DNA of 64,000 nucleotides. Source: Verrucomicrobiota bacterium (GTDB lineage: Bacteria; Verrucomicrobiota; Verrucomicrobiia; CAIQCK01). Positions within the stretch are counted from its first letter, which is position 1, and each line of letters opens with the position of its first letter. Both the position numbers and the translations under genes were made by a program. Under the pieces are notes generated by a model. It was given only the letters and a program-made list of their open reading frames with translations, was not told the origin of the DNA and searched no databases. Positions 1-64,000 of the stretch are shown one piece after another. The stretch covers positions 228,765 through 292,764 of the forward strand of contig JACRJX010000025.1 in assembly GCA_016235595.1 (NCBI GenBank), in the 5' to 3' direction.

Positions 1-2019
1 GACGTTGACCGTGACCTTCTGCGGTTGCGGGACTCGCAGCTTCGGACAAAGCAGCCCGGCCAGGTCACCGGCGGGACGCTCTTCCAGTTTCACGGGTGAG
101 TGGAAGACCTGCCCCTTCCCCAACGGCGCGCCGAGGCCGGCTCCCGCTGCGCTGAACACGATGCTCTCTGTCCGGCCCATCTCACCGGCGTTTGGCCGAA
201 CGGTCAACGTCACCGGGTCGCCAGGAGCGAGATCGAAGGGCGGCGTGATGAACCAATGCGAGCGTTCGTCCTCGTAGTCGAGCTTGCCTTCAAAAATCGT
301 CTGGTCGCGCACGGCGAGGCTGAAGCTGGACGTGCCGTCGTTCTCGTCGAGCATCTTGATCTGCGCGACGTAGCGTCCGGCCGGGCCGGGGAACTCCAGT
401 GTCGCGCGTCCCTCGCGCCCCGCGACGCGATACCACGCACGATCGGCTTTGAAGTTCTCCAACTTCCATTCGGCCAACGGACGGTTGATCAATCGCAACG
501 GTTCCATGAGCCGTTTCACCGAATCGAAAGAAGCGGTGCGACCGAGCGAATCAAAGCTGCCGTAGCCGTCGCTGACGATGACGCGCCCACCGCGTTGCGC
601 AAACCGCAGAATGCCGGCGGCGGTGGGTTCGTCGAGATAGAGGGCATTCTGGATGATCAACGTGTCCAGGCCTCTCGTGCCATTGCCAGAGAGGTCCGCC
701 GCAACAACAACCTCAAAAGGAATGCCTGCGGTCATGAGCGCGTGCGCAAGCCCTTCAACATTCTGGGCCCGGCGGTCCTGGATTTGCGTCGTCGTGGAAT
801 GGAAGAGGCCGACGTTGCTTCCCGGCCGCGCCTTGGAAAACACCGTCTCGTGCGCGCGCAGGAAAGTGTAGGACTGCTTGATCGCGCGATGAATGCGTTG
901 ATAAAATGGGTCGGCCAAGTCCGTGATCGGCAGCGCGGGAAACAGATTGTAGGCGGGGATATAAACGCCGCCGCAAGCCGCAGCCTCGGCCGCGGCGAGG
1001 GAAAACTCCTCCGCGATGGGCGAGGCCGGCCAGAAGAAATGATGCATTCCCTCGTGCCACGTCTGCACACCCCGCTGCGCGGCTATCTGTGGCGGCAGAT
1101 AAGCAAGGATGCCGGTTGGCCGGCCGTGCGATGCGGCAAGGCCGAGTTTGTAGCGATACGCGTTGTTCTCGAACGGCGGGTGCGACATCGTTTCGTAGAA
1201 CACGAGGTCCACCGCGCCCGCTTCCATGATCGCCGGGCCGTAACCGGGCAGGCTGCCCAGGTTCGGAGAGATCAACAGCGGCGGGTCGTGCTGGCGGTTG
1301 AATGCGCGCAGGCCTGCATAGTAGGCCACGAGCGTCTCGGCGTTGAAGGCACGCGCTGCCGCTGCCCGCGGCCCCGACTCACGCAAGGCCGGCATATCAT
1401 TGCCCGGGTCCACGTGGTGCGCAGTGGCCCACGTTTGCCAGGCCGCGACGGCGTTCGTGTGATGGTCGTCCAACATGAACACGTTGTCGTAAAACACCGC
1501 CGCGACATCCGGCCGATCCATGACCTGGCGCGTTCGCTCGCGCACAAACTCCGGCCAAGCCGGCGCGAAGAGCGACCCGTAACGGCGCACAGGATTGTTG
1601 TAGGCAAGAACCTCGCTGCGGTCGGCCTTGAGCAGAATCGCGTCCTTGAGTTGCAGATGCTTGGCCATCTCCTGCGTGGTCGTGGTGCGACTGCACACGT
1701 AGGGCATGAGACGGAGGCCGCGTTGGCGGGCATACTCGGCCGTCTCAGCCGAGTCGAACGCACCGCCATGCACCAGCGTCTGGCCGCCATCGAGAAACAA
1801 ATCCACCAACGGCCGCGTGTGTGTAGAGTAATGGAGACACCAGTAGAGCCGTCCCCGCTGCGCCCAATCCGGCAGTTCCGTCTGCTCCGTCCAATGTGCC
1901 CCGGCCTGATCGAGGACACATGCCAACAAGCCCGCAAACAACCACCGCACCGTGCGGATGGAGCGTGATGTGCGCGCTCCAGTGATTGAAATTTCCGATG
2001 AACCGGGATCTGGTTTCAA
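1..2019 (-). CDS. Secreted glycoside-hydrolase-like protein (TIM barrel plus beta-galactosidase trimerisation-like domain), runs off the left edge
   Basis: Open minus frame absent from the ORF track (no stop in window). AGGAGG then TTG at 2019 gives MKPDPG...RWLFAGLLACVLDQAGA (signal-like), VFYDN, and GIPFEVV...LDTLIIQNALYLD...LRFAQRGGRVIV, typical of GH42-type trimerisation domains. Confidence 0.7.
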   Translation of the reverse strand, partial: MKPDPGSSEISITGARTSRSIRTVRWLFAGLLACVLDQAGAHWTEQTELPDWAQRGRLYWCLHYSTHTRPLVDLFLDGGQTLVHGGAFDSAETAEYARQRGLRLMPYVCSRTTTTQEMAKHLQLKDAILLKADRSEVLAYNNPVRRYGSLFAPAWPEFVRERTRQVMDRPDVAAVFYDNVFMLDDHHTNAVAAWQTWATAHHVDPGNDMPALRESGPRAAAARAFNAETLVAYYAGLRAFNRQHDPPLLISPNLGSLPGYGPAIMEAGAVDLVFYETMSHPPFENNAYRYKLGLAASHGRPTGILAYLPPQIAAQRGVQTWHEGMHHFFWPASPIAEEFSLAAAEAAACGGVYIPAYNLFPALPITDLADPFYQRIHRAIKQSYTFLRAHETVFSKARPGSNVGLFHSTTTQIQDRRAQNVEGLAHALMTAGIPFEVVVAADLSGNGTRGLDTLIIQNALYLDEPTAAGILRFAQRGGRVIVSDGYGSFDSLGRTASFDSVKRLMEPLRLINRPLAEWKLENFKADRAWYRVAGREGRATLEFPGPAGRYVAQIKMLDENDGTSSFSLAVRDQTIFEGKLDYEDERSHWFITPPFDLAPGDPVTLTVRPNAGEMGRTESIVFSAAGAGLGAPLGKGQVFHSPVKLEERPAGDLAGLLCPKLRVPQPQKVTVNV

Positions 2020-2266
2020 GAAATCCTCCTATGATCCACCCTTCCCCAGCGCGGCGCCGTGGGTGTGAATTGTCCAACTCGCTTTGATGATGTGATCATT
2101 ATGGCTGCGGTCGGCCAGGAGCAGAGTCTGGTACAAGCCGACGGTCGTATGCAGTCCTCTGCGACTTCAGCGGCAGTGTAACTCCCGAGATGCGCGCCAC
2201 AACAGCAAAGTCGCGCGCCCCTGAAGCGCACCGCTTCAATCAGAAATGGATGGCCAGTCCTTTGCC

Positions 2267-3043
2267 TCAGGACTGGCTTGACGGACCCACGGCCAGACCG
2301 CAGCGCCGGAGATAGGCCTTCAGATCGGGAATGGAAATCAGGCCAAAGTGAAACACCGAGGCGGCCAGCAACACCGTCGCTCCCGCCTCAGCGGCTTCGC
2401 GGAAATGCTCCAAGGTTCCCGCGCCGCCCGACGCCACGACTTCCGCCTCGGTGGCGGAGGCAATCTTGCGGATCAACGGCAGGTCGAATCCGGTGCGGGC
2501 GCCGTCGGTCGCCTTGCTGGTCGGCAGAATACAGCGCACGCCATAGCCGGCAATTCGTTTGGCCCATTCCAACGCGTCTGCGCCGGTGGCGGTGCGTCCG
2601 CCGTCAATGAACACTTCGTAGCCCGAAGGCAGCGAGGGATTACGATCCACGTCAATGGCCACGGTGACCTTGTCCGCCCCCAGTTCACGAATCATCTCCG
2701 CGATGACATTCGGATTACGAAACGCAGCGCTGCTGGTGGACACCTTGTTCGCTCCCGCAGCGATGACGGCGCGCGCCGAAGCCACGTCTTTGATGCCTCC
2801 GCCTACCGTGAACGGGATGGTGGCAGCGGCGGCAACGCGTTTGACGACATCGAGCATCGTGGCGCGGTTTTCGACGGTGGCGGTGATGTCCAGCATGGCC
2901 AACTCATCCGCGCCCGCGGCGCAATAGGCCTTGGCGCAGGCCACCGGGTCGCCGGCATCCTTGATGTCTACAAAACGCACGCCTTTGACCACCCGCCCGT
3001 TCTGCATATCCAGGCAAGGCATAATCCGAAGGGTCGATTTCAT
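2267..3043 (-). CDS. hisF: Imidazole glycerol phosphate synthase cyclase subunit, divergent HisF
   Basis: RIMPCLD...GRVVKG, GDPV, LDITA, PFTVGGGI, VAID, ASGGAG, LAASVFH; both catalytic Asp present. Confidence 0.9.
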   Translation of the reverse strand: MKSTLRIMPCLDMQNGRVVKGVRFVDIKDAGDPVACAKAYCAAGADELAMLDITATVENRATMLDVVKRVAAAATIPFTVGGGIKDVASARAVIAAGANKVSTSSAAFRNPNVIAEMIRELGADKVTVAIDVDRNPSLPSGYEVFIDGGRTATGADALEWAKRIAGYGVRCILPTSKATDGARTGFDLPLIRKIASATEAEVVASGGAGTLEHFREAAEAGATVLLAASVFHFGLISIPDLKAYLRRCGLAVGPSSQS

Positions 3044-3105
3044 TGTGTCAGTGCTGTGAATTTAGATTGGTGTTCTTGCTTTTCAAAACAGGGCTTCGCC
3101 TCTGC

Positions 3106-4038
3106 TCAGATGTATTCCACAGTGGCGGGCGGTTTGGGCGTCAGATCATAGAGGCAACGGTTGACGCCGGGGATGGCGGTGATGCGCCGGGTGAGGCGGT
3201 GGAGCGTTGACCACGGCAGTTCCCGCACGGTGGCCGTGCGCGCATCCACGCTGTCAATGCAGCGCACCACGATGATCTGGCCAAATTCGCGTTTGCCGTT
3301 GCGGATGCCGGTGGCGTAATCGTTGAGCAGCACGGCCAGGTATTGGAAGGCGCCGGTGTTGCCAAGTTCCTCCTCAACGATGGCGGTGGCTTTGCGCACC
3401 GTGGCTAGTTTCGCCTCGGTCACCTCGCCCACGATGCGGGTTGCCAACGCGGGGCCGGGGAACGGGATGCGTTTCGTGATGCACGAAGGCAGACCCAGCA
3501 GGGCGGCAACGCGGCGCACACCGTCCTTCCGCAACGTAGCCAGCGGCTCGAGGACTTTGTAGCCATACACCTTTTGCGGATCGATCCCGATCTGCGACAG
3601 AATATTGTGCTGCCGCTTGATGCCGGCCACGGTTTCCTCGATGTCGGTCAGGATGGTGCCGTGGAGGAGGAAGGTCGCCTTGGAACGTCTCACCGCCTTG
3701 CCAAAGACATCCTTGTAAAAAGTATCCGTGATTGCCTGACGCTTCTCCTCCGGGTCGGTCAGGCCTTTGAGCGCGCGGAGAAATGACTTGCGCGCATCCA
3801 CCAATTCCACCGGGATGCCCATGTCCCGAAAGGCTTTCACCACCCGTTGCGGTTCGCCTTCGCGCATGATGGCGTTGTCCACGAAGATGGTTTTCAACTG
3901 CCGTCCCAGCGCCCGATGCGCGAGAACGGTGACCACCGAGCTATCCACACCGCCACTCAGCGCGTTGATGGCAATTCCGTTGCCGACATCACGGCGAAGG
4001 GCGTCCACTTGTTCTGTGATGAATGTTTTGTAGTTCAT
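3106..4038 (-). CDS. guaA: GMP synthase ATP-pyrophosphatase subunit (no glutaminase domain)
   Basis: ALSGGVDS PP-loop, DPEEKR, IKRQHN, PFPGPALATRI, C-terminal YDLTPKPPATVEY; ATG at 4038 gives 310 aa. Confidence 0.9.
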   Translation of the reverse strand: MNYKTFITEQVDALRRDVGNGIAINALSGGVDSSVVTVLAHRALGRQLKTIFVDNAIMREGEPQRVVKAFRDMGIPVELVDARKSFLRALKGLTDPEEKRQAITDTFYKDVFGKAVRRSKATFLLHGTILTDIEETVAGIKRQHNILSQIGIDPQKVYGYKVLEPLATLRKDGVRRVAALLGLPSCITKRIPFPGPALATRIVGEVTEAKLATVRKATAIVEEELGNTGAFQYLAVLLNDYATGIRNGKREFGQIIVVRCIDSVDARTATVRELPWSTLHRLTRRITAIPGVNRCLYDLTPKPPATVEYI

Positions 4039-4147
4039 GGGTGCAATGGGGTTTCTGGCGTTTGAAGTCTCCTGCGTTCGTCTTGCGGAGTTTATCGAGA
4101 CCGGCCATCCGATACAGCTTTTTTTACAACTTTCCGCGCCTCCACAC

Positions 4148-5269
4148 TCAGAAGCGTCCGTGTGTTTCCACAAGCTCGCGCATGATCGCGATGCGCTGCT
4201 CGTCGGCGCCCGGCGGCACCTGGTCACCGGCGTTGGCAACGAAACGGCAGGTTGTCTTCCTTTGATCGAGCCACTCCAGCACCTTCGCCTCGAAATCCGC
4301 CAGCGGCGCGTCGGGCATCCAGAGATTCGGCGAGACGCCGCCGGAGAGGATGAATCGCTCGCCCACCTCGCGGCGGCACTCAGCCGGGTTGAGGTCGCCG
4401 GTCGGCGTCGGCGTCACGGCGTCGGCGCAATCCGCGCCGGCGTCCCGTATCATCCGGAGCGCGCCGCGCAGTCTGCCGTCCACGTGCACGGCGACGAACT
4501 TGCCGGCCTTGTGAAGACGTGCGATGGCTTCGTTGTAGAAATCGCGGGACCACTCGTTGAAGAACGACGGTGGCTGAATGTCGCTGGAGAAGTTGTCACC
4601 CATAATCACAACCTGTGCCGGCGACTGGCAGAGCAAGTCCACCAGTTCGAGCGTGTTCCGGTTCACGCTGTCCACCGTTTCATGCATCAAGCTGGCCCAG
4701 TCGGCGGCTGCGTAGGCGACTGCTTCGACGCCCATCCAGTAGTTGAGCAGATGCCCCATCGCACTGTAACCCAGCGGCAGGTAAACGACCCCGCAATCGC
4801 CAACACAACGGTCCCACGCGGCAAAACTCTCCCAATGAGGCACGAAACGACGTCGTGACATCGCATATCCAAACACACGCAGGTCCGCCTCAGTCTGGAT
4901 GCCCCACCGGCTGATGCCCCATGCGTAAGACCGCTCTTCCCACATCCGGGCGCGCTCGATTGAGCCAAGCGGCGTCTCGATCCGCCAGATGATTTCCGTG
5001 TTGCCGCCGTGGGTCCGCCGCTCGGTGGTGGCCTTCACGTCCGGTGGAAATGCTGCCGAGTGGAACGCGGCGAGGTTGGGCATGTAAAAACCCGCACCCG
5101 CGCGTTTATGGTAGCCAATCAGTTCGTGTTCCGGCTCAACATACGACTGGCTCAGATCCCACGGCAACCGTCGGCGATGATAGAACCAGTGCGACAGGTC
5201 CAACATGTAAGGCACTACATCCGGGGTCTCTCCGCGATACACGGCAAGGATTCGTTCGCGCAGTGTCAT
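4148..5269 (-). CDS. Uroporphyrinogen decarboxylase / MtaA-CmuA family protein
   Basis: MTLRERILAVYRGETPDVVP N-terminus, ETPLG, GDN, HVDG, TPTPTGD, LSGGV, GDQVPP. Confidence 0.8.
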   Translation of the reverse strand: MTLRERILAVYRGETPDVVPYMLDLSHWFYHRRRLPWDLSQSYVEPEHELIGYHKRAGAGFYMPNLAAFHSAAFPPDVKATTERRTHGGNTEIIWRIETPLGSIERARMWEERSYAWGISRWGIQTEADLRVFGYAMSRRRFVPHWESFAAWDRCVGDCGVVYLPLGYSAMGHLLNYWMGVEAVAYAAADWASLMHETVDSVNRNTLELVDLLCQSPAQVVIMGDNFSSDIQPPSFFNEWSRDFYNEAIARLHKAGKFVAVHVDGRLRGALRMIRDAGADCADAVTPTPTGDLNPAECRREVGERFILSGGVSPNLWMPDAPLADFEAKVLEWLDQRKTTCRFVANAGDQVPPGADEQRIAIMRELVETHGRF

Positions 5270-5318
5270 GCAGCCGCCACAGGGTCTATTGCCTCAGCGC
5301 AACCTAAAAACGGATGCT

Positions 5319-6356
5319 CTACTTGAACTGCTCCACGTATTTCAGGAAGTCCTTCGCGGTCTTGTCCAGGTTCGCAATGGAGCCGCCGCCGTCGAGCACC
5401 TCGCACATCTCATAGACGAGATACCCCCGATAACCGATCTCCTTCAACGTGCCAATGAATGCCTTGTAGTCAATGATCCCCTCGGGGTCGCTCATGCAAG
5501 TCGCGCGCAGCACGTCCTCCTGGCGCACATAGTTGGTCAGCTCGTGGACGTAATGGAACCTCGGCTGCCGGCGGTATTGCGCCGCGATCGTGTTCACGAT
5601 GAACGGCTTCATCTTGAGGATGGACTTGCGGATCTCGGCAGGCGTGAGCTTCTCCAGCGTCGGCGACCATGCGTCCCAGCCGACTTTCACGTTGGGAAGG
5701 TTGACCTCCTTCATCAGCCAGCTCATCGCCTCGTGATGCAATGCGATGTCGTGATGGTTCTGCACAACCAGCGTGACGCCGTACTTGGCTGCCTCTTTGC
5801 CGGCGAGTTTGAGGCCCTCCAATACCGCAGCGTATTGACGGTCGTAAGGAATGCCGGGCCGCTCATAGCCGGTGAAAATCCGCACCATCGGGCAACCCAG
5901 ATCGCGAGCCAGCCGCGCCACTTCGCCGACGTAAGCCGCCTGGATTTCCACGTTCGGAATGCCCGGCTTGTCGATGCCTGCCGTGAAATCGGAGTAGCCG
6001 GCCAGCGCCGCCATCGTGAGCTTGAGTTCGGCCAGCCGCGCCTTGAGCTTCTTGCGCGCGGCCGCATCGAAATCCAACGGCGACAGATGCGGTCGCTTGG
6101 CCATGACCATCACCGCGTCGTAGCCCAGTTCTTTTGCTTTGACCAAAAACTCATCCAGCGTCAACTGCGCCTGCCCTCGCCACAGGCCGGCGTAGCCGAT
6201 CGAGTGCAGGCACGGCTTGACGCAAAAATCCTTCGGATCGCCTGTGGGGAGTTGTTGAGCGTAAGTCTTCATGGTTGCCATGCAGCAGCCCAAAACGAGG
6301 ACCGCGCAAAGGATGGTGGTTGTGAGTGGTGACGTTGAAGAGTGGATCGCCTTCAT
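5319..6356 (-). CDS. Sugar-phosphate isomerase/epimerase (xylose isomerase-like TIM barrel) with signal peptide
   Basis: KAKELGYDAV, VRIFTG, LVVQNHH, VGWDAW, IDYKAFIGTLKEIGYRGYLVYE; start uncertain. Confidence 0.8.
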   Translation of the reverse strand: MKAIHSSTSPLTTTILCAVLVLGCCMATMKTYAQQLPTGDPKDFCVKPCLHSIGYAGLWRGQAQLTLDEFLVKAKELGYDAVMVMAKRPHLSPLDFDAAARKKLKARLAELKLTMAALAGYSDFTAGIDKPGIPNVEIQAAYVGEVARLARDLGCPMVRIFTGYERPGIPYDRQYAAVLEGLKLAGKEAAKYGVTLVVQNHHDIALHHEAMSWLMKEVNLPNVKVGWDAWSPTLEKLTPAEIRKSILKMKPFIVNTIAAQYRRQPRFHYVHELTNYVRQEDVLRATCMSDPEGIIDYKAFIGTLKEIGYRGYLVYEMCEVLDGGGSIANLDKTAKDFLKYVEQFK

Positions 6357-6628
6357 AAGCGCGCAGCATACGCCGGCCATCCCGCCAATCAACGCGAAAA
6401 TCTTCTCCGCCAGTCTGGTGGCAAACGACAACGGGGACAACGCGTGGATTGGACCGCAGATTGGCGGTGTCCTTATCCGGCCACGTCAACGAGGTGGCAT
6501 CATCGCGGGATGAAATCTCGGTCCATCAAGCGAAACAAAAAAGCAACAAACATTGGACAAAATGAAAGCGTGGATTGAAATTAGCATATCTCAGGCGGCC
6601 TGCAGCCGCATGATTTCAGGCAGGGACT

Positions 6629-9553
6629 GTGATGAATGACCGGTTGGCAATCCTGCATCTCGAAGACAACCCTCGTGACGCGGAACTGGTTCGACACTCG
6701 TTGCTGCAAGCCACCGCGTTGACCTGCGACCTGCGGCTCGCACGCAACCGCGCGGAATACGAGGCCGCGCTGGCAGAAACCAAGTTTGACCTGATCCTCT
6801 CTGATTACGACCTGCCCGACTACGATGGAATCACTGCCTTGAAACTGGCTGCCGAGAAACAGCCTGATGTCCCTTTCATCCTGGTCACCGGCGCATTGGG
6901 CGAGGAGCAGGCAATAGACTGCGTGATCCTCGGCGCGGCGGATTATGTGCTCAAACAGCGACTCCACCGTCTGGCCCCGGCCGTGTCGCGGGTGTTGGCC
7001 GAGGCCAAGGAACATCAAGAACGCCGCAAGGCGGAGGAAGCATTGCGGGAAAGCGAGGAGATGCTCCGCTTGCTGATGGATTCCACCGCCGAGGCGATCT
7101 ACGGGCTGGACATGGACGGCAAGTTCACCTTCTGCAACGCAGCCTGCCTGCAAATGCTGGGCTATGCCCAGCCGAGTGATTTACTCGGCAAGGAAATGCA
7201 CGCGCTCATCCATCACAGCCGCGCAGATGGCACGCCTCTGCCGAAAGACGACTCCCGTGTCCGTTGCGCTTCACGGCAGGGCAACGGCACTCATGCCTGC
7301 GATCAAGTTTACTGGCGCGCTGACGGCACTTGTTTTCCCGTTGAATACTGGTCTTACCCCACTTGGCGTGGCGGAAGGCCCATTGGCACCGTAGTGACGT
7401 TCTTCGACATCACCGAGCGCAAGCGAATGGAGGAATCGCTGCGGCAGGAACAGATCCTGGTTCTGGCCTTGATGGAGAACCTGCCGGCTCGCATTTATTT
7501 CAAGGACACCGCCAGCCGCTTCCTCCGCGCTAACCCGGCCACAGCCAAATTCTTTGGCTTGAGCAGCCCGGCGCAAATCATCGGCAAATCGGATGCGGAT
7601 TTCTTCTCCCCAGAACACGTCCAAAAGGCTTTGGCCGACGAGCAAGCCATCATACGCACCGGACGGGCGATGCTGAACATCGAAGAGAAGGAAAAGTGGC
7701 CCGACGGCCATGAGAGTTGGGCATCGACCTGCAAATTACCTCTGCGTAACCCGGCAGGAACAATCATCGGCACTTGCGGCATTTCCAGCGACATCACGGA
7801 GCGCAAACGCGTGGAGGAGGAACGCGAGAAAATCCTCCGGTGGCGGCAGGGTGTTAACCAACTTCAACAGTCGCTTCTAGTGCCCGCCCCGCTGGAGGAC
7901 AAACTCAAGCTTGTCACCGACGGCATTGTCCAACTCTTCGAGGCTGATTTCTGTCGCATCTGGCTGATTCGGCCCGGCGACTTGTGTGAACTCGGCTGCG
8001 TCCATGCCGAACTGAAGCTAGGGCCGCATGTCTGCCGCTACCGCGACCGGTGTCTGCACTTGATGGCGAGTTCCGGCCGCTACACCCATATAGACGGCAA
8101 GGGCCACAGCCGGGTCCCGTTCGACGCCTACAAGATCGGACGCATCGCGTCGTGCAAAGACCGCAAGTTCCTGACCAATGACGTGACGAACGATCCCCGG
8201 ATTCACAACCACGAATGGGCGCGCGGACTGGGACTCATCTCCTTCGCGGGCTATCAGCTCCGAATTCCCGGTGTAAAAACGCTGGGGGTTCTCGCCCTGT
8301 TCGCCAGGCACCTCATCCTGCCGATCGAAGACGCCCAGCTGGATAGCCTGAGCAGCACCCTCGCTCAAGTCATCCAACACGCCCAGGCGGAAGAAGCACT
8401 GAGGGCGAGCGAGGAGAAACACCGGGGTCTCTTTGAAAGCTCCCGTGACGCTCTCATGACGGTTGAGCTTCACTCCGGAAAATTCTCCTCCGGTAATGCG
8501 GCCGCGCTGAAGATGTTCGGGATGAAGGACGAGGAGGAACTGATTTCTTACGGTCCGTGGGAACTATCTCCCGAACGGCAGCCAGATGGGCGAATCTCCA
8601 TGGAGAAAGCCAAGGAGATCAATGAGACGGCCTTGCGCGATGGCTCTCACTTCTTTGAGTGGACGCACCAGCGGATCGACGGCGAAGATTTTCCCGCCGA
8701 CGTGCTGCTGACTCGGATGGAGTTGGGAGGAAAGGTGATACTCCAAGCCACCGTCCGCGACATCACCGAGCGCAAGCGGGCAGAGGAGGAAATCCGCAAG
8801 CTCAACACCGATTTGGAGCGGCGGGTGGAAGAGCGCACCGCCCAGCTTCAAGAGGCGAACAAGGAACTGGATACGTTTTCCCACAGTGTGTCGCACGACT
8901 TGCTCGCGCCGCTGCGGAACATCAACGGCTTTGCGAGCATGTTGATCGAGGAACACGCCAAGCGGCTCGACGAGGAAGGCCGTCGCTTGTTGGGGACCAT
9001 CTGTGGCGAGGCCGATCGGATGAGCCAGATGGTTGGCGAACTGCTGGCGTTCTCGCGGCTCGGACGACAATCCATGCTTAGGAGCGAGGTGGATATGACG
9101 GCGCTGGCGCAAAGCGTGTTCGACCAATGCGCGGCGCAGGTGCCGGACCGCAAGCTCATGTTCAAGCTGCAACCGCTACCGTCGGCCCAGGGCGACGCGG
9201 CCATGCTGTCTCACGTCTGGGTCAATCTCATCTCCAACGCCATCAAATACACTCGCCCCAAACCGGTGGCCAAAATCGAGATCACCGGCCGCGCCGATGG
9301 CAACGAGATCGTCTACTGCGTGAAAGACAACGGCGCGGGTTTCGACATGAATTATGTACAGAAGCTCTTCGGCGTGTTTCAGCGGTTGCACACCGAGGCG
9401 GAGTTTGAGGGCACAGGTGTGGGGCTGACCATCGTCCAACGCATCATCAAGCGCCACGGCGGACGCGTTTGGGCCGAAGGAAAGGTCAACGAGGGAGCTG
9501 CGTTCTATTTCACACTGCCCAAACTCGCCGAATCAGGTCCTGTTCGCGACTGA
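6629..9553 (+). CDS. Hybrid sensor histidine kinase REC-PAS-PAS-GAF-PAS-HisKA-HATPase
   Basis: LHLED...DLILSDY receiver, three DITERK PAC ends, SHDLLAPL H-box, [21 protein letters not shown]. Confidence 0.95.
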
Positions 9554-9652
9554 TTCATTGCCGGCCATGGAGATTGTGCTGCGCGCGGGGCATTGAACAT
9601 AGGCGCAGTGCGAGCTGGCAAATCGCGTTCCCTGACAGATCATCACAGCTTC

Positions 9653-10915
9653 TCAACTCCGAGGCGGGACGCTGCCAGTGGATCGCGCCAGCGCCGACTG
9701 GTGCTGGCGGCGCAGCCAGATCAGGGCCGTCAACCCGACCAGCAGGACGCCACCCACCGCCCATGTGCTGGCGTTTGGATTTGCCGGCGCAAAATGGAGC
9801 GCAGCCGCGCCGATGGCGGGGCCGAAGAAGTTGCCGGCGCCGATGGCCGCTTCGTGTAGACCACCGTGTTCGCCTTTCGTATCGCCCACGTCCATTGAGT
9901 AGAAGAGTGACGAGTAGTAAATCAGGCCGACGGCGAGCCCGAACACGATCTGACCCAGCGCCACGAGCCAGAGACCCGGCGCCAACAAGATCATTAGGAA
10001 TCCGGCAATCAACGCGAGAAACGCCATCAACAACCAGCGAAACCGGTAATGCCAGCCGGTCCATCGCCACAGCAGCACGAACGCACTGAAGCGGGCGAAC
10101 AACCAAATGGAACAGAACAGCCCGCTCTGCGCAACCGTGAGTTCAAACTTGTGCGCGAGGCCGGGAATCACCGACAGCACGGTGTTCATCGCCACATAGG
10201 CAAAGGGATTTGCCAGCCAGGCCATTTTCAGGAACGTGGCCGGGCTGACGGGCTGCTTGAACGCGACGGCCTCGGGTATGTGCGAGGCAGGCGCTGGAGG
10301 AATGGGCGGCTCAGTCACAGCCGGCTGGCGTTCGAGCCAGATCAATGTCAGCAGTTCACCCAGATGAATGGTTACGGGAAGCCAGAAAAGGCTCGCCTTG
10401 CCGAGATGCTCGAAGAACGCGCCACCGACGAGATAGGCCATCGCCGCGCTGGAAGCCCACGTGATGTTGTAGATGCCCACCAGCCGGGGAATTTCACTCG
10501 GCGGCTCGCCTTCCGTGATGAGCGCCTCAAGGGCCGGCCACGTAAAACATATCGCGAGCATCCAACCGGCGAACGTTGCAACCTTGGCCCATACCGGCGG
10601 CAAGACCATGCCGGCAAGCAAACAGACGCACACACCGACGAAACTCACGCGCAACGACGTGTGGCAACCGAACCGCTGGGCAAATCGTCCCGACTGCCAC
10701 GAGCCGACGCAATAGACCAAGCCGTTGAGCGCGCTGACGGCAAGGTTGTCGCGGTTGCCGAAACCAAAATCGTCACGCAGTAGAAAGAGCAGATAGTTGG
10801 AGTAGAACGACGCCGCAAAGGAGCTGGCGCCTCCGAAGAGGAAATAGAGGGTTTTTCGCTGATGCCGGGTCATGGGTGGAAACAGGGAACGGGGTTGAAA
10901 GCGCCGCTCAACCAT
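9653..10915 (-). CDS. MFS transporter
   Basis: About 12 hydrophobic segments, SGRFAQRFG loop motif; start at 10915 or 10873. Confidence 0.8.
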   Translation of the reverse strand: MVERRFQPRSLFPPMTRHQRKTLYFLFGGASSFAASFYSNYLLFLLRDDFGFGNRDNLAVSALNGLVYCVGSWQSGRFAQRFGCHTSLRVSFVGVCVCLLAGMVLPPVWAKVATFAGWMLAICFTWPALEALITEGEPPSEIPRLVGIYNITWASSAAMAYLVGGAFFEHLGKASLFWLPVTIHLGELLTLIWLERQPAVTEPPIPPAPASHIPEAVAFKQPVSPATFLKMAWLANPFAYVAMNTVLSVIPGLAHKFELTVAQSGLFCSIWLFARFSAFVLLWRWTGWHYRFRWLLMAFLALIAGFLMILLAPGLWLVALGQIVFGLAVGLIYYSSLFYSMDVGDTKGEHGGLHEAAIGAGNFFGPAIGAAALHFAPANPNASTWAVGGVLLVGLTALIWLRRQHQSALARSTGSVPPRS

Positions 10916-11366
10916 CAATCTCCTCGAGCGCCTTGCGGCAATACCACTTCACAGCCCCGGACATGGGCGGCTGGAGTGTGTCGAGATCGGTGGTCGAACA
11001 CCAGCGGATGTCGTGGTGCTCGGCGGCAGCGAGCTTGAGCTGGCCATTGCGAGGCCGCGCCCAGTAAAGCATGCCAACGTGCTCATGGGTGTCGTTGATG
11101 CGGTGAATGTCGAGGAAGCGCGGGGCGATCAGCGCACGGCTGCCCTTCTCGGTCGTCGGCGGCCGGTTGCCGAGAAGTTCCACGTCCAGACCGCTTTCCT
11201 CCTTTGCCTCGCGCAGCGCGGCGGCTTCAGGATCTTCGTCCAATTCGATGTGCCCGCCGAGCGGCAACCACCGATCAAGGTTGCGGTGATGCACGAGCAA
11301 CAACTTGCGCCCGTGGACGACGAAAATCGCCACGGTGAAATCTATCTTTTCGTGTATGTGCGCCAT
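10908..11366 (-). CDS. NUDIX hydrolase
   Basis: Nudix box GGHIELDEDPEAAALREAKEESG. Confidence 0.92.
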   Translation of the reverse strand: MAHIHEKIDFTVAIFVVHGRKLLLVHHRNLDRWLPLGGHIELDEDPEAAALREAKEESGLDVELLGNRPPTTEKGSRALIAPRFLDIHRINDTHEHVGMLYWARPRNGQLKLAAAEHHDIRWCSTTDLDTLQPPMSGAVKWYCRKALEEIDG

Positions 11367-11425
11367 ACGAGACGAGTGTGGAGGGTAAAAGCCGAATAGT
11401 GAACTGCAAAAGCGCGCCGTCAGAT

Positions 11426-12652
11426 TCACATGCGGGGCGGCATCAAAGGCGTTCCCCACGACCTCAGACGGAGGAGCTTGGCCTTTGCTGCCGCTTTTTG
11501 CCCGAAGATTGCGTTGGGATATTTCTTTGCGCACGACTCGTAACGTTTCGCGAGAGCCTTGAGGTCGCTTGAGTCGCCTCCGATCACTGCTTGCGCCAGC
11601 GCCAGAGACTCGTCGGCTTCGATGGACTCGTATTCCGTCCTGGCATCACTCTCCCCGCGAACGTCCGTCGCCGCCGACAATGCCCTCAACATCGCCTCGA
11701 TCCTGGCCGGGCGATCCTTGAAGACAGACACGCCTCCGCCAGACGGTTCCCCGATCACGGATTGAAGGCGCTTCAGTTCAACATAACGCTCAAACCTGCT
11801 TGCAAACTTCACGTTGCGAACGTCGAGGGCCTCGTCCATGCGGGCGTTCAGGAATGCCGCACCGTCGCCGGAGGTATTGAGCTTCTTCAATCCATTCAGT
11901 TCGCAAAAGTCGAGGGCGTCCTCCATCCGGTCAGCCGGCGCCCATTCGTGGCCTCCGTTGAAAGTGGCAAATCGGTGAAGTGTGTGACGCGGCAGTTCCC
12001 GTTCGAGCACCCCCATCTCGAGGCGGTTTGGATCTCCGACGCCAAAGATTCCATAGACGCAGATGTCCTTCTGCTCTATCGCGGCCATGCGGTAGCGGCC
12101 CGTCGCGGGGTCTTGAATGAAGCCCGCGCCTTGCAGGATCAGGCCGGCAAAACCGGGGCGGAGACCGACGTTCAGGCTCTGGACTCTGGCCCCGCCGGAA
12201 AGCCCGGTGGCGAACTTCATGCCTTCCTGAATCCTGAAGCGTTTCGCAGCGTCGTCGTGCGCGGCGACGAAGTTGCCCGACGGGACGCCGTCCTCGGCGT
12301 CGTTGCGCGACTCGACGAGCATGATGACGATCCAGCGCCGCTTGTCCATGGCTCCGGCGATGTTCTTCATTCCTGCGTTACCGCCGGGAGCCGCCACGAA
12401 CATCGCGGGAAACCGCCTCTGCGCACTCGCATAGTAACCCTTCGGCAACAGAACGTGGTAGTGGTAAGACCCCGGCTTGATGCGGGTCTTCAAGTCGCCA
12501 TCGCCCACGGGAAGCTCCTGAATGTTGATTGAGCACCTGATCTTGCAGACAATTCCTTCCGGAATTGCGGAGTTGAGCGGCGTGTCAGCCGCGTCTGCGC
12601 CGCCGTGGAGCTGCAAAGTCAATATCAATGCGCAGGCGCAGCGGAGTCTCAT
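11426..12652 (-). CDS. Secreted alpha/beta-hydrolase (esterase-like) with helical C-terminal domain
   Basis: Signal-like N-terminus; GLSGG nucleophile elbow, GVGD and GGHEW triad candidates. Confidence 0.7.
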   Translation of the reverse strand: MRLRCACALILTLQLHGGADAADTPLNSAIPEGIVCKIRCSINIQELPVGDGDLKTRIKPGSYHYHVLLPKGYYASAQRRFPAMFVAAPGGNAGMKNIAGAMDKRRWIVIMLVESRNDAEDGVPSGNFVAAHDDAAKRFRIQEGMKFATGLSGGARVQSLNVGLRPGFAGLILQGAGFIQDPATGRYRMAAIEQKDICVYGIFGVGDPNRLEMGVLERELPRHTLHRFATFNGGHEWAPADRMEDALDFCELNGLKKLNTSGDGAAFLNARMDEALDVRNVKFASRFERYVELKRLQSVIGEPSGGGVSVFKDRPARIEAMLRALSAATDVRGESDARTEYESIEADESLALAQAVIGGDSSDLKALAKRYESCAKKYPNAIFGQKAAAKAKLLRLRSWGTPLMPPRM

Positions 12653-12754
12653 CGGAGCAGCAGTGTACCCGCCACCGCCCGCGCCACAAACAGAAAATCC
12701 CGGCGCACCTTCCCTCCAAAAACACTGCCAGACACGCAAGAACCCACGAGGGTC

Positions 12755-14077
12755 TTATGTGGGAGAGGATTGGTGACGCGCCAGCCGATTGCTGGCCAGC
12801 CACAATGGCAATCCCAGTGCCAGCAAGCCGCACGAGACGAGCGCGATCCAGGGTTTGTAAACGACGGCACTGTAGATCAGAAACGCGCACACGCCGGCAA
12901 ACACCAATGGCGTCAGCGGGTAACCGAGCATTCGATAGGGACGTTCCACATGTGGCTCTTTGAAACGCAGCACGATCACCGCCAGCGTTGAGCCGAGGTA
13001 GAACGAATACACCGTCGCCGCCGTGTAAAGGACCGCGTCCACAAACGAACCGAGCACGATGATGAGCGTCACGGTAATCGCGCCCTGCAGCAGCAGCGCC
13101 GCTGCCGGCGTGCCGAAACGCGCATGCCATCGCCCCACAAACCGGAACAGTGGATGATCCGCGCCGACGGCATAGGAAATCCGCGCGCCGGTGAAGATGA
13201 GGCCGTTGACCGCGCCGAGCGCCGACACACAGATCAACGCGCTGACCAACCCGCCTGCCACCCGCGGCAGCGCGACGCTCACTGCGTCGGCAGCCACCGC
13301 TTTCGAACCGGTCAATCCCTCGTAGCCCAACGCGTAAAGGAAAGCGCCGTTAACGGCCAAATAGAGGCCCATCACCGCGCCCATGCCCAGCACCAAGGCG
13401 CGCACGATGTTACGGCGCGGGTTGCGCACCTCGGCCGCGACGTAGGCCATTTCGTTCCAGCCGCCATAGGTAAACAACACGAAGATCAGCGCCAGACTGT
13501 AGGGCAACTGCCCCGCCGTCTCCGCGCGCGGCGGCTGCGGCGGCGCAAGGAAAGCCGCGCCCACGATTGCCAGCAACCCGAGGGCTTTCACGCTGGTCAA
13601 CAGGTTCTGCGTCCACTTGCCTTCGCGGACACCCACCACGTTGATGAAGGTAAAAGCCACCGTCGCCAGCACAGCATAGCATTGCTGCCCGTAGGGGAAC
13701 GCGCTGCCCGCCAGCGGGTCCCATACCGCGCAGGCGTAGGTCGCAAAGGCAAACGCCATCACTGCGATGTCGCCCGGCCGCACGATGGCCATCTGCGCCC
13801 AGCCAAACAAGAAGCCCGCCCATTTTCCATACGCACGGCCGAGGTAAACGTAATCGCCGCCCTCGTGCGGGTAAGCCGTCGCCAGTTCGGCGTAGCCGAG
13901 CGCGCCACAGAGCGAAAGCAAACCGCCCAGCACCCAGATGCCAAGCACGCCCCACGCGCTGCCCGCCCCCCTGGCAATGTCGGGGGCCATCTGGTAGATG
14001 CCGGCGCCAATGATGATGCCAACGATCAGACAGGTGGAGTCGAACAACGACAGTTGCGGCGTTGGCTTCTGTGTCAT
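12755..14077 (-). CDS. APC-family amino acid permease
   Basis: GIIIGAGIY, YAELATAYPHEGGDYVY, FTYGGWN, ERPYRMLGYP. Confidence 0.93.
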   Translation of the reverse strand: MTQKPTPQLSLFDSTCLIVGIIIGAGIYQMAPDIARGAGSAWGVLGIWVLGGLLSLCGALGYAELATAYPHEGGDYVYLGRAYGKWAGFLFGWAQMAIVRPGDIAVMAFAFATYACAVWDPLAGSAFPYGQQCYAVLATVAFTFINVVGVREGKWTQNLLTSVKALGLLAIVGAAFLAPPQPPRAETAGQLPYSLALIFVLFTYGGWNEMAYVAAEVRNPRRNIVRALVLGMGAVMGLYLAVNGAFLYALGYEGLTGSKAVAADAVSVALPRVAGGLVSALICVSALGAVNGLIFTGARISYAVGADHPLFRFVGRWHARFGTPAAALLLQGAITVTLIIVLGSFVDAVLYTAATVYSFYLGSTLAVIVLRFKEPHVERPYRMLGYPLTPLVFAGVCAFLIYSAVVYKPWIALVSCGLLALGLPLWLASNRLARHQSSPT

Positions 14078-14085
14078 GCCGCAGC

Positions 14086-15021
14086 CTACCGTTTCTTCAA
14101 CGTCACGCCAATGCCGGAAGTCTCCATATCCAGAAACAACGTTTCCAGTTCCGGGTTGGTGGTGATGGCCTTGACGAAACGCGCGTCGGCCTGCCGCTGG
14201 TTCATGTTGTGAGCCACAATCAAACCGCCCGGCCGGACCAACGGCAGCAGCTTGTTCAGATAATCGAGGTAACCTTCCTTGTCGGCGTCGAGGAACAGCA
14301 GATCAATCGGCCCCTTGAGCTTCTTGACCTCCTCGTGCGCGTCGCCTTCGACGAGCGTGACGATGTCCTCGACACCCGCGCGTTTGAAATTCTCGCGGGC
14401 CTTCGCCGCGCGGCCGGCGTCAATTTCGTAGGTCGTCAGCTTGCCGCCGGTTTGCTCCAGCGCCATCGCGAACCAAACCGCCGAGTAGCCAATCGAGGTG
14501 CCGATCTCAACAACGTGCTTGGCGCCAATCGATTCAGCCAGCACTCGCAGAATGCGGCCGTCGTCGTCAGGCACGCTCATGCTGCCGCGGCGCTGGTTCT
14601 GGCTCATGTCGGCCAGCACGGCGAGGATTTTCTTTTCCGTGTCGGATTTCGGCTGAACCTTGCTGGCGAACGAAGTGCCGCCTTCGCGGCCGGATCGTCC
14701 CTGGGGTCCGCCAAAGCCGCCTCCCGACGGCGGCATGCCCGGTCCGCCGCCCGGACGCAGTTCGTCGGCAGTCAGCTTTCCGTCCTTGTTCGCGTCGAGC
14801 GATTTCAGAGTCTCAGCAGCCTTGGCCATTTCCGCGGCATCAAGCGTGCCATCGCCGTTGAGGTCAAACGTGCGCAACAATGGCGACATAAACTGAGGTG
14901 GTCCACCACGCCCGGGACCGGTGCGTTCGCCACGCGGCGCATCCGAGGGCCCCTGCGCATACGTGACAACGCCCAGCGCTGCTACTGTGAACGTTATGAT
15001 GGCTTTGTTCGCAATCTGCAT
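14086..15021 (-). CDS. Signal peptide + EF-hand pair + class I SAM-dependent O-methyltransferase (CCoAOMT/COMT-like)
   Basis: DLNGDGTLDAAE and DANKDGKLTADE EF loops; VEIGTSIGYS, FLDADKEGY, RPGGLIVAHN. Confidence 0.88.
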   Translation of the reverse strand: MQIANKAIITFTVAALGVVTYAQGPSDAPRGERTGPGRGGPPQFMSPLLRTFDLNGDGTLDAAEMAKAAETLKSLDANKDGKLTADELRPGGGPGMPPSGGGFGGPQGRSGREGGTSFASKVQPKSDTEKKILAVLADMSQNQRRGSMSVPDDDGRILRVLAESIGAKHVVEIGTSIGYSAVWFAMALEQTGGKLTTYEIDAGRAAKARENFKRAGVEDIVTLVEGDAHEEVKKLKGPIDLLFLDADKEGYLDYLNKLLPLVRPGGLIVAHNMNQRQADARFVKAITTNPELETLFLDMETSGIGVTLKKR

Positions 15022-15283
15022 TCTCATTTCACACTCCAATTCAAAGGTTACAGGACTCGATCACCTTCTAGAACGACACGGACGTTCGTTTATTGGCGCT
15101 CGGGCATGGGAAAAACACGCGAGAGTTTGCTGGCAGAGGTTCATGCAGGCATGACAGGTCCGTTTCATGAACCTGTTAGTCCCTGCTGTTTCGGAAACAG
15201 CGGGACAAGCCTTATGAGCGCCGGCCGATATAGTGGGCTGAGAGAACCAAACACGATCATCGTGCGCACCACTCTCCCCGCTG

Positions 15284-16768
15284 TCACCGGGAATCGCGGT
15301 TTTTCTCCTCAAGATACTCGCTCTCTTCGTGGACAAACCAAAGGTCGTGCTCTTCGCCAACCAGATTGCGCGCGGCCAGAATCCCCGTGAGCACGGCATG
15401 ATCCTGGTTGCCATACTTGAACAACCCTCCCCGTCCAATCATCTGCACGTTGACCAGGCTGCCGACGTAGTTCCTGACCGTCTCGAGATGCGATTCGTAG
15501 CCTACGTAGTACGCCGGATAGGCATCCTTCTCCCGCACCACAAAGCCATCCCTCACGTTCTCGGCGCGAATCACGCCAATGCTCTTCAACTCGTCCACAG
15601 CCAGTTGAATGAGCAGGTCATCGCGCATCTTCCACAAGTCGTCGTCGCGAAAGCAAAAGTACTCGACCGTCAATCCGTGCGCATCGGCATCGGGCGTCAT
15701 ATCGCGGGTGAAGTTGGCGTAGTTGGTGATCCGCGCCGTCCGCACTTTTTCCGAATGCACGTAGATCCAGTTATCCGGAAACGGCCGCGGCCCAAAATAA
15801 GTGAGGTTCACCGTGATGTGATCGCGATACTTCAACCGTTGGGCAGCAGCGAGAACCTCCGGTGGCGGTCGCACACTCAGTTTGGTGACGAACTCCGTGA
15901 TGGGGATGCTCGAGAGAAGATAGCCGTCAGGCTCCACCTCAAGGCTCTGTCCATCCGCGCAACGAATGCCCGTCACCCTGTTGCCGCTGACATGGATTTC
16001 TTCAACCGTGCGTTCCAAGAAAACATGACTGCCCGCCGAACGAACCCGATCCGCCATCTTCTCGTAAAGCATGCCGGCGCCCAGCCGCGGGTAGTGAAAC
16101 TGGTCTGTGAGTGTGCGAACCTGATCCCGGTTCCCAAGAAACGCGCTTTTCGCCGCCCGCCAGAGATTCAAGCCGCGAATTCGCTGTGCCGCCCATTGTG
16201 CGGCAATTTTCGAACAGGGAATGCCCCATACTTTTTCCGTATAGGTCTTGAAGAACGCGTCGTAGAGCTGCCAGCCGAAGTGAAACGTGATCCATTCCTC
16301 AAACGAACGCGCCTCCCGGCGCCGGTATGCCATCCGCGCGTAAAGATAGCTCCCAAAGGCCATGATCGATCGCGCAATGCCCAGTCCAACCAAAGCATCA
16401 AGCGGTTTCAGGGGATAGTGAAAGAAACGCTGTCCGTAATAGATGCGCGTCAGACGCTGCACGGGAACAAACTCCGATCCCAACACCTCGCGCCAAAGCT
16501 GGTTCACCCGTTCTTCCTTCGTGAAGAAACGATGCGGGCCAATATCGAAACGAAACCCCTTGAACTCCAGAGTCCGCGCCAAACCTCCCACCCGCTTGTT
16601 CTTATCCACAAGTGTGCATGGTGTTTGATGCCGCGCAAGCTCGTAGGCCGCCCCCAATCCCGCCGGCCCTGCGCCGAGAATCACCACATGTTTGGGCGGA
16701 CGAAAGCTGGAACTGACAGGAACAACCTGCACCGCCGACCCTTTGTATGCCTTGGCTTCCGCGATCAT
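15284..16768 (-). CDS. FAD-dependent oxidoreductase (protoporphyrinogen oxidase / UDP-galactopyranose mutase-like)
   Basis: GAGPAG dinucleotide fold, VGGLART, DIGPHRFF, YTEKVWG, GRGGLFKYGNQDH. Confidence 0.85.
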   Translation of the reverse strand: MIAEAKAYKGSAVQVVPVSSSFRPPKHVVILGAGPAGLGAAYELARHQTPCTLVDKNKRVGGLARTLEFKGFRFDIGPHRFFTKEERVNQLWREVLGSEFVPVQRLTRIYYGQRFFHYPLKPLDALVGLGIARSIMAFGSYLYARMAYRRREARSFEEWITFHFGWQLYDAFFKTYTEKVWGIPCSKIAAQWAAQRIRGLNLWRAAKSAFLGNRDQVRTLTDQFHYPRLGAGMLYEKMADRVRSAGSHVFLERTVEEIHVSGNRVTGIRCADGQSLEVEPDGYLLSSIPITEFVTKLSVRPPPEVLAAAQRLKYRDHITVNLTYFGPRPFPDNWIYVHSEKVRTARITNYANFTRDMTPDADAHGLTVEYFCFRDDDLWKMRDDLLIQLAVDELKSIGVIRAENVRDGFVVREKDAYPAYYVGYESHLETVRNYVGSLVNVQMIGRGGLFKYGNQDHAVLTGILAARNLVGEEHDLWFVHEESEYLEEKNRDSR

Positions 16769-16914
16769 CCTGGTCCGGCCAGCTTAAGACATGACTCTTT
16801 GCCTCGTCAATTTGCTTCGAGAAAACCGCAAACAAAGTTTCCTCGACGGAACAAAGTCCCTTCAGAGACACCATCAGGCCGAAAAACTCGACGTGGAAAA
16901 TAGAGGCAGGCGGA

Positions 16915-17847
16915 TCACTGCCTGAACCACTCGACGGTGCGACGGAGGCCCTCGGTCAGTTCAACGCGCGGAGTGCCGTCGAGAAGGCGGTGGGCTTTGG
17001 TGATGTCGGCCAGAGAATGCAACACGTCGCCCGGCCGTGGTGGCGCGTAGGCGGGAGTGATGGCGGTGCCGAGAATGCTATTGATGGTAGTGATGAGTTC
17101 GTTGACGCTGATGCGCCGTCCGCCGGCAATATTGAAGGTCTGGCCGACGGCTTCAGGGGCAGCACTCGCAGCGGCGAGGTTGGCGTCCACGATGTTGGCG
17201 ACGTAGGTGAAGTCGCGCGTCTGCAAACCGTCACCAAAGACGGTGGGTGCCCGGCCGGCGAGCAGGCTGGTGATGAACTTGGGGATGGCGGCGGCGTATT
17301 CAGACTGCGGATCCTGACGCGGGCCATAGACGTTGAAGTAGCGGAGGCAGAGGGTCTGGAGGCCGTACGTGCGTGTAAACAACGCGCAATATTGTTCGCC
17401 AATCAGCTTGTGCAGGCCGTAGGGAGAAATGGGCGTCGGGGTCATGTCCTCGCGTTTCGGCAGGGTCGGCGAGTCACCGTAGACGGCGGAAGAACTGGTG
17501 AAGACAAGGCGCTGGACATGAGCGTCTCGCGCCGCGAGAAGAACATTGAGAGTGCCGTTGACGTTAACGTCGTGAGACGTCAGCGGATCAGCGACAGACT
17601 TGGGCACGCTCGGCATCGCGGCAAGGTGGAAAACAACGCGGACGCCAGCCATGGCGCGGGCGACAGCGGCGCGGTCGCGGATGTCGTCGCGGATGATCTC
17701 GGCGCGGTCACCCCATGGGCGGAGGTTGGCCTCACGGCCGCTGGAGAAGTTGTCGAGGATGCGGACGGACTTGCCGTCGCGCACAAGGCGCTCGGCGAGG
17801 TGTCCGCCAATGAAGCCGGCGCCGCCGGTAACGAGATATTCAGGCAT
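16915..17847 (-). CDS. NAD-dependent nucleotide-sugar epimerase (WbpP-like extended SDR)
   Basis: TGGAGFIG, SSSAVYG, YGLHK, RYFNVYGPRQDP. Confidence 0.92.
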   Translation of the reverse strand: MPEYLVTGGAGFIGGHLAERLVRDGKSVRILDNFSSGREANLRPWGDRAEIIRDDIRDRAAVARAMAGVRVVFHLAAMPSVPKSVADPLTSHDVNVNGTLNVLLAARDAHVQRLVFTSSSAVYGDSPTLPKREDMTPTPISPYGLHKLIGEQYCALFTRTYGLQTLCLRYFNVYGPRQDPQSEYAAAIPKFITSLLAGRAPTVFGDGLQTRDFTYVANIVDANLAAASAAPEAVGQTFNIAGGRRISVNELITTINSILGTAITPAYAPPRPGDVLHSLADITKAHRLLDGTPRVELTEGLRRTVEWFRQ

Positions 17848-17862
17848 GGGAAATATGAAGCG

Positions 17863-19152
17863 TCAACGGCCGACGCTGAGGTAGGTGAAGCCGAGATTTT
17901 TCATCGTCATCGGGTCGAGGAGATTGCGACCGTCAAACAAGGTCGGATGCGCCATCAGCGGCTTGATCCTGCCGAAGTCGAGTTCCTTGAACTCGTCCCA
18001 TTCGGTGGCAATGATCATGGCGTCGGCGCCGCGCACGGCTTCGTAGGGATCAGCGCAGAGCGTGACGTTGGGCAGCAGAGGCCGCGCCTTCTCCATCGCC
18101 TGCGGATCGTAGGCGCGGATGTGAGCGCCTTCCTTTTGGAGCGCAAGAACGAGATCCACCGCCGGAGAACACCGCGCGTCGTCAGTGTTCGCTTTGAAGG
18201 CAAGGCCAAGGACGGCAATGACCTTGTCTTGCAGCACCCAGAGCGTGTCCTGAATGCGCTTGACGAAACGCTGAAGCTGGTTGGCATTGATGTTTTGGAC
18301 TTCCTTCAAGAGGCGGAAATCACAGCCCAGCTCCTGGGCAATAGCGATGAAGGCGGAGATGTCCTTGGGGAAGCAGGAACCGCCATAGCCGAGGCCCGCG
18401 TTGAGGAAGGCCCGGCCGATGCGCTTGTCCATGCCGATGCCGTCCACGACCTGCTGGATGTTGGCATGGCTGGCCTCGCAGAGCGCGGAGAGAGCGTTGG
18501 CGTAGGAAATCTTGAGGGCAAGGAAGGAGTTGGAGGCGTGCTTGATGAGTTCGGCGGAATTGATATCGGTCACGATGATGGGCGCGTTGAACGGGGCGTA
18601 CACCTCCTGCATGGTGGCCACGGGACGCTGGCTGGCAACGCCGATGACAATGCGCTCCGGCTTCATCTGGTCCTCGACGGCGCAGCCTTCGCGCATGAAC
18701 TCCGGGTTGCTGATGACGTCGAAATCCACGCCGGCCTTGTTGTAACGTTTGATGCTCTCGGCAACCTTGAAGCCGGTTTTAACCGGAACAGTGCTCTTGT
18801 CCACGATGATCCGATATTCGGTCATCGCGCTGGCCACGTCGCGCGCCACGCGCTCGACAAAGCGCATGTCCACCGAGCCGTCGGCACGCGGCGGCGTGGG
18901 CACGCCAATGAAAACGACATGGCCATGGCGCACACCTTCAGCCGTGTCGGTGGTGAAACGAAGGCGGCCTGCGGCAACGTTGCTGCGGATGAGCGGTTCC
19001 AAGCCGGGTTCGTAGATGGGAATCTGGCCCGCTTGCAGCATGGCGATCTTGGCGGGATCGTTGTCCACACAAAGAACGTCGTGCCCTTTTTCGGCAAGAC
19101 AGGTGCCGGTGACGAGTCCGACATAACCAGTGCCAATGATGGTGAGTTTCAT
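17863..19152 (-). CDS. ugd: UDP-glucose 6-dehydrogenase
   Basis: GTGYVG, KSTVP, SNPEF, GYGGSCFPKD, GLAFK. Confidence 0.95.
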   Translation of the reverse strand: MKLTIIGTGYVGLVTGTCLAEKGHDVLCVDNDPAKIAMLQAGQIPIYEPGLEPLIRSNVAAGRLRFTTDTAEGVRHGHVVFIGVPTPPRADGSVDMRFVERVARDVASAMTEYRIIVDKSTVPVKTGFKVAESIKRYNKAGVDFDVISNPEFMREGCAVEDQMKPERIVIGVASQRPVATMQEVYAPFNAPIIVTDINSAELIKHASNSFLALKISYANALSALCEASHANIQQVVDGIGMDKRIGRAFLNAGLGYGGSCFPKDISAFIAIAQELGCDFRLLKEVQNINANQLQRFVKRIQDTLWVLQDKVIAVLGLAFKANTDDARCSPAVDLVLALQKEGAHIRAYDPQAMEKARPLLPNVTLCADPYEAVRGADAMIIATEWDEFKELDFGRIKPLMAHPTLFDGRNLLDPMTMKNLGFTYLSVGR

Positions 19153-19192
19153 ACGTCGAGTCGTGTTGAGGGTTTGGATTTAAAAAGTCGGG

Positions 19193-21592
19193 TTACTGGC
19201 CGGCGCGAAGCCGCATCGCCGGCAACGCCTTCAAGGCACAGGCGAGGTAGACGTTATACTCGGTGGCGCCGTTGCCGAATTCCTGGTTGCTAAGGTTCAG
19301 CGACACCTCCCAGTCATGGAAGTCGCGGATGATGGAATACTCCTGCATATAGGCGCGGTCGGCGGCCGTGTCTATGGCATACATGGCTCGGATGGCCCAG
19401 TTCTCCGTAATCGCCACGTGGGCAATCATACTGTAGAAATCGCTGTTACCCCCGAAAATGCCGTCCACGTCGTCAATATACCGCCGGGAGAAGGCAATCT
19501 CCCACTTGCGCTCCTTGATAAACCGGATGGTGGCATTGGCTTCCAGCAGGTCACCCTTGTCAGAAGTGCGACTGTCGAAATCAAGGACGAGCCATCTGAA
19601 CGGGCGCGCCTCCATCTCGCTATAGATATCACTGATGCTGCTTTGGTTCTTGTACGTCCCTGACGACGTCAAATATGGGTAACTCGTGCCGCGCCATTCA
19701 CCGTAAACGTTCACGTTGAGGAAATCCTCGCTTTGGCCATCGCGTTTGGTCTGCAACTTGTTGCGAACGCCTGCGCGGACGGTTTGCATGCGATCAATCG
19801 CGTCAATCTGGTCGTTGGCCGGGAAATCGTTGGGCAGCAGGCGCGTGGTGGCGAGGTTGCGATCGAAACGGCCGTTGCTGTCAAACTGGTAGAAGTTGAC
19901 CGGTCGGGTGTCCGGCGTCGGGATATACGCCCCGTCCACAACAGGCTGGATGATGTGCCGCAAGCCATGCACATCCCAAAAGGTGTCGTTCACATCATAG
20001 ACGCGCGACATCTTGAACGAGCTTTCGAGCCCCAGAGGGAACACCACGCGACCGTCCTGCGGGCCGCCATCGGTGAATCCCGGCGCAGGACTGCCAGCGA
20101 TCGTCCGGCTATACCACGTCTGGCGCACCCCGGCGCGGGGCGTCACTGACAGCCATCCGAAATACATCTGCGGATAGCTGATCTGATGCAGCCAGTCGAA
20201 CCGCGTGACGTTGTAGTCGTCCCGCGTCTGTGAGTATGGAATCAGTGGATTGATGAAGCTGTTGGAGTCGATGCTTGAGAAGTGCTTCTGGAGATGTGCA
20301 ATGGTGAGCGAGCCGTCGTAGTAGATCGGCGAGCCGAAGAGTTGCTGGCGCTTCACGTCAATGGCCACTTCCGGAAGCTGCTCGGTGGTGGTATAGACGC
20401 CACTCACCGGCGGCCGCACCCAGGCGGATATCATGTAACCGGGATCGTATTTCTCAATCTCAAGCGTGCTTTGCGGTTGCGCCTCATTCCTGAACTCGTC
20501 GCGGAAGAAATCCTCGATCACCCGCGAGTCGCTCTGTCTCTTGACGTTCGCCTTGAACGTGATGTCCTCACGCAACTTCGTCTGGTTCTGCCACGCCACG
20601 CGATAACGATCCTTCGGGACCGTCTCGTATGGATTCGTCCAGGACTGGCTGTTGGGCCGGAGGTCATGGGCGTAGTAAGTGATCAACTTGCCGGTGCCAA
20701 GTACCTTGTAGCGGTAATCCACATCCACGCCGCCCGCAAAGCCGCGTTTTGAGCGATAGTCGGCGTGATAGGCGCCCGAAAGATTCTCGTCAAGATACCA
20801 ATTGTAGGACGTCAGTAAGTAAGCGCCAAAACGGCTGTTCGAACCAGGCTCAAATTCAAAGGTCTGACGGTTGTTCTTCAGCGAACGGCTGATGTGAGGC
20901 AGGTAAAAAAGCGGCACGTCGTCCACCCGCAACGTCACGCTGCGCGCCACGACCTTGTCGCCCGGATAGAAATCCATGCTGCGCGCGCGCAACCCCCAGT
21001 GCGGCTGCGGATCGTCGCACGTCGTGACGAGACCGTTCTTGACGACATACTTCTCCCCCACCTTCTCAATTTTCTCCCCGTGAATAAAAAACGGGTAATT
21101 AAACGCGCGGCTCTTATCCAAAATCGTCTGGCCGGTGTCGAAATTGTAATAGAGGTGCTCGCAGATCCACTGCATCAAGCCCTGGTAGAGATGCACGTTG
21201 CCTTCCGCCCACATGTCGTGCGTGATGCTGTTGTAGCGGAGATGGTCGGCTGTCAACCGCAACGAGCCACGGGTCAGCACCACGTCTTTCTCGGCGTAGG
21301 CGATGTTTGTGGTCTGATCGAAGCGCAATGTACCGTCATCCGCGACCTCGATCTTGACCTCGGCTTTCAGATCCGGTTTCGCGAGCGGCGGCGTCTTCTC
21401 CGGCGGCGCCGCGGCAAAGCCGTGCGCCGCCAGCAATAATGCGGCGAGGCACCAACCTCGAACACTCCCTGTCAGGGGTGAAGCAAACACAGTGATGTTA
21501 CCTAGCAGAAGCCTTTTGTTGCTGGCAATAGAAAACCATCCGCGTCGTCGCAAACATCCGGCGCCCGTGCCATGCACCATTGCAGTCCTCAT
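19193..21592 (-). CDS. lptD: LPS assembly protein LptD
   Basis: OstA-like N-domain (LTADHLRYN, TTCDDPQPHW, PLFYLP), then beta-barrel with LRHIIQP and RNKLQTKR; start uncertain, ATGA overlap with yggS. Confidence 0.85.
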   Translation of the reverse strand: MRTAMVHGTGAGCLRRRGWFSIASNKRLLLGNITVFASPLTGSVRGWCLAALLLAAHGFAAAPPEKTPPLAKPDLKAEVKIEVADDGTLRFDQTTNIAYAEKDVVLTRGSLRLTADHLRYNSITHDMWAEGNVHLYQGLMQWICEHLYYNFDTGQTILDKSRAFNYPFFIHGEKIEKVGEKYVVKNGLVTTCDDPQPHWGLRARSMDFYPGDKVVARSVTLRVDDVPLFYLPHISRSLKNNRQTFEFEPGSNSRFGAYLLTSYNWYLDENLSGAYHADYRSKRGFAGGVDVDYRYKVLGTGKLITYYAHDLRPNSQSWTNPYETVPKDRYRVAWQNQTKLREDITFKANVKRQSDSRVIEDFFRDEFRNEAQPQSTLEIEKYDPGYMISAWVRPPVSGVYTTTEQLPEVAIDVKRQQLFGSPIYYDGSLTIAHLQKHFSSIDSNSFINPLIPYSQTRDDYNVTRFDWLHQISYPQMYFGWLSVTPRAGVRQTWYSRTIAGSPAPGFTDGGPQDGRVVFPLGLESSFKMSRVYDVNDTFWDVHGLRHIIQPVVDGAYIPTPDTRPVNFYQFDSNGRFDRNLATTRLLPNDFPANDQIDAIDRMQTVRAGVRNKLQTKRDGQSEDFLNVNVYGEWRGTSYPYLTSSGTYKNQSSISDIYSEMEARPFRWLVLDFDSRTSDKGDLLEANATIRFIKERKWEIAFSRRYIDDVDGIFGGNSDFYSMIAHVAITENWAIRAMYAIDTAADRAYMQEYSIIRDFHDWEVSLNLSNQEFGNGATEYNVYLACALKALPAMRLRAGQ

Positions 21593-22284
21593 GACGGGTC
21601 GTCCGGCGCCGTCCGGAAGATCGCGGTGCCAATGCGCACCATCGTCGCGCCTTCCTCAATGGCAACCTCAAAATCGTTCGTCATGCCCATCGAAAGCGTC
21701 GGCAGCGGGATGCCATGCCGGACCTGAAGCTGGTCGCGCAGTTCACGCAACGCGCGAAATGTCGGCCTCGCCTCCTGCGGATCCTCGAAAAACGGCGCCA
21801 TCGTCATCAACCCCTGGATATCCAGACGGGGCAGCCTGTTCAGCTCGGCCAGCGCCTCCATAACCTCATCAGGTTTGAAGCCGAATTTCGTCGCTTCGCC
21901 GGACACGTTGCACTCCAATAGCACCGCCAACCTGCGGCTGGCATGCCCGGCGAACTTGTCCAGTTCGCGCGCCAGCCGAACGCTGTCCACCGATTGGATG
22001 GTGTGGAACAATTCAACCGCTTCACGGGCCTTGTTCGTCTGCAGGTGACCGATGAAGTGCCACTGTAGCTTGCCCGGCAACTCGGAAATCTTCGCCTTCG
22101 CTTCCTGAATACGGCTTTCGCCCAATACGGTCACGCCTTCGGCAATGGCCTCGTGCACAATCTCCGGCGGATGCGTCTTGCTCACGGCTACGAGTTGAAC
22201 ATCGGCGGCGCTCCGCCCCGCACGCGACGCGGCAGCCTGTATGCGGGCGCGGACGGCAGCGAGATTCTCAGCAATCGTTGGCAT
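21589..22284 (-). CDS. yggS: PLP homeostasis protein YggS
   Basis: VAVSKT, WHFIGHLQTNK, GLMTMAP, LSMGMTNDFEVAIEEGATMVRIG. Confidence 0.97.
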   Translation of the reverse strand: MPTIAENLAAVRARIQAAASRAGRSAADVQLVAVSKTHPPEIVHEAIAEGVTVLGESRIQEAKAKISELPGKLQWHFIGHLQTNKAREAVELFHTIQSVDSVRLARELDKFAGHASRRLAVLLECNVSGEATKFGFKPDEVMEALAELNRLPRLDIQGLMTMAPFFEDPQEARPTFRALRELRDQLQVRHGIPLPTLSMGMTNDFEVAIEEGATMVRIGTAIFRTAPDDPS

Positions 22285-22348
22285 TGAAACAATTAATCGA
22301 TGTGTTTAACGACGCGGACAACCTGTTTTGTGAAACGAACGGCGCCGA

Positions 22349-22765
22349 TCACTTTCCGAAGAACTCCATCACCGCATCGTCCATCTGCAGATTGAACACG
22401 CGCCACTTGTCTGCCGGACGGTAGAACACGATCCTCCATCGCACCGGCGCAACGTCCGAGCGTGTGAGGTAGGTCAGCCGGCAGAGATTTCTGCCGACAA
22501 ATTCAACGTTCGCCACATCATAACCACGGATGCTTCCGTAACTCTGGAGCATCTCCCGCGTGCGTTCCTCCAGCTTCGCCACGTCCTCCAGCTTGGCAGC
22601 AATCCGGCTGCCGTGCAGCAACACCGTGTAAGCCTCCGACACCTTGCCCTCGCGGAGCTGGCCAAAAAACGTCGAGCATGTCTGTATCAGCTCCGGCGGT
22701 GCTTCCTCCGAACCCGCAACCGCGGCGCACAACAAACAGATGACAAGAGACAGCGTGCGTTTCAT
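22349..22765 (-). CDS. Small secreted hypothetical protein
   Basis: MKRTLSLVICLLCAAVAG signal peptide; ATGA overlap with the upstream gene. Confidence 0.7.
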   Translation of the reverse strand: MKRTLSLVICLLCAAVAGSEEAPPELIQTCSTFFGQLREGKVSEAYTVLLHGSRIAAKLEDVAKLEERTREMLQSYGSIRGYDVANVEFVGRNLCRLTYLTRSDVAPVRWRIVFYRPADKWRVFNLQMDDAVMEFFGK

Positions 22766-23415
22766 TCGGCTTCCGCGGATTTGAACTTTCGGCTTCCATC
22801 CCCCTCCAGCAACGCCGCCAGGCACTTCTTGGCATCGCGCACGATCGGCTGGCCATGCGCAAACGTCATCATCTCGAAATCCAACTTCAACAGCTTCCTC
22901 AGCGATTCGCGTGATTGCTTCGGATCCTTCGAGTATTTGTCTGGCAGGAACTCCATCCCTTTTTCCGGATCAAGGTTTACCAACGCATCGCCGATGAACA
23001 CGATGCCACCGTTTTTCGGCGTGAAATACGCAGTCTCACTCGGACTGCTGCCAGGTATATGAATCGCCTTCAATCCCGCCGGCAGTTTGTCGCCCTCCTT
23101 GAAACACTCGTTGACATCCATCTCCAAATCCGGTTTGGCCGTCTCATGCGCCCAAACAGGAATACGCATGTTCTCGCGCAACGAAAGCGAGGCCCGCTCA
23201 TGGTTCGCATTGGTCAACAAGATGAATGCCCGGCTCGCATGCCCCACTAATCTGTTCATGGCGGCCATCGTCAGCGGCAGCGGATCAAAAAGCACAACTT
23301 CCGGGTCCGCTCGAAAAGCCGCTGATGAGAGCGTCGTCTTCAACTCGTCGGAGAATTGCTCCCAGTAGAATGTCTCTGGAGCGAATCGTTGAACTTCCGT
23401 CACAAACCGTTTCAT
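22762..23415 (-). CDS. Metallo-beta-lactamase-fold protein with degenerate metal motif
   Basis: LFDP, ILLTNANHER, VWAH, IGDAL, FAHG. Confidence 0.8.
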   Translation of the reverse strand: MKRFVTEVQRFAPETFYWEQFSDELKTTLSSAAFRADPEVVLFDPLPLTMAAMNRLVGHASRAFILLTNANHERASLSLRENMRIPVWAHETAKPDLEMDVNECFKEGDKLPAGLKAIHIPGSSPSETAYFTPKNGGIVFIGDALVNLDPEKGMEFLPDKYSKDPKQSRESLRKLLKLDFEMMTFAHGQPIVRDAKKCLAALLEGDGSRKFKSAEAE

Positions 23416-23659
23416 GGTCCCACCCTATGCTCTTTTTCGTGGTTATCGTTTTGTTTGGTTTACCGGAGGCCGGTGACCACCGATTTCACTGTCTCTGCTC
23501 AACAACCCGCGCCGGTATACAGAACATCCTGGCATCGCACGACTGTTCGCGCAGCCTCATCGAAGCCGCGCTCCATTCTTGAAACGGAAAGACCATTGCG
23601 CAAGGTGACAGCAAAGGCAAACGAAAAAGCGGCGCAACACCACAGCAGTGTTTCTTGTT

Positions 23660-24529
23660 TCACTCCACCGCATACCGTTTCTCGGTGTCGTATTTCTGCT
23701 GAAGACCAATGATGCGGTTGAACTCGTCGAACGTCAGCACGAGGTCGAGGTCCTTCCGGGTCGTCTCCTTGGTCTTCAAAATATGGTAAATCTCCGTCAC
23801 GGCCTTTGCGGCAGCGCAAAGCCCGGCCAACGGACAGACAATCATCTGGAAACCGAGTGCCTTGAGTTGCTTGCGGGTCAGTTGCGGAGTCACACCGCGC
23901 TCGATCATGTTCGCCACCAGCGGTCGTGGCAGCTCCCGGCCGATTTTGCGCAGCTCAGCCAGCGACAGCGGCGCTTCAACGAAGAGCGCGTCGGCGCCGG
24001 CTTTCTTGTAGAGCTTGCAGCGCTCGATGGCTGCGTCGAGTCCGAGCGGCTGCCGGGCGTCAGTGCGCGCCACGATGAACAAATCGCGCCCACTCTCTTC
24101 TGCAGCGTCGCGCGCGGCGCGGATTTTGTGCGCGTGCTCTTCGGCGGTAATCACCTTCTTGCCCCGCATGTGGCCACAACGTTTCGGCCAGACCTGGTCT
24201 TCCAGGAATACGCCCGCGGCGCCGGCGTCGAGCAGTTCGCATACCGTGCGCCGGACGTTCAAGGCGTTGCCGTAGCCGGTGTCGGCATCCACGATCACCG
24301 GCGCGTTCGAGTTCTTGCAAACACGCCGCGTGGCCTCAGTGATGTCTCCGAGTGACAACAGGCCAAAGTCCGGTTCGCCCAGCGCCGTGGCACTGACGGA
24401 GTAACCGCTGATGAAAATGATCTTGAACCCGGTCTGGTTGGCAATGCGCGCGCTGAGCGCGTCATAGACACCCGGCATGAGAACGGCATCGCGCTTGAGC
24501 GCCCGGCGAATGGTTTCGGCTTGAGTCAT
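23660..24529 (-). CDS. Isocitrate lyase/PEP mutase superfamily enzyme (PrpB-like lyase)
   Basis: DADTGYG, EDQVWPKRCGH, ARTDA, GADALFVE. Confidence 0.9.
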   Translation of the reverse strand: MTQAETIRRALKRDAVLMPGVYDALSARIANQTGFKIIFISGYSVSATALGEPDFGLLSLGDITEATRRVCKNSNAPVIVDADTGYGNALNVRRTVCELLDAGAAGVFLEDQVWPKRCGHMRGKKVITAEEHAHKIRAARDAAEESGRDLFIVARTDARQPLGLDAAIERCKLYKKAGADALFVEAPLSLAELRKIGRELPRPLVANMIERGVTPQLTRKQLKALGFQMIVCPLAGLCAAAKAVTEIYHILKTKETTRKDLDLVLTFDEFNRIIGLQQKYDTEKRYAVE

Positions 24530-24621
24530 TCTTCGATTATCCCCAAGGCCCGGAGATTTCACAGATATTTTTCATGTTTTAGATTTGCCTCCACAGTTTC
24601 TGCCGGTACCATTTTCCAACG

Positions 24622-27180
24622 ATGCGTCTGCTCCCGACAATTGCGTTCCTGCTCGCAGCAGAGCTGATTTGCGCCGCCCAAATGGCCAGCCCGCGCCCGG
24701 CGACGGTGATGTTCTCAAACTCAGGCTCGTTCGTCGTCAAGGTGAACCGCGAGCCCTGGCTCCGCGGCCAGGCTGGCGCGGCAACACCCGGCTGGAAGCA
24801 ATCGTTCGTCCAAACCGATTCAGGCACAAACGTCATCACGAAATGCGCCGACGACCGTTGGAGCTTTGCTGGCACGCTCGGTCCCAAGGAACCGCCCGAT
24901 GCAGCATGGTTTTCCTACAACCAAACCCTGTTGGCCATCGGCGACCTGCTCCAGATGTCCTGGAAGTTCCGCACGGCCCGCGCCATGGAACTCGAACTGC
25001 TCCACGTATCGCTCGCGTTGCCAGCCAGACGGTTCGCCGGAAAAACCATCCGTTTCGACAGCGTCAACCTAGTGCTGCCCGAACAGCCTGCTCCGGCCAC
25101 CCAGCGCCCCATCACTGGCCGGCCGCAACGCATCATCATTGACAGCGGCTCACTCGGCTCGATTGCGATCCGCTTCGACAGACCGCAGGTGGTCTGGGTC
25201 GAAGACCGCCGCCAAGTCGGCGGCGATGATTTCGAGTTGCGCGTGCTGCTCGCCACCGGCGTACTGAAAGCCGGCAGCGAATACGACCTCGCGCTACAGA
25301 TCGAACTTACCGAGCGGCCCGAGCTGCTCGTCGGCGGCAACGGGCGTGAATTCGTTAACGACACCCGGAAATGGACGCGGTTTGATTTGCAAGACGCCCC
25401 CAAGCCTCCACCCCCGGTCGAGGCGGAGAAGCGCGCGCCCACCGACGCTTCCGGCCTGCTGCAAGCGCCGGCGGGGAAATTCGGCACTCTTCAAACCAAG
25501 GGCGGACACTTCGTCTGGCCCAACGGCGCGCGCCAGAGGTTTTGGGGCGTCCACCTCTCAACCGCATCTGCGCCGGCGCAGGAGAATGCGGAAGTCGTGG
25601 CCGCGCGCATCGCCCAGTTTGGCATCAATCTCATCCGCTGGACCGTCAGCAGTTTCAAGCCTGACGCCGCGGAAGTTGACCGGTTTGACCGCCTCGTTGC
25701 CGAACTGGCACGTCGCGGCGTCTACTCACACCTCACCCTGCCCACACCCCGCCCCAGCAATCCCGCCGTCGTGGCGCCACTGGCCGGATTTGTGGAGCGT
25801 TCCGCGGACAATTGGCTGCTCCATAAGAACCGGCATACCGGCAAACGCTGGGTGGACGATCCCTCGCTAGCCTTGGTCCAAATCTCCAGCAACAGCCCGA
25901 TGTTCGAACAATCGCAGCCAGCCACAACGGCCGATCACAATCCCTCGGTTGAGTTTTACAGCCGCACCTACAAATACCTCCGCATGATCGGCGTGAAGTG
26001 CCCCATCATCACAGACGACTCCCCGCCGGCAACAACCAACCTGACCGCGCTCATCAGCGCGGGCGACGCCGTCGGCATCGGCGGCGCGTGGGATCCGTTG
26101 CGACCGGATGGATTCATCGAGAACAAGGCGTTGGCATCGAGCGATGGCGGTTACCTCCGCCAGTTTGCCAGCGCGTCTGTCGCCCACAAGCCGCTGCTCA
26201 TCACCCATGTTTCACACCCGCAAGCCAACGAATATCGCGCCGAAGCTCCGCTGCTGCTGGCTGCCCACGCCGCTCTCCAGGACTGGGACGGCATCATCTG
26301 GGACAACTACACGAACGATCCCGCCGTCATCGGCCAGTTCCCGGTTGCCGCGCGTATCTTTCTCGGTGAGCTTGCGTCACCGTCACGGCTGAGCACGTGC
26401 GTGTTGCGAAACGATGCCGCCAGCGTGCGATTGCCGGCGTGGCTCACTTTCACCAGCCGCTGGCGCAACGCCCTGCCCAACGTCGCCGCACCGACACCGG
26501 ACATTGTCATTGCTGCCGATGGCAAAGAGACGCCGAAGGACGCGCCCGTCAAGAAGCCCATCCGCCTCGTGCAGAAAGCCGGCGACGACCCCTTCGCGCT
26601 CCAGCGCCACTGGGTGGGTGCCGCCCGCAAACTCCGGGTGCCACTTGGCTGGGAGGAAGGCCCCCAACGCGAGTTCGCCAGCGACAACGGCCAACTCGCG
26701 TGGGATCAGGACCACGGACAGTTCACCTTGCTCGCGCCTGCCTGTCGTGCAGCCGCCGGCTTCATCGGCGGCAAGACTTTGAACCTCGCAGACGTGACCT
26801 TCGACCTCGGCACACCGAGTTTTGCTGTTGTCTCCCTGACCGCACTCGACGGCAGCCAGATCAACGAATCACGCCAGCTCCTATTGACAACGGTCGCGCG
26901 ATGCGAAAACACGGAGCAACGGTGGTTTGAAAACCTGGCCGGTCACTTGAAGATGCTCAGTGCGAAACCCGGTGCGCAACTCGAACCAGTCCGCGCCACG
27001 ATCACCTTGCACCGCGCCCGGGCGTTCAAGGTGTTCCCGCTCAACCCCGCCGGCCAACGCGGCCCGGAGATGCCAGCTAGTCGCATCCCCGACGGCTTCA
27101 CATTTATCGTCAACGGCGAGAGCATGTTCTATGAACTGGTGTCAGAAGGCGGCCTGCGCCTCTGGCCGTTTAAGAAGTGA
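24622..27180 (+). CDS. Secreted clan GH-A (GH5-like) fold protein, catalytic glutamates apparently absent
   Basis: Signal peptide; APAGKFG, RFWGV, FGINLIR, HKNRHTG...DDPSLA, HPQANEYRAE, LQDWDG. Confidence 0.7.
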   Translation: MRLLPTIAFLLAAELICAAQMASPRPATVMFSNSGSFVVKVNREPWLRGQAGAATPGWKQSFVQTDSGTNVITKCADDRWSFAGTLGPKEPPDAAWFSYNQTLLAIGDLLQMSWKFRTARAMELELLHVSLALPARRFAGKTIRFDSVNLVLPEQPAPATQRPITGRPQRIIIDSGSLGSIAIRFDRPQVVWVEDRRQVGGDDFELRVLLATGVLKAGSEYDLALQIELTERPELLVGGNGREFVNDTRKWTRFDLQDAPKPPPPVEAEKRAPTDASGLLQAPAGKFGTLQTKGGHFVWPNGARQRFWGVHLSTASAPAQENAEVVAARIAQFGINLIRWTVSSFKPDAAEVDRFDRLVAELARRGVYSHLTLPTPRPSNPAVVAPLAGFVERSADNWLLHKNRHTGKRWVDDPSLALVQISSNSPMFEQSQPATTADHNPSVEFYSRTYKYLRMIGVKCPIITDDSPPATTNLTALISAGDAVGIGGAWDPLRPDGFIENKALASSDGGYLRQFASASVAHKPLLITHVSHPQANEYRAEAPLLLAAHAALQDWDGIIWDNYTNDPAVIGQFPVAARIFLGELASPSRLSTCVLRNDAASVRLPAWLTFTSRWRNALPNVAAPTPDIVIAADGKETPKDAPVKKPIRLVQKAGDDPFALQRHWVGAARKLRVPLGWEEGPQREFASDNGQLAWDQDHGQFTLLAPACRAAAGFIGGKTLNLADVTFDLGTPSFAVVSLTALDGSQINESRQLLLTTVARCENTEQRWFENLAGHLKMLSAKPGAQLEPVRATITLHRARAFKVFPLNPAGQRGPEMPASRIPDGFTFIVNGESMFYELVSEGGLRLWPFKK

Positions 27181-27239
27181 CGCCGGGGCCTCGCCAGCCC
27201 GATTTATGGCTTTGGGGGCCGTGTTTGTTGGTTTTCGCG

Positions 27240-27267
27240 TTGACCTCGGCCCAACACTGAATATAGT
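27240..27267 (+). promoter_or_regulatory. Sigma70-type promoter of tRNA-Asn
   Basis: TTGACC-16 nt-TATAGT, ending 19 nt before the tRNA. Confidence 0.6.
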
Positions 27268-27286
27268 CAGCCGCAGTTCTACGGGT

Positions 27287-27361
27287 TCCGGAGTAGCTCA
27301 GCGGTAGAGCGACCGGCTGTTAACCGGTTGGTCGTAGGTTCGATCCCTACCTCCGGAGCCA
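27287..27361 (+). tRNA. tRNA-Asn (GUU)
   Basis: TCCGGAG/CTCCGGA acceptor stem, GCTCAGCGGTAGAGC D-arm, ACCGG-CTGTTAA-CCGGT anticodon arm, GTTCGAT T-loop, encoded CCA. Confidence 0.98.
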
Positions 27362-27487
27362 TCTTTTTTCACAGAAATCCACACGTTTGGTTTTTGCGTG
27401 ACCCTTCAGCGTTCGTTCAGGACCGGTGTCCATCCCCATTTATGGCCTGCGAGACGGTCGTTCTTGTGTTTCCTGCCACCCGAATCA

Positions 27488-27620
27488 GATGTCGTGGCGG
27501 AAGAGGAGCGACAGTTGAGCGTGGTGGTGGAGTTGGAAGCGGTGGTGTCCGCCAACCTCCAGCGCGCCACCCGTCTGCGCCAGCCGATCTTGCAGAGGCG
27601 TCCAGCGGGCAATTTGTTGC
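27488..27620 (+). pseudogene. hsdS: 3-prime remnant of type I restriction-modification specificity subunit
   Basis: VVAEEERQLSVVVELEAVVSANLQRATRLRQPILQ, then ASSGQF after a 1-nt shift; matches the HsdS terminal helix IVAEVERRLS...LRQSILQKAFSGEL. Confidence 0.75.
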
Positions 27621-27629
27621 CCAGTGCGG

Positions 27630-27663
27630 TTGACTTTCGGCCATGTAAAACATAGTATTACAT
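27630..27663 (+). promoter_or_regulatory. TA promoter with overlapping palindromic operator
   Basis: TTGACT-17-TAGTAT, 6 nt before ATG; ATGTAA-N9-TTACAT inverted repeat (27643-27663) over the -10. Confidence 0.75.
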
Positions 27664-27664
27664 C

Positions 27665-27892
27665 ATGATCAAGACGATTACCAAAGTCGGCAACTCGCAG
27701 GGCCTCATCTTTGACGCGGCGCTGCTGGAGCTGGCGCACCTGAAGGCCGGCGACGACGTGAATGTGGAGGTGCATGAGGGCGGCACTCTCACGCTCACGC
27801 CCATCCGCCCACGTCCGTCACGCGCCGAGGTGTCGAAGGTGATCAAGTCCGCGATGAAGGATTACGCGCGGACGATGAAGAAGCTGGCATGA
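27665..27892 (+). CDS. AbrB/MazE-type antitoxin
   Basis: ITKVGNSQGLIF...LKAGDDVNVEV swapped hairpin; ATGA overlap with the toxin. Confidence 0.92.
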   Translation: MIKTITKVGNSQGLIFDAALLELAHLKAGDDVNVEVHEGGTLTLTPIRPRPSRAEVSKVIKSAMKDYARTMKKLA

Positions 27893-28296
27893 GCGCCACG
27901 CCGAATAACTGCTTCCACCTCACCGTGGAGATCGTGCGGGAGATTCACGCCGAGGCCATCGCGAGGTTCGGCGGCTCGGACGGCGTGCAGGAGATGGCGC
28001 TGCTGGAGGCGGCCGTGGCAGCGCCGCAAGCGACATTTGGCGGACAGTCGCCCTACAAGGACCTGGCCGAAGTGGCCGCGGCGTATCTGTTCTACATGTG
28101 CCGGAATCATCCGTTCATTGACGGTAACAAGCGGGCGGCACTCGGTGCGTGCATCGTGTTTCTGCGGCTCAACGGAATCGAGCCGAAGAGCGACGGGCCG
28201 GAGTGGGAAGAACTCACGATGGCGGTCGCCGCCAGTGCGATTGACCGCGACGAGGCCAGCGAACGGCTCAGGAAACTGTTGTCCAAGCGCACATAG
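27889..28296 (+). CDS. doc: Death-on-curing (Doc/Fic) toxin
   Basis: HPFIDGNKR Doc-type motif; IHAEAIARFGGSDGV. Confidence 0.93.
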   Translation: MSATPNNCFHLTVEIVREIHAEAIARFGGSDGVQEMALLEAAVAAPQATFGGQSPYKDLAEVAAAYLFYMCRNHPFIDGNKRAALGACIVFLRLNGIEPKSDGPEWEELTMAVAASAIDRDEASERLRKLLSKRT

Positions 28297-28364
28297 GCAC
28301 ACCCTCCGCCCTCGCTCAGAAACTCTGGAACTACTGCAACATCCTGCGGGATGACAGGCTGTTC
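28293..28364 (+). pseudogene. hsdM: 5-prime remnant of type I restriction-modification methyltransferase
   Basis: TPSALAQKLWNYCNILRDD(R)L matches the HsdM N-terminus LVQKLWNYCNILRDDGL; no start codon and similarity stops abruptly. Confidence 0.75.
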
Positions 28365-28408
28365 AGTGGCTTGGCGGTTGACGCCGCTCCCCTGCCGAAT
28401 GTGACGCG

Positions 28409-30619
28409 TTACCGCCATCGAAGCGCCATCAGCAGATTCGAGAAATCGTCTGTCCAGAGAATGCCGCCCGCTGCCGGCAAGGGTTGCCATTTTGGATACC
28501 GTTGGAACTGCTGCCTCAGATCAGAACGCCGCGAGAGCACGATCCATTCGCTGACTTCCTTGCCGTCCCGCCGGTCCTCGTCGCTGATCGCAAAGTCCTG
28601 CCAGTCGTAACCCGTCAGTCCGGCATCAATCGCCAGGGTTGCCACAATCGGTTTCAAATCCAAACGCCGGTTTGAGACGTGAAACGCAAGAATGCCGCCG
28701 TCGGCCAGTTTTGCGCAATACAGCCGCAGCGCTTCCCGCGTCAGCAAGTGAATCGGAATCGAGTCCGAGCTGAACGCATCCAGCACAAACATCCCGTAAT
28801 GCTTGTCAGGCGCGCTTTGCAGCTTCAACCGGGCGTCGCCCAGAACCACGCGCAGTTGCGACGCGGGACACTTGCTCATGAATGTGAAGAAGCGCGGGTC
28901 GCGCGCGATCCGTTCCACGGCGGGATCGATCTCGTAGAAGTCCCACGACTGTCCTGGTTGCGCGTAGGCTGCCAGAGCCCCTGCTCCCAATCCGATCACG
29001 CCGACGCGCGGCGGGAGCGAGTGCGCCACCGAATTGAAAAGAGCGAATGCTTGTCCAGCCGGACCGTGTCGATGGTAATACAACAGCGGCTCGCCTGCGT
29101 GCGCGGGATCAAGATGCTGCCGGCCGTGCAACGTATTGCCATGAACAAGCTGGCGAAAACGTCCAGTGCCGTCCTCCGTCACACGCAGCACGCCGAAGAA
29201 ATTCCGTCCGGCTGACAGCACCCGGCTATATGTGCCAGCGTAGCCAACGCTGGCCATCAACACTGCCGCCAGGCACAAGCTGAAGCGGATCGGCCGCAAA
29301 ACGAACCGATACGTCACCAGCGCCGGCACAGCGAAGATTGCCAGCGTGCTCAGCCGCCCCGGCCCGGCGCCCATGGTCTGCACAGCCAGAATCAATGCCA
29401 AAGTCACCAATCCCAACCCCGCGGGCCAGATCAAATCCCAACGGTTGAACCCGCGTTGCTCGCCCACTCGCGGTGCCACTGCACATGCCAGCAACATCAC
29501 CAGGGGATATTCCAGCACCGAGTTGAAGATCATCGGCGCCAGTAGCGCGTTGAACATGCCACCCAGCACGCCGCCCACCGACATCCAGAGGTAGAACTCC
29601 GTCAAATGCCGGCTGGCGGGACGGTCCTTGGCCAGTTCGCTGTGACAAATGAACGCCGCTGCCACAAACATCAGCAAATGCAGCACAACGAACACCACCG
29701 GCGGATGTGTTGCCTCGATGATGAATGACACTGTCAGCACCAGCGCCGGCAGGCACAATACGCGTCCCATCCACGGCGATGCATACACAGGCCGGGGAGC
29801 AAACACCAAGATGAACGTAGCCAAATACAGCGCCAGTGGCACCACCCAGAACAACGGAAACGGCGCGACATCTGTTGTCAGGTAGGTCGTCACGCCCACC
29901 ATCAAGCTTGACGGCACAAACGCAAGCACCACCCACCGTGCCCGCCGTCCCGGCGTCACCGGCCGGGCGTTGCGTTCTTCCGACTGCTCTGGTTTCAGCT
30001 CGGAGATTTCAGGTTCCTTTCCCGGGAAACGCCACAACGCCCATGCGCAAGCCGCCGTCAGCGCCAGCAACACCGCGTAGCCCGCCGTCCAGAACCGGCT
30101 CTGCGCCCAGAGCGGCAGGTTCGGTTCCACCAGAACGACGTAGCCGAACAGTCCCGCCATGCTGCCGGCGTTGCTGGCCGCGTAGAGGAAATAGGCATCG
30201 TGCGCCTGCCGATGCCCCGTCTGGCTGAACCACTTCTGCAGCAACGGCGCCGTCGTGCAAACCGCCAGCAGTGGCAAGCCGACCGTCGCCCCCAGCAACT
30301 GCAACAGCCACGGAATCGGATTGCCCGCGCTCGGCAGCGACGCGACCGCGCCGTCGGAAATGCGGACGGGCAGCACGAGCAGCGGCAGCGCCATCAGTCC
30401 CAAGTGCAGCAGGGATTGGCGGCGCAGCCCGAGCCATTGTGTGGAGAAGTGGGCGTAGGAGTAACCGATCAACAGCACCGTCTGATAAAACACCAGGCAG
30501 GTGTTCCAAACCGCCGGCGTCCCGCCCAGCAACGGCAGAATCATCTTGCCGACCATCGGTTCCACCAGGAACAGCAACGTGGCACTGAAAAATAGAGTTG
30601 CCGAAAACAAATAGATCAT
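28409..30619 (-). CDS. Multi-TM membrane protein fused to a spermidine-synthase-like SAM domain
   Basis: LLFLVEPMVGKMILPLLGG, RNFFGVLRV, VIGLGAG, YEIDPAV, GDAR, LDAFSSD, WTDDFSNL. Confidence 0.88.
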   Translation of the reverse strand: MIYLFSATLFFSATLLFLVEPMVGKMILPLLGGTPAVWNTCLVFYQTVLLIGYSYAHFSTQWLGLRRQSLLHLGLMALPLLVLPVRISDGAVASLPSAGNPIPWLLQLLGATVGLPLLAVCTTAPLLQKWFSQTGHRQAHDAYFLYAASNAGSMAGLFGYVVLVEPNLPLWAQSRFWTAGYAVLLALTAACAWALWRFPGKEPEISELKPEQSEERNARPVTPGRRARWVVLAFVPSSLMVGVTTYLTTDVAPFPLFWVVPLALYLATFILVFAPRPVYASPWMGRVLCLPALVLTVSFIIEATHPPVVFVVLHLLMFVAAAFICHSELAKDRPASRHLTEFYLWMSVGGVLGGMFNALLAPMIFNSVLEYPLVMLLACAVAPRVGEQRGFNRWDLIWPAGLGLVTLALILAVQTMGAGPGRLSTLAIFAVPALVTYRFVLRPIRFSLCLAAVLMASVGYAGTYSRVLSAGRNFFGVLRVTEDGTGRFRQLVHGNTLHGRQHLDPAHAGEPLLYYHRHGPAGQAFALFNSVAHSLPPRVGVIGLGAGALAAYAQPGQSWDFYEIDPAVERIARDPRFFTFMSKCPASQLRVVLGDARLKLQSAPDKHYGMFVLDAFSSDSIPIHLLTREALRLYCAKLADGGILAFHVSNRRLDLKPIVATLAIDAGLTGYDWQDFAISDEDRRDGKEVSEWIVLSRRSDLRQQFQRYPKWQPLPAAGGILWTDDFSNLLMALRWR

Positions 30620-30846
30620 ACCGACCTCTTGCCAACACGCACCCGACCACCGATGCTTGCACGGAGTCGCGGTGCCTATCAAGCGTCGAGAGCAAACCGC
30701 GCACCTTGCGGCGCCGGGCCGCGAACTGGCGATCAAGCCGTCCATCGTGGCATACGGAGTTGCCTGCGTCCCACGATTGACAGAACCCCTCGCGTACCTG
30801 ACATTCACGTCGAACAGTACCCTTGAGATTTCATGAGGAGGCGGCG

Positions 30847-32544
30847 ATGAAAATCACTCGGAGCAAGTTTCTGCGCATGGCGGCTGGAGCGGTCGCTTAC
30901 ACATCGTTGGGACGCCACGCGAGAGTGTTTGCCGCGGGTGGACGGACGGCGGACTTGGTGCTCACAGGCGGTGTGATCACCACAATGAACGACGCGAAGC
31001 CGTTCGCGTCAGCCATGGCAGTCAGGGACGGCAAGGTGCTGGCTGTGGGCACCGACCTGGAGCTATCCGACTGCATCGCAAACAGGACACACGTGATCAA
31101 GTTGGCCGGACGGGGCGTCAGTCCCGGTTTGATTGACGCGCATAGTCACCCGATGGCCTATGGACACATGGAGTTGATGTTCGTCATCATCCGACCGCCG
31201 AAGGTCACCGATTTCGATTCGCTGAAGAAAACGCTCAGCCATGCGGCCAAGTCCGTCCCGGAGGGCGAGTGGATCGTGGCGCGCGGGTTTCAAGACTTCA
31301 AGGAGGGCCATTTCCCCGGCCGGGCTGTTTTGGACGAGGCGGTGCCGAAGCACCCGGTGCTGACGATTCATTGGAGCGGCCAGTATGGGGTGGCGAATAC
31401 GGCGGCGTTGAAGAAAGCGGGCCTGTTCAGCGCGGATGTTGAAGATCCCTACGGTGGCAAATTTGTGCGTGAGCGGACGACCGGTCTGCCGAACGGCGTC
31501 CTGATCCATTACCCGGCCATCTACGCGGTCTACAAGCCCGTGCTGAACGAGCAGGAAATGCTGAAGTGCATCCGTTGGGCCGTGCAACAATTCCACAGCG
31601 CGGGCGTCACCTGCATCCACGACAACTTTATCCTGCCGCAGTACAACAAGAACTACGTGAAGCTGGAACGCGAGGGTGACCTGAATATGCGGATTCGGCT
31701 GTACCCGTATATAGCCAATCTCCAGCAAGCCGAGACGGTGCTGGCCAAGATGGTTCACTACCGCGGCTCGCTGGTCCGTGTTCAGGGTATCAAGCTGGCT
31801 GTGGATGGCTACGCGCTCATGTACGAGTCCCAGCCCGAGCACCAGCACATCGCGTTGCCGATGCATCCACAGCCGATTTTCGAGCAGATCATCACCGCGA
31901 TTCACCGGGGCGACTGGCAGGTGGATGTTCACGCCGCGGGTGACAAGGGTGTGGACTGGACACTGCAAGCGTTTGAGAAGGCGGCTGGCGGCGTGCGTCA
32001 AGCCCGCGAACGACGGCACCGCATCGAGCATTTCGCCTTCCGAAAACTCGACTCGATCCGCAAAGCCGCCGAGATGAACGTGCCCGTCTGCGTCCAGCCC
32101 ACGTTGATGGATTTTCGTGTGGATGATTTCACCCGCCGGTTGGGAAGCCCCGTAAAGAAATACATGGGAACCATCGTCCCCACGCGGACGTTTCTCCAGC
32201 AGGGCGTGCCTCTCGCGTTTGGCGCTGACGTGCCGGCGTTTCCTTACTTCGCGCCGCTGGACTCCATCCGCTGCGCCATGAGCCGCAAGACCCACTCAGG
32301 CCGCCAACTGGACACGACCGAATCCATCTCGTTCCTGGAAGCGCTGAAAGTCCACACTCGCGGCAGCGCCTACGCCGCCTTTGATGAAACGGAACTGGGC
32401 AGTCTGGAACCGGGCAAGACAGCCGATTTCGTCATCTGGGACAAGGACCTGCGCAATGTGAAGACACCCGACGACGTGAGCAATCTCCACGTGCGCGCCA
32501 CCTACCTCGCAGGCCGCTGCGTTTATCAAGCCAAGGAAACGTAG
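30847..32544 (+). CDS. Amidohydrolase-3 (YtcJ-like) with Tat-like leader
   Basis: PGLIDAHSH, HAAGD, RHRIEH, FGAD, GSLEPGKTADF; GAGGAGG RBS. Confidence 0.9.
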   Translation: MKITRSKFLRMAAGAVAYTSLGRHARVFAAGGRTADLVLTGGVITTMNDAKPFASAMAVRDGKVLAVGTDLELSDCIANRTHVIKLAGRGVSPGLIDAHSHPMAYGHMELMFVIIRPPKVTDFDSLKKTLSHAAKSVPEGEWIVARGFQDFKEGHFPGRAVLDEAVPKHPVLTIHWSGQYGVANTAALKKAGLFSADVEDPYGGKFVRERTTGLPNGVLIHYPAIYAVYKPVLNEQEMLKCIRWAVQQFHSAGVTCIHDNFILPQYNKNYVKLEREGDLNMRIRLYPYIANLQQAETVLAKMVHYRGSLVRVQGIKLAVDGYALMYESQPEHQHIALPMHPQPIFEQIITAIHRGDWQVDVHAAGDKGVDWTLQAFEKAAGGVRQARERRHRIEHFAFRKLDSIRKAAEMNVPVCVQPTLMDFRVDDFTRRLGSPVKKYMGTIVPTRTFLQQGVPLAFGADVPAFPYFAPLDSIRCAMSRKTHSGRQLDTTESISFLEALKVHTRGSAYAAFDETELGSLEPGKTADFVIWDKDLRNVKTPDDVSNLHVRATYLAGRCVYQAKET

Positions 32545-32651
32545 ACTTCGGCGCGACCGTCCTCTCCCTCACCCGCTGCCAATGGACTTGACACGCCGGT
32601 AACACGTCGCCAGCCTTTAGTACGGTTGGCCACCAGATTAAACTAATCCTC

Positions 32652-33050
32652 ATGAAACTACCTGATCTCCTGAAACTGGCTACCGATTTCTCAGCAGAAA
32701 TAGACCGTCTATGGACGATCTTCCTCATGGTGAATCTTGCCATCGTGGGCTGGTCGATCGTGCAAGCCAAGAGTATATCCGTCGTGCCCATGATATTCGG
32801 AATGGTCGCATACTGCGGCGTCATGGTTGTCCTATACTTGGCAATGCACCCCAAATACCTTTTGTACAGAAGCCTGCAGATCGAGATTCACAAACAAGTT
32901 CTCCAGGAAGACTTCCAATCGGTTGAGCTTAAGGATCTGCTTTCCAATTATGGAGCATTCTTCCAGGAAGGCAAAAGGCTGCTTCTATTCTTCGTCGGAA
33001 TCGCGACAGTGACCGTTCTGCTCTTGTTCGTAATAAAACTAGGCCTTTGA
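32652..33050 (+). CDS. Small low-GC membrane protein of unknown function
   Basis: 132-aa ORF with three hydrophobic segments filling the intergenic gap; AT-richer than its neighbours. Confidence 0.7.
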   Translation: MKLPDLLKLATDFSAEIDRLWTIFLMVNLAIVGWSIVQAKSISVVPMIFGMVAYCGVMVVLYLAMHPKYLLYRSLQIEIHKQVLQEDFQSVELKDLLSNYGAFFQEGKRLLLFFVGIATVTVLLLFVIKLGL

Positions 33051-33148
33051 GTAAGCGCAGCGTCGTAGGAGGTGGCGCCAGAGCGCGTGAACAGACCCAG
33101 CTATCTGCTCGCCTTTGGCGGCGAACACGTTTAATGGTTGCGCCCGTC

Positions 33149-36100
33149 ATGTTCAGCAAACGACCGCAATGGTTCTGGGCCACTCTTACGGTGGCGTTTG
33201 TGTTTGGAGGATTTGCCGCAAAAGCCGCACCCCCGGAGCGCGGTTTACATAGCGCCGAGGAGATAGCGATCATGCGGGAAAATATCGCGCGCCATCCTTG
33301 GGCGCAGGCACAGGTGAAGGCGGCCCGCAAGGCGGCGGACAAGTGGGCGGCCATGACAGACGACGCGCTGCGGGAAATGGTGACGCCGCCGGAGGTGCCT
33401 CGGGCGTTTCGCGCGCATGAGAAGGGTTGCCCGGTGCATGGGCAGGAAGTCTACAGGCATGGCGGTTACCCGTGGATCCTGTCGCTGGAAACACCTTGGA
33501 AGGTAAAATGCCCCGTCGGCGGCGAACTCTACCCGTCGAACGACTTTGGCGCTTTTCTCAAGTCGGGACTGAAGGACCGGTCGTTGCTGACCGGCCCTTA
33601 CGCCGACGACGGCTGGGGTTGGCGCAAAACCGAGAAGGGTGCGAAGTATTGGTTCATCGCGTATTACAACCACTGGGCGATTTGGGAACGCGGCGTGTTG
33701 AGCGCGTTGCAGCAACTGGCAAACGCGTATCTGCTCACGGACGATGCTCGCTACGCGCACAAGACGGCGGTGCTGTTGCTGAAGATTGCCGAGTATTATC
33801 CGCGTTACGACCACGGGCCGCAGTCGCGCTATGGCACGGAGATCAACAGGAGTTACAAAGGCAAAATCCTGAATGCCATCTGGGAGACGCGGACGGTAAC
33901 GCAGTTTGCCCAGGCCTACGACGCAATCCATCCGGCGCTGGTGGCGGACGAGGGGTTGCAGCGGCAAAGCGGCTTGAGCGCGCGGCAGATCGCGGAGCGG
34001 ATCGAGACGAACATTCTGCGCGACGGCGCGCATCACGTGATGGTGACGGGCAAGGTGCGCGGCAACTTCGGAATGCATCAGGAGACGTTGCTGAGCATCG
34101 CGCTCGCGCTGCACGAAACAACCGGCCAGCCGACGCGCGACGACATGGTGCGCTGGGTGATGGAAAGCCGCGGCGCAGGCGTCACGCTCAACGTCAGCGA
34201 TGCGATCTATAACCTGGTGTTTCGCGACGGCGTGCCGGAGGAGTCGCCCTCCTATAATATGGGCTGGGTGAGCAATCTCACCGACGTTGCCCGGCTGTTG
34301 AAGCGCGCAGGCATGGATTTGTCTCGCGAGCCGAAGTTTCGGCAACTCTACGATTGGCCGTTGGACATGGCCGTGCTCGGCAAGCTGACGCCGCCGCTGG
34401 GCGACACGAGCGACATGTTCGCTGGCCGTGTCGGCTGGTCGCCGCCGCTCTACCTCCAGGCGTTTCGCGCCTACCGCAATCCGCGTCACGCACGGATCGT
34501 CGTGGACGGCAAAGGCAGGATCGTCAGCCGCGACATCTTCGAGCGTCCGCTGGACGAAGACATCCAGCGCGCCGCAGCGACAATCACCGAGCCGCTGGGC
34601 ACGCGCAGCAAGCTCTTTCCCGGCTACGGTTTCGCGACGCTGCAACAGGGCGGCACCAACGGCGTGGCAGCGACGTTGAGTTTCCCGCAATATCACGGCC
34701 ATCGTCACGCCGACTTCCTCGACCTCGGCCTCTACGCCAACGGCAAGTCGCTCGTGCCCGACTTCGGTTATCCGGAAACGGCCAGCGCGGATGATCCGCG
34801 GCGCGCGGGATTTTTCTGCCACACAGTCTCGCACAATACGATATTGGTGGACGGGCAGTGTCAGACGTTCGCTTCGCCCTATCGCTTGCACGCCTACGAC
34901 ACGACGCCAGTGCTGCAACGTGTGGACGTGTCGGTGCCGGGCGTCTATCCGGCCAAAGCCAAAGCGTATCGCCGCTGCGTGGCGTTGGTGCCGATGGACG
35001 ACACGCACGCCTACGTCGCCGACTTTTTCCACGTCGCGGGAGGCCGGCAACACGACTGGCTGGTTCACGGCAGTCACGCCGAGTTTCGCACTGACGACCT
35101 GAAACTACCGGTCGCCGCTCAAGGCACCGTCGCCGGACCGGACGTGCCCTGCGGTTTCTTCTACGATGACAAACGCCTCCAGAACCTGCCCGAAGGCTCA
35201 GGCTACGGCGGTTATCGCGGCAGCGGATTTCAGTTCCTCACCAAGCCACAGACGTTGAAGAGCGCGCCCGGTGTCTATCGAGCGGAATGGCGTTGGACGC
35301 GCGACACGACACCTGCGCATTTTTCGTTGTGGTGCGTCGGTGAAGACGAATCCGCGACCGTCTGCTCCGGGAAGCCGCAGAACCGCAGATCGAATCCTGA
35401 CGAGGTGAAGTTCCTGATCCGCCGCCGCTCCACAGAAGGTGAAGGTGGCTTGGAAAGCGTTTTTGCTTCGGTATTCGAACCATTCGCGGACGCGCCCAGG
35501 ATCGCGCGGGTCGAGCGCGTGAAACTGTCGCCGTCGCTGGCCGATGCGATTGCGTTGTGTGTGAAGCTGCCGGGGCGGACGGACTGGATCGTCTTCAACG
35601 CCAGTGGCGGGACCGTGACAACCTCCAATGGCATTCGCGTCAGCGGCGAGTTCGCATGGCTGTCGCTGGACGAGAGCGGCCAAGTGCGGCAGGCGTATGT
35701 GGCGCATGGCGGCTCGCTGCGATTCGGCAAGCTCGATCTGGCAGCGCCCGCAGTGTCGCTGAAGGTCGTCAGCGCAGACTGGAGCCAACACGCCGTCACG
35801 CTCAACAGCGAGATTCCGAAGGGCGTGGAGGCTGGCCAGACGGTGATGTTTGGCGAAGGTCGTTACGCCTACGAGATTCGCGGCGTGGACCGCAAGACGC
35901 GGCGAATCGAGTTGGGTGATCAGGACTGCGTCGTGGCGCGCGGAGACGCGGCCAGGATTGAAATGCGGGATTCAGGATCAGAAATGCGAACCTCCGCCAC
36001 GATGCCGCATGCGCGAGCCGGAATGCACCTCCTTGACGAAACGCGCACGCAAAGCTGGCGGATTCTGGAGATGGGCGGCGGCAAACTCACGCTATCACGC

Positions 36101-36196
36101 GGCAACGCGTGGCCCCAGAATGCGAAGCGTTTCCTGATTACGGACTACGGCCCGGATGACGTCGTGGCCTTTTCCACGCCCACAGTTCTGAAGTAA
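33149..36196 (+). CDS. Heparinase II/III-family polysaccharide lyase-like protein
   Basis: Signal peptide; AYLLTDDARYAHK, GNFGMHQ, EESPSYN, HGHRHADFLDLGLY, DFGYP, SHNTILVDG. Confidence 0.85.
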   Translation: MFSKRPQWFWATLTVAFVFGGFAAKAAPPERGLHSAEEIAIMRENIARHPWAQAQVKAARKAADKWAAMTDDALREMVTPPEVPRAFRAHEKGCPVHGQEVYRHGGYPWILSLETPWKVKCPVGGELYPSNDFGAFLKSGLKDRSLLTGPYADDGWGWRKTEKGAKYWFIAYYNHWAIWERGVLSALQQLANAYLLTDDARYAHKTAVLLLKIAEYYPRYDHGPQSRYGTEINRSYKGKILNAIWETRTVTQFAQAYDAIHPALVADEGLQRQSGLSARQIAERIETNILRDGAHHVMVTGKVRGNFGMHQETLLSIALALHETTGQPTRDDMVRWVMESRGAGVTLNVSDAIYNLVFRDGVPEESPSYNMGWVSNLTDVARLLKRAGMDLSREPKFRQLYDWPLDMAVLGKLTPPLGDTSDMFAGRVGWSPPLYLQAFRAYRNPRHARIVVDGKGRIVSRDIFERPLDEDIQRAAATITEPLGTRSKLFPGYGFATLQQGGTNGVAATLSFPQYHGHRHADFLDLGLYANGKSLVPDFGYPETASADDPRRAGFFCHTVSHNTILVDGQCQTFASPYRLHAYDTTPVLQRVDVSVPGVYPAKAKAYRRCVALVPMDDTHAYVADFFHVAGGRQHDWLVHGSHAEFRTDDLKLPVAAQGTVAGPDVPCGFFYDDKRLQNLPEGSGYGGYRGSGFQFLTKPQTLKSAPGVYRAEWRWTRDTTPAHFSLWCVGEDESATVCSGKPQNRRSNPDEVKFLIRRRSTEGEGGLESVFASVFEPFADAPRIARVERVKLSPSLADAIALCVKLPGRTDWIVFNASGGTVTTSNGIRVSGEFAWLSLDESGQVRQAYVAHGGSLRFGKLDLAAPAVSLKVVSADWSQHAVTLNSEIPKGVEAGQTVMFGEGRYAYEIRGVDRKTRRIELGDQDCVVARGDAARIEMRDSGSEMRTSATMPHARAGMHLLDETRTQSWRILEMGGGKLTLSRGNAWPQNAKRFLITDYGPDDVVAFSTPTVLK

Positions 36197-36401
36197 AAGT
36201 GGACCTCGGTCACAAAGCGTCCGGATTGTAGCATGCGTCCGCTCACAGGCTGTCGCCATGTCCGCCGAGCCGGCAACGGCATTTCCTCGTGTTGGCGCCG
36301 GCACTTTTCCGTTTGACCGTTTGGGCGCACCGTCGCACGATGCGGAGCGCGATGAATGGAGTGCATGGCAGAGAGAGGGAGGTTTTCTTCTGAGAAGAAC
36401 C

Positions 36402-37646
36402 TTGATCAAGGTTTGGGCGCTGCTCGTATTGGTGGGACCATTGTCATCCTCCAAGGCGCAGGTGGACTACAGCCAGGCCCTTCAACAATACACCAGCGCC
36501 ATCGAATCGAGTTCCGGCTCTGCCGAGGCGTATTGGCGGCGGGGAAATGTTTACTGGGAGAAAGGCGACTACAGCCTCGCCCTTCAGGATTACAACAGCT
36601 CGATTGCAGCCGACCCGGGCTACAGCCTGGCCTACCTGGGACGCGGCAACGTGTATGTCCGCCAGGGCAATTACGGCCAGGCAGTTCAGGAATACAACCA
36701 AGCCATCGCGATCCAGCCAACATTGGTGGACGCTTACTATAATCGCGGTGTCGCGTATCGCGCGGAGGGCGATCTGGATTCAGCCATTCAGAGTTTTGAC
36801 CGCGCCATCGAGTTGAACCCGAACTTTGCCGAAGCCTACAGCAACCGCGCTCAAGCTTACAGCCAGCAAGGCGACTACGAGAGTGCCATCCAGAATTACA
36901 CACAAGCGCTGGCGCTGAATCCAAATCTGGCGGAAGCCAGTTGGGGACGCGGAAACGCTTACTGGGAGACCGGCGATTACGACCTGGCGTACCAGGATTA
37001 CAACCGCACCATTGAACTGGCACCGAATAACCCGCTGGGGTATCTGGGCCGCGGCAATGCGGATTTTTGCAGAGGCAACTACGACCTTGCGGTGGATGAC
37101 TACAGCCGCGCCATCACGCTGCAACCCAATTTCGCCGACGCCTACAACAATCGCGGTGTCGCGTATCGCGCCGAGGGCGATCTGGACCGCGCCATCCAGG
37201 ACCTGACGCGCGCCATCGAATTGAAACCCGACTCCGCGGAAGCCTACTACAACCGCGGCCTCGCGTATCGCGACAAGGGCGATCTGGAGCGCGCCCTCCA
37301 GGACTTCAAGCGCGCCATTGCATTGAACCCAAAGCTGGCCGAGGCATTGAACAATCGTGGCATATCCCTGAGCGACAACAAGGTGGATCACGACCAAGCC
37401 ATCAAAGACCTCAGCCGGGCTGCTGAATTGGGCCCCGCCTCTGTCAGAGGTTCGCGCGCATGGGCGGGCAAGAATCATGCAAAGGTTGCCGGCTTGCACG
37501 TTGCGACGAACACCAAGCATGCGGGTCGGGATGCGAAAGCGTCAGCAGACAGCGGCAGGTGGAGGCACGGTTTATTATGGATGGCGCCTGTGGCGGCTGC
37601 CGGCATCCTCATATTCGTGTTCGTACGCCATCGCACCAAGCAGTGA
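36402..37646 (+). CDS. Exported TPR-repeat protein with C-terminal membrane anchor
   Basis: About nine 34-aa AY.NRG...A..D...AI.L.P repeats; signal peptide from TTG 36402 (start uncertain); TM plus RHRTKQ end. Confidence 0.88.
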   Translation: MIKVWALLVLVGPLSSSKAQVDYSQALQQYTSAIESSSGSAEAYWRRGNVYWEKGDYSLALQDYNSSIAADPGYSLAYLGRGNVYVRQGNYGQAVQEYNQAIAIQPTLVDAYYNRGVAYRAEGDLDSAIQSFDRAIELNPNFAEAYSNRAQAYSQQGDYESAIQNYTQALALNPNLAEASWGRGNAYWETGDYDLAYQDYNRTIELAPNNPLGYLGRGNADFCRGNYDLAVDDYSRAITLQPNFADAYNNRGVAYRAEGDLDRAIQDLTRAIELKPDSAEAYYNRGLAYRDKGDLERALQDFKRAIALNPKLAEALNNRGISLSDNKVDHDQAIKDLSRAAELGPASVRGSRAWAGKNHAKVAGLHVATNTKHAGRDAKASADSGRWRHGLLWMAPVAAAGILIFVFVRHRTKQ

Positions 37647-37835
37647 GCGAACCTCCCGGGATTCCCATGTGCCGGGAAACTTCCCTCGATATTGCCGCCG
37701 CCTGCAGAAAACGTCGCAAGTGACCCCTGTCGGGAAAACCAAAAGAGAGTCGCAGGATATTCACTTACCCAGAAAAGATTTGCCAAAAGACGGTTTATTG
37801 GACATTCTTCAGTCATCTTCAGTTGAGGCAAAACC

Positions 37836-38456
37836 ATGAAACCGAGAGCCTTGAGATGGGTAATAGCCGCAGCCATGGTGGCTGGCGTGATGAGCACGCA
37901 AGCCGCTCCTTGGCTTGGCCTGGTAAAAACCGGCACGTCATCGCAAAACAGCGATACCATTTTCCTGGGCACACTGACTTTCAGCATGGATCTGCGTGCG
38001 AACACCGATGGCAATCCAGTGGGTGCGTTGGAGTACTATATCGTCACCTCGCCTGCGGATGCTGTCACCTATGGCACGACACCCCTGACGGCCTTGAACA
38101 ATCCGTTCGTCGCGGCGGACATGACCGGCCTCGGGCAGTCACCGACGGCCGGTGCCACGGTCAATTCGGTTTGGGCGGCCAACACCGTCTGGTTTAAAGC
38201 GGGCGAGCCTGATTACAGCGCTTTTTCCGACCAGTCCATCGGCACCTATCAGTTCAATGTCAGTTCGCTCGCGATGGGCTCCTACGTGTTCACACCGGTG
38301 GGAACGGTTCTGGCGTACGGGTCTGTGGAAATCAATACGTTTGCGACGCCCGGCTCGTTTGAGTTGATAGTCGTGCCTGAGCCTGGCACATGGACGCTGC
38401 TGGCTTGCGGGGGCCTGATGGCGGCCTGGCGGAATCGCCGGCGCAGTTCGCGCTGA
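37836..38456 (+). CDS. PEP-CTERM sorting-domain protein
   Basis: Signal peptide; C-terminal VPEPGTWTLLACGGLMAAWRNRRR. Confidence 0.93.
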   Translation: MKPRALRWVIAAAMVAGVMSTQAAPWLGLVKTGTSSQNSDTIFLGTLTFSMDLRANTDGNPVGALEYYIVTSPADAVTYGTTPLTALNNPFVAADMTGLGQSPTAGATVNSVWAANTVWFKAGEPDYSAFSDQSIGTYQFNVSSLAMGSYVFTPVGTVLAYGSVEINTFATPGSFELIVVPEPGTWTLLACGGLMAAWRNRRRSSR

Positions 38457-38579
38457 ACGCCGCTGCCGCTCCCGCTGACCCTGCGGCGGGTATGTCTTCG
38501 CGCTCCCTCTGCTGGAAATCGCCGTGGCGATTCGTGATGATTGCGAATCGCGTTCAACTTGGTCGAATCGCATTTTGCT

Positions 38580-39350
38580 GTGAGTGGGTTCTTCTATAAC
38601 CTCGGACGCCATGTGGGCCGTGCCGCTGTGCCAACCATCCGCAAGTCCAAGTGGATTTGGGATGGCCTGACCGGCACTGAAGAGGAGGCGTTGCGCGCTG
38701 AAGCGGCCTTTGGCAGCGCACTCGCTATCGAACTTCGGGCCGCCACGGAGCGGGTAAATGATCCACACATAACAGCTCTTCTCAGCGAGCTGTGCGGGCG
38801 GTTGGCCGGATGTGTGCGAGACAAACGCCGCGCTTTCCGCTGTGAGGCGATTCACGACGGTTCTCCAAACGCCATGGCACTGCCCGGAGGTTTTATCTTC
38901 GTCAGCGACTCGCTGGTGGATCTCTGCGAGCGCCGCCCGGAAGAGCTGGCGTTTATCATCGGTCATGAGATGGCGCACGTCATCCGCGAGCACGCATGGA
39001 ATCGGATGTTGAACCAGGCAGTCTCGCGCGCCGTGTCGGTCATTGCCGCGCGCGCCGGTCCTTTGGGCGGCTGGTTGCGCCAGAAGGGCATCGTGCTTCT
39101 GCAGAGCGCCCACTCCCAGGACAACGAACAAGAGGCGGACGAACTGGGTCTTCATCTCGCAGCCGCAGCCGGTTTTGCGCCCGGAGGCGCCATCGCGTTG
39201 CTGCAACGCATCGAGCGACTCGGACCCAAGCACATGGAGTTTGGCCAGTATTTTTCCTCCCATCCACCCGCCAGCGAGCGCATGACGCGGCTGGCGCCGC
39301 TTTGCCGGCAACTGGCGCCAGGCCGTCCTTCATCTGCGAATCCAAGTTGA
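38580..39350 (+). CDS. M48-family zinc metallopeptidase
   Basis: NAMALPGG, IGHEMAH, EQEAD, SSHPP...R; GTG start at 38580 assumed. Confidence 0.9.
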   Translation: MSGFFYNLGRHVGRAAVPTIRKSKWIWDGLTGTEEEALRAEAAFGSALAIELRAATERVNDPHITALLSELCGRLAGCVRDKRRAFRCEAIHDGSPNAMALPGGFIFVSDSLVDLCERRPEELAFIIGHEMAHVIREHAWNRMLNQAVSRAVSVIAARAGPLGGWLRQKGIVLLQSAHSQDNEQEADELGLHLAAAAGFAPGGAIALLQRIERLGPKHMEFGQYFSSHPPASERMTRLAPLCRQLAPGRPSSANPS

Positions 39351-39374
39351 CCCCCGAGCCACTCGCACGGAGCA

Positions 39375-39773
39375 TCAGGGTTTCTCGTTTTCTTGCTTGG
39401 GCTTCAGCAGCGACTCCAGCTTGTCAAAAGGATTGGTAACCAACGGCGGCGGCGTCTTATCGGGCGTCCTCTGCCCCTCGTAATACTTGCCGATCAGCGA
39501 CTTTTCGTGTTCGTGATCGTGACAATAGATACAGAGCAATTCCCAGTTGCTGCCGTCGGTGGGATTGTTGTCGTGGTTGTGATCCCGGTGATGGACCGTG
39601 AGTTCTCGCAGGCGCTTCCCGGAGAACTCGCGGCCACAACTTGCGCAGATGTGCGGGAAAATCTTGAGTGCCTGCTCTCGATATCCCTGCTGTCGAATTT
39701 CCTGCTCACGCAGAATCTCGGCGAGCAGTTTTTTATGTCCGTCGGTATTGGCTGGCGGTTTGTTGTGAGACAT
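39375..39773 (-). CDS. yajD: YajD-family HNH nuclease
   Basis: YREQALKIFPHICASCGREF...LTVHHRDHNHDNNPTDGSNWELLCIYCHDHEH. Confidence 0.92.
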   Translation of the reverse strand: MSHNKPPANTDGHKKLLAEILREQEIRQQGYREQALKIFPHICASCGREFSGKRLRELTVHHRDHNHDNNPTDGSNWELLCIYCHDHEHEKSLIGKYYEGQRTPDKTPPPLVTNPFDKLESLLKPKQENEKP

Positions 39774-39793
39774 TGTTGTAAACCACGGTGACT

Positions 39794-39961
39794 CTACTTG
39801 AAGCTGGCGGAAATCAGACTGCCCAAGGTTATTCCCAAAATGACGCTCCCCCACGGAGAGCTCGTGATCATTCATCCTCCCGAATGACAGCCGACGAACT
39901 TGTAATAGAGAAAACCACCCGCACCACCAACCACAGCGCCGATGATGAGTTTGATAATCAT
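39794..39961 (-). CDS. DUF6132-like small two-TM protein with in-frame UGA (candidate selenoprotein)
   Basis: MIIKLIIGAVVGGAGGFLYYKFVGCHSGG-[TGA]-MITSSPWGSVILGITLGSLISASFK-TAG; the TGA (39872-39874) occupies the second Cys of the family motif GCxxGxC-x-ITSxP. Confidence 0.75.
39836..39874 (-). promoter_or_regulatory. Candidate bacterial SECIS element
   Basis: After UGA: AUGAUCACGA-GCUCUCC-GUG-GGGGAGC-GUCAU; apical loop begins with G 17 nt after UGA; lower AUGA/UCAU pairing. Confidence 0.55.
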
Positions 39962-40058
39962 GACTCGTCTCAATCCATGAACCACAGGGCTTTGGAAGAT
40001 TAGCACACCGCGCGCTTGCGCTCAATCCCCTCCCCTGCCCATCCGGCCCGCCGCTGCG

Positions 40059-40088
40059 TTGACAACCCCTCACGCGGCTTCCTATACT
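40059..40088 (+). promoter_or_regulatory. Leaderless-type sigma70 promoter of galE
   Basis: TTGACA-18-TATACT, 7 nt before ATG, no SD. Confidence 0.75.
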
Positions 40089-40095
40089 CTGCGGT

Positions 40096-41067
40096 ATGCA
40101 CATTTTTGTTAATGGCGGCGCGGGATATATCGGCAGCATCTGCGTCGAGGAGATGCTCAACGCCGGACACCAGATCACGGTGTTCGACAATCTCTCGGAA
40201 GGCCACCGCAGCGCCGTGGACCCACGCGCGGCGTTCTTCCAAGGCGACCTCGCCAACTACGGCGATATCAGCCAGGCGCTGAAGCAAGCCGCGCCCGACG
40301 CGGTGATGCACTTTGCCGCAGCGTCACTGGTGCCGGAAAGCATGGTCAATCCGTCGAAGTATTTCCGCAACAATGTCGCCAACGGAATCAACCTTCTTGA
40401 CGCGATGGTTGAGGCGGGCGTGCGGCGGTTTGTGTTCAGCAGCACCTGCGCCATCTTCGGCACCCCGGACCGCGTGCCAATGACGGAGGATTTGCCAGTG
40501 AAACCCCTGTCGCCTTACGGCCAGAGCAAGGCGATGTTCGAGAGCATGTTGAAGTGGTATGAGCAGATCCACGGCATCCAGCACGTGAACCTGCGCTACT
40601 TCAACGCTGCCGGCGCGTCGGAACACTTTGGCGAGCATCACCGCCGCGAGACGCACCTCATCCCGAACGTCCTTGCCGTGGCCCTTGGCAAGAAGGAACA
40701 GGTGGAGATTTACGGCACCGATTACCTGACGCCCGACGGCACTTGCGTGCGTGATTACATTCACATCGTGGACCTTGCCAACGCCCACATGCTGGCATTG
40801 CAGTGCCACCAAAGTGTCAGCTTCAATCTCGGCAGCGGCGATGGTTACACCGTGCGGCAGGTGATCGAAGCCTGCCGCAAGGTCACCGGCCATCCGATTC
40901 CGGCCATCGAGCGTCCGCGCCGTCCCGGCGATCCGCCGAAGCTGGTGGCGTCTTCAAAGAAAATCTCCGCCGAGCTCGGCTGGAAGCCGAAGTTCGCCAA
41001 ACTTCAAGACATTGTCGCCAGTGCGTGGGCATGGCACAGAGCCCACCCGAACGGCTATCCGGACTGA
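40096..41067 (+). CDS. galE: UDP-glucose 4-epimerase
   Basis: GGAGYIGS, FSSTCA, YGQSK, LRYFNAAGA, DGTCVRDYIH. Confidence 0.96.
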   Translation: MHIFVNGGAGYIGSICVEEMLNAGHQITVFDNLSEGHRSAVDPRAAFFQGDLANYGDISQALKQAAPDAVMHFAAASLVPESMVNPSKYFRNNVANGINLLDAMVEAGVRRFVFSSTCAIFGTPDRVPMTEDLPVKPLSPYGQSKAMFESMLKWYEQIHGIQHVNLRYFNAAGASEHFGEHHRRETHLIPNVLAVALGKKEQVEIYGTDYLTPDGTCVRDYIHIVDLANAHMLALQCHQSVSFNLGSGDGYTVRQVIEACRKVTGHPIPAIERPRRPGDPPKLVASSKKISAELGWKPKFAKLQDIVASAWAWHRAHPNGYPD

Positions 41068-41095
41068 GGAACCCAAAGCGCCGGAACACCGGACG

Positions 41096-41135
41096 GATCA
41101 GAGAGGACAACCCTCTGATCTTCACTCTTATCTTC
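41096..41135 (+). terminator. Hairpin with pyrimidine-rich tail after galE (possible terminator)
   Basis: GATCAGAG-N9-CTCTGATC then TTCACTCTTATCTT. Confidence 0.4.
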
Positions 41136-41160
41136 TCCAACTCATTACTCTTTACACCCC

Positions 41161-41832
41161 ATGACTGCTCCCAACATCCGCGCCATCCTCTTCGACATGG
41201 ACGGCGTCGTCGTGGACTCCATGCAGTTCCACCTCGACACATGGAAGATCCTCCTCGTCGAGATGGGCACCACGCGTCGCTCCCTCGACGTGCAACGCCA
41301 CTTCGGTCTCGCCACCACGGTTCTCCTCCGTGAGATTCTCGCCGAGCGCGACCACGGTCGTGAACCTTCTCGTGAGGAAATCGAGCGATGGTACCGCCGC
41401 AAGGTTGTCCTCACCTGCCAGGTCGCCAGCCGCGTCGCCGAGCCGATCCCGGGCTTCATCGACTTCGCCCGCCGCGTCCGCGCCCGCCGGCTGCCGGTCG
41501 CATTGGCCAGTGCCGCCTCGCGCCCGTTCATTGACACTGTGCTGGAGAAGATTGGCGCGCGCGACTTCTTCGACACGATCGTCTCTGTGGACGACGTGGC
41601 CCAGCCCAAGCCCAACCCGGAGATTTTCCTTCAGGCCGCCCAGCGCCTCAACATCCCGATTCGCGACTGCCTCGTCATCGAGGACTCCCATCCCGGCATC
41701 GAAGCCGGCGTCGCCTCCGGCGCCACCTGCTGCGCCCTCCTGACCATGCTCCGCCCCGAAGAGGTCCGTGGCGCCCACTTCAAAGCCCGAAGCTTCGACG
41801 AAATCGCCCGCTGGCTGCAGCTCGTCGATTGA
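41161..41832 (+). CDS. HAD-family phosphatase (beta-PGM/CbbY-like)
   Basis: FDMDGVVVDS, KPNPEIF, IEDSHPG. Confidence 0.92.
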   Translation: MTAPNIRAILFDMDGVVVDSMQFHLDTWKILLVEMGTTRRSLDVQRHFGLATTVLLREILAERDHGREPSREEIERWYRRKVVLTCQVASRVAEPIPGFIDFARRVRARRLPVALASAASRPFIDTVLEKIGARDFFDTIVSVDDVAQPKPNPEIFLQAAQRLNIPIRDCLVIEDSHPGIEAGVASGATCCALLTMLRPEEVRGAHFKARSFDEIARWLQLVD

Positions 41833-41900
41833 TATCAGAAACCGTGACGCGCTTGTTGTTCTTTGTGCGAGTCACACTTCAGACCATTGGATTTCCTGAA

Positions 41901-44900
41901 ATGCACGCGAAACCAGAACTACTCAACACAACCCTTTCGATCGCGGTCATCAGTGCTGCGGCGATGCTATCCCTCGCGTCGGTCTCCCTGGCCGCTTCGC
42001 AGGAATCAACCAACCAGGCGGGAAAAGCGGCTCCATCCACCGCGGTCACTCAGGCCGCAAAGGACAACGCGCTGTCGCTGGAACAGCTTCAGACAAGAAT
42101 CGCCGCGCTCACCAGCGACAAGGATTTGAAGGACGAGGTCCGGACGCTGGCGATTGACTTGTATAAATCGTGCCTGAAGGCAGTGATCCAGGCGCAATCC
42201 GACGAAAAGCAAGCGGCAGAGTATCAGGACGCAATAGACAACGGCCCTGCCCGCGCCCGCGCGATACGACAGGAAGCGTTGCCGCCAGTGGCCGCTTCCG
42301 CGCCTGAATCCAGCTCGCTGTCTGCGAAGGAACTGCAACAACGGCTGGATGCGCAAGTGGCCGCCGTGCGCACGTTGAAAGGCTCGCTTGAAGAACTGGA
42401 CCGCCAGATCAAAGCCTTGCGGGAAGATCCTACGGCAACGGCCGCGGCACTGGCCGCGGCCCGGGCGGAGTTGGACCCGCTGAAGCAAACAGCCCTGTCC
42501 GCCACAGGAAATGACCCAGCGGAGGTGGCTGCGGCCCGGCGGACGCTACGCCAGGCTCAGCAACTGGCCGCAGCGGCCCGCGTCCACATGCTGGAATTGA
42601 TGCAATCCAGCACGGCTGCACGACAGGATTTGCTGACGGCACGCCGCGAGCAAATCGTGCGCCGCATGGCCGCAGTGCGGGATGTCCTGCGGCAACTCAG
42701 TGACTTGCTTAATGCGAAGCAACGCGAGTCCGCCTCGCGCGCACAATCGGAGGCGCAGCGTGCCAACCATGAACACCCCGCCGTGCGCGCCGTGATCGAA
42801 CAGAACGCACGGTTCGGCAAACAACTCGACACTCTGATCGACCAGATCAAGATGACCCTTGCGCAGTTGCGAACACTCAACGCCCGGCTTCAGGAAATCA
42901 GCCAGAACTACGAAATCACGAAAGAGGAGATGGCGATTGACGGCGTGGGTGTGGAGCAGGCGGAAGTGTTGCGCCGCGACCGGCGAAAGCTGCCCAACGC
43001 GGAACAATGCCGCCGGGAAGCAGCAGAGGCGCGGCATCGGACCAATCAAGCCCGCGTGGGCCAGTTGCAGTGCAGCCAGGAGGCCCAAAACCTTGAGAAC
43101 ATTGACCAACGCTGTGCACAGATTCTCGCTGAACAAGTCTCACAGACGTTGCTGCCAGAGCAACGCGAGGCGATTCGAGCGCGAGTTCGCGGCCTGTTGA
43201 ACGATCGCCAGCAACTGATCGAGAATCTCAACGGCAGCTACGCGCGCTACATGGATCTCTTGAGCTCGCTCCAGGAGCGTGGGCAACAACTCGCATCCAA
43301 ATCCGCGGCGTTTGCACAACTGTTGGACGAACGACTCATGTGGATTCCCAGCGCTTCGCCGGTCAGCCATGCATGGCTTGGCAGGATCGCCCGTTCCGCT
43401 GGCTGGTTGACGAGTGCCGAAAACTGGCGCGCAGTCGCCGCCAGCCTGGCGGCAGAGACACATCGGCAACCCGTGCAGACGCTGGCCATGCTGGCTCTGA
43501 TCGGCGTTCTGCTTCTTGTCCGACGCCGGCTGTTTGCGCGGTTGGACACGCTTGGCAAATTAGCCCGGGCGACGGACGGCGGCGGTTTCAAGGTAACTGG
43601 CATGGCGTTGGTCATAACGCTGCTGGCGGCCCTGCCCGGACCGGCGTTGTTGTGGACGATCGCCTCTCTCTTGTCGCAGAGCAGCAGCGCAGTTGAGTTC
43701 GTGAAATATGTGGGCGCGGGTTTGCGACGTGCGGCCCAGTATGGGTTATATCTGGAATTGCTTCGTCAAATCTGTCGTTCCCATGGATTGGCGGATGCCC
43801 ATTTCCAATGGAACAAGTCCACACTCAAAGTGCTCCGGCAAAACTTGAGTTGGCTGCTCATGGTCTATGTTCCGCTCAGTTTCATCATCGCCACGACTCA
43901 TGCCAGCACCATGACCGCCAACTCAACCGGCGACTATGCCAGCGGCCTGGGACGATTTGCGTTTGTGCTGATGTCCATCGCCTTGTCGGCGTTTCTCTGG
44001 TCCGTGCTGCATCTGCGCAAAGGCGTGTTGGCGACGATGACGCCTGATCGTCGTGCCCGTTGGGTCTGGCGAACGCGCATCCTCTGGTATCCGGTCGCCG
44101 TGACTACGCCGTTGTTGCTCGGCGCCGCCGCGCTTCTGGGTTACTACCACGCCGCGCTGGCGCTTGAAGGGCGATTGCTGCGGTCCTTCCTGATCGTCAT
44201 TGCCGTCCTGTTGCTGCACAACCTGGCTACGCGCTGGTTGCTGTTGCTGCAAAACAAGATCCTGCTTTGGGAAGCGCGGGAGAAACACGCGACCGATGCC
44301 ATCTCAAGGACAAGAAGCGAGGTTGCCGAAACAGCCGGTCAAGGCTCGCCCCAATCGCTCGATGTGCCGCAGGTTGACCTGGTGACGATCAACGCGCAGA
44401 CTCGCGCGCTCTTCGACGCATTGTTGTGGGTCGTGATCGGGGTGTTCCTGTGGACCATCTGGGTGGACATGTTGCCGGCCCTGCGCGTCCTCGGCAACAC
44501 AACGCTGTGGCAGCACACGGTGAAAAGCGCCTCCGCCGCACAAGTGGAAAACATCACAGTAAGTCATCTCGTGATGGCGGTCCTCTTCACGGTCCTCACC
44601 GTCGTCGCCACGCGCAACGTGCCGGGGTTGCTGGAAATCCTGTTGCTCCCGCGCTTGTCGCTGGACGCAGGCGTCCGCTACGCCATCAATCGCATTGCGA
44701 TCTACATTGTCATTACGATTGGCGCCATCGCCACGTTTAACGAGATCGGCGTGGGTTGGGACGAGGTGCAGTGGCTGGCAGCGGCGTTCAGCGTGGGACT
44801 CGGCTTCGGATTGCAGGAAATCTTCGCGAATTTCGTCTCAGGTCTCATCATGTTGTTCGAACGTCCCATCCGCGTGGGCGACATCGTAACAGTGGATGGA

Positions 44901-45296
44901 CAGAGCGGCACGGTCTCACGTATTCGCATGAGAGCCACCACCATCACCGACTGGGACAACAAAGAAATCATCGTCCCCAACAAGAAGTTCATCACCGACC
45001 GCGTCACCAACTGGACGCTGACGAGCCCGATCACACGGGTGGTGATCAACGTTTCCCTTGCCCTCGGCGCGGACACGAAGTTGGCCGAACGCCTGATGCT
45101 GGAGATCGCGTGCGCACACAAGCTCGTGCTCGCGAAGCCCGTGCCAACCGTCTTCTTCACCCAGTTCGCCGAAAGCGCCCTGAACTTCGAGCTGCGCGTG
45201 TTTGTCAAGGAGCCGGCGGATCGCATGCCGGTGCTCAATGACCTCAACATGGCTTTGAATGAAGCATTTCAGAAGAACGGCATTCAAATCCCGTAG
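41901..45296 (+). CDS. Large MscS-family mechanosensitive channel (MscK/MscM-like)
   Basis: Signal peptide, long coiled-coil periplasmic region, many TMs, VGLGFGLQEIFANFVSGLIMLFERPIRVGD. Confidence 0.93.
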   Translation: MHAKPELLNTTLSIAVISAAAMLSLASVSLAASQESTNQAGKAAPSTAVTQAAKDNALSLEQLQTRIAALTSDKDLKDEVRTLAIDLYKSCLKAVIQAQSDEKQAAEYQDAIDNGPARARAIRQEALPPVAASAPESSSLSAKELQQRLDAQVAAVRTLKGSLEELDRQIKALREDPTATAAALAAARAELDPLKQTALSATGNDPAEVAAARRTLRQAQQLAAAARVHMLELMQSSTAARQDLLTARREQIVRRMAAVRDVLRQLSDLLNAKQRESASRAQSEAQRANHEHPAVRAVIEQNARFGKQLDTLIDQIKMTLAQLRTLNARLQEISQNYEITKEEMAIDGVGVEQAEVLRRDRRKLPNAEQCRREAAEARHRTNQARVGQLQCSQEAQNLENIDQRCAQILAEQVSQTLLPEQREAIRARVRGLLNDRQQLIENLNGSYARYMDLLSSLQERGQQLASKSAAFAQLLDERLMWIPSASPVSHAWLGRIARSAGWLTSAENWRAVAASLAAETHRQPVQTLAMLALIGVLLLVRRRLFARLDTLGKLARATDGGGFKVTGMALVITLLAALPGPALLWTIASLLSQSSSAVEFVKYVGAGLRRAAQYGLYLELLRQICRSHGLADAHFQWNKSTLKVLRQNLSWLLMVYVPLSFIIATTHASTMTANSTGDYASGLGRFAFVLMSIALSAFLWSVLHLRKGVLATMTPDRRARWVWRTRILWYPVAVTTPLLLGAAALLGYYHAALALEGRLLRSFLIVIAVLLLHNLATRWLLLLQNKILLWEAREKHATDAISRTRSEVAETAGQGSPQSLDVPQVDLVTINAQTRALFDALLWVVIGVFLWTIWVDMLPALRVLGNTTLWQHTVKSASAAQVENITVSHLVMAVLFTVLTVVATRNVPGLLEILLLPRLSLDAGVRYAINRIAIYIVITIGAIATFNEIGVGWDEVQWLAAAFSVGLGFGLQEIFANFVSGLIMLFERPIRVGDIVTVDGQSGTVSRIRMRATTITDWDNKEIIVPNKKFITDRVTNWTLTSPITRVVINVSLALGADTKLAERLMLEIACAHKLVLAKPVPTVFFTQFAESALNFELRVFVKEPADRMPVLNDLNMALNEAFQKNGIQIP

Positions 45297-45321
45297 AGCA
45301 GGCGGATCAGAATGAACGGGG

Positions 45322-46734
45322 TCAGGCTGCCGCGGCGGGCAGTCGAATCACGACCTCCAAGCCGGAGGGTGTGCGGTTGTGGGCGGTGACAGTGCCCTGG
45401 CAGGCTTCCACACAAGTCTTGACGATGGCCAAGCCCAAACCCACACCGCCGCTGTCACGGCTGCGGGAGGATTCGAGACGGAAGAAAGGGTCAAAGACCC
45501 TGTCCAAAGCATCGGCAGGCAAACCGGGGCCGGAATCGCTCACGATGAGCATTGCATGGTCTGAAGTGCCTGCCGAGGAGACGGTGATAGGCCCGGCGTG
45601 GGCGGCATAGCGCACGGCGTTACGGATCACGTTTCCAAGCGCCCGCTCCAGCAAGTCCGGCGAAGCGAGGGCGCGGGCTGTTTCATCAACCTTAATCTCA
45701 ATTGGCACACCCGCAGCCTCGCGCTCGACCACACGCAGCACCAACTCCGCCAGAGCGACTGGCTCCAGCGCAACCTCCTTTTGCTTCAGGCCGGCCTTGG
45801 AGAAGGCGAGCAGTTCGCTGACCAGTTCCGACATTTGCTGCACTTCTTCGCGCAAGTCTTCGACGCAGGCTTTTTGTTTTTCATCTGCGCGCTGTTCGAG
45901 AATGCCAAGTGACACCTGGATCCGCGCGATGGGCGAGCACAGCTCGTGCGCGATATCGCCGAGAAACCGTTTCTGGCCCGTGACAAAACCCGACAAACGC
46001 GACGCCATGCGGTTGATGCTTTCGCCCAACCGGCCCAGTTCGTCGCCCCGGCGCGCGGATACCTGCACGTCGAAGCGACCATCGGCAATCCTCGCGGTGG
46101 CTTGCGTCATCTGCGAGATCGAGCGTGTGATGCCGCTCACCAGAGGAATCCAGAACACGACGGAGAATATCAACGTGCCGAGGCCGATCAACAACCACGG
46201 TTTGAAATCGAGGAAAAGTCCGCCACCGCTCATCGAGTCCGACACGGCCAACAGGACCGCTGGCAATGTGCGCGTTCTTTCACGGTCGAGCACCGGCACG
46301 CGCACGCCCACCCAGTAACACACCGGGTTGCCTGCTCGCTCCATGAATTTCTGATAGGGCCGCCGGCCGGAACCGCCCTCCGGTGGCGGGCCGCGCCGTT
46401 CGCCGAGCACGTTCCCCACGGACCGCGGCAACTCGACTGGTTCGCCGGCGATTTGGTGGCCGTCGCTTTGAAACAGATAGAACTGCACGCGGTAGGAGCT
46501 GCTGAAGCGTTTGAGAATCTCATCCGCCGAAGCTCGCCCGGGAGACTTGTTGAGTTCGGCCGTGATGACTTCGCTCACTGCCTGAATCCGGTCGCCAGCG
46601 CGGCCCATCATCAACGAGTTGAGGCCAAGTTTCACCTGCGTGTGAAAGAAAATATAGAACCCGACGCAGAGCACAATGAGGTTCAGGAAAAACCAAAGCA
46701 GTATCTTCGCATAGAGTGGGAAGCGGATTCTCAT
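45322..46734 (-). CDS. CpxA-like HAMP sensor histidine kinase
   Basis: Two TMs, HAMP (DELGRL), DIAHELCSP, NVIRNAVRY, GGVGLGL. Confidence 0.93.
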   Translation of the reverse strand: MRIRFPLYAKILLWFFLNLIVLCVGFYIFFHTQVKLGLNSLMMGRAGDRIQAVSEVITAELNKSPGRASADEILKRFSSSYRVQFYLFQSDGHQIAGEPVELPRSVGNVLGERRGPPPEGGSGRRPYQKFMERAGNPVCYWVGVRVPVLDRERTRTLPAVLLAVSDSMSGGGLFLDFKPWLLIGLGTLIFSVVFWIPLVSGITRSISQMTQATARIADGRFDVQVSARRGDELGRLGESINRMASRLSGFVTGQKRFLGDIAHELCSPIARIQVSLGILEQRADEKQKACVEDLREEVQQMSELVSELLAFSKAGLKQKEVALEPVALAELVLRVVEREAAGVPIEIKVDETARALASPDLLERALGNVIRNAVRYAAHAGPITVSSAGTSDHAMLIVSDSGPGLPADALDRVFDPFFRLESSRSRDSGGVGLGLAIVKTCVEACQGTVTAHNRTPSGLEVVIRLPAAAA

Positions 46735-46737
46735 GGT

Positions 46738-47499
46738 TCAGAACTGCCCGGTGTCGGGGTTGATGAGCAGGTAACCGGCAGCGCGCACAGTGCGGATGAA
46801 CCTTGGCTCCTTTGGATCATCGCCGAGCTTTCTGCGCAATGCGGAAATGTGAACGTCAATCGAACGATCAAACACCTCGTAGTTGCGATCGCGAATCTCC
46901 TCCAGAAGGTGCTCGCGGGTCTTTACGCGTCCCCGAGCGCGAGCCAGGCTCGCAAGCAGATCGAACTCGACGGGTGTCAGCACGAGAGGCTTGTCGTCGA
47001 AGACGGCGGTGCGCGAGGCGCTGTTCACTCGCAGCTTGCCGACGACGAGTTCCGGCTCAACACCCTCACTTTCCCGTGGCGCTGCCATTGAAGCCCGGCG
47101 CGTGACGGCGCGCAGGCGCGCCAACAGTTCGCGCGTCGAGAAAGTCTTCGGCAGATAATCGTCGGCACCGATCTCCAACCCCACAATGCGATCGGATTCG
47201 TCGCCGCGCGCGGTGAGCATCAGCACGGGCACGCTGGACTTGTGGCGAATCTGTTTGAGCACCTCAAAACCGTCCATGCCCGGCAACATCACGTCGAGAA
47301 TCACCGCCTGCCACGTTTCCGCGGTTGCTTTCTCAACTCCCTCCGGCCCCGTGTGAACCGCCGACACGTCGTAGCCGAGTGGCTCCAGATAGGTTTTGAT
47401 GAGCCGGCAAAGTTTCCGGTCGTCATCAATTACCAACACGCGCGTGGGCGTCGCGCCGGCAGCATCACTTTTATGTGAGTCGCGATCTTGTAGCATCAT
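46738..47499 (-). CDS. OmpR/CpxR-family response regulator
   Basis: VIDDD, LDVMLP, MLTARG, GADDYLPK, winged helix DRSIDVHISALRRKLG...TVR. Confidence 0.95.
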   Translation of the reverse strand: MMLQDRDSHKSDAAGATPTRVLVIDDDRKLCRLIKTYLEPLGYDVSAVHTGPEGVEKATAETWQAVILDVMLPGMDGFEVLKQIRHKSSVPVLMLTARGDESDRIVGLEIGADDYLPKTFSTRELLARLRAVTRRASMAAPRESEGVEPELVVGKLRVNSASRTAVFDDKPLVLTPVEFDLLASLARARGRVKTREHLLEEIRDRNYEVFDRSIDVHISALRRKLGDDPKEPRFIRTVRAAGYLLINPDTGQF

Positions 47500-47548
47500 A
47501 TTCGACTCTCCAATTGTCATTATATCCGTTGCGATTCCAGAACGCCGT

Positions 47549-47606
47549 AACATTTACGCTTCCTTTACAATTTTCCAAGGCCGCCCACACGAAATCTTTA
47601 CAGGCC
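47549..47606 (+). promoter_or_regulatory. Response-regulator box array, copy 1
   Basis: AACATTTACGCTTCCTTTACAATTTTCC-N9-CACACGAAATCTTTACAGGCC; TTTAC at 47553, 47564, 47597. Confidence 0.8.
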
Positions 47607-47642
47607 GGACGTTTAGTAATCGGTGAAAGTGAGGAGTATATC

Positions 47643-48838
47643 GTGACGTCAATCAAGCAACGCCGATCCGGATCGTGGACCATCGGGCTGATCCTGTTGG
47701 CCGTGTCCGCGGCTGCGACAAGTTGGTATTTGCAGCGTCCGCAAAACCATAAACCACAGTATCGGACGGTGCGGGTCGTCAACGGGGACTTGACCCAGCT
47801 GGTGACTGCCTCGGGCCAACTAAACCCGGTCATCAAGGTGCTCGTCGGCAGCCAGATTTCCGGCACCATCCAGAAGCTGTTCGTGGATTACAACTCCATC
47901 GTCACGAACAATCAAGTCATCGCCCAACTGGACGCAGCGACGTATCTGGCGGCGGTGCATCAAAACGAGGGTGAACTGCACAATGCATCGGCAGCCCTCG
48001 AATTGGCGCAACTCAACGCAAAGCGGGCCAAGGAACTTTTCGCCAAAGCGATCATGCCCGAATCCGAATACAGCTCGAATATCGTCGCCTTGCATCAAGC
48101 CGAAGCAAACGTGGAAATCAAGCAGTCGGCGCTGGAAAAATCCAAGGTGGACTTGGCGCGCTGCACGATCAGTTCGCCGGTGGACGGGATCGTCATCGCC
48201 CGCAATGTGGACGTGGGCCAGACGGTGGCAGCCAGCCTGTCCGCGCCGACGCTCTTCGAAATCGCGAACAATCTGGCGCAGATGCAAATTGACGCGTATG
48301 TGTCCGAGGCGGACATCGGTTCGGTGGAAGTGGGACAGCTGGTCAACTTTACCGTGGATGCTTTCCCCAACCGCACGTTCCAAGGCAAGGTCGCGCAAGT
48401 GCGTAACGCGGCCACGACGGTGCAGAATGTCGTGACCTACGATACCGTCATCGAGGTCGACAACCACGACCTGAAACTGCGGCCCGGCATGACGGCCAAC
48501 GTCGCCATCATCGCCGCACAACGGCAGAACGTGCTGAAGATTTCCAACGCTGCGTTCCGCTATCGTCCGCCGGATGCGGGCAGCGCCACGCAAACACCAA
48601 CGTCGGCGAAGACTGTCTTCGTTTTGCCGCCAGCCGGCGATGGCAACGGCCCAAGACGGCTGGCGGAGGTAAACGTCAAAACGGGCATCAGTGACGGTGC
48701 TGTGACGGAAGTCACCGAAGGTTTGAAGGAAGGCGATGAGGTTGTCATCGGCATGGTCCAATCCACCTCGTCGGCGACCGTGGACATGACGCGCGCGAAT
48801 AACCCCATCGCCGGCACGCCGTCCCGGCCACCGCCAAA

Positions 48839-48842
<4 letters not shown>
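47643..48842 (+). CDS. MacA-like periplasmic adaptor subunit
   Basis: VGSQISG, ISSPVDGIV, GQTVAASL, VSEADIG, LRPGMTA; GAGGAG then GTG start. Confidence 0.93.
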
Positions 48843-50823
<1,981 letters not shown>

Positions 50824-50849
50824 GCAGACTGCGCGACGATGCCCGCCGC

Positions 50850-50907
50850 AACATTTACGCTTCCTTTACAATTTTCCGGGTGTGCGCACATGAAATCTTT
50901 ACAGGCC
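50850..50907 (+). promoter_or_regulatory. Response-regulator box array, copy 2
   Basis: Same 28-bp block, 9-nt variable spacer, CACATGAAATCTTTACAGGCC; TTTAC at 50854, 50865, 50898. Confidence 0.8.
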
Positions 50908-50941
50908 ACGCGTTAAATAGATGTGTAAAGGAGATCCGACT

Positions 50942-52771
50942 ATGAAACGGCAAATGTTGATGATGGTTCTGGCGGGCGCGTGGCTGATGGTGTTGGGCAC
51001 GGGCGGCGCGGCGGCGCAGCAAAAGATGCCCGGCTTCGCGCTGATTCCAGCTGGCAAGTTCGAGATGGGCGACCATCACGGATTCGTGGACCCGAAACAC
51101 GGCGGCGATGAGACGCCGCTCCACACGGTGCGGTTGGACGCATTCTACATGGGCGTCTGCACGGTCACGACGCGCGAGTATTGCGAGTTCCTCAACTCGG
51201 CGCTGGCGTTACGCATGATCGAAGTGCGACAGGGCGGCGTGTATCTCGTCGGTGGGAAGGACTTGCTTTGCGAGACACGCGAGATGTCGCCTTACAGCCG
51301 CATTTGCTTCAGCGGCGGGAAGTTCGCCGTGCTCGACCGGAAGGAAAACCATCCCATCGTCTGCATCCGCTGGCCGGGCGCGGCGGTCTATTGCAACTGG
51401 CTGAGCTCCCAGAAACGATTGCCGGCTTGCTACAATACGACGACGTGGGACTGCAACTTCAACAAGAGCGGCTTCCGGCTCCCGACGGAGGCGGAGTGGG
51501 AATACGCGGGTCGTGGGGGGCAGCAAAATCCCTACCGCAACTTTCCATGGGGCGATGAGCCGGACGCCACAAAGGCGAACTGGCCGGAGTCGAAGAATCC
51601 GTTTCGCGCCGGCCCGCTGCCGTGGACGACGCCGGTCGGTTTTTTCAACGGCCAGACGCATCGCAAAGCGGACTTCGGCTGGCCGGGCGCGCAGGAGACT
51701 TTTCAAACCTCGAACGGTGCGAATGGCTACGGCCTCTACGACATGAGCGGCAATGTCTGGCAATTCATCAACGATTGGTATGTGCGCGACTACTACGCCT
51801 ACAGCCCGGCCGAGAACCCGCCCGGCCCGGCGAGCGGCAGTCTGGTGCAGGATGGCAAACCGTATCGCGGCATGCGCGGCGGCAACTGGTATAATGGCGA
51901 GAACGGCCACGGCCGTGTGTCCAACCGCAACCCGTCCTACTATCGCGGCCCGCAAGACCCGGATCATCCCTACTACCACCTCGGCTTCCGCGTCGTGCTG
52001 CCGGTCAACGCCGAAAGCCGCCCCGTGATCAAGCCGACGCCCGTGCAACACATCGGCGGTCGCGAGGGCGGACCGGGGGGCGGTCGTCCCGGAAAAGGCG
52101 GCGGTGGTGGCAAACGGCGCTCCAGTGATCAGACCCGGTCAGATGACAATCGTCCGCCGCGAGAGGGTCAAAGTAGCGGCGGAGATGCGCGCGAACAAGG
52201 TGAACGTCCGAAACGTTCCGATGCCCAACGACCGGCTCGCTCCGGCTCGTTCATCCTGAGCAGTTCCGAGGTGGCGGATGGAGGGACGCTGCCGGCGGAG
52301 TTCACCGCTGACGGAGCCAGCGCCACGCTGCCGCTGGCATGGACCGGCGCGCCGGCTGGCACAAAGAGCTACGCACTCATCATGCACCATGAGGCGCCGG
52401 ACCAGACCAAATGGTATTGGATCCTCTACAACATCCCTGCGGATGTTCAAAGCCTGCCCAAGAATGTGAAGGGCGTGGGCACATTGGGCAACAATAGCGT
52501 CAACGAACGAACCGAATACACCCCGCCACGTTCGAAGGGACCCGGCGCGAAGACCTACATTTACACCGTCTACGCGCTGTCAGCGCCGCTGCAACTCACG
52601 GTCCCGCCCGCCCAAGTCAACCGTGAGGTTCTGCTCGCGGCAATGAAGGACCGTATCCTCGCGAGTGCGGAATTGAGTGTGGTTTACACGCGCCCAGGTG
52701 ATGGCGGCGGGGACGGGGGCGGCGAGCGACGCAGCCCGGGCAAGTCGGGAGATCGTCCGCAACGCAATTGA
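50942..52771 (+). CDS. Secreted FGE/SUMF1-fold domain fused to a YbhB/YbcL (PEBP) domain
   Basis: FEMGD, RLPTEAEWEYA, NGYGLYDMSGNVW, RGGNW, GFRV; then PLAWTGAPAGTKSYALIM, YTPPRSKGPG, YIYTVYAL. Confidence 0.9.
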   Translation: MKRQMLMMVLAGAWLMVLGTGGAAAQQKMPGFALIPAGKFEMGDHHGFVDPKHGGDETPLHTVRLDAFYMGVCTVTTREYCEFLNSALALRMIEVRQGGVYLVGGKDLLCETREMSPYSRICFSGGKFAVLDRKENHPIVCIRWPGAAVYCNWLSSQKRLPACYNTTTWDCNFNKSGFRLPTEAEWEYAGRGGQQNPYRNFPWGDEPDATKANWPESKNPFRAGPLPWTTPVGFFNGQTHRKADFGWPGAQETFQTSNGANGYGLYDMSGNVWQFINDWYVRDYYAYSPAENPPGPASGSLVQDGKPYRGMRGGNWYNGENGHGRVSNRNPSYYRGPQDPDHPYYHLGFRVVLPVNAESRPVIKPTPVQHIGGREGGPGGGRPGKGGGGGKRRSSDQTRSDDNRPPREGQSSGGDAREQGERPKRSDAQRPARSGSFILSSSEVADGGTLPAEFTADGASATLPLAWTGAPAGTKSYALIMHHEAPDQTKWYWILYNIPADVQSLPKNVKGVGTLGNNSVNERTEYTPPRSKGPGAKTYIYTVYALSAPLQLTVPPAQVNREVLLAAMKDRILASAELSVVYTRPGDGGGDGGGERRSPGKSGDRPQRN

Positions 52772-52819
52772 AAATCTAAACTGAGTTTCTTTTAACACCA
52801 GGTCCACAGGAGAAAGATC

Positions 52820-54520
52820 ATGAACACAACGAAACAAACCATTCATAGACTGGCAAAGGGCGCGCTGTTGACATTGCTGGCAATCGGCAGCGTGGTGCAT
52901 TTTGCCGGTGTCGCCTCGACGCAAGAGCAACCTGACAATCGTCCGCCCCGCCCCGATGGCCAAGGCCGGGATCGCGAGGGCGGTGGTGGCGGAAGCGACC
53001 GTCGCGGCGGTGGTGGCGGAGGCGGTGGCAAGCGTGAGATGCCGGAGAACAAGACACCGGTTTCGCCGAATCCCGGCCAGACCGTCGGCCTCTTCCTCAA
53101 CACGCCGAAGGCCTACAACGGCTACACGCTGTTCGCGCCCAAGCACAACATGCTGACCTACCTGATGAACAATGCCGGGCAAGTCTGTCATTCGTGGAAG
53201 AGCGAATACGAACCCGGTCAAACTGTTTATCTGCTGCCCAATGGCCACCTGATCCGCGCCTGCATGCTGCGGGTGCAGGGCGGCACCGGCGGCGGTGAAG
53301 GCGGGCGCATCGAGGAGTATGACTGGGATGGCAAGCTGGTCTGGGAGTTCGACCACGCCACCCGCGACTACCAGCTACATCACGACATCAAACCTCTGCC
53401 CAATGGGAACTTCCTCGCCCTGATGGTCGAGCGCAAGTCCCGTGAGCAGGCGTTGGCGGCCGGTTTTGACGAGAGCATGATGCGCGACGATTATCTGGTG
53501 CCCGACGCTGTGGTCGAGATCCAACCTATCCGGCCCAAGGGCGGCAAGATCGTATGGGAATGGCACGTCTGGGACCATCTGATCCAGGACTCCGACCGCA
53601 GCAAGCCCAACTACGGCGATCCTGCGCAGCACCCCGAGCGGATTTACGTCAACTGCAACGGCCGGGCGGTGGCCGCCTTCTGGAACCACATGAATTCGCT
53701 CGATTACAACGCGAAGCTCGACCAGATCGTTCTGAGTGTGCGCGGCTGCAACGAAATCTGGATCATTGACCACAGCACGACGACCCAGCAAGCGGCCGGT
53801 CACACAGGCGGCAAACACGGCAAAGGCGGCGACCTCATTTACCGCTGGGGCAACCCCGCAGCCTACAAGCGCGGCACTCTCAAGGACAAACAATTGGTCC
53901 AGCAGCACGACGCGCTGTGGATTCCCGACGGTTATCCCGGCGCAGGTCACATGACGATCTTCAACAACGGCTATGACCGCGGTTGGTCGAGCGTCGAGGA
54001 AATCGTGCTGCCGATGGACGCCAGCGGCCGCTATATCCTCGAGCCAGGCAAAGTTTACGGTCCCGCCAAGCCTGTCTGGCACTACGAGGCGAAGAATCGC
54101 ACGGACTTTTTCTCGGCCGAAATCTCCGGCGCGCATCGCCTGCCCAACGGCAACACCCTCATCTGCGGGGGCATCGTGGGCAACTTGTTCGAGGTCACAC
54201 CCACGGGTGAGATGGTCTGGCAATACGTCAACGCAATGGTCCGCGGCGGCATCCTCGCGCAAGGTGAATTGCCCGGCAAGGACATGCGCGGCCATTTGTG
54301 GAACGCCGTGTTCAAGGTCCATCGCTATGAGCCGAATTATCCCGGCCTGGCGGGACGCGATCTGACCCCGAAAGGCGTCGTTGAACTGCCCGCTTCCATG
54401 AAAGGCAAGACCGGTCTCCATCTGATGACCGAAGCACAACGCACCGACCAAGGCCCCGCTGGCAAAGGCAAGGGCAAGGGCAAAGGGAACCGCAATCGCG
54501 ACAACCAGCGTGAGAACTAA
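52820..54520 (+). CDS. Aryl-sulfate sulfotransferase (ASST) family protein 1
   Basis: GYTLF, HHDI, WEWHVWDH, WNHMNS, LIYRWGNP, QHDA, AHRLPNGNTLI. Confidence 0.88.
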   Translation: MNTTKQTIHRLAKGALLTLLAIGSVVHFAGVASTQEQPDNRPPRPDGQGRDREGGGGGSDRRGGGGGGGGKREMPENKTPVSPNPGQTVGLFLNTPKAYNGYTLFAPKHNMLTYLMNNAGQVCHSWKSEYEPGQTVYLLPNGHLIRACMLRVQGGTGGGEGGRIEEYDWDGKLVWEFDHATRDYQLHHDIKPLPNGNFLALMVERKSREQALAAGFDESMMRDDYLVPDAVVEIQPIRPKGGKIVWEWHVWDHLIQDSDRSKPNYGDPAQHPERIYVNCNGRAVAAFWNHMNSLDYNAKLDQIVLSVRGCNEIWIIDHSTTTQQAAGHTGGKHGKGGDLIYRWGNPAAYKRGTLKDKQLVQQHDALWIPDGYPGAGHMTIFNNGYDRGWSSVEEIVLPMDASGRYILEPGKVYGPAKPVWHYEAKNRTDFFSAEISGAHRLPNGNTLICGGIVGNLFEVTPTGEMVWQYVNAMVRGGILAQGELPGKDMRGHLWNAVFKVHRYEPNYPGLAGRDLTPKGVVELPASMKGKTGLHLMTEAQRTDQGPAGKGKGKGKGNRNRDNQREN

Positions 54521-54533
54521 AGGAGCCACCACC

Positions 54534-56162
54534 ATGAAACGCACACTGATCATTTGCGCAATGCTCGCCAGTTCGGCGTTCGCATACGAACGGCTGCAAG
54601 GGCCGACGGAACTGCTCTTCTGCAACAAGGAGAAGGCGCTCAACGGCTACACGCTCTTCGGCGTCGGCAGCCGGACGTTCCTGCTCGACATGGAGGGGCG
54701 CGTCGTTCACACGTGGGCCATCGGCACCAACCCGCACTTGCTCGACAACGGCAACATCCTCGACGCGTCGAAGGACGACCCCAGCGGCTTCCAGGGCTTC
54801 ACGGAAGTGGACTGGGACGGCAAGAAAGTCTGGGAATACACCGAGAAGCGCGAGAACTACGCGCCGCATCACGATTGGGTGCGCATCTTCAACAAGAAGC
54901 TCAACGCGCCCACCACGCTCTACATCGCCAACAAGTCCATCTCTTACGACCAAGCCGTCGCCGCCGGTGCCGACCCGAAGAAAGCCTCGACCGAGGGCGG
55001 CCAGATGGACGCCGTCGTCGAGGTGGACATGCAGGGCAACGTCGTCTGGGAATGGTGCTTCTTCGATCACGTCGTGCAGGACCTCGACCCTTCGAAGCCC
55101 AACCACGTCGGCGCGGGCAAGACCATCGCGGACCATCCCGGCCGCATCAACATCAACATGCCCGGCCGCCCGCTCAAGCGCGACTGGCTCCACTGCAACT
55201 CGATGGATTACAACGCCGAGTCGGGCCACATCGTCATCAACTCCGTGCAAGGCGAACTCTACGTGGTTGACCACGACGGCACGTTCGTTGCCGGCAACCC
55301 AAAGGCGAGCATAGCCAAAGCCGCCGGGCCGGCGGGCGATTTCCTCTACCGATTCGGCGATCCCGCCCGCTACGCGCAAGGTGACCCGCCGCGCGTGCTC
55401 GAAAACTGGGACTCGGCCACCTCCGGCCACAAGCAGATGGGCGGCGCGCACGACGTGCACTGGATCCGGCCCGGCTTGCCCGGCGCGGGGCACATCATGG
55501 TCTTCAACAACGGCCAGTATCTCTACCAGCGCACGCCAGGTTCCTCGGTTTTGGAAATCAATCCGTTCCTCGACGCGAGCGGACGCGACACCGGCAAGTA
55601 TGTCAACCCGCCCGACGCCGGCTACCGTCGCGAGACCTACGAACACGACACGCATAACCAGCCGCGGCAAATCTCGAAGCAAGTCGTCTGGAGCTACAGT
55701 TCCGTGAACAGCCATGGTTTCTTCAGCCACATCGGCTCCAGCGGTCAGCGCCTGCCGAACGGCAACGCGTTCATCTGCTCCGACACCGAGGGCCATTTCT
55801 TCGAGGTCACCGACAAGGGCGAACTCGTCTGGGAATACATCAACCCCGTCACGCGCGATGGCCCGGTGAAAGTGCTCGGCGACGTGCTGCCGATGACCAA
55901 CTCCGCCTTCCGCGCTTTCCGTTACGCCGCCGATCATCCCGCCTTCAAAGGCCGCGACCTGACGCCCAAAGGCACCATCTCCGAGCGCGCTGCGCAAGGC
56001 GTTGATGTCTATCCCAAGCGCGGTCCCGGCGACCGTAAGGGCAAAGGCGGTGGTGGCGACCGCCGCGGCAAGGGTGGCAAAGGTGGCAGCAAGGGCGGCC
56101 AACGCGGTGGCGGTGAGAACCGCGACAACCAACCGCAACGCGACAACCAGCAAGAGAAATGA
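54534..56162 (+). CDS. Aryl-sulfate sulfotransferase (ASST) family protein 2
   Basis: GYTLF, PHHD, WLHCNS, FLYRFGDP, AHDVHW, GQRLPNGN; AAGGAG RBS. Confidence 0.88.
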   Translation: MKRTLIICAMLASSAFAYERLQGPTELLFCNKEKALNGYTLFGVGSRTFLLDMEGRVVHTWAIGTNPHLLDNGNILDASKDDPSGFQGFTEVDWDGKKVWEYTEKRENYAPHHDWVRIFNKKLNAPTTLYIANKSISYDQAVAAGADPKKASTEGGQMDAVVEVDMQGNVVWEWCFFDHVVQDLDPSKPNHVGAGKTIADHPGRININMPGRPLKRDWLHCNSMDYNAESGHIVINSVQGELYVVDHDGTFVAGNPKASIAKAAGPAGDFLYRFGDPARYAQGDPPRVLENWDSATSGHKQMGGAHDVHWIRPGLPGAGHIMVFNNGQYLYQRTPGSSVLEINPFLDASGRDTGKYVNPPDAGYRRETYEHDTHNQPRQISKQVVWSYSSVNSHGFFSHIGSSGQRLPNGNAFICSDTEGHFFEVTDKGELVWEYINPVTRDGPVKVLGDVLPMTNSAFRAFRYAADHPAFKGRDLTPKGTISERAAQGVDVYPKRGPGDRKGKGGGGDRRGKGGKGGSKGGQRGGGENRDNQPQRDNQQEK

Positions 56163-56185
56163 CTGCGCGCAATTGGGAGGCGTGA

Positions 56186-57604
56186 ATGAATAGAATGATG
56201 TGGATCGTCACTCTGTCGGTCGCGGCGGCGCTCAGCGCACCGCTTCCGGCAGCCACGTCGCAGCGGCCCAACTTCGTGTTCATCCTCGGCGAGGGGCACG
56301 GCTGGAGCAGCACGTCGGTGCGTATGGATGACGCGGTGGCGGAGTCCAAGAGCAGTTACGCACGCACGCCGAACTTCGAGAAGCTGGCGCAGACCGGGAT
56401 GCGGCTCGCGAACTTCTACGCACCGTCGCCGCGCTGCACGCCGTCGCGCGCCACGTTCTTCACCGGCAAAAGCCCGGCGCAGTTACACATGACCTTCATC
56501 AACGAAGGCAAGAGGGACGGGGATGTTCCCGCGAACAGCCGCATGTTACCGCCGCCGAGTTCCACCGAGTTGCCTACGAGCGAGACGACTATCGCGGCAT
56601 TACTCAAGCGCGCGGGCTACGCGACGGCGCACTTCGGCAAATGGCACGTGGGCCGGATTGATCCAAAGGAATACGGCTTCGACGCGAGCGACGGCCCGAC
56701 CGGCAACGGCGGCCCCGACAACGTAGACAATCCCCACCCGAAGCAACTCTTCGGCATGACCGAGCGTGGCATGGAGTTCATGACGCGGCAGGTCCGGGCC
56801 GGCAAACCGTTCTACCTCCAACTCTCGCACTACGCCTCGCGCCACGGCGGTGACGCGCGACCGGAGAGCGTTGCAACGGTCAAAGGCTGGGGCGTGGGCG
56901 CGCGCGACGCGGGCACCGCCGCCGCCGACCTCGATCTTGATACCGCATTCGGGATGGTGTTGAAGAAGCTCGACGAACTCGGCATCGCCAACAACACCTA
57001 CGTCATCTTCACCACCGACCACGGCACGCCAGGAAAAAACCCGCCATTCACCGGCGGCAAAGGCACCGTCTCTGAGGGCGGCCTGCGCGTGCCGTTCATC
57101 ATCCGCGGCCCGGGCATCAGGCCCGGTGCGTGCTCCCACGTGCGGACGGTCGGCGCGGATGTGTTCCCTACGATCGCCGAGCTGGCGCGCGTGAGCGGAC
57201 CGTTACCCAAGGGCGTCGAGGGCGGCAGCCTCGCGTCGGTGCTTGCCAACGCCGGCAACGGCACGGTCAAGCGCCCGCGCGAGGAATACGTCGTCCATTT
57301 CCCGCACTACGACAAGGACGCCGTCGGCCCGGCCTCCGCGACCCAGCTCGGCGACTTCAAACTCATCCGCGTTTACGAAACCGGCGCACTGGAACTCTTC
57401 AACATCGCCAAGGACCCCGGCGAACGCCGCGACCTCGCTCAGCAAATGCCCGACAAGGTCAAGGAACTCGACCAGCGCCTGACCGATTACCTCACGTCGG
57501 TCAACGCCCAGATGCCAACCAAGAATCCAAACTACGATCCGAGCAAACCGACGTCGGAGCCCAAGCGCGGCGGCAAAGGAAAGGGCGGGAAGAAGAACCA
57601 ATGA
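56186..57604 (+). CDS. Cys-type sulfatase (S1 family)
   Basis: RPNFVFIL, CTPSR, GKWH, DHG, GGKG...EGGLRVP, ELFNIAKDPGE. Confidence 0.92.
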   Translation: MNRMMWIVTLSVAAALSAPLPAATSQRPNFVFILGEGHGWSSTSVRMDDAVAESKSSYARTPNFEKLAQTGMRLANFYAPSPRCTPSRATFFTGKSPAQLHMTFINEGKRDGDVPANSRMLPPPSSTELPTSETTIAALLKRAGYATAHFGKWHVGRIDPKEYGFDASDGPTGNGGPDNVDNPHPKQLFGMTERGMEFMTRQVRAGKPFYLQLSHYASRHGGDARPESVATVKGWGVGARDAGTAAADLDLDTAFGMVLKKLDELGIANNTYVIFTTDHGTPGKNPPFTGGKGTVSEGGLRVPFIIRGPGIRPGACSHVRTVGADVFPTIAELARVSGPLPKGVEGGSLASVLANAGNGTVKRPREEYVVHFPHYDKDAVGPASATQLGDFKLIRVYETGALELFNIAKDPGERRDLAQQMPDKVKELDQRLTDYLTSVNAQMPTKNPNYDPSKPTSEPKRGGKGKGGKKNQ

Positions 57605-59340
57605 GCTCTCGCGTCTGTACAGCTCGGCATCCCAACTTGGCGGAGCTGGAATTGCTGCCTGAATGTGGGAGGGGCCTTAGCGCCCCGACTGTGGCGGCGA
57701 TGTCAATGGTTGGCCGTTTGCAGCGAATGCGCGGTCGGGGCACCAAGGCCCCTCTCACATTCAGAAGACTTTGTGTCCCGCCGATTCTATTCGGGGCGTT
57801 CTTGTTGTTCCTGTGCGCCGGCGTCGCGCTGGCAGCGCCCGAAGGCAAGAAAGGCCGCGGCAAAGGCAACAAAGAGCAGCCCACGCAGAACTCAGAGTGC
57901 AACAACGTGCCGGCGCATCCATTCGACGTGGTGCTCGGCCGGCCCACGCGGGATTCGGTCACGGCCAGCGTTCTCGCTTATCAGGATGCCGAAGGTTGCA
58001 TCGCTTACGGAACGCAACGGGGCAGTTATCCTCAGCAGACCCCGGCGCGACAGTTCAAGAAAAACGAACCCGCCGAAGTGGTGATCGGCTCGCTGCGGCC
58101 CGACACGCAGTATTTCTACCAACTCCGCACCCGCGGCACGAACAGCGTCGAAGGCGTCTTTCACACGCAGCGCTCGCGGGGCAGTTCGTTCACATTCACC
58201 ATCACCGCCGACTCGCATCTCGACGACCGCGTCAGCGCCGAGGTGTATCAACGCACGCTGGCCAACGCGCTCGCCGACGCGCCCGATTTCCACGTAGATC
58301 TCGGCGACACATTCATGACCGAGAAGCACGACAACCGCGAGAACGCCGCCAAGCAGTATCTCGCGCAGCGATTCTTTTTCGGCCAGCTTTGCCGCTCCGC
58401 ACCGCTGTTCCTTGTGTTGGGTAATCACGACGGCGAAAGTCCACGCGGCCACGGCAGCGATGCCGACAGCCTCGCCATCTGGTCGAACCAAATGCGGAAG
58501 CGCTACTTCCCAAATCCCATTCCCGTCGGCAGCGACGCCGGTAACGCGGACACTCCTGTCCGCGGCGTTGCGGGCGTGAAGAACAGCGCGGACAGGAGTG
58601 TCCGCGTTACGACCGGTTTCTACACGGGCAACGGGACGAAACATCCCGAAGCCGGCCTGTTGCAGGACTACTACGCGTGGGAATGGGGTGACGCGCTGTT
58701 CATTGCGCTCGACCCGTTCTGGTTCACGCAGAAGCAACGCGGCCAGAATGACAACTGGAAACGTACGCTCGGCACGGAGCAGTATCAGTGGCTCAAGCGC
58801 ACGCTCGAAGCGAGCAAGGCGCGGTTCAAGTTCGTCTTCATCCACCACCTCGTCGGCGGCGCGGATGAACAGAGCCGCGGCGGGACAGAAGCCGCGCCGT
58901 TCTACGAGTGGGGCGGCAAGAACGCCGATGGCACGGATGGCTTCAAAAAGAATCGCCCCGGTTGGCCCACGCCCATCCACCAACTCTTCGTCCAGAACCG
59001 CGTCTCCATCGTCTTCCACGGCCACGACCATCTCTACGCCAGGCAAGACCTCGGCGGCATCGTTTATCAAGAAGTCCCCCAACCCGGCAACGAGAGCAAC
59101 GGCAAGCTCCCCCGCTACGCCGCTGAATACGGCTACAAGACCGGCATCATCCTCGGCGGCTCTGGCCACATGCGTGTCTCCGTCTCATCCACCCAAGTTA
59201 CTGTCGACTATGTCTCCAGCTTCCTTCCATCCGACGAAACGGTTGACCGAAAGAACGGCAAAGTGTGCCACCGCTACGTCATCCCTGATGAAGGTTTGCA
59301 GACCCGCAAGCCAAATCCTGCGACGACTTCGCCTCGCTGA
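57601..59340 (+). CDS. Purple-acid-phosphatase-like metallophosphoesterase with FN3-like N-domain
   Basis: ADSH, LGD, GNHD, FIHH, GHDH; ATGA overlap with the sulfatase stop. Confidence 0.9.
   Translation: MSSRVCTARHPNLAELELLPECGRGLSAPTVAAMSMVGRLQRMRGRGTKAPLTFRRLCVPPILFGAFLLFLCAGVALAAPEGKKGRGKGNKEQPTQNSECNNVPAHPFDVVLGRPTRDSVTASVLAYQDAEGCIAYGTQRGSYPQQTPARQFKKNEPAEVVIGSLRPDTQYFYQLRTRGTNSVEGVFHTQRSRGSSFTFTITADSHLDDRVSAEVYQRTLANALADAPDFHVDLGDTFMTEKHDNRENAAKQYLAQRFFFGQLCRSAPLFLVLGNHDGESPRGHGSDADSLAIWSNQMRKRYFPNPIPVGSDAGNADTPVRGVAGVKNSADRSVRVTTGFYTGNGTKHPEAGLLQDYYAWEWGDALFIALDPFWFTQKQRGQNDNWKRTLGTEQYQWLKRTLEASKARFKFVFIHHLVGGADEQSRGGTEAAPFYEWGGKNADGTDGFKKNRPGWPTPIHQLFVQNRVSIVFHGHDHLYARQDLGGIVYQEVPQPGNESNGKLPRYAAEYGYKTGIILGGSGHMRVSVSSTQVTVDYVSSFLPSDETVDRKNGKVCHRYVIPDEGLQTRKPNPATTSPR
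57659..57764. repeat. REP-like inverted pair (GTGG type) inside the CDS
   Basis: GAATGTGGGAGGGGCCTTAGCGCCCCGAC ... GTCGGGGCACCAAGGCCCCTCTCACATTC, 26/29 complementary. Confidence 0.85.
58541..58610. repeat. REP-like inverted pair (GTAR type) inside the CDS
   Basis: Perfect 24-bp arms GTAACGCGGACACTCCTGTCCGCG with a 22-nt spacer; each arm is itself a hairpin. Confidence 0.9.
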
Positions 59341-59441
59341 CAGTTTCTCTATTCCATCCGGACAACAATTTGGCCAGACTGTTGTTGAATACGGGTGAGG
59401 CGACGTGAATGCGGCTGAAAGGAAGTGAACAGAGAACAATC

Positions 59442-60800
59442 ATGAATCGAGCCATCATTGTGCTGGCGCTGGTTCTTGCGACAAACGCAGACGGATTTGG
59501 CGCACAACGTCCTTACACCGTTGTTGGAACGGGTCAAACAAAGTGTTACGACGACCGCCAGGAGATTGCGCCGCCACGACCGGGACAGCCGTTCTATGGG
59601 CAAGATGCACAGCACCGGGGTGTCCAGCCTTCATACCAGTCCAGCACCGACGGCCTGACTGTGTACGACCACAACACAGGATTGACTTGGCAACACAGCG
59701 CGGACACCAACGGCGACGGTGTGCTCAGCCACAGCGACAAGCTGACGTTGGGCCAGGCTCGCGAGCGCCCAGCAAAGCTCAACAGCGCCGGATTCGGTGG
59801 ATTCAACGATTGGCGACTGCCGACGATCAAGGAACTCTATTCACTGATCTTGTTCAGCGGCGTTGACGTCGGACCAAATGTCACGGACACGTCCCGTCTG
59901 ACACCGTTCATCAATACGAAGTTTTTCAAGTTCGCCTACGGCGACCCCAACGCAGGCGAACGAACCATAGATTCGCAATGGGCTTCCTGCACGGTGTATG
60001 CCGCCAACCCAAAACAGATGTTCGGCGTGAATTTTGCCGATGGCCGCATCAAGGGCTATGGCACGGCTATGCCTGGCAGGCCGGAGAAGACGTTCTTCGT
60101 GCTCTGTGTCCGTGGCAACCCCGCCTACGGCAAAAACGATTTCTGCGACAACCGTGATGGCACGGTCACAGATCGCGCCACCGGGTTGATGTGGTCAAAG
60201 GCTGACAGCAGCCGGGGCATGAACTGGGAATCGGCGCTGGCGTGGGTGCAACAGCGCAACACAGGAAAACACCTCGGTTACAACGACTGGCGGCTACCGA
60301 ACGCGAAAGAGTTGCAGAGCCTCGTGGACTACACGCGTGCGCCGGCGGTGACGCGTTCACCGGCAATCGACCCTGTGTTCCAGACGACCAGACTCGACGA
60401 CGGCGAGTATCCTTTCTTCTGGACCAGCACGACGCATCAGGGCGGTCCCCCTGACCGGCAAGGCAGCGCTGCCATTTACGTTGCGTTCGGCCGCGCAACG
60501 GGCTGGATGCAGCCGCATTCGCGTGGCGGGCCTCCGGGGCCAGGGGGCTTTGGTAAAGGCGGTCCACGCGGCAAGAGCGGCCCCGGCTCCGGCGGTCCTT
60601 CGGATGGCGGTTTGCGATCATCCAGTTCCAGCAACTATCAACTGCTCGACGTTCACGGCGCTGGCGCACAACGCAGCGACCCAAAGACTGGCGACCCGGC
60701 CGCGTTCCCGCACGGTCGTGGGCCCCAGGGAGACGTCGTCCGCATCAACAACTTCGTCCGTTGCGTGCGGAACATGGATGGCACGACTCGCGCTCGATAA
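59442..60800 (+). CDS. Secreted tandem DUF1566 (Lcl C-terminal) protein
   Basis: TGQTKCY, DHNTGLTWQ, DWRLPTIKEL, DRATGLMW, DWRLPNAKEL, DVHGAGAQRSDPK, NFVRCVR. Confidence 0.9.
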   Translation: MNRAIIVLALVLATNADGFGAQRPYTVVGTGQTKCYDDRQEIAPPRPGQPFYGQDAQHRGVQPSYQSSTDGLTVYDHNTGLTWQHSADTNGDGVLSHSDKLTLGQARERPAKLNSAGFGGFNDWRLPTIKELYSLILFSGVDVGPNVTDTSRLTPFINTKFFKFAYGDPNAGERTIDSQWASCTVYAANPKQMFGVNFADGRIKGYGTAMPGRPEKTFFVLCVRGNPAYGKNDFCDNRDGTVTDRATGLMWSKADSSRGMNWESALAWVQQRNTGKHLGYNDWRLPNAKELQSLVDYTRAPAVTRSPAIDPVFQTTRLDDGEYPFFWTSTTHQGGPPDRQGSAAIYVAFGRATGWMQPHSRGGPPGPGGFGKGGPRGKSGPGSGGPSDGGLRSSSSSNYQLLDVHGAGAQRSDPKTGDPAAFPHGRGPQGDVVRINNFVRCVRNMDGTTRAR

Positions 60801-60984
60801 CAGACCGATGCGCGGAATGTGTTGTAGTACGGCGGGCAAAACACCGCACGTCACCGCACGATTTCGTTGAGCGCAGCGGCGTTTCTGCGAACTGCACCCG
60901 CGTCGAAGTATGGGTGTTGAGCCTGCATCTCTGTTTGTTCAGCGTAAGGCAACAGTTTCGTCTCTCGTTCGGTCACAAACTCCT

Positions 60985-61013
60985 TTGACAAGCGGCGGCG
61001 CTTCTTTTACGTT
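60985..61013 (+). promoter_or_regulatory. Leaderless-type sigma70 promoter of gcvT
   Basis: TTGACA-17-TACGTT, 7 nt before ATG. Confidence 0.7.
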
Positions 61014-61020
61014 CGCGCTC

Positions 61021-62133
61021 ATGTCAGCCGAAGTTCAATTGAAACGCACGCCGCTCTACGAATGCCATCGCCGGCTGGATGCCCGGCTGGTGGAGTTTGG
61101 CGGCTGGGAGATGCCGGTGCAATATGATGGCATCATCGCCGAGCACAACGCGGTCCGCAAAGACTGCGGCATCTTCGACATCTCGCACATGGGCGAGGTG
61201 CGAGTCAGCGGCCCCCAATCGCTGGCGTTTCTGAATCACCTTCTCACCAACGATCTCACCAAGCTCAGCGTCGGTCAGGGACAATACAATCTGATGTGCA
61301 ACGAGCGCGGTGGCACGGTCGACGATCTCTATGCCTACCGCATCGGCGAGCAGGAGTATCTGCTCATCATCAACGCGTCGAGGATCGAGGCCGACGTGCC
61401 GCACATCCAAAAGGTCGCGGCGCTAAAGCCTTTTCCATCCTCCGAACTTGAGATCACAAACTGTTCCAACGATGCGGGTGCGATTGCAGTGCAAGGCCCC
61501 CGCAGCGCAGCCGTGATGGAGGCGCTGCTGCCGGGCATCGCAACCGAGGTGAAACGCAATCGCATCGTCTGGAAATCGCTCGCTGGCCAGAAGGTGCTCG
61601 TCGCACGGACCGGCTACACGGGTGAGGACGGTTTCGAGATGGTCATCCCGGCGGAGACAACGGCGGCGGTGTGGGAATTGTTGCTGCAACAGAATGTGAA
61701 GCCATGCGGCCTTGGCGCGCGTGACACGTTGCGGACGGAAATGTGTTATCCGCTTTACGGCCACGAGTTGGACGAGGAGACCTCGCCCATCGAGGCGGCG
61801 TTGTCGAAGTTCGTCGCGCTCGACAAGCCAGCGTTCGTCGGAAAAGAACACTTGCAACGCCATACACTTTCTGGCAGGAGCAAAACGCTCGTTGCGTTTC
61901 GCATGAACGGCAGGAGCGCGCCGCCACGGCCACATTATCCGCTGGTGGCCGCCGGACACGTTGTCGGCGAAGTGACCAGCGGCACGCAGTCGCCGTCGCT
62001 GGGTGTCGGCATCGGCATGGGTTATGTGTCACCGGCATGCGAGGCAAGCGGGCAGATGTTGGAGGTCGAGATTCGTGGGAAGCGATTCCCGGCCACCATC
62101 GCAGCGAAACCAATTTACCGAAAAAACGGATAA
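61021..62133 (+). CDS. gcvT: Glycine cleavage system T protein
   Basis: LKRTPL, FGGWEMPVQY, FDISHMG, RTGYTGEDGFE, GLGARDTLR. Confidence 0.97.
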   Translation: MSAEVQLKRTPLYECHRRLDARLVEFGGWEMPVQYDGIIAEHNAVRKDCGIFDISHMGEVRVSGPQSLAFLNHLLTNDLTKLSVGQGQYNLMCNERGGTVDDLYAYRIGEQEYLLIINASRIEADVPHIQKVAALKPFPSSELEITNCSNDAGAIAVQGPRSAAVMEALLPGIATEVKRNRIVWKSLAGQKVLVARTGYTGEDGFEMVIPAETTAAVWELLLQQNVKPCGLGARDTLRTEMCYPLYGHELDEETSPIEAALSKFVALDKPAFVGKEHLQRHTLSGRSKTLVAFRMNGRSAPPRPHYPLVAAGHVVGEVTSGTQSPSLGVGIGMGYVSPACEASGQMLEVEIRGKRFPATIAAKPIYRKNG

Positions 62134-62139
62134 AACATC

Positions 62140-62562
62140 ATGAACGTCCCTAGCGACCTCAAATACACGGAGAGCCACGAGTGGGTGAAGTTGAGCAAAG
62201 ACAAGGCCACCGCCACCGTCGGCCTGACCGACTTTGCACAGGAGGAGTTGACTGACATCGTTTATCTCGATCTGCCGAAGGTCGGCGACGAAATCGAAGC
62301 CGGCACCGAGTGCGCCGTGGTCGAGTCGGTGAAAGCCGCCAGCGATATTTACGCGCCGCTCTCCGGCCAGGTCACGGAGGTCAACCAAGCCGCGCTCGAC
62401 GACCCCGCCGTCGTCAACGAGGACGCTTTCGGCAAAGGCTGGCTCTTTAAGATGAAGCTCGCCGACCCGGCCGAAATCGAGGAACTGCTTAGCGACAGCG
62501 ACTACGAGGAAATCCTCAGCGAGAAGGAAAGCCAGGACGAGGACGACGAGGAAGAGAAGTAA
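62140..62562 (+). CDS. gcvH: Glycine cleavage system H protein
   Basis: YTESHEW, VESVKAASDIYAP (lipoyl Lys), GWLFK. Confidence 0.97.
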   Translation: MNVPSDLKYTESHEWVKLSKDKATATVGLTDFAQEELTDIVYLDLPKVGDEIEAGTECAVVESVKAASDIYAPLSGQVTEVNQAALDDPAVVNEDAFGKGWLFKMKLADPAEIEELLSDSDYEEILSEKESQDEDDEEEK

Positions 62563-62565
62563 ACC

Positions 62566-62656
62566 GAATGCGGTTTGCGGATTGCGGGATGCAAAATCAA
62601 TTGGCGCATTCCCCACACCAATCCACTCCCCATTCCAAATTCCGAATCTGGCATTC
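62566..62656. repeat. Degenerate inverted heptamer arrays
   Basis: GAATGCG GTTTGCG GATTGCG GGATGCA ... CGCATTC ... CCCATTC CAAATTC CGAATCT GGCATTC. Confidence 0.6.
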
Positions 62657-62658
62657 CC

Positions 62659-64000
62659 ATGGACTACATTCCCAACACTGAAGCTGATTTGAGCGCAATG
62701 CTGCGCGAGATCGGCGTCGCGAGCTTCGACGAACTGGTCGCGGCGATTCCGGCTTCGTTGCGCCAGTTCAAGATGGAACTGCCGCCGGCGATGTCCGAAT
62801 CGGAATTGCAGCGCGAACTCGGCGCGATGGCGGCCCGTAACACGCCACTCGACGCGCTCACGTCGTTCCTCGGCGCCGGCGCTTACGAGCACTTCATTCC
62901 AAGCGCCATCGACCACCTCATCTCGCGCGGCGAGTTGTACACCGCCTACACGCCGTATCAGGCCGAGGCCAGCCAGGGCACGCTGCAACTGCTTTACGAA
63001 TACCAGTCGCTCATCTGCGCGCACACCGGCATGGACGTCTCCAATGCCTCGCTCTACGACGGAGGCACGGCCGTCGGCGAGAGCGCCTATCTCGCGTTGA
63101 ATGCGCACCCGAAGCGCAACCGCATCGTCATTTCCAGCGCCGTGCATCCGGAGTATCGGCAGATTCTCAAGACCTACACTGCCGGCATGGATGTGCAGAT
63201 TGTCGAACTGCCAACGCGTGATGGCTTGACCGACCTCGATGCGCTCGCGGCCGCGGCCGACGAGAACACCGCCGCCGTGCTGCTCCAGTCGCCAAACTTC
63301 TTCGGCTGCATCGAGCCCATGCAGCGCGCCGGCGAGCTGATCAAACCGAAAGGCGCGTGGTTCGTCGCCGTCGTCAACCCGATCTCACTCGGCGTGATCA
63401 AGCCGCCCGGCGAATACGGCGCCGACCTCGCTATCGGCGAAGGCCAGCCGCTCGGCATTCCTGTCGCTTACGGCGGACCGTATGTCGGCTTCCTGACCAG
63501 TTCCAAACAACTGATCCATAAGATTTCCGGGCGCATCGTCGGCCGCAGCGTGGACACGGAAGGCCGGGAGGCGTTCTGTCTGACACTGCAAGCGCGCGAG
63601 CAACACATCCGCCGTGAGAAGGCCACGTCGAATATCTGCAGCAACCAGTCACTGATGGCGTTGCGAACTGCCATTTTTCTCTCGCTGCTCGGCAAACGCG
63701 GCATGCGCGAGATCGCCGAGTTGAACCTGCGCCGGAGCCACCAAGCCGCCGAGGCCATCAGCCGCGTGCCCGGCTTCGCGCTGAAATTTCCCCGCGCGCC
63801 GTTTTTCAACGAGTTCGTCGTCACCTGCACGGCCCCGGCGCAAACGATCTGCGACCAGCTGGAGCGCGACGGAATTCTCGCCGGCCTGCCGTTGGGCCGC
63901 TTCGACGCCGCCATGGAGCGCGATCTGCTCGTGTGCGTCACTGAAACCAAGTCTACCGCCAACATCGAGCGGCTTGCCGAAGCGCTGGGTCGCGCCGCCG
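62659..64000 (+). CDS. gcvPA: Glycine dehydrogenase subunit 1, runs off the right edge
   Basis: MDYIPNT, FLGAGAYEH, TAYTPYQAEASQG, NASLYDG, REQHIRREKATSNICSNQ; open to the window end. Confidence 0.96.
   Translation, partial: MDYIPNTEADLSAMLREIGVASFDELVAAIPASLRQFKMELPPAMSESELQRELGAMAARNTPLDALTSFLGAGAYEHFIPSAIDHLISRGELYTAYTPYQAEASQGTLQLLYEYQSLICAHTGMDVSNASLYDGGTAVGESAYLALNAHPKRNRIVISSAVHPEYRQILKTYTAGMDVQIVELPTRDGLTDLDALAAAADENTAAVLLQSPNFFGCIEPMQRAGELIKPKGAWFVAVVNPISLGVIKPPGEYGADLAIGEGQPLGIPVAYGGPYVGFLTSSKQLIHKISGRIVGRSVDTEGREAFCLTLQAREQHIRREKATSNICSNQSLMALRTAIFLSLLGKRGMREIAELNLRRSHQAAEAISRVPGFALKFPRAPFFNEFVVTCTAPAQTICDQLERDGILAGLPLGRFDAAMERDLLVCVTETKSTANIERLAEALGRAA

Follow-up and report, generated by a model that had tools for sequence, protein, structure and literature searches.

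The SECIS element of E. coli fdhF is a stem-loop that lies directly 3′ of the UGA codon and inside the coding region, and the transmembrane domain of CcdA/DsbD is built from six helices with two essential Cys residues, each near a Pro. According to the bSECIS model, an upper stem of 4–16 bp carries an apical loop of 3–9 nt, has a folding energy of −7.5 kcal/mol or lower, and presents a G within the first two loop positions, 16–37 nt from the UGA (PMC13188914, Fig. 2 legend). Bacterial selenoproteins known to contain Cys/Sec redox motifs and a coding-region SECIS include a membrane-located 'putative mercuric transport protein' (C/SxxU) and YeeE/YedE (PMC13188914, Table 1). Here we analysed a 64,000-nt stretch of DNA (the window) from a Verrucomicrobiota bacterium (GCA_016235595.1, labelled G000), which very probably encodes a further selenoprotein, a two-helix membrane mini-protein of the DUF6132 family (PF19628).

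With the selenoproteins compiled in PMC13188914 this candidate shares the alignment of UGA with Cys, a thiol-type motif, a scattered distribution among bacteria that use Sec and a coding-region SECIS 16–37 nt downstream with a G-first loop, yet it has no sequence relation to any family of Table 1. Furthermore, the spacing of its Cys and Sec residues is C-x4-U (C-x3-U in the related genome G006) instead of CxxU or UxxC, and it is a 55-residue two-helix membrane hairpin and not a thioredoxin fold. Cys-containing DUF6132 proteins are its closest relatives: they match it in length, in the pair of glycine-rich helices and in the G-C-x-x-G-x-C/U...P-W pattern, at 40–64% identity. The Sec forms differ from them by Sec in place of the second Cys, by the frequent loss of the following Pro (U-M, U-A, U-L, U-S) and by Gly-Ser or Ser-Gly after P-W, where the 3′ arm of the hairpin is encoded. 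Glycine-zipper proteins (PF05433 and relatives) also consist of two short glycine-rich helices, but their matches are weak and marginal (10 of the 65 aligned DUF6132 members, best E 1.5e-4), and these families have neither the conserved Cys pair nor the P-W motif.

DUF6132 is absent from a list of 119 prokaryotic selenoprotein families dated May 2026 (PMC13188914 table). A reading of the window made earlier from the sequence alone (the sequence-only reading) knew of no description of these proteins as selenoproteins, and indeed we found no publication describing DUF6132 in this way. The older 'hypothetical' families OS_HP1 and OS_HP2 (PMC1976440) and GOS_A (PMC2398784) might overlap with DUF6132. 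The prokaryotic selenoproteome would gain a widespread family of previously unassigned function.

A 55-codon frame of the DUF6132 family

On the minus strand, positions 39794–39961 read MIIKLIIGAVVGGAGGFLYYKFVGCHSGG-TGA-MITSSPWGSVILGITLGSLISASFK-TAG, which corresponds to 55 codons running from an ATG (39961–39959) to a TAG stop (39796–39794) with a TGA at codon 30 (39874–39872) as the sole lesion. The ORF list of the window shows only the two halves, at 39872–40006 (44 aa, from an upstream GTG) and at 39794–39871 (25 aa); translation of the minus strand confirmed the claim of the sequence-only reading that a frame interrupted by nothing but this TGA had been hidden from the ORF track. Orthologues have the same length and an identical stop position. 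When C is substituted for U, the readthrough product matches PF19628 over residues 2–51 (E 7.5e-5), with DUF6132 similarity on either side of the TGA, so that the HMMER comparison proposed earlier yields the expected family, at 22.7 bits against a gathering score of 23.2 (0.5 bit short). All 65 aligned relatives match the same model at E 0.01 or better (best 4.3e-13). Their consensus, GCxSGACPITSNPW, agrees with the motif GCxxGxCPITSxP given in the sequence-only reading; we take this loop motif as the defining feature of DUF6132 from our own 65-member alignment and not from the Pfam text. In two family alignments the first Cys (Cys25, codon TGT at 39887–39889) is invariant and is the proposed partner of Sec30 (C-x4-U), and the column of the second Cys in the G-C-x-x-G-x-C motif, to which UGA30 aligns, contains invariantly C or U. 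DUF6132 was the sole match in a Pfam scan of the readthrough product, and PF02683, the CcdA/DsbD_TM family, was not among the results. A second, weak DUF6132-like match with a TGA in G000 (C14:186377-186475, E 0.42) was set aside as a chance hit in view of its score and inspection of the sequence.

The alignment and an AlphaFold2 model calculated from it (mean pLDDT 78) give the protein the layout of the family, i.e. two hydrophobic helices, the G-C-x-x-G-x-C loop and ...P-W within ~55–60 residues. Helix 1 (residues 2–22; 39896–39958, minus strand) is glycine-rich, with G8, G12 and G16 conserved, and helix 2 (residues 36–53; 39803–39856, minus strand) is encoded 3′ of the UGA. Both helices would be glycine-rich transmembrane segments joined by a 13-residue loop, in which Cys25 and Sec30 could form a selenylsulfide. 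Of 135 proteins, 56 carry more Lys plus Arg at the termini than in the loop, 51 the same number and 28 fewer, which argues weakly in favour of both termini being inside. A Foldseek search of the PDB returned generic membrane hairpins only and nothing at E 0.001 or better, and a profile search of PDB sequences gave no match.

The sequence-only reading had also asked for selA, selB, selC and selD, and had named a genome without selABC, combined with a TGA unique to this strain, as the finding that would speak against it. Instead, the Sec machinery of G000 is complete and the TGA recurs in relatives (see below). G000 contains a tRNA-Sec (65.4 bits; called SeC with anticodon tca by ARAGORN), SelA (E 4e-123), SelB (wing domain, E 4e-15) and SelD (E 5e-117), the latter with its own in-frame TGA and a hairpin of a 9-bp stem and a GUU triloop. 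SelA is present in all five carriers of the TGA form that were tested and tRNA-Sec in four of them, and G436 is to be added; in the fifth, G336 (94% complete, 420 contigs), a tRNA-Sec was not found. Altogether, we estimate the probability that 39794–39961 is a genuine gene, encoding a 55-residue DUF6132 selenoprotein, as judged from sequence comparison, at roughly 88%.

Gene neighbourhoods and candidate functions

A yajD-like gene with an HNH endonuclease domain (39375–39773, minus strand; PF01844, E 4e-11) starts 20 nt after the TAG of the Sec gene on the same strand. Four further genomes of the genus (L019–L022), but not G003 or G006, retain both the yajD-like gene and its 20-nt distance from the Sec gene, which makes co-transcription of the two plausible; a functional link is not evident. 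Likewise, the neighbours in the window (HNH, GalE, HAD, M48 peptidase, MscS and a two-component system) gave no functional hint. A sigma-70-like TTGAGC-17-TAATCT upstream of the Sec gene, seen by eye and conserved in two relatives, fell under the scan threshold and was discarded.

Across the family the neighbourhoods are more telling. Thioredoxin-fold ORFs occur at about one third of the loci (11 of the 29 with Sec, 35 of the 107 with Cys), against a background of 0.34% for 3.16-kb windows drawn at random from G000. Among the Sec forms we observed the operon orders Trx-Trx-exported Trx-Sec gene-OsmC-ArsR and TrxB-like-ArsR-Trx-Sec gene-exported Trx-like protein, neither of which contains another membrane protein, and the order TusA-DsrE, exported Trx, Sec gene in G133. 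In subtypes d and e the Sec gene is followed by CcdA/DsbD_TM, and a CcdA gene adjoins DUF6132 also at three Cys-form loci. These neighbourhoods suggest that C25/U30 is a redox-active pair. Since Sec marks a catalytic residue, the Sec forms provide a first functional handle on DUF6132, namely a C-x4-C/U site, redox-active or ligand-binding, in the inter-helix loop; the neighbourhoods link this site to thioredoxin, thioredoxin reductase, CcdA and genes of peroxide and superoxide defence. We thus propose, with close to an even chance of being right, that the protein acts as a membrane-embedded thiol/selenol redox couple in a thioredoxin pathway. The couple would probably lie within the cytoplasmic membrane or face its outside, and would pass reducing equivalents to and from thioredoxins, CcdA or thioredoxin-like proteins that are exported, a testable route of reducing power to the outer membrane face in many anaerobes.

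The same selenoprotein could instead bind or pass a soft metal(loid) (Cu, Ag, Hg, As, Se) in the membrane through its C/U pair, for efflux or detoxification, which we consider unlikely but worth keeping in view. Within the phylum, fragments of RND permeases are the commonest neighbour (15 of 136 ORFs), and the PG0541 transporter-associated protein and outer-membrane factors occur with them. Among NCBIfam models, the one for CusA/CzcA heavy-metal proteins ranks second for these permeases; the best model, however, is a multidrug subfamily, the scores lie far below the cut-offs because the ORFs are truncated, and the RND layout may trace to one ancestral arrangement in related families. The 135 ORFs from other phyla include five ArsR regulators, five to six SAM methyltransferases and four HlyD/CusB-like adaptors, and in G003 the Sec gene lies ~700 nt from tRNA-Sec, adjoining selA. 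Operons for redox and sulfur functions, too, are controlled by regulators of the ArsR type. Moreover, thioredoxin, TrxB, CcdA, OsmC, rubrerythrin and desulfoferrodoxin neighbours span more phyla, which speaks against the metal role.

A more far-reaching version of the redox role, which we hold to be doubtful, is that a DUF6132 oligomer serves as a minimal two-helix conduit from cytoplasmic thioredoxin to exported Trx-like proteins and does the job of CcdA/DsbD, with Sec replacing Cys where a quicker exchange is needed. In the operons of subtypes b and c, DUF6132 has a CcdA-like place beside Trx and exported Trx-like genes, and no CcdA homologue was found within the 7–15 kb of contig around the TrxB-ArsR and OsmC-ArsR Sec operons. 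The likeness to CcdA/DsbD_TM (PF02683) concerns operon position only, given that sequence similarity is absent and that two helices stand against six. As CcdA adjoins DUF6132 in subtypes d and e and at the three Cys loci, DUF6132 may be a partner of CcdA and not its substitute.

The hairpin and the TGA column

Directly downstream of the UGA, the minus strand can form the hairpin GCUCUCC-GUG-GGGGAGC (39845–39861; 5′ arm 39861–39855, loop 39854–39852, 3′ arm 39851–39845), which is encoded by the codons S34-S35-P36-W37-G38-S39. Its stem begins 10 nt and its loop 17 nt past the UGA, and with a GUG loop, 7 bp, 17 nt and −9.4 kcal/mol it agrees with the bSECIS model in all four respects. The GC-rich stem and G-first loop noticed in the sequence-only reading were thereby borne out, and they gain weight from covariation in 5 of the 7 pairs. 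Similar to the fdhF element, the candidate hairpin is a stem-loop immediately 3′ of its UGA and within coding sequence, but its triloop is GUG and it lacks a bulged U; the GGUC loop of the G133 and G336 forms is the same as the fdhF apical loop.

The surrounding 71-nt region folds no better than shuffled sequences (z 0.88; 168 of 200 shuffles at least as good), hence energy alone does not make the case for the hairpin, which rests on the relatives. At this position, 9/9 Sec forms but 3/32 Cys forms have a hairpin of −5 kcal/mol or better, and a model-conforming one of −7.5 kcal/mol or better occurs in 17/25 distinct Sec forms but in 8/111 Cys forms. The eight distinct Sec forms that lack a perfect-stem hairpin meeting the model at −7.5 kcal/mol include every subtype-d form (three) and a single sequence of subtype b, in which the loop is UUG. 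In an alignment of 15 distinct hairpin sequences 99% of the cells are paired and both sides have changed in the covarying pairs, with a covariation score of 0.622 compared to 0.176 in shuffles (0 of 500 reach 0.622) and at most 0.181 in slid controls; these compensatory changes represent few independent events, because they derive mostly from one split between two subfamilies. An Rfam scan of 39700–40050 returned noise only. SelB with Sec-tRNA(Sec) would bind the hairpin, leading to insertion of Sec at UGA30. As the hairpin is built from the S-S-P-W-G-S codons, it also shapes the protein: P-W/F is followed by Gly or Ser-Gly in Sec forms and mostly by Ile or Val in Cys forms, a clear example of an RNA signal that, lying in S-x-P-W codons, fixes the residues after the motif.

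The earlier expectation that other genomes would have TGA at the same column, and homologues Cys, held up at several distances. TGA is found in six of the seven other genomes of the genus (G002–G007; 60–87% identity), in G133 and G336, which belong to two other families within the phylum, in a MAG of the Leptospirales that has tRNA-Sec and SelA, and in 21 of the 29 matches of a metagenome pattern scan. Within the phylum, TGA forms account for 3 of 66 matching genomes (G000 included; 401 searched), and the 80 retained genome-contig loci comprise 73 with Cys and 7 with TGA. Comparison of six genomes of the genus gave a pN/pS of 0.39 after the TGA (codons 31–55) and 0.19 before it, with zero indels and an identical stop position, from which the frame beyond the UGA is seen to be maintained under purifying selection. 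The TGA is unchanged in an independent related DNA contig of another study and, in a check of sequencing runs made at the contig level, also in a 184-nt contig of a metatranscriptome library, which covers 39864–40044, ends 8 nt past the TGA and may stem from DNA. A quick tree (51 columns, 68 of 130 inner branches unresolved, one spurious row, L054_2, in the input) divides the Sec forms into seven groups; its well-supported branches alone are compatible with a single origin.

These data also bear on readings in which UGA30 is not decoded as Sec. Since an AUG directly follows the UGA and GGAGGA precedes it in G000, a stop and restart is conceivable in the window's clade, all Sec forms of which have TGA-ATG: UGA30 would be a true stop, and the AUG would start helix 2, yielding one-helix peptides of 29 and 25 residues. 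Gene callers do list the halves separately, and a 31-residue N-terminal fragment exists in a public protein collection. We nevertheless regard such a split gene as highly improbable. The GGAGG is not kept, as the glycine codons read GGC GGG, GGC GGA or GGT in G004, G002, G003 and G006, and other Sec lineages have GCT, CCC, CTT, TCG or CAC after the TGA, leaving no start codon ahead of the conserved S-N-P-W. Met after the second Cys occurs also in Cys forms (C-M-I-T-S), and a restart would have no need of a hairpin that covaries, begins its loop with G and sits at the distance of a SECIS. A nonsense mutation of TGC or TGT, or a sequencing error, in a Cys-form DUF6132 gene has a negligible chance: the TGA is one base from a Cys codon, but this reading is contradicted by the comparative data, i.e. 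TGA in six more congeneric genomes (with identities as low as 60%), in other lineages, in 21 metagenome contigs and in the independent DNA contig, followed by an indel-free frame under purifying selection. Equally remote is a 29-codon leader ORF with an intrinsic terminator or attenuator, in which the hairpin and its U-rich tail GUCAUUUUGG would end transcription, as a consensus scan does flag the hairpin as terminator-like, yet the U run is broken and differs among orthologues (AUUAUUCUU, GUCAUUCUC, ACCUUGUUU), the tail encodes the first residues of a hydrophobic helix that is conserved and corresponds by homology to the second half of DUF6132, and the stop 25 codons further on is conserved. 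Intrinsic terminators combine a GC-rich stem with a conserved U run, and here the tail is variable and coding.

We return to Sec at UGA30, a reading that routine annotation has missed because gene callers and public sets hold only the 31-residue truncated piece. No NCBIfam model matches the protein, and the DUF6132 selenoprotein family is missing from that collection. One Cys-containing DUF6132 protein bears the name 'YtxH domain-containing protein' at NCBI.

The UGA-containing frame and the host's Sec machinery

The minus-strand frame at 39961-39794 reads MIIKLIIGAVVGGAGGFLYYKFVGCHSGG-UGA-MITSSPWGSVILGITLGSLISASFK-UAG and is, to judge from comparative sequence analysis, very probably (about 0.88) a genuine selenoprotein gene overlooked by annotation. 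Re-reading that strand confirmed the coordinates and sequence of the frame given by the sequence-only reading, together with the 20-nt spacing to the downstream HNH (yajD-like) gene. In the mechanical ORF list only the two halves of the gene appear, and the full frame is missing. With U replaced by C, the product matches the Pfam profile DUF6132 (PF19628) from residue 2 to residue 51, both before and after the UGA (E 7.5e-5, 22.7 bits versus a gathering score of 23.2), as had been proposed for it. A strong sigma-70-like site (TTGACA-18-TATACT, 11 of 12 matches) at 40059-40088 on the plus strand lies just upstream of a GalE-like gene starting at 40096 and points away from the selenoprotein gene.

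The hairpin GCUCUCC-GUG-GGGGAGC, also correctly described from sequence, lies at 39861-39845 (minus strand), its stem beginning 10 nt and its loop 17 nt past the UGA. The bacterial SECIS model, as set out in a 2026 review (PMC13188914), has four constraints: the apical loop is 3-9 nt long; the upper stem has 4-16 bp; the loop has G in its first two positions; and the UGA and the loop are 16-37 nt apart, with an energy no higher than -7.5 kcal/mol. The window's element agrees with all four (loop of 3 nt starting with G then U, stem of 7 bp, spacing of 17 nt, -9.4 kcal/mol), in line with its earlier designation as a SECIS element.

The window's source genome (G000; 6.65 Mb, 48 contigs, completeness 96.75%, contamination 5.63%) carries the selA, selB, selC and selD functions that the sequence-only reading had named as a check: tRNA-Sec (L001, C15:14884-14975; 65.4 bits versus a cut-off of 47; SeC with anticodon tca in ARAGORN), SelA (E 4e-123), an adjoining SelB wing domain (E 4e-15) and SelD (E 5e-117), with selD, selA and selB clustered at C14:550401-554537 (L009-L011). 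SelD, with one in-frame TGA of its own, is itself a selenoprotein (…SCAG-U-AAKLG…), and its hairpin (9-bp stem, GUU triloop, 33 nt past its UGA) is comparable to the window's element. SelA is present in all five TGA carriers tested and tRNA-Sec, in a separate test, in four of five; a tRNA-Sec search of the assembly of G336, from another family of the phylum, found none, though SelA is present. A Leptospirales MAG with the TGA has tRNA-Sec (70 bits) and SelA. On contig C99 of G003, of the same genus as G000, the Sec gene (L023; 6993-7157, minus) lies about 700 nt from tRNA-Sec (7847-7940, plus) and adjoins selA (9215-10294, plus) divergently, a single case that is possibly due to chance.

Conservation of the TGA and of the hairpin

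Among 60 relatives searched, this gene recurs in six of the genus's seven other genomes (G002-G007, at 60-87% identity), each time with TGA in the same alignment column. The six orthologues that align without gaps all have 55 codons and an identical stop position. The pN/pS ratio, as a sum over pairs, is 0.19 for the part before the UGA and 0.39 for the part after it, and an independent DNA contig from another study, covering 39532-39988, carries 16 differences, all outside the TGA. The seventh genome, G001 (94% complete), has a Cys-type paralogue only; a Sec form, with U at the column, was looked for there and not found. This paralogue (L030, C47:7568-7726) has an in-frame TAG replacing the conserved Trp (…SNP*IST…), which is a pseudogene or assembly error. 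In the orthologue of G006 (L025/L090, C2:68239-68397) the loop is one residue shorter, C-x3-U rather than C-x4-U, and its hairpin carries a compensatory U-G to A-U change.

A stop at the UGA with translation resuming at the AUG directly behind it is conceivable for the window's clade alone: G000 has a Shine-Dalgarno-like GGAGGA, but this is not conserved, a start codon is absent from that position in other lineages, and Met is found there in Cys forms too. Conservation and selection leave no room for a pseudogene or a sequencing error. The G007 orthologue uses TGA as its terminal stop; hence UGA is an ordinary stop in the genus, and its wholesale reassignment is ruled out. A terminator-like call by the scan misfits the conserved coding continuation.

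Since the whole region at the UGA folds no better than shuffled sequence, we placed the weight on the comparison of related sequences. In an initial set, 9 of 9 Sec forms have a hairpin at this place with -5 kcal/mol or less, versus 3 of 32 Cys forms, the three being mutually close paralogues. Under the full SECIS model, -7.5 kcal/mol is reached by 17 of the 25 distinct Sec-form sequences gathered versus 8 of 111 Cys forms. The eight Sec-form misses are all three subtype-d sequences, one subtype-b sequence with loop UUG, and L068, L132, L165 and L169, whose perfect stems score above -7.5 kcal/mol; the test credits perfect stems only, and at least L132 and L169 fold with internal loops and hence go uncredited.

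Across 15 distinct aligned sequences, which represent two protein subtypes, the 7-bp stem is paired in 99% of cells and five of seven pairs have changed on both sides (G-C to C-G, C-G to G-C, U-A to A-U, C-G to A-U, U-G to A-U), most of these changes stemming from one split between the two subtypes and thus representing few independent events. The covariation score is 0.622 versus 0.176 in shuffles, none of 500 shuffles attaining it, and a control with slid 3' partners gave at most 0.181. The compensatory changes include Ser codons (AGC to UCG) on both arms, preserving protein and pairing alike. The hairpin consists of the codons for S-S-P-W-G-S, and the residues past the P-W/F motif are G-S or S-G in Sec forms and mostly I/V-S in Cys forms; the putative RNA signal has evidently shaped the protein sequence.

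Spread of the Sec forms and their standing in databases

In an even sample of the phylum, 66 of 401 genomes have a family member, three of them with TGA: G000 and two genomes of other families, G133 (...GQCTGSS-U-AAASSPWSG...) and G336 (...GCTGGG-U-PIWSSPWSG...), whose hairpins have GGUC loops placed over the P-W codons. G336 has both a Cys form (L048, C13:33467-33619, adjoining an RND permease) and a Sec form (L069, C15:11039-11182). With each GTDB species represented by one genome, a scan gave 348 relatives, of which the best 80 were analysed. The nearest of these 80 are named as Verrucomicrobiia or Verrucomicrobiota MAGs; Bacteroidota, Bacillota, Spirochaetota, Fibrobacterota, Acidobacteriota, Aminicenantes and others are also included. 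Seven of the 80 have TGA (six genomes of the genus and the Leptospirales MAG). Metagenome contigs gave 29 matches to a degenerate DNA pattern in which TGA was obligatory at the column, 21 clear family members and 8 chance ones, with about six sequence subtypes of Sec form. The TGA thus recurs well outside the strain, and, as the sequence-only reading had held, homologues have Cys at this column: more distant ones and one paralogue within the genus read C-S-T-G-A-C-P-L-T-S-N-P-W. A quick, poorly resolved tree (51 columns) puts the Sec forms in seven groups and leaves a single origin formally conceivable. Three loci of Acidobacteriota and Bacteroidota MAGs (L094, L135, L146) have DUF6132 gene pairs within about 1 kb, one copy being of 'YYYFIGC' type with a longer charged tail.

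The Sec-containing branch of this widespread family is apparently undescribed in the literature and the protein collections compared here; overlap with the older 'hypothetical' families OS_HP1, OS_HP2 and GOS_A, or prior listing in a large screen, is conceivable. Full-text literature searches returned one unrelated paper for 'DUF6132' and none for 'PF19628'. The May 2026 review lists 119 prokaryotic selenoprotein families and subfamilies (PMC13188914); PF19628 is absent from its text and a C-x4-U membrane mini-protein from its Table 1. The nine new families named in the deep-Sep paper differ, in the part that names them, from DUF6132 (PMC12013277). No model of NCBIfam release 20 covers the window's protein, any of eight further Sec forms from several subtypes or one Cys form, its matches being noise far below cut-offs. 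In the public protein collection, one Cys form goes under the name 'YtxH domain-containing protein', and the Sec form occurs only as a 31-residue fragment (P0008) ending exactly at the TGA, which illustrates how deposits from gene callers hide Sec forms. The window's gene would thus be the founding example of a Sec branch in a widespread family of unknown function; this kind of thing is already known, and new are the family, the membrane setting and the thioredoxin link.

Gene neighbourhoods, possible role and topology

The window's own neighbours carry no functional information, unlike neighbourhoods across the DUF6132 family, which are informative on function. Thioredoxin-fold ORFs flank 35 of 107 Cys-form and 11 of 29 Sec-form loci, not all of them independent. 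As a single-genome baseline, these queries touch 0.34% of 3.16-kb windows placed at random in G000. Pfam matches in flanks within the phylum (136 ORFs) comprise RND permease (15), thioredoxin (6), outer-membrane factor (4), Redoxin (4) and AhpC (3), besides YeeE, YgaP and DUF302; those in other phyla (135 ORFs) comprise thioredoxin (10), rhodanese (8), methyltransferases (5-6), ArsR (5) and desulfoferrodoxin (3). A recurrent Cys-form order in other families of the phylum (L042-L067, e.g. L053:1492-3148) is RND permease, PG0541-family transporter-associated protein (P-II-like, 96 aa) and DUF6132, the permease matches being fragments.

In subtype b, two cytoplasmic thioredoxins, a signal-peptide thioredoxin, the Sec gene, an OsmC-like gene and ArsR follow one another, with equal-sized ORFs in the same order at six loci, and the Sec gene starts within the last part of the exported thioredoxin gene, the two sharing 11 nt. 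The subtype-c order is TrxB-like flavoprotein, ArsR, thioredoxin, Sec gene and exported thioredoxin-like protein; at L183 the Sec gene likewise overlaps the preceding thioredoxin gene by 11 nt. In subtypes d and e a CcdA/DsbD_TM protein and a radical SAM enzyme directly follow the Sec gene, subtype f has an exported thioredoxin-like lipoprotein in the vicinity, G133 has a TusA-DsrE fusion and an exported thioredoxin before the Sec gene, and G006 has rubrerythrin downstream of it. A CcdA homologue is found at three Cys-form loci, and none within the 7-15 kb of contig around subtype-b and -c Sec genes.

These arrangements point, at close to even odds, to a thioredoxin-linked redox role, in which a membrane-embedded thiol/selenol couple would work with thioredoxins and may serve thiol-based defence or electron supply at the membrane. 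The main rival is the handling of metals or metalloids, which the RND pumps, ArsR regulators and methyltransferases among the neighbours support. Within the thioredoxin-linked reading, it seems unlikely that DUF6132 itself would be a transmembrane conduit between cytoplasmic and exported thioredoxins.

All 65 aligned members match PF19628, with G12, G16, C25, C/U30, P36 and G47 invariant and G8, Y20, G24 and G28 near-invariant. AlphaFold2 predicts helices at 2-22 and 36-53 and a 13-residue loop with C25 and U30 (mean pLDDT 78, lower in the loop); no solved relative was found by sequence or by fold. Basic residues are somewhat commoner at both termini than in the loop, which has none in subtypes b, d, e and f, and an outer-face position of the loop is thus weakly favoured. 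Subtype-b Sec forms (L162:1584-1799 and other metagenome loci) have a charged C-terminal tail that contains an additional Cys (…GLFCKTKKG…).

Follow-up and report, generated by a model that had tools for sequence, protein, structure and literature searches.

Gene content of the locus

In the window, the 64,000-nucleotide stretch of verrucomicrobial DNA analysed here, Pfam and NCBIfam profile searches confirmed all 11 genes described for the locus: a two-component system (TCS), a divergent MacAB-type pump, and a six-gene operon (Table 1). The operon runs on one strand throughout, and its coordinates leave intergenic gaps of only 13-95 bp. All six encoded proteins start with a basic segment followed by a hydrophobic stretch; their maximum 12-residue hydropathy is 2.1-2.8, compared to 0.3-1.1 in two cytoplasmic controls. 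The families, spacing and hydropathy bear out the gene order, tight packing and signal-like N-termini that had been read from the sequence in a first-pass annotation. The starts of the response regulator (RR) and the adaptor were placed downstream of the longest-ORF starts, most likely at ATG 47499, preceded by GGAGAG, and at a GTG preceded by GAGGAG, respectively; the phosphoesterase start is ambiguous between ATG 57700, 57706 and 57727.

Table 1. Features of the locus, in window coordinates
Feature	Position	Strand	Domains and remarks
Sensor histidine kinase (HK), 470 aa	45322..46734	-	HAMP, HisKA, HATPase_c (Pfam) after an uncharacterised N-terminal sensor region
OmpR/CpxR-type response regulator (RR), 253 aa	46738..47499	-	Response_reg, Trans_reg_C (Pfam)
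Putative promoter/operator element, copy 1	47543..47606	+	Divergent RR-MacA spacer
MacA-type periplasmic adaptor	47643..48842	+	HlyD_D23, HlyD_3 (Pfam)
ABC ATPase, MacB/LolD type, separate gene	48839..49609	+	ABC_tran; best NCBIfam match is the MacB N-terminal half
MacB-type permease	49606..50823	+	MacB_PCD, FtsX (Pfam)
Putative promoter/operator element, copy 2	50844..50907	+	5' of the six-gene operon
Exported FGE-sulfatase+PEBP fusion	50942..52771	+	PF03781, PF01161
ASST1, Arylsulfotrans	52820..54520	+	PF05935, 84.3 bits
ASST2, Arylsulfotrans	54534..56162	+	PF05935, 59.5 bits
Cys-type S1 sulfatase	56186..57604	+	PF00884; CTPSR motif
Metallophosphoesterase (MPE), N-terminal Fn3-like domain	about 57700..59340	+	Metallophos, Pur_ac_phosph_N region (Pfam)
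Exported Lcl_C/DUF1566 protein	59409..60800	+	PF07603, 155.8 bits; two C-type-lectin-like stretches

Conservation of the six-gene cassette

Searching with ASST2 recovered 79 loci from several phyla; many are MAGs, so that the labels of short contigs may be taxonomically wrong. Co-occurrence was counted in the 30 related loci with full 10-kb flanks. FGE-like genes are present in 28 of these, ASST1 and MPE in 26 each, the sulfatase in 20, PEBP in 18 and Lcl/DUF1566 in 17, and 11 of the 30 carry all six together. The first-pass annotation had named a lack of co-occurrence elsewhere, together with a lack of co-regulation, as the observation that would count against it; the genes in fact co-occur widely on one strand (421 of 433 matches lie on the strand of ASST2), and this objection therefore fails. 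These six genes form a genuine functional unit. Its distribution is rare, patchy and horizontally scattered: of 301 genomes examined in the phylum, 7 have the cassette, its own genome counted.

In other genomes these domains occur as fusions within one protein of 2,000-3,600 aa, such as a 3,083-aa ORF with the order ASST2-MPE-MPE-Lcl-Lcl-FGE-ASST1 and a 3,322-aa ORF with ASST2-MPE-MPE-Lcl-FGE-SGL. Independent gene calls contain 259 fusion proteins of 950-2,710 aa (E<=1e-20); among the 120 of these that were listed, FGE occurs in 58, SGL in 43, Lcl_C in 42, PEBP in 2, and Metallophos and Sulfatase in 1 each. The cassette is widely shared yet uncharacterised in the literature searched, where we found no published description of it.

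Two diverged sulfotransferase propellers

Alignment to 3elq places in ASST1 the equivalents of EcAST His356, Asn358 and Arg374, as well as a probable equivalent of His436, which aligned one residue off. ASST2, about 41% identical to its paralogue, keeps the His/Asn set and has Gln at the Arg374 position; without the arginine, it may be a specialised or non-catalytic partner. The His/Asn positions are invariant in all 32 sequences of an alignment that was hand-chosen. The structure model of ASST2 (pLDDT 80) is closest in fold to Cpz4 (Z 29.2), followed by E. coli ASST (22.8), with other propellers at 19.5 or below.

Like Cpz4 of Streptomyces (9kf4/9kf6) and E. coli AssT (3elq), both paralogues match PF05935 above threshold, and they are predicted to be exported six-bladed propellers with invariant equivalents of His356 and Asn358 and a probable one of His436. 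In contrast, the sequence match to AssT reaches only E 0.002 with a single sequence and 1.7e-5 with a profile, and the N-terminal β-sandwich of AssT is absent, the model aligning from chain residue 117. There are always two diverged paralogues, one of them without the Arg374 equivalent, and the additional invariant residues H112, H113, D114, D178, H179 and H247 are not those of AssT where aligned. The genes of these two known enzymes have dsbL/dsbI as neighbours or belong to an antibiotic cluster, whereas those described here sit in a multi-enzyme cassette. According to a review of the family, phenols and polyphenols are the main substrates of characterised ASSTs, their transfer does not require PAPS, and Cpz4 prefers a sugar hydroxyl (PMC13426309).

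Sulfatase, phosphoesterase and binding modules

The best solved relative of the sulfatase is 9fo1 (E 1.5e-75), then 6ust, 7oza and 7oz9, all named S1_16 (PMC11760155). By sequence it is thus closest to the exo-acting Gal/GalNAc sulfatases of S1_16 (AMOR_S1_16A, BT3057, BT3796), likewise Cys-type S1 enzymes, although the tryptophan of S1_16 is missing where the two align; sugars are therefore indicated at least as much as phenols. The lectin-like modules and the roughly 70 sulfatase matches in the host genome recall the sulfatase-rich polysaccharide-utilisation loci of PVC bacteria and Bacteroidota. Unlike those, the cassette joins its sulfatase with sulfotransferase-type propellers and phosphoesterases, and no glycoside hydrolase, lyase, SusC/D, TonB receptor or dedicated transporter is a recurrent neighbour in the cassette loci.

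For the phosphoesterase, a model with pLDDT 81 has as its best Foldseek matches plant purple acid phosphatases (PAPs), wheat purple acid phytase and PhoD (E about 5e-19), pointing to a binuclear enzyme of PAP/PhoD type. It shares with these proteins an Fn3-like N-domain and the metallophosphoesterase fold, and all classical metal-binding motifs are kept, invariant or nearly so across 25 sequences. The sequence similarity is nonetheless marginal (E 0.03), Met replaces the tyrosine ligand (GDTFM) of the GDxxY metal-ligand motif of PAPs, and no recognisable Pho regulator governs the gene. Conserved motifs and residues suggest that the sulfatase, the phosphoesterase and the ASSTs are catalytically competent, and the modelled ASST fold supports this.

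The FGE domain lacks both catalytic cysteines, with Gly and Ser in their places. A Gly/Arg/Lys-rich linker connects this C-type-lectin-like domain to a divergent PEBP domain with altered pocket motifs. For the DUF1566 protein no solved relative was found by sequence; the fold, and binding to GAGs, are known from Lcl (PMC11162425).

Basic low-complexity tails recur among these proteins: at both termini of ASST1, as a Gly/Lys/Arg tail in ASST2, and as a Gly/Lys tail at the C-terminus of the sulfatase. A Gly/Lys-rich 12-mer occurs in only 6 of 9,816 frames of at least 200 aa, namely ASST1, ASST2, the operon sulfatase, two other sulfatases and MutS; a stricter test retained 3 of 14,927 frames, 2 of them encoded by the operon. 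Among 59 scorable ASST2 homologues, 38 have Gly/Lys-type tails, and 4 carry EF-hands instead.

A shared upstream element and a Cpx-like regulator

The regions 5' of the MacAB pump and of the six-gene operon share about 64 bp of similarity, including an exact 28-mer (47549-47576 and 50850-50877) for which none of 100 shuffles gave two matches. This core has only two copies in the 6.65-Mb genome, so the shared element proposed from first inspection is confirmed. Copy 1 has TTTAC at 47553-47557, 47564-47568 and 47597-47601, CACAC at 47586-47590, and a TAGTAA-like hexamer about 10 bp after the last TTTAC; copy 2 has TTTAC at 50854-50858, 50865-50869 and 50898-50902, CACAT at 50887-50891, and then TAAATA. 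Within the window TTTAC-N6-TTTAC occurs only at these two sites (0.01 expected). Genome-wide, a 20-nt core allowing one mismatch matches only here, exactly in both cases, while the reversed control pattern has three one-mismatch matches; the bare 10-base box occurs four times. A sigma-70 scan gave no promoter at the element, with nothing above chance. The element is kept 5' of the cassette in genomes G007, G006 and G003 and also 5' of paralogous cassettes, and loci of Lentisphaerae and Bryobacterales hold 7 exact boxes in 1.25 Mb, against an estimated 0.6 or so by chance.

Read on the minus strand, the direct repeats GTAAA-N6-GTAAA fit the CpxR box, whose published consensus is GTAAA-N4-8-GTAAA; the spacing equals that of the mexA site (PMC5063474). 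As with CpxR-activated efflux pumps (P. aeruginosa mexAB, muxABC), the box lies 5' of a pump that it putatively controls. The TCS also resembles the CpxRA envelope-stress system (E. coli, P. aeruginosa) in that a kinase with HAMP and HisKA domains is paired with an RR of the OmpR family. The HK has CpxA as its best NCBIfam match (179.6 bits, cut-off 486), and the RR scores 209.9 bits with OmpR and 203.4 with CpxR (cut-off 341), both under cut-off; HK and RR thus fall far short of the CpxA and CpxR equivalog models. OmpR, BaeS and RstB models score this TCS about equally, its sensor domain is uncharacterised, the window lacks a cpxP gene, and the regulon appears limited to two promoters. The "CpxRA-like regulon" of the first-pass annotation is thus supported in its box and not in the identity of its proteins: on profile scores, the TCS is Cpx-like rather than a CpxRA equivalog. 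HK orthologues with 78-90% identity adjoin the cassette in same-genus genomes; the RR is 90% identical in L022 and 67% identical in a Bryobacteraceae locus (L071). Among the full loci, 13 of 30 have an adjoining TCS and 17 do not.

The MacAB pump as a late addition

In three same-genus genomes the TCS is directly divergent from the FGE gene, with no MacAB between, and the 3' flank of element copy 2 corresponds to the ancestral spacer between RR and FGE in G007. MacAB parts were found in only 2 of the 79 other loci, where they lie inside the cassette at a different position. The ATPase is 71% identical to the in-cassette ATPase of one of these (L064), and the permease is 81% identical to its L064 counterpart, compared to 67% for the best same-genus homologue. 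The adaptor scores 162 bits with RND_mfp (cut-off 94.9) and 143.9 with MacA (cut-off 342). Like MacAB-TolC and PvdRT-OpmQ, type VII ABC tripartite pumps, the system comprises an adaptor, an ATPase and a permease that contains the periplasmic core domain of MacB; it differs in having ATPase and permease as separate genes, no outer-membrane factor in the locus, and a recruitment to an enzyme cassette via promoter duplication. These comparisons indicate that MacAB is a late add-on outside the conserved unit. Pump and enzyme operon do share one upstream element, as the first-pass annotation had stated.

Possible functions of the cassette

One explanation, in line with the first-pass annotation, is phenolic or humic detoxification with efflux: toxic polyphenols entering the periplasm would trigger a Cpx-like envelope-stress response and be detoxified, the ASSTs sulfating them with environmental aryl sulfates as donors, MacAB and an outer-membrane channel expelling the conjugates, and sulfatase and phosphatase recycling the donors. 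We consider this unlikely. The phenol preference of characterised ASSTs, the CpxR-type box and the in-cassette MacAB parts of two other genomes do favour it, as do the SGL/arylesterase-type lactonases that are frequent among the listed fusion partners and a multicopper oxidase adjoining 2 loci; the Pro/Gly/Arg-rich tails could bind tannin-like matter, as proline-rich proteins bind tannins. Also in favour is a secreted family, recurrent in 8 loci, that weakly matches LTXXQ (CpxP/Spy-type) and Metal_resist, although the query used detected no member of it in this genome. However, MacAB is missing from 77 of the 79 other loci and from three same-genus genomes with an orthologous TCS, so export cannot be integral; the closest relatives of both the sulfatase and the ASST2 fold point to sugars, and a steady extracellular supply of aryl-sulfate donor is left unexplained. 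The patchy occurrence is also what one would expect of a niche trait such as scavenging of sulfur and phosphorus, in which the cassette would mineralise ester-sulfate and ester-phosphate of dissolved organic matter, the ASSTs widening the range of usable esters by moving sulfate onto an acceptor from which the sulfatase can release it. The pairing of two probably competent hydrolases across the full loci, the lack of recurrent catabolic glycosidases and the resemblance of the phosphoesterase to enzymes of phosphorus acquisition, namely secreted PhoD and the PAPs/phytases of plants, agree with this. We nevertheless regard it as unlikely: NCBIfam models do not score the regulator as PhoB/PhoR-like above other OmpR types, neither a Pho box nor a Cys regulator can be seen, the cassette has no linked transporter for sulfate or phosphate, and, with about 70 sulfatase matches already in the genome, a special scavenging set would need a special substrate.

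Because PAPS is unavailable outside the cytoplasm, PAPS-free transfer would also suit a cell that adds, moves or trims sulfate and phosphate on a sulfated exopolymer of its own. Related Pontiellaceae are reported to make sulfated GAG-like exopolymers (PMC7356697), and Lcl, the sole DUF1566 protein studied so far, is a surface-bound protein with affinity for sulfated GAGs (PMC11162425); the regulation is of envelope type. This remodelling seems improbable, since glycosyltransferase and polysaccharide export genes do not recur beside the cassette and a scattered distribution better suits an accessory environmental trait than envelope construction. Very improbable is the immobilisation of periplasmic metals, precipitated or buffered by freed phosphate or Ca-binding modules. 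The EF-hand tails of some ASST2 homologues and the weak Metal_resist match would fit, and phosphatase-driven metal phosphate precipitation occurs in other bacteria, but metal transporters, metallochaperones and metal-sensor domains are absent, and such a scheme gives the sulfate-ester enzymes nothing to do.

We tentatively favour, at slightly less than even confidence, an inducible extracytoplasmic enzyme cassette acting on a sulfated and phosphorylated substrate, to which the pump was added later; the absence of glycoside hydrolase, lyase and transporter neighbours would be odd for glycan catabolism and counts against it. A periplasmic signal would activate the HK, and the phosphorylated RR would bind a tandem pair of direct-repeat boxes, of which one is GTAAA-N6-GTAAA and the other, 33 bp away, the weaker GTAAA-N6-GTGTG/ATGTG; the proximal box ends about 10 bp 5' of a -10-like hexamer, a layout reminiscent of Pho boxes. 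Bound RR would activate both the pump and the ancestral operon. The pump, inserted between TCS and operon along with a promoter duplicate, may expel a periplasmic product or by-product on the same signal. Of the presumably Sec-exported operon proteins, the S1_16-like sulfatase would hydrolyse sulfate esters and the PAP/PhoD-like enzyme phosphate esters, and the two Cpz4/AssT-type propellers would mediate PAPS-free sulfuryl transfer through a sulfo-histidine, a role for which ASST1 has the full tested residue set. The pseudo-FGE lectin-like domain, DUF1566 and the divergent PEBP are probably non-catalytic binding modules. We speculate that the enzymes act jointly on one extracellular polyanionic organic substrate, perhaps a sulfated glycan or humic-type matter, to which the lectin-like modules and Gly/Lys/Arg/Pro-rich tails would tether them; other bacteria may achieve equal co-localisation through fusion of the domains into one giant protein.

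The six genes as a recurrent unit

The gene content between positions 45322 and 60800, assigned from ORFs, Pfam and NCBIfam, is the one listed in the first-pass annotation. A HAMP/HisKA/HATPase_c histidine kinase and an OmpR-type response regulator form a two-component system on the minus strand; divergent from it lie a MacA-like adaptor, an ABC ATPase and a permease with MacB_PCD and FtsX domains. 3' of this pump, on the same strand, follow genes for a fusion of an FGE fold with a PEBP domain (FGE-PEBP), two ASST-family proteins (ASST1 and ASST2), a sulfatase, a metallophosphoesterase (MPE) and a DUF1566 (Lcl_C) protein, with intergenic gaps of 13-95 bp. By hydropathy, all six products have a signal-peptide-like N-terminus, as noted at first reading, and two cytoplasmic controls lack it. 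An MscK-type channel is encoded upstream of the locus, and gcvT, gcvH and gcvPA, unrelated housekeeping genes, lie downstream. The window is part of contig C10 in a genome of 6.65 Mb and 48 contigs, whose closest public relatives carry the titles of Verrucomicrobiota MAGs.

Coordinates of the features discussed. Positions without a prefix are window positions; G000 is the genome holding the window, other G-numbers are relatives' genomes, C-numbers contigs and L-numbers loci.
Feature	Position	Strand
Histidine kinase	45322-46734	-
OmpR-type response regulator	46738-47499	-
Element copy 1 (identical 28-mer)	47543-47606 (47549-47576)	
Pump (adaptor, ATPase, permease)	47643-50823	+
Element copy 2 (identical 28-mer)	50844-50907 (50850-50877)	
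Six-gene operon	50942-60800	+
Heparinase II/III-like protein	33047-36196	+
PEP mutase / isocitrate-lyase-family protein	23660-24562	-
Third TTTAC-N6-TTTAC box	G000:C46:335081 (L114:2582-2597)	
Prepilin-type ORF 3' of third box	L114:2667-3383	
Radical-SAM gene	C32:39721-40740	
Sulfatase with basic tail	G000:C26:41007-42503 (L112)	
Sulfatase with basic tail	G000:C38:322355-323905 (L113)	
MutS with Gly/Lys-rich stretch	G000:C39:401455-404541 (L111)	
Single frame of 3,083 aa	L094:6068-15316	
Single frame of 3,322 aa	L084:11517-21482	
MacA-ATPase junction	L064:12127-13259	
Permease fragment at contig end	G007:C394:2-205	
~430-aa family, example	L062:5912-7204	
~430-aa family, example	L026:4696-6021	
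~430-aa family, example	L098:4632-5975	

With ASST2 as the query, 184 relatives were found in species-representative genomes, and the window proteins were compared with the 79 loci that were kept (tblastn, at least 50% query cover, E<=1e-8). In the 30 loci with full 10-kb flanks, the FGE domain is present in 28, ASST1 and the phosphoesterase in 26 each, the sulfatase in 20, PEBP in 18, DUF1566 in 17 and the two-component system in 13, and 11 loci have all six genes. Over all 79 loci, many of them cut by contig ends, the counts are 54 for FGE, 54 for ASST1, 53 for the phosphoesterase, 37 for the sulfatase, 34 for PEBP, 29 for DUF1566 and 23 for the two-component system. Since the genes co-occur across related loci and 421 of the 433 matches share the strand of ASST2, the proposal that the six belong together is borne out. 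Literature searches found no description of this cassette.

Many loci contain extra modules in fixed orders (Lcl-FGE-ASST1, ASST2-ASST2, MPE-MPE), and in some the parts are covalently joined. In locus L094, one frame reads ASST2-MPE-MPE-Lcl-Lcl-FGE-ASST1; a single frame in L084 has an SGL lactonase domain at its end, and two further genomes have single frames of 3,553 and 3,678 aa (G061, contig C24; G314, contig C86). Independent gene calls gave 259 proteins of 950-2,710 aa (E<=1e-20); among the 120 matches listed of these, FGE occurs in 58, SGL in 43, Lcl_C in 42, EF-hands in 11, PEBP in two, and Metallophos and Sulfatase in one each. Fusions of this kind argue strongly for joint action of the cassette's parts. 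A chance adjacency of the six genes is ruled out by the co-occurrence in loci together with the fusion proteins.

The cassette domains of the four giant frames (3,083-3,678 aa) are linked by repeated Ig-like modules carrying an LDDG.H.DG.AGDG.YG motif, which the Pfam scan left unnamed. The annotated proteins of the cultured planctomycete Novipirellula artificiosorum include one of 954 aa with EF-hand, ASST and SGL domains (P0223), which could provide an experimental entry point.

A shared putative operator and the adjacent regulator

The pump and the operon are preceded by the same element, in agreement with the first reading: a 28-mer is identical in the two copies (0 of 100 shuffles had two matches), and their likeness spans ~64 bp. 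Each copy consists of TTTAC-N6-TTTAC and, 33 bases on, CACAC/CACAT-N6-TTTAC; an A/T-rich hexamer (TAGTAA or TAAATA) lies ~10 bp past the last TTTAC repeat, and the start codon ~40 bp past it. On the minus strand, both promoters contain GTAAAGGAAGCGTAAA, a predicted CpxR-type box that agrees with the consensus GTAAA-N4-8-GTAAA; this consensus, with an N6 site at mexA of P. aeruginosa, is given for CpxR in PMC5063474. The 20-nt core has only these two sites in the genome, and the bare 10-nt box occurs four times in all of it. A scan of 45200-61000 for sigma-70 promoters and terminators gave nothing over shuffles, and no match at the element.

The element forms a phylogenetic footprint: in the same-genus genomes G007, G006 and G003 it precedes the FGE gene, and in two of the three it also precedes paralogous cassettes. 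Exact boxes also adjoin cassette genes in Lentisphaerae and Bryobacterales loci, with 7 in 1.25 Mb against an estimated ~0.6 expected. The regulator shares 90% identity with its counterpart in G007 and 67% with that in a Bryobacteraceae chromosome.

The locus was initially described as a CpxRA-like regulon, and this description holds for only one of its two parts. The operator box fits the CpxR consensus, but the kinase and the regulator fall under the NCBIfam equivalog cut-offs for CpxA (179.6 vs 486 bits) and CpxR (203.4 vs 341 bits), and models for OmpR, BaeS and RstB score the pair about equally well. [quoted passage not shown] A third TTTAC-N6-TTTAC box on contig C46 has similar flanks (CAAC..., ...TTTTCC) and lies 5' of an ORF for a protein with a prepilin-type N-terminal motif; it is without the distal CACAC-N6-TTTAC half of the element, and may be a weak member of the regulon or a chance occurrence.

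The pump as an addition to the locus

All MacAB-type parts are present, namely the adaptor, the ABC ATPase and a permease with the MacB periplasmic core domain and FtsX; unlike in E. coli MacB, the ATPase and the permease are separate genes. Pfam revealed no outer-membrane channel partner within 45322-60800. The earlier inclusion of the exporter in the unit has to be given up, as G007, G006 and G003 lack the pump, their two-component system being directly divergent from the FGE gene across a ~150-bp spacer, and pump parts are present in just two of 79 other loci. In L064, a Verrucomicrobiales MAG, a permease and an ATPase (81% and 71% identical, respectively) are located inside the cassette between sulfatase and phosphoesterase, and a MacA-like adaptor takes this place in L066, which makes the pump an accessory that recurs but is rare.

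Cassette proteins are 80-96% identical between the window's genome and G007; the best same-genus homologues of the permease are at most 67% identical, and are located elsewhere in those genomes. Element copy 2 retains the ancestral downstream flank while copy 1 differs past the last repeat, from which we conclude that a duplicated operator came in along with the three pump genes. The pump is thus an add-on to the cassette locus, which provides a clean example of how a regulon grows. In L064, the MacA match ends at query residue 179 and runs directly into the ATPase from residue 34, through either a deletion or an assembly fault. A contig-end fragment in G007, the closest relative (73% complete genome), is 75% identical to residues 1-68 of the window's MacB-type permease, so that G007 may hold a pump elsewhere.

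Predicted activities of the cassette proteins

ASST1 and ASST2 are ~41% identical and match PF05935 with 84.3 and 59.5 bits, respectively (cut-off 24.2). The predicted model of ASST2 (pLDDT 80) has the six-bladed propeller fold of solved ASST-type enzymes: it superimposes on Streptomyces Cpz4 with Z 29.2 and an rmsd of 2.9 Å over 313 residues, and on E. coli ASST (EcAST; 3elq) with Z 22.8 and 3.2 Å over 326 residues, while the next unrelated propellers reach Z <=19.5. The N-terminal sandwich of AssT type is missing from the model. For Cpz4, the review PMC13426309 gives a preference for a sugar hydroxyl; it also lists residues of EcAST, among them His436, the catalytic histidine that carries the sulfuryl group.

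Invariant in both paralogues are, in ASST2 numbering, H112, H113, D114, D178, H179, H220, N222, H247, R273, H306 and R406. All 32 sequences share H306, which pairwise alignment puts one residue off His436; H220 and N222 align with His356 and Asn358 of EcAST. At the position of EcAST Arg374, all 13 ASST1 sequences have Arg; of 19 ASST2 sequences, 16 have Gln, two Gly and one Arg. Judged by alignment, the His356/Asn358/Arg374 set is therefore complete in ASST1, but not in ASST2. EcAST His252 and Thr501 have no mappable counterpart in the ASST1/ASST2 alignment.

The operon sulfatase (PF00884, 143.4 bits) is of the Cys type, with CTPSR aligned to CSPTR of 9fo1. Its best solved relatives are 9fo1 (E 1.5e-75) and then 6ust, 7oza and 7oz9, all of them S1_16, enzymes described as exo-acting on Gal/GalNAc 4- or 6-sulfate (PMC11760155). 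In the 9fo1 alignment, the residue at the pocket-closing Trp79 of S1_16 is not Trp.

The FGE-sulfatase domain of FGE-PEBP scores 142.5 bits with PF03781 (cut-off 23.3). Compared to S. coelicolor FGE (6muj/2q17), the catalytic copper-binding Cys pair (C-x4-C, close to the C-terminus) is absent, with Gly and Ser in its place, and the last 60 residues of the domain contain no Cys at all. Because both catalytic Cys are replaced, we regard the domain as a lectin-like module and not as a maturase; the missing pair rules out the protein as a true FGE. The pair is likewise found in none of the genome's 26 FGE-domain matches nor in any frame of the genome, and no anSME maturase in the genome scores over the cut-off (best 124.5 vs 349 bits). 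The genome thus combines ~70 sulfatase-domain and 26 FGE-domain matches with neither a canonical FGE motif nor an above-cut-off anSME. A radical-SAM gene on contig C32, with a weak full-length anSME match of 124.5 bits, may encode a sulfatase maturase.

The binuclear metal site of PAP and PhoD enzymes is marked by the motifs DxH, GD, GNH, H and GHxH, and across 25 sequences the corresponding residues of the phosphoesterase (D126/H128, G157/D158, G196/N197/H198, H337 and G396/H397/H399) either do not vary or are conserved to at least 90%. Sequence comparison with solved structures gave marginal PAP matches only (E 0.03 or worse), so that a fold search was needed; in Foldseek, the model matches kidney-bean and sweet-potato PAP, wheat purple acid phytase and PhoD (E ~5e-19, TM 0.52-0.62). 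The architecture, an Fn3-like N-domain followed by the catalytic domain, is that of PAPs. GDxxY, the tyrosinate-ligand motif that makes PAPs purple, is replaced by GDTFM, and the PAP tyrosine is thus absent.

The PEBP domain is YbhB-like, with 79.5 bits for PF01161 (cut-off 24) and 56.6 bits for TIGR00481, slightly under the cut-off of 57.75. Of the conserved anion-pocket residues of PEBPs (DPDxP, His and HR), DPDAP of E. coli YbhB is changed to -HEAP and WHW to WYW; the HR of THRY is missing. The DUF1566 protein matches PF07603 in two stretches (155.8 vs 34.9 bits); the domain is C-type-lectin-like, and by sequence no solved structure matches the protein at E<=0.1. Lcl, the sole studied DUF1566 member, binds sulfated glycosaminoglycans according to PMC11162425.

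Basic tails

Every operon protein has a low-complexity stretch rich in Gly, Lys and Arg, in part also Pro. Genome-wide, Gly/Lys-rich stretches are found in 6 of 9,816 frames of at least 200 aa: ASST1, ASST2, the operon sulfatase, two other sulfatases ending in such basic tails, and MutS. Under a stricter tail rule, the operon contributes two of the three frames left among 14,927. ASST2 tails were scored in the 59 of 120 homologues with the anchor motif, the other 61 being dropped; 38 are Gly/Lys/Arg-rich, 4 EF-hand-like and 17 of other kinds. A DRPPRD(D/G)Q-like motif closes many of the ASST2-homologue tails and recurs at the N-terminus of ASST1 and in the linker of FGE-PEBP. We infer that the tails are polyanion-binding tethers, which would fit both the sulfate-ester enzymes and the DNA-binding MutS as the sole outsider.

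Distribution and recurrent neighbours

ASST2 identity is 75-95% in 119 of the best 120 database clusters, and 63% in the remaining one. The protein is 59-96% identical over loci titled Verrucomicrobiota, Lentisphaerae, Planctomycetota and Kiritimatiellales, and also Acidobacteriota, Spirochaetaceae, Chloroflexota and Desulfuromonadales; several of these loci are on contigs of 175 kb-7.4 Mb, for which mis-binning is unlikely. In a quick tree, the phyla are intermixed in a short-branched clade. Among evenly sampled genomes of the phylum, ASST2 is present in 7 of 301, the window's own included (E<=1e-50), and an ASST1 query found matches in 6 of 41 nearer relatives. Such strong conservation with so sparse an occurrence in the phylum is typical of a traded ecological trait, and we read the distribution as horizontal spread of an accessory trait. 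Isolate names suggest MAGs from lake, peat and groundwater.

Recurrent neighbours of the cassette include a secreted ~430-aa family with weak LTXXQ/Metal_resist matches, present in eight loci (three examples in the table) and fused to PEBP in two (L087, L100). Its motifs are YSIEQAISD... and YFCPERHGTYFG..., and the query used did not find it in the window's own genome. ECF sigma factors (two groups, four loci each), Ser/Thr kinases (five loci), SGL/arylesterases and multicopper oxidases are also found nearby; there is no recurrent glycoside hydrolase, lyase or transporter among the neighbours.

Substrate and possible role

Based on gene content and motifs, the data support the view that the cassette is a regulated, exported multi-enzyme set, which would act on sulfate and phosphate esters of a shared, probably polyanionic substrate. 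There are clues to a substrate of sugar type, namely the S1_16-like sulfatase, the Cpz4-like fold of ASST2, the presence of DUF1566 in the operon, and a host that is rich in sulfatases and has a heparinase-like gene in this window. Other clues point to a phenolic substrate: the known chemistry of ASSTs, the lactonase and laccase partners, the Cpx-type operator and the LTXXQ-like (CpxP/Spy-type) neighbour family.

A more far-reaching reading, which we consider unlikely, is that the cassette constitutes an extracellular 'sulfuryl relay' machine, unrecognised until now, that works on polyanionic organic matter. Here, a catalytic ASST1 and its arginine-less partner ASST2 would shuttle sulfate, independently of PAPS, between environmental sulfate esters and acceptors, with the sugar-type sulfatase, phosphoesterases and lactonases working alongside. 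Cohesion on the polyanionic matter would be achieved elsewhere by covalent fusion into chains of 2-3.6 thousand residues; at the locus studied here, RGG-like Gly/Lys/Arg tails might condense on the substrate and so hold the enzymes together. Horizontal transfer would have spread the machine among Verrucomicrobiota, Lentisphaerota, Planctomycetota, Acidobacteriota and others. If true, the machine would rank among the main routes by which organic sulfur and phosphorus are turned over in fresh water, peat and groundwater, and would give ASST-type enzymes their first physiological role.

What PAPS-independent aryl sulfotransferases do physiologically is still little understood, according to a 2026 review (PMC13426309). 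The cassette places ASSTs in a fixed genomic context, alongside a sulfatase, phosphoesterases, lectin-like modules and a dedicated regulator whose operator can be recognised, and thereby makes the question of their role testable. Should it process ester-bound sulfur and phosphorus of dissolved organic matter, it would also matter for how nutrients cycle in inland waters and peat.

Elsewhere in the window, a protein of 1,049 aa has a heparinase II/III-like domain at its C-terminus, a hint that GAG-like sulfated polymers are handled by the organism, and a protein of the PEP mutase / isocitrate-lyase family (PF13714, E 8.7e-52) may take part in phosphonate metabolism.
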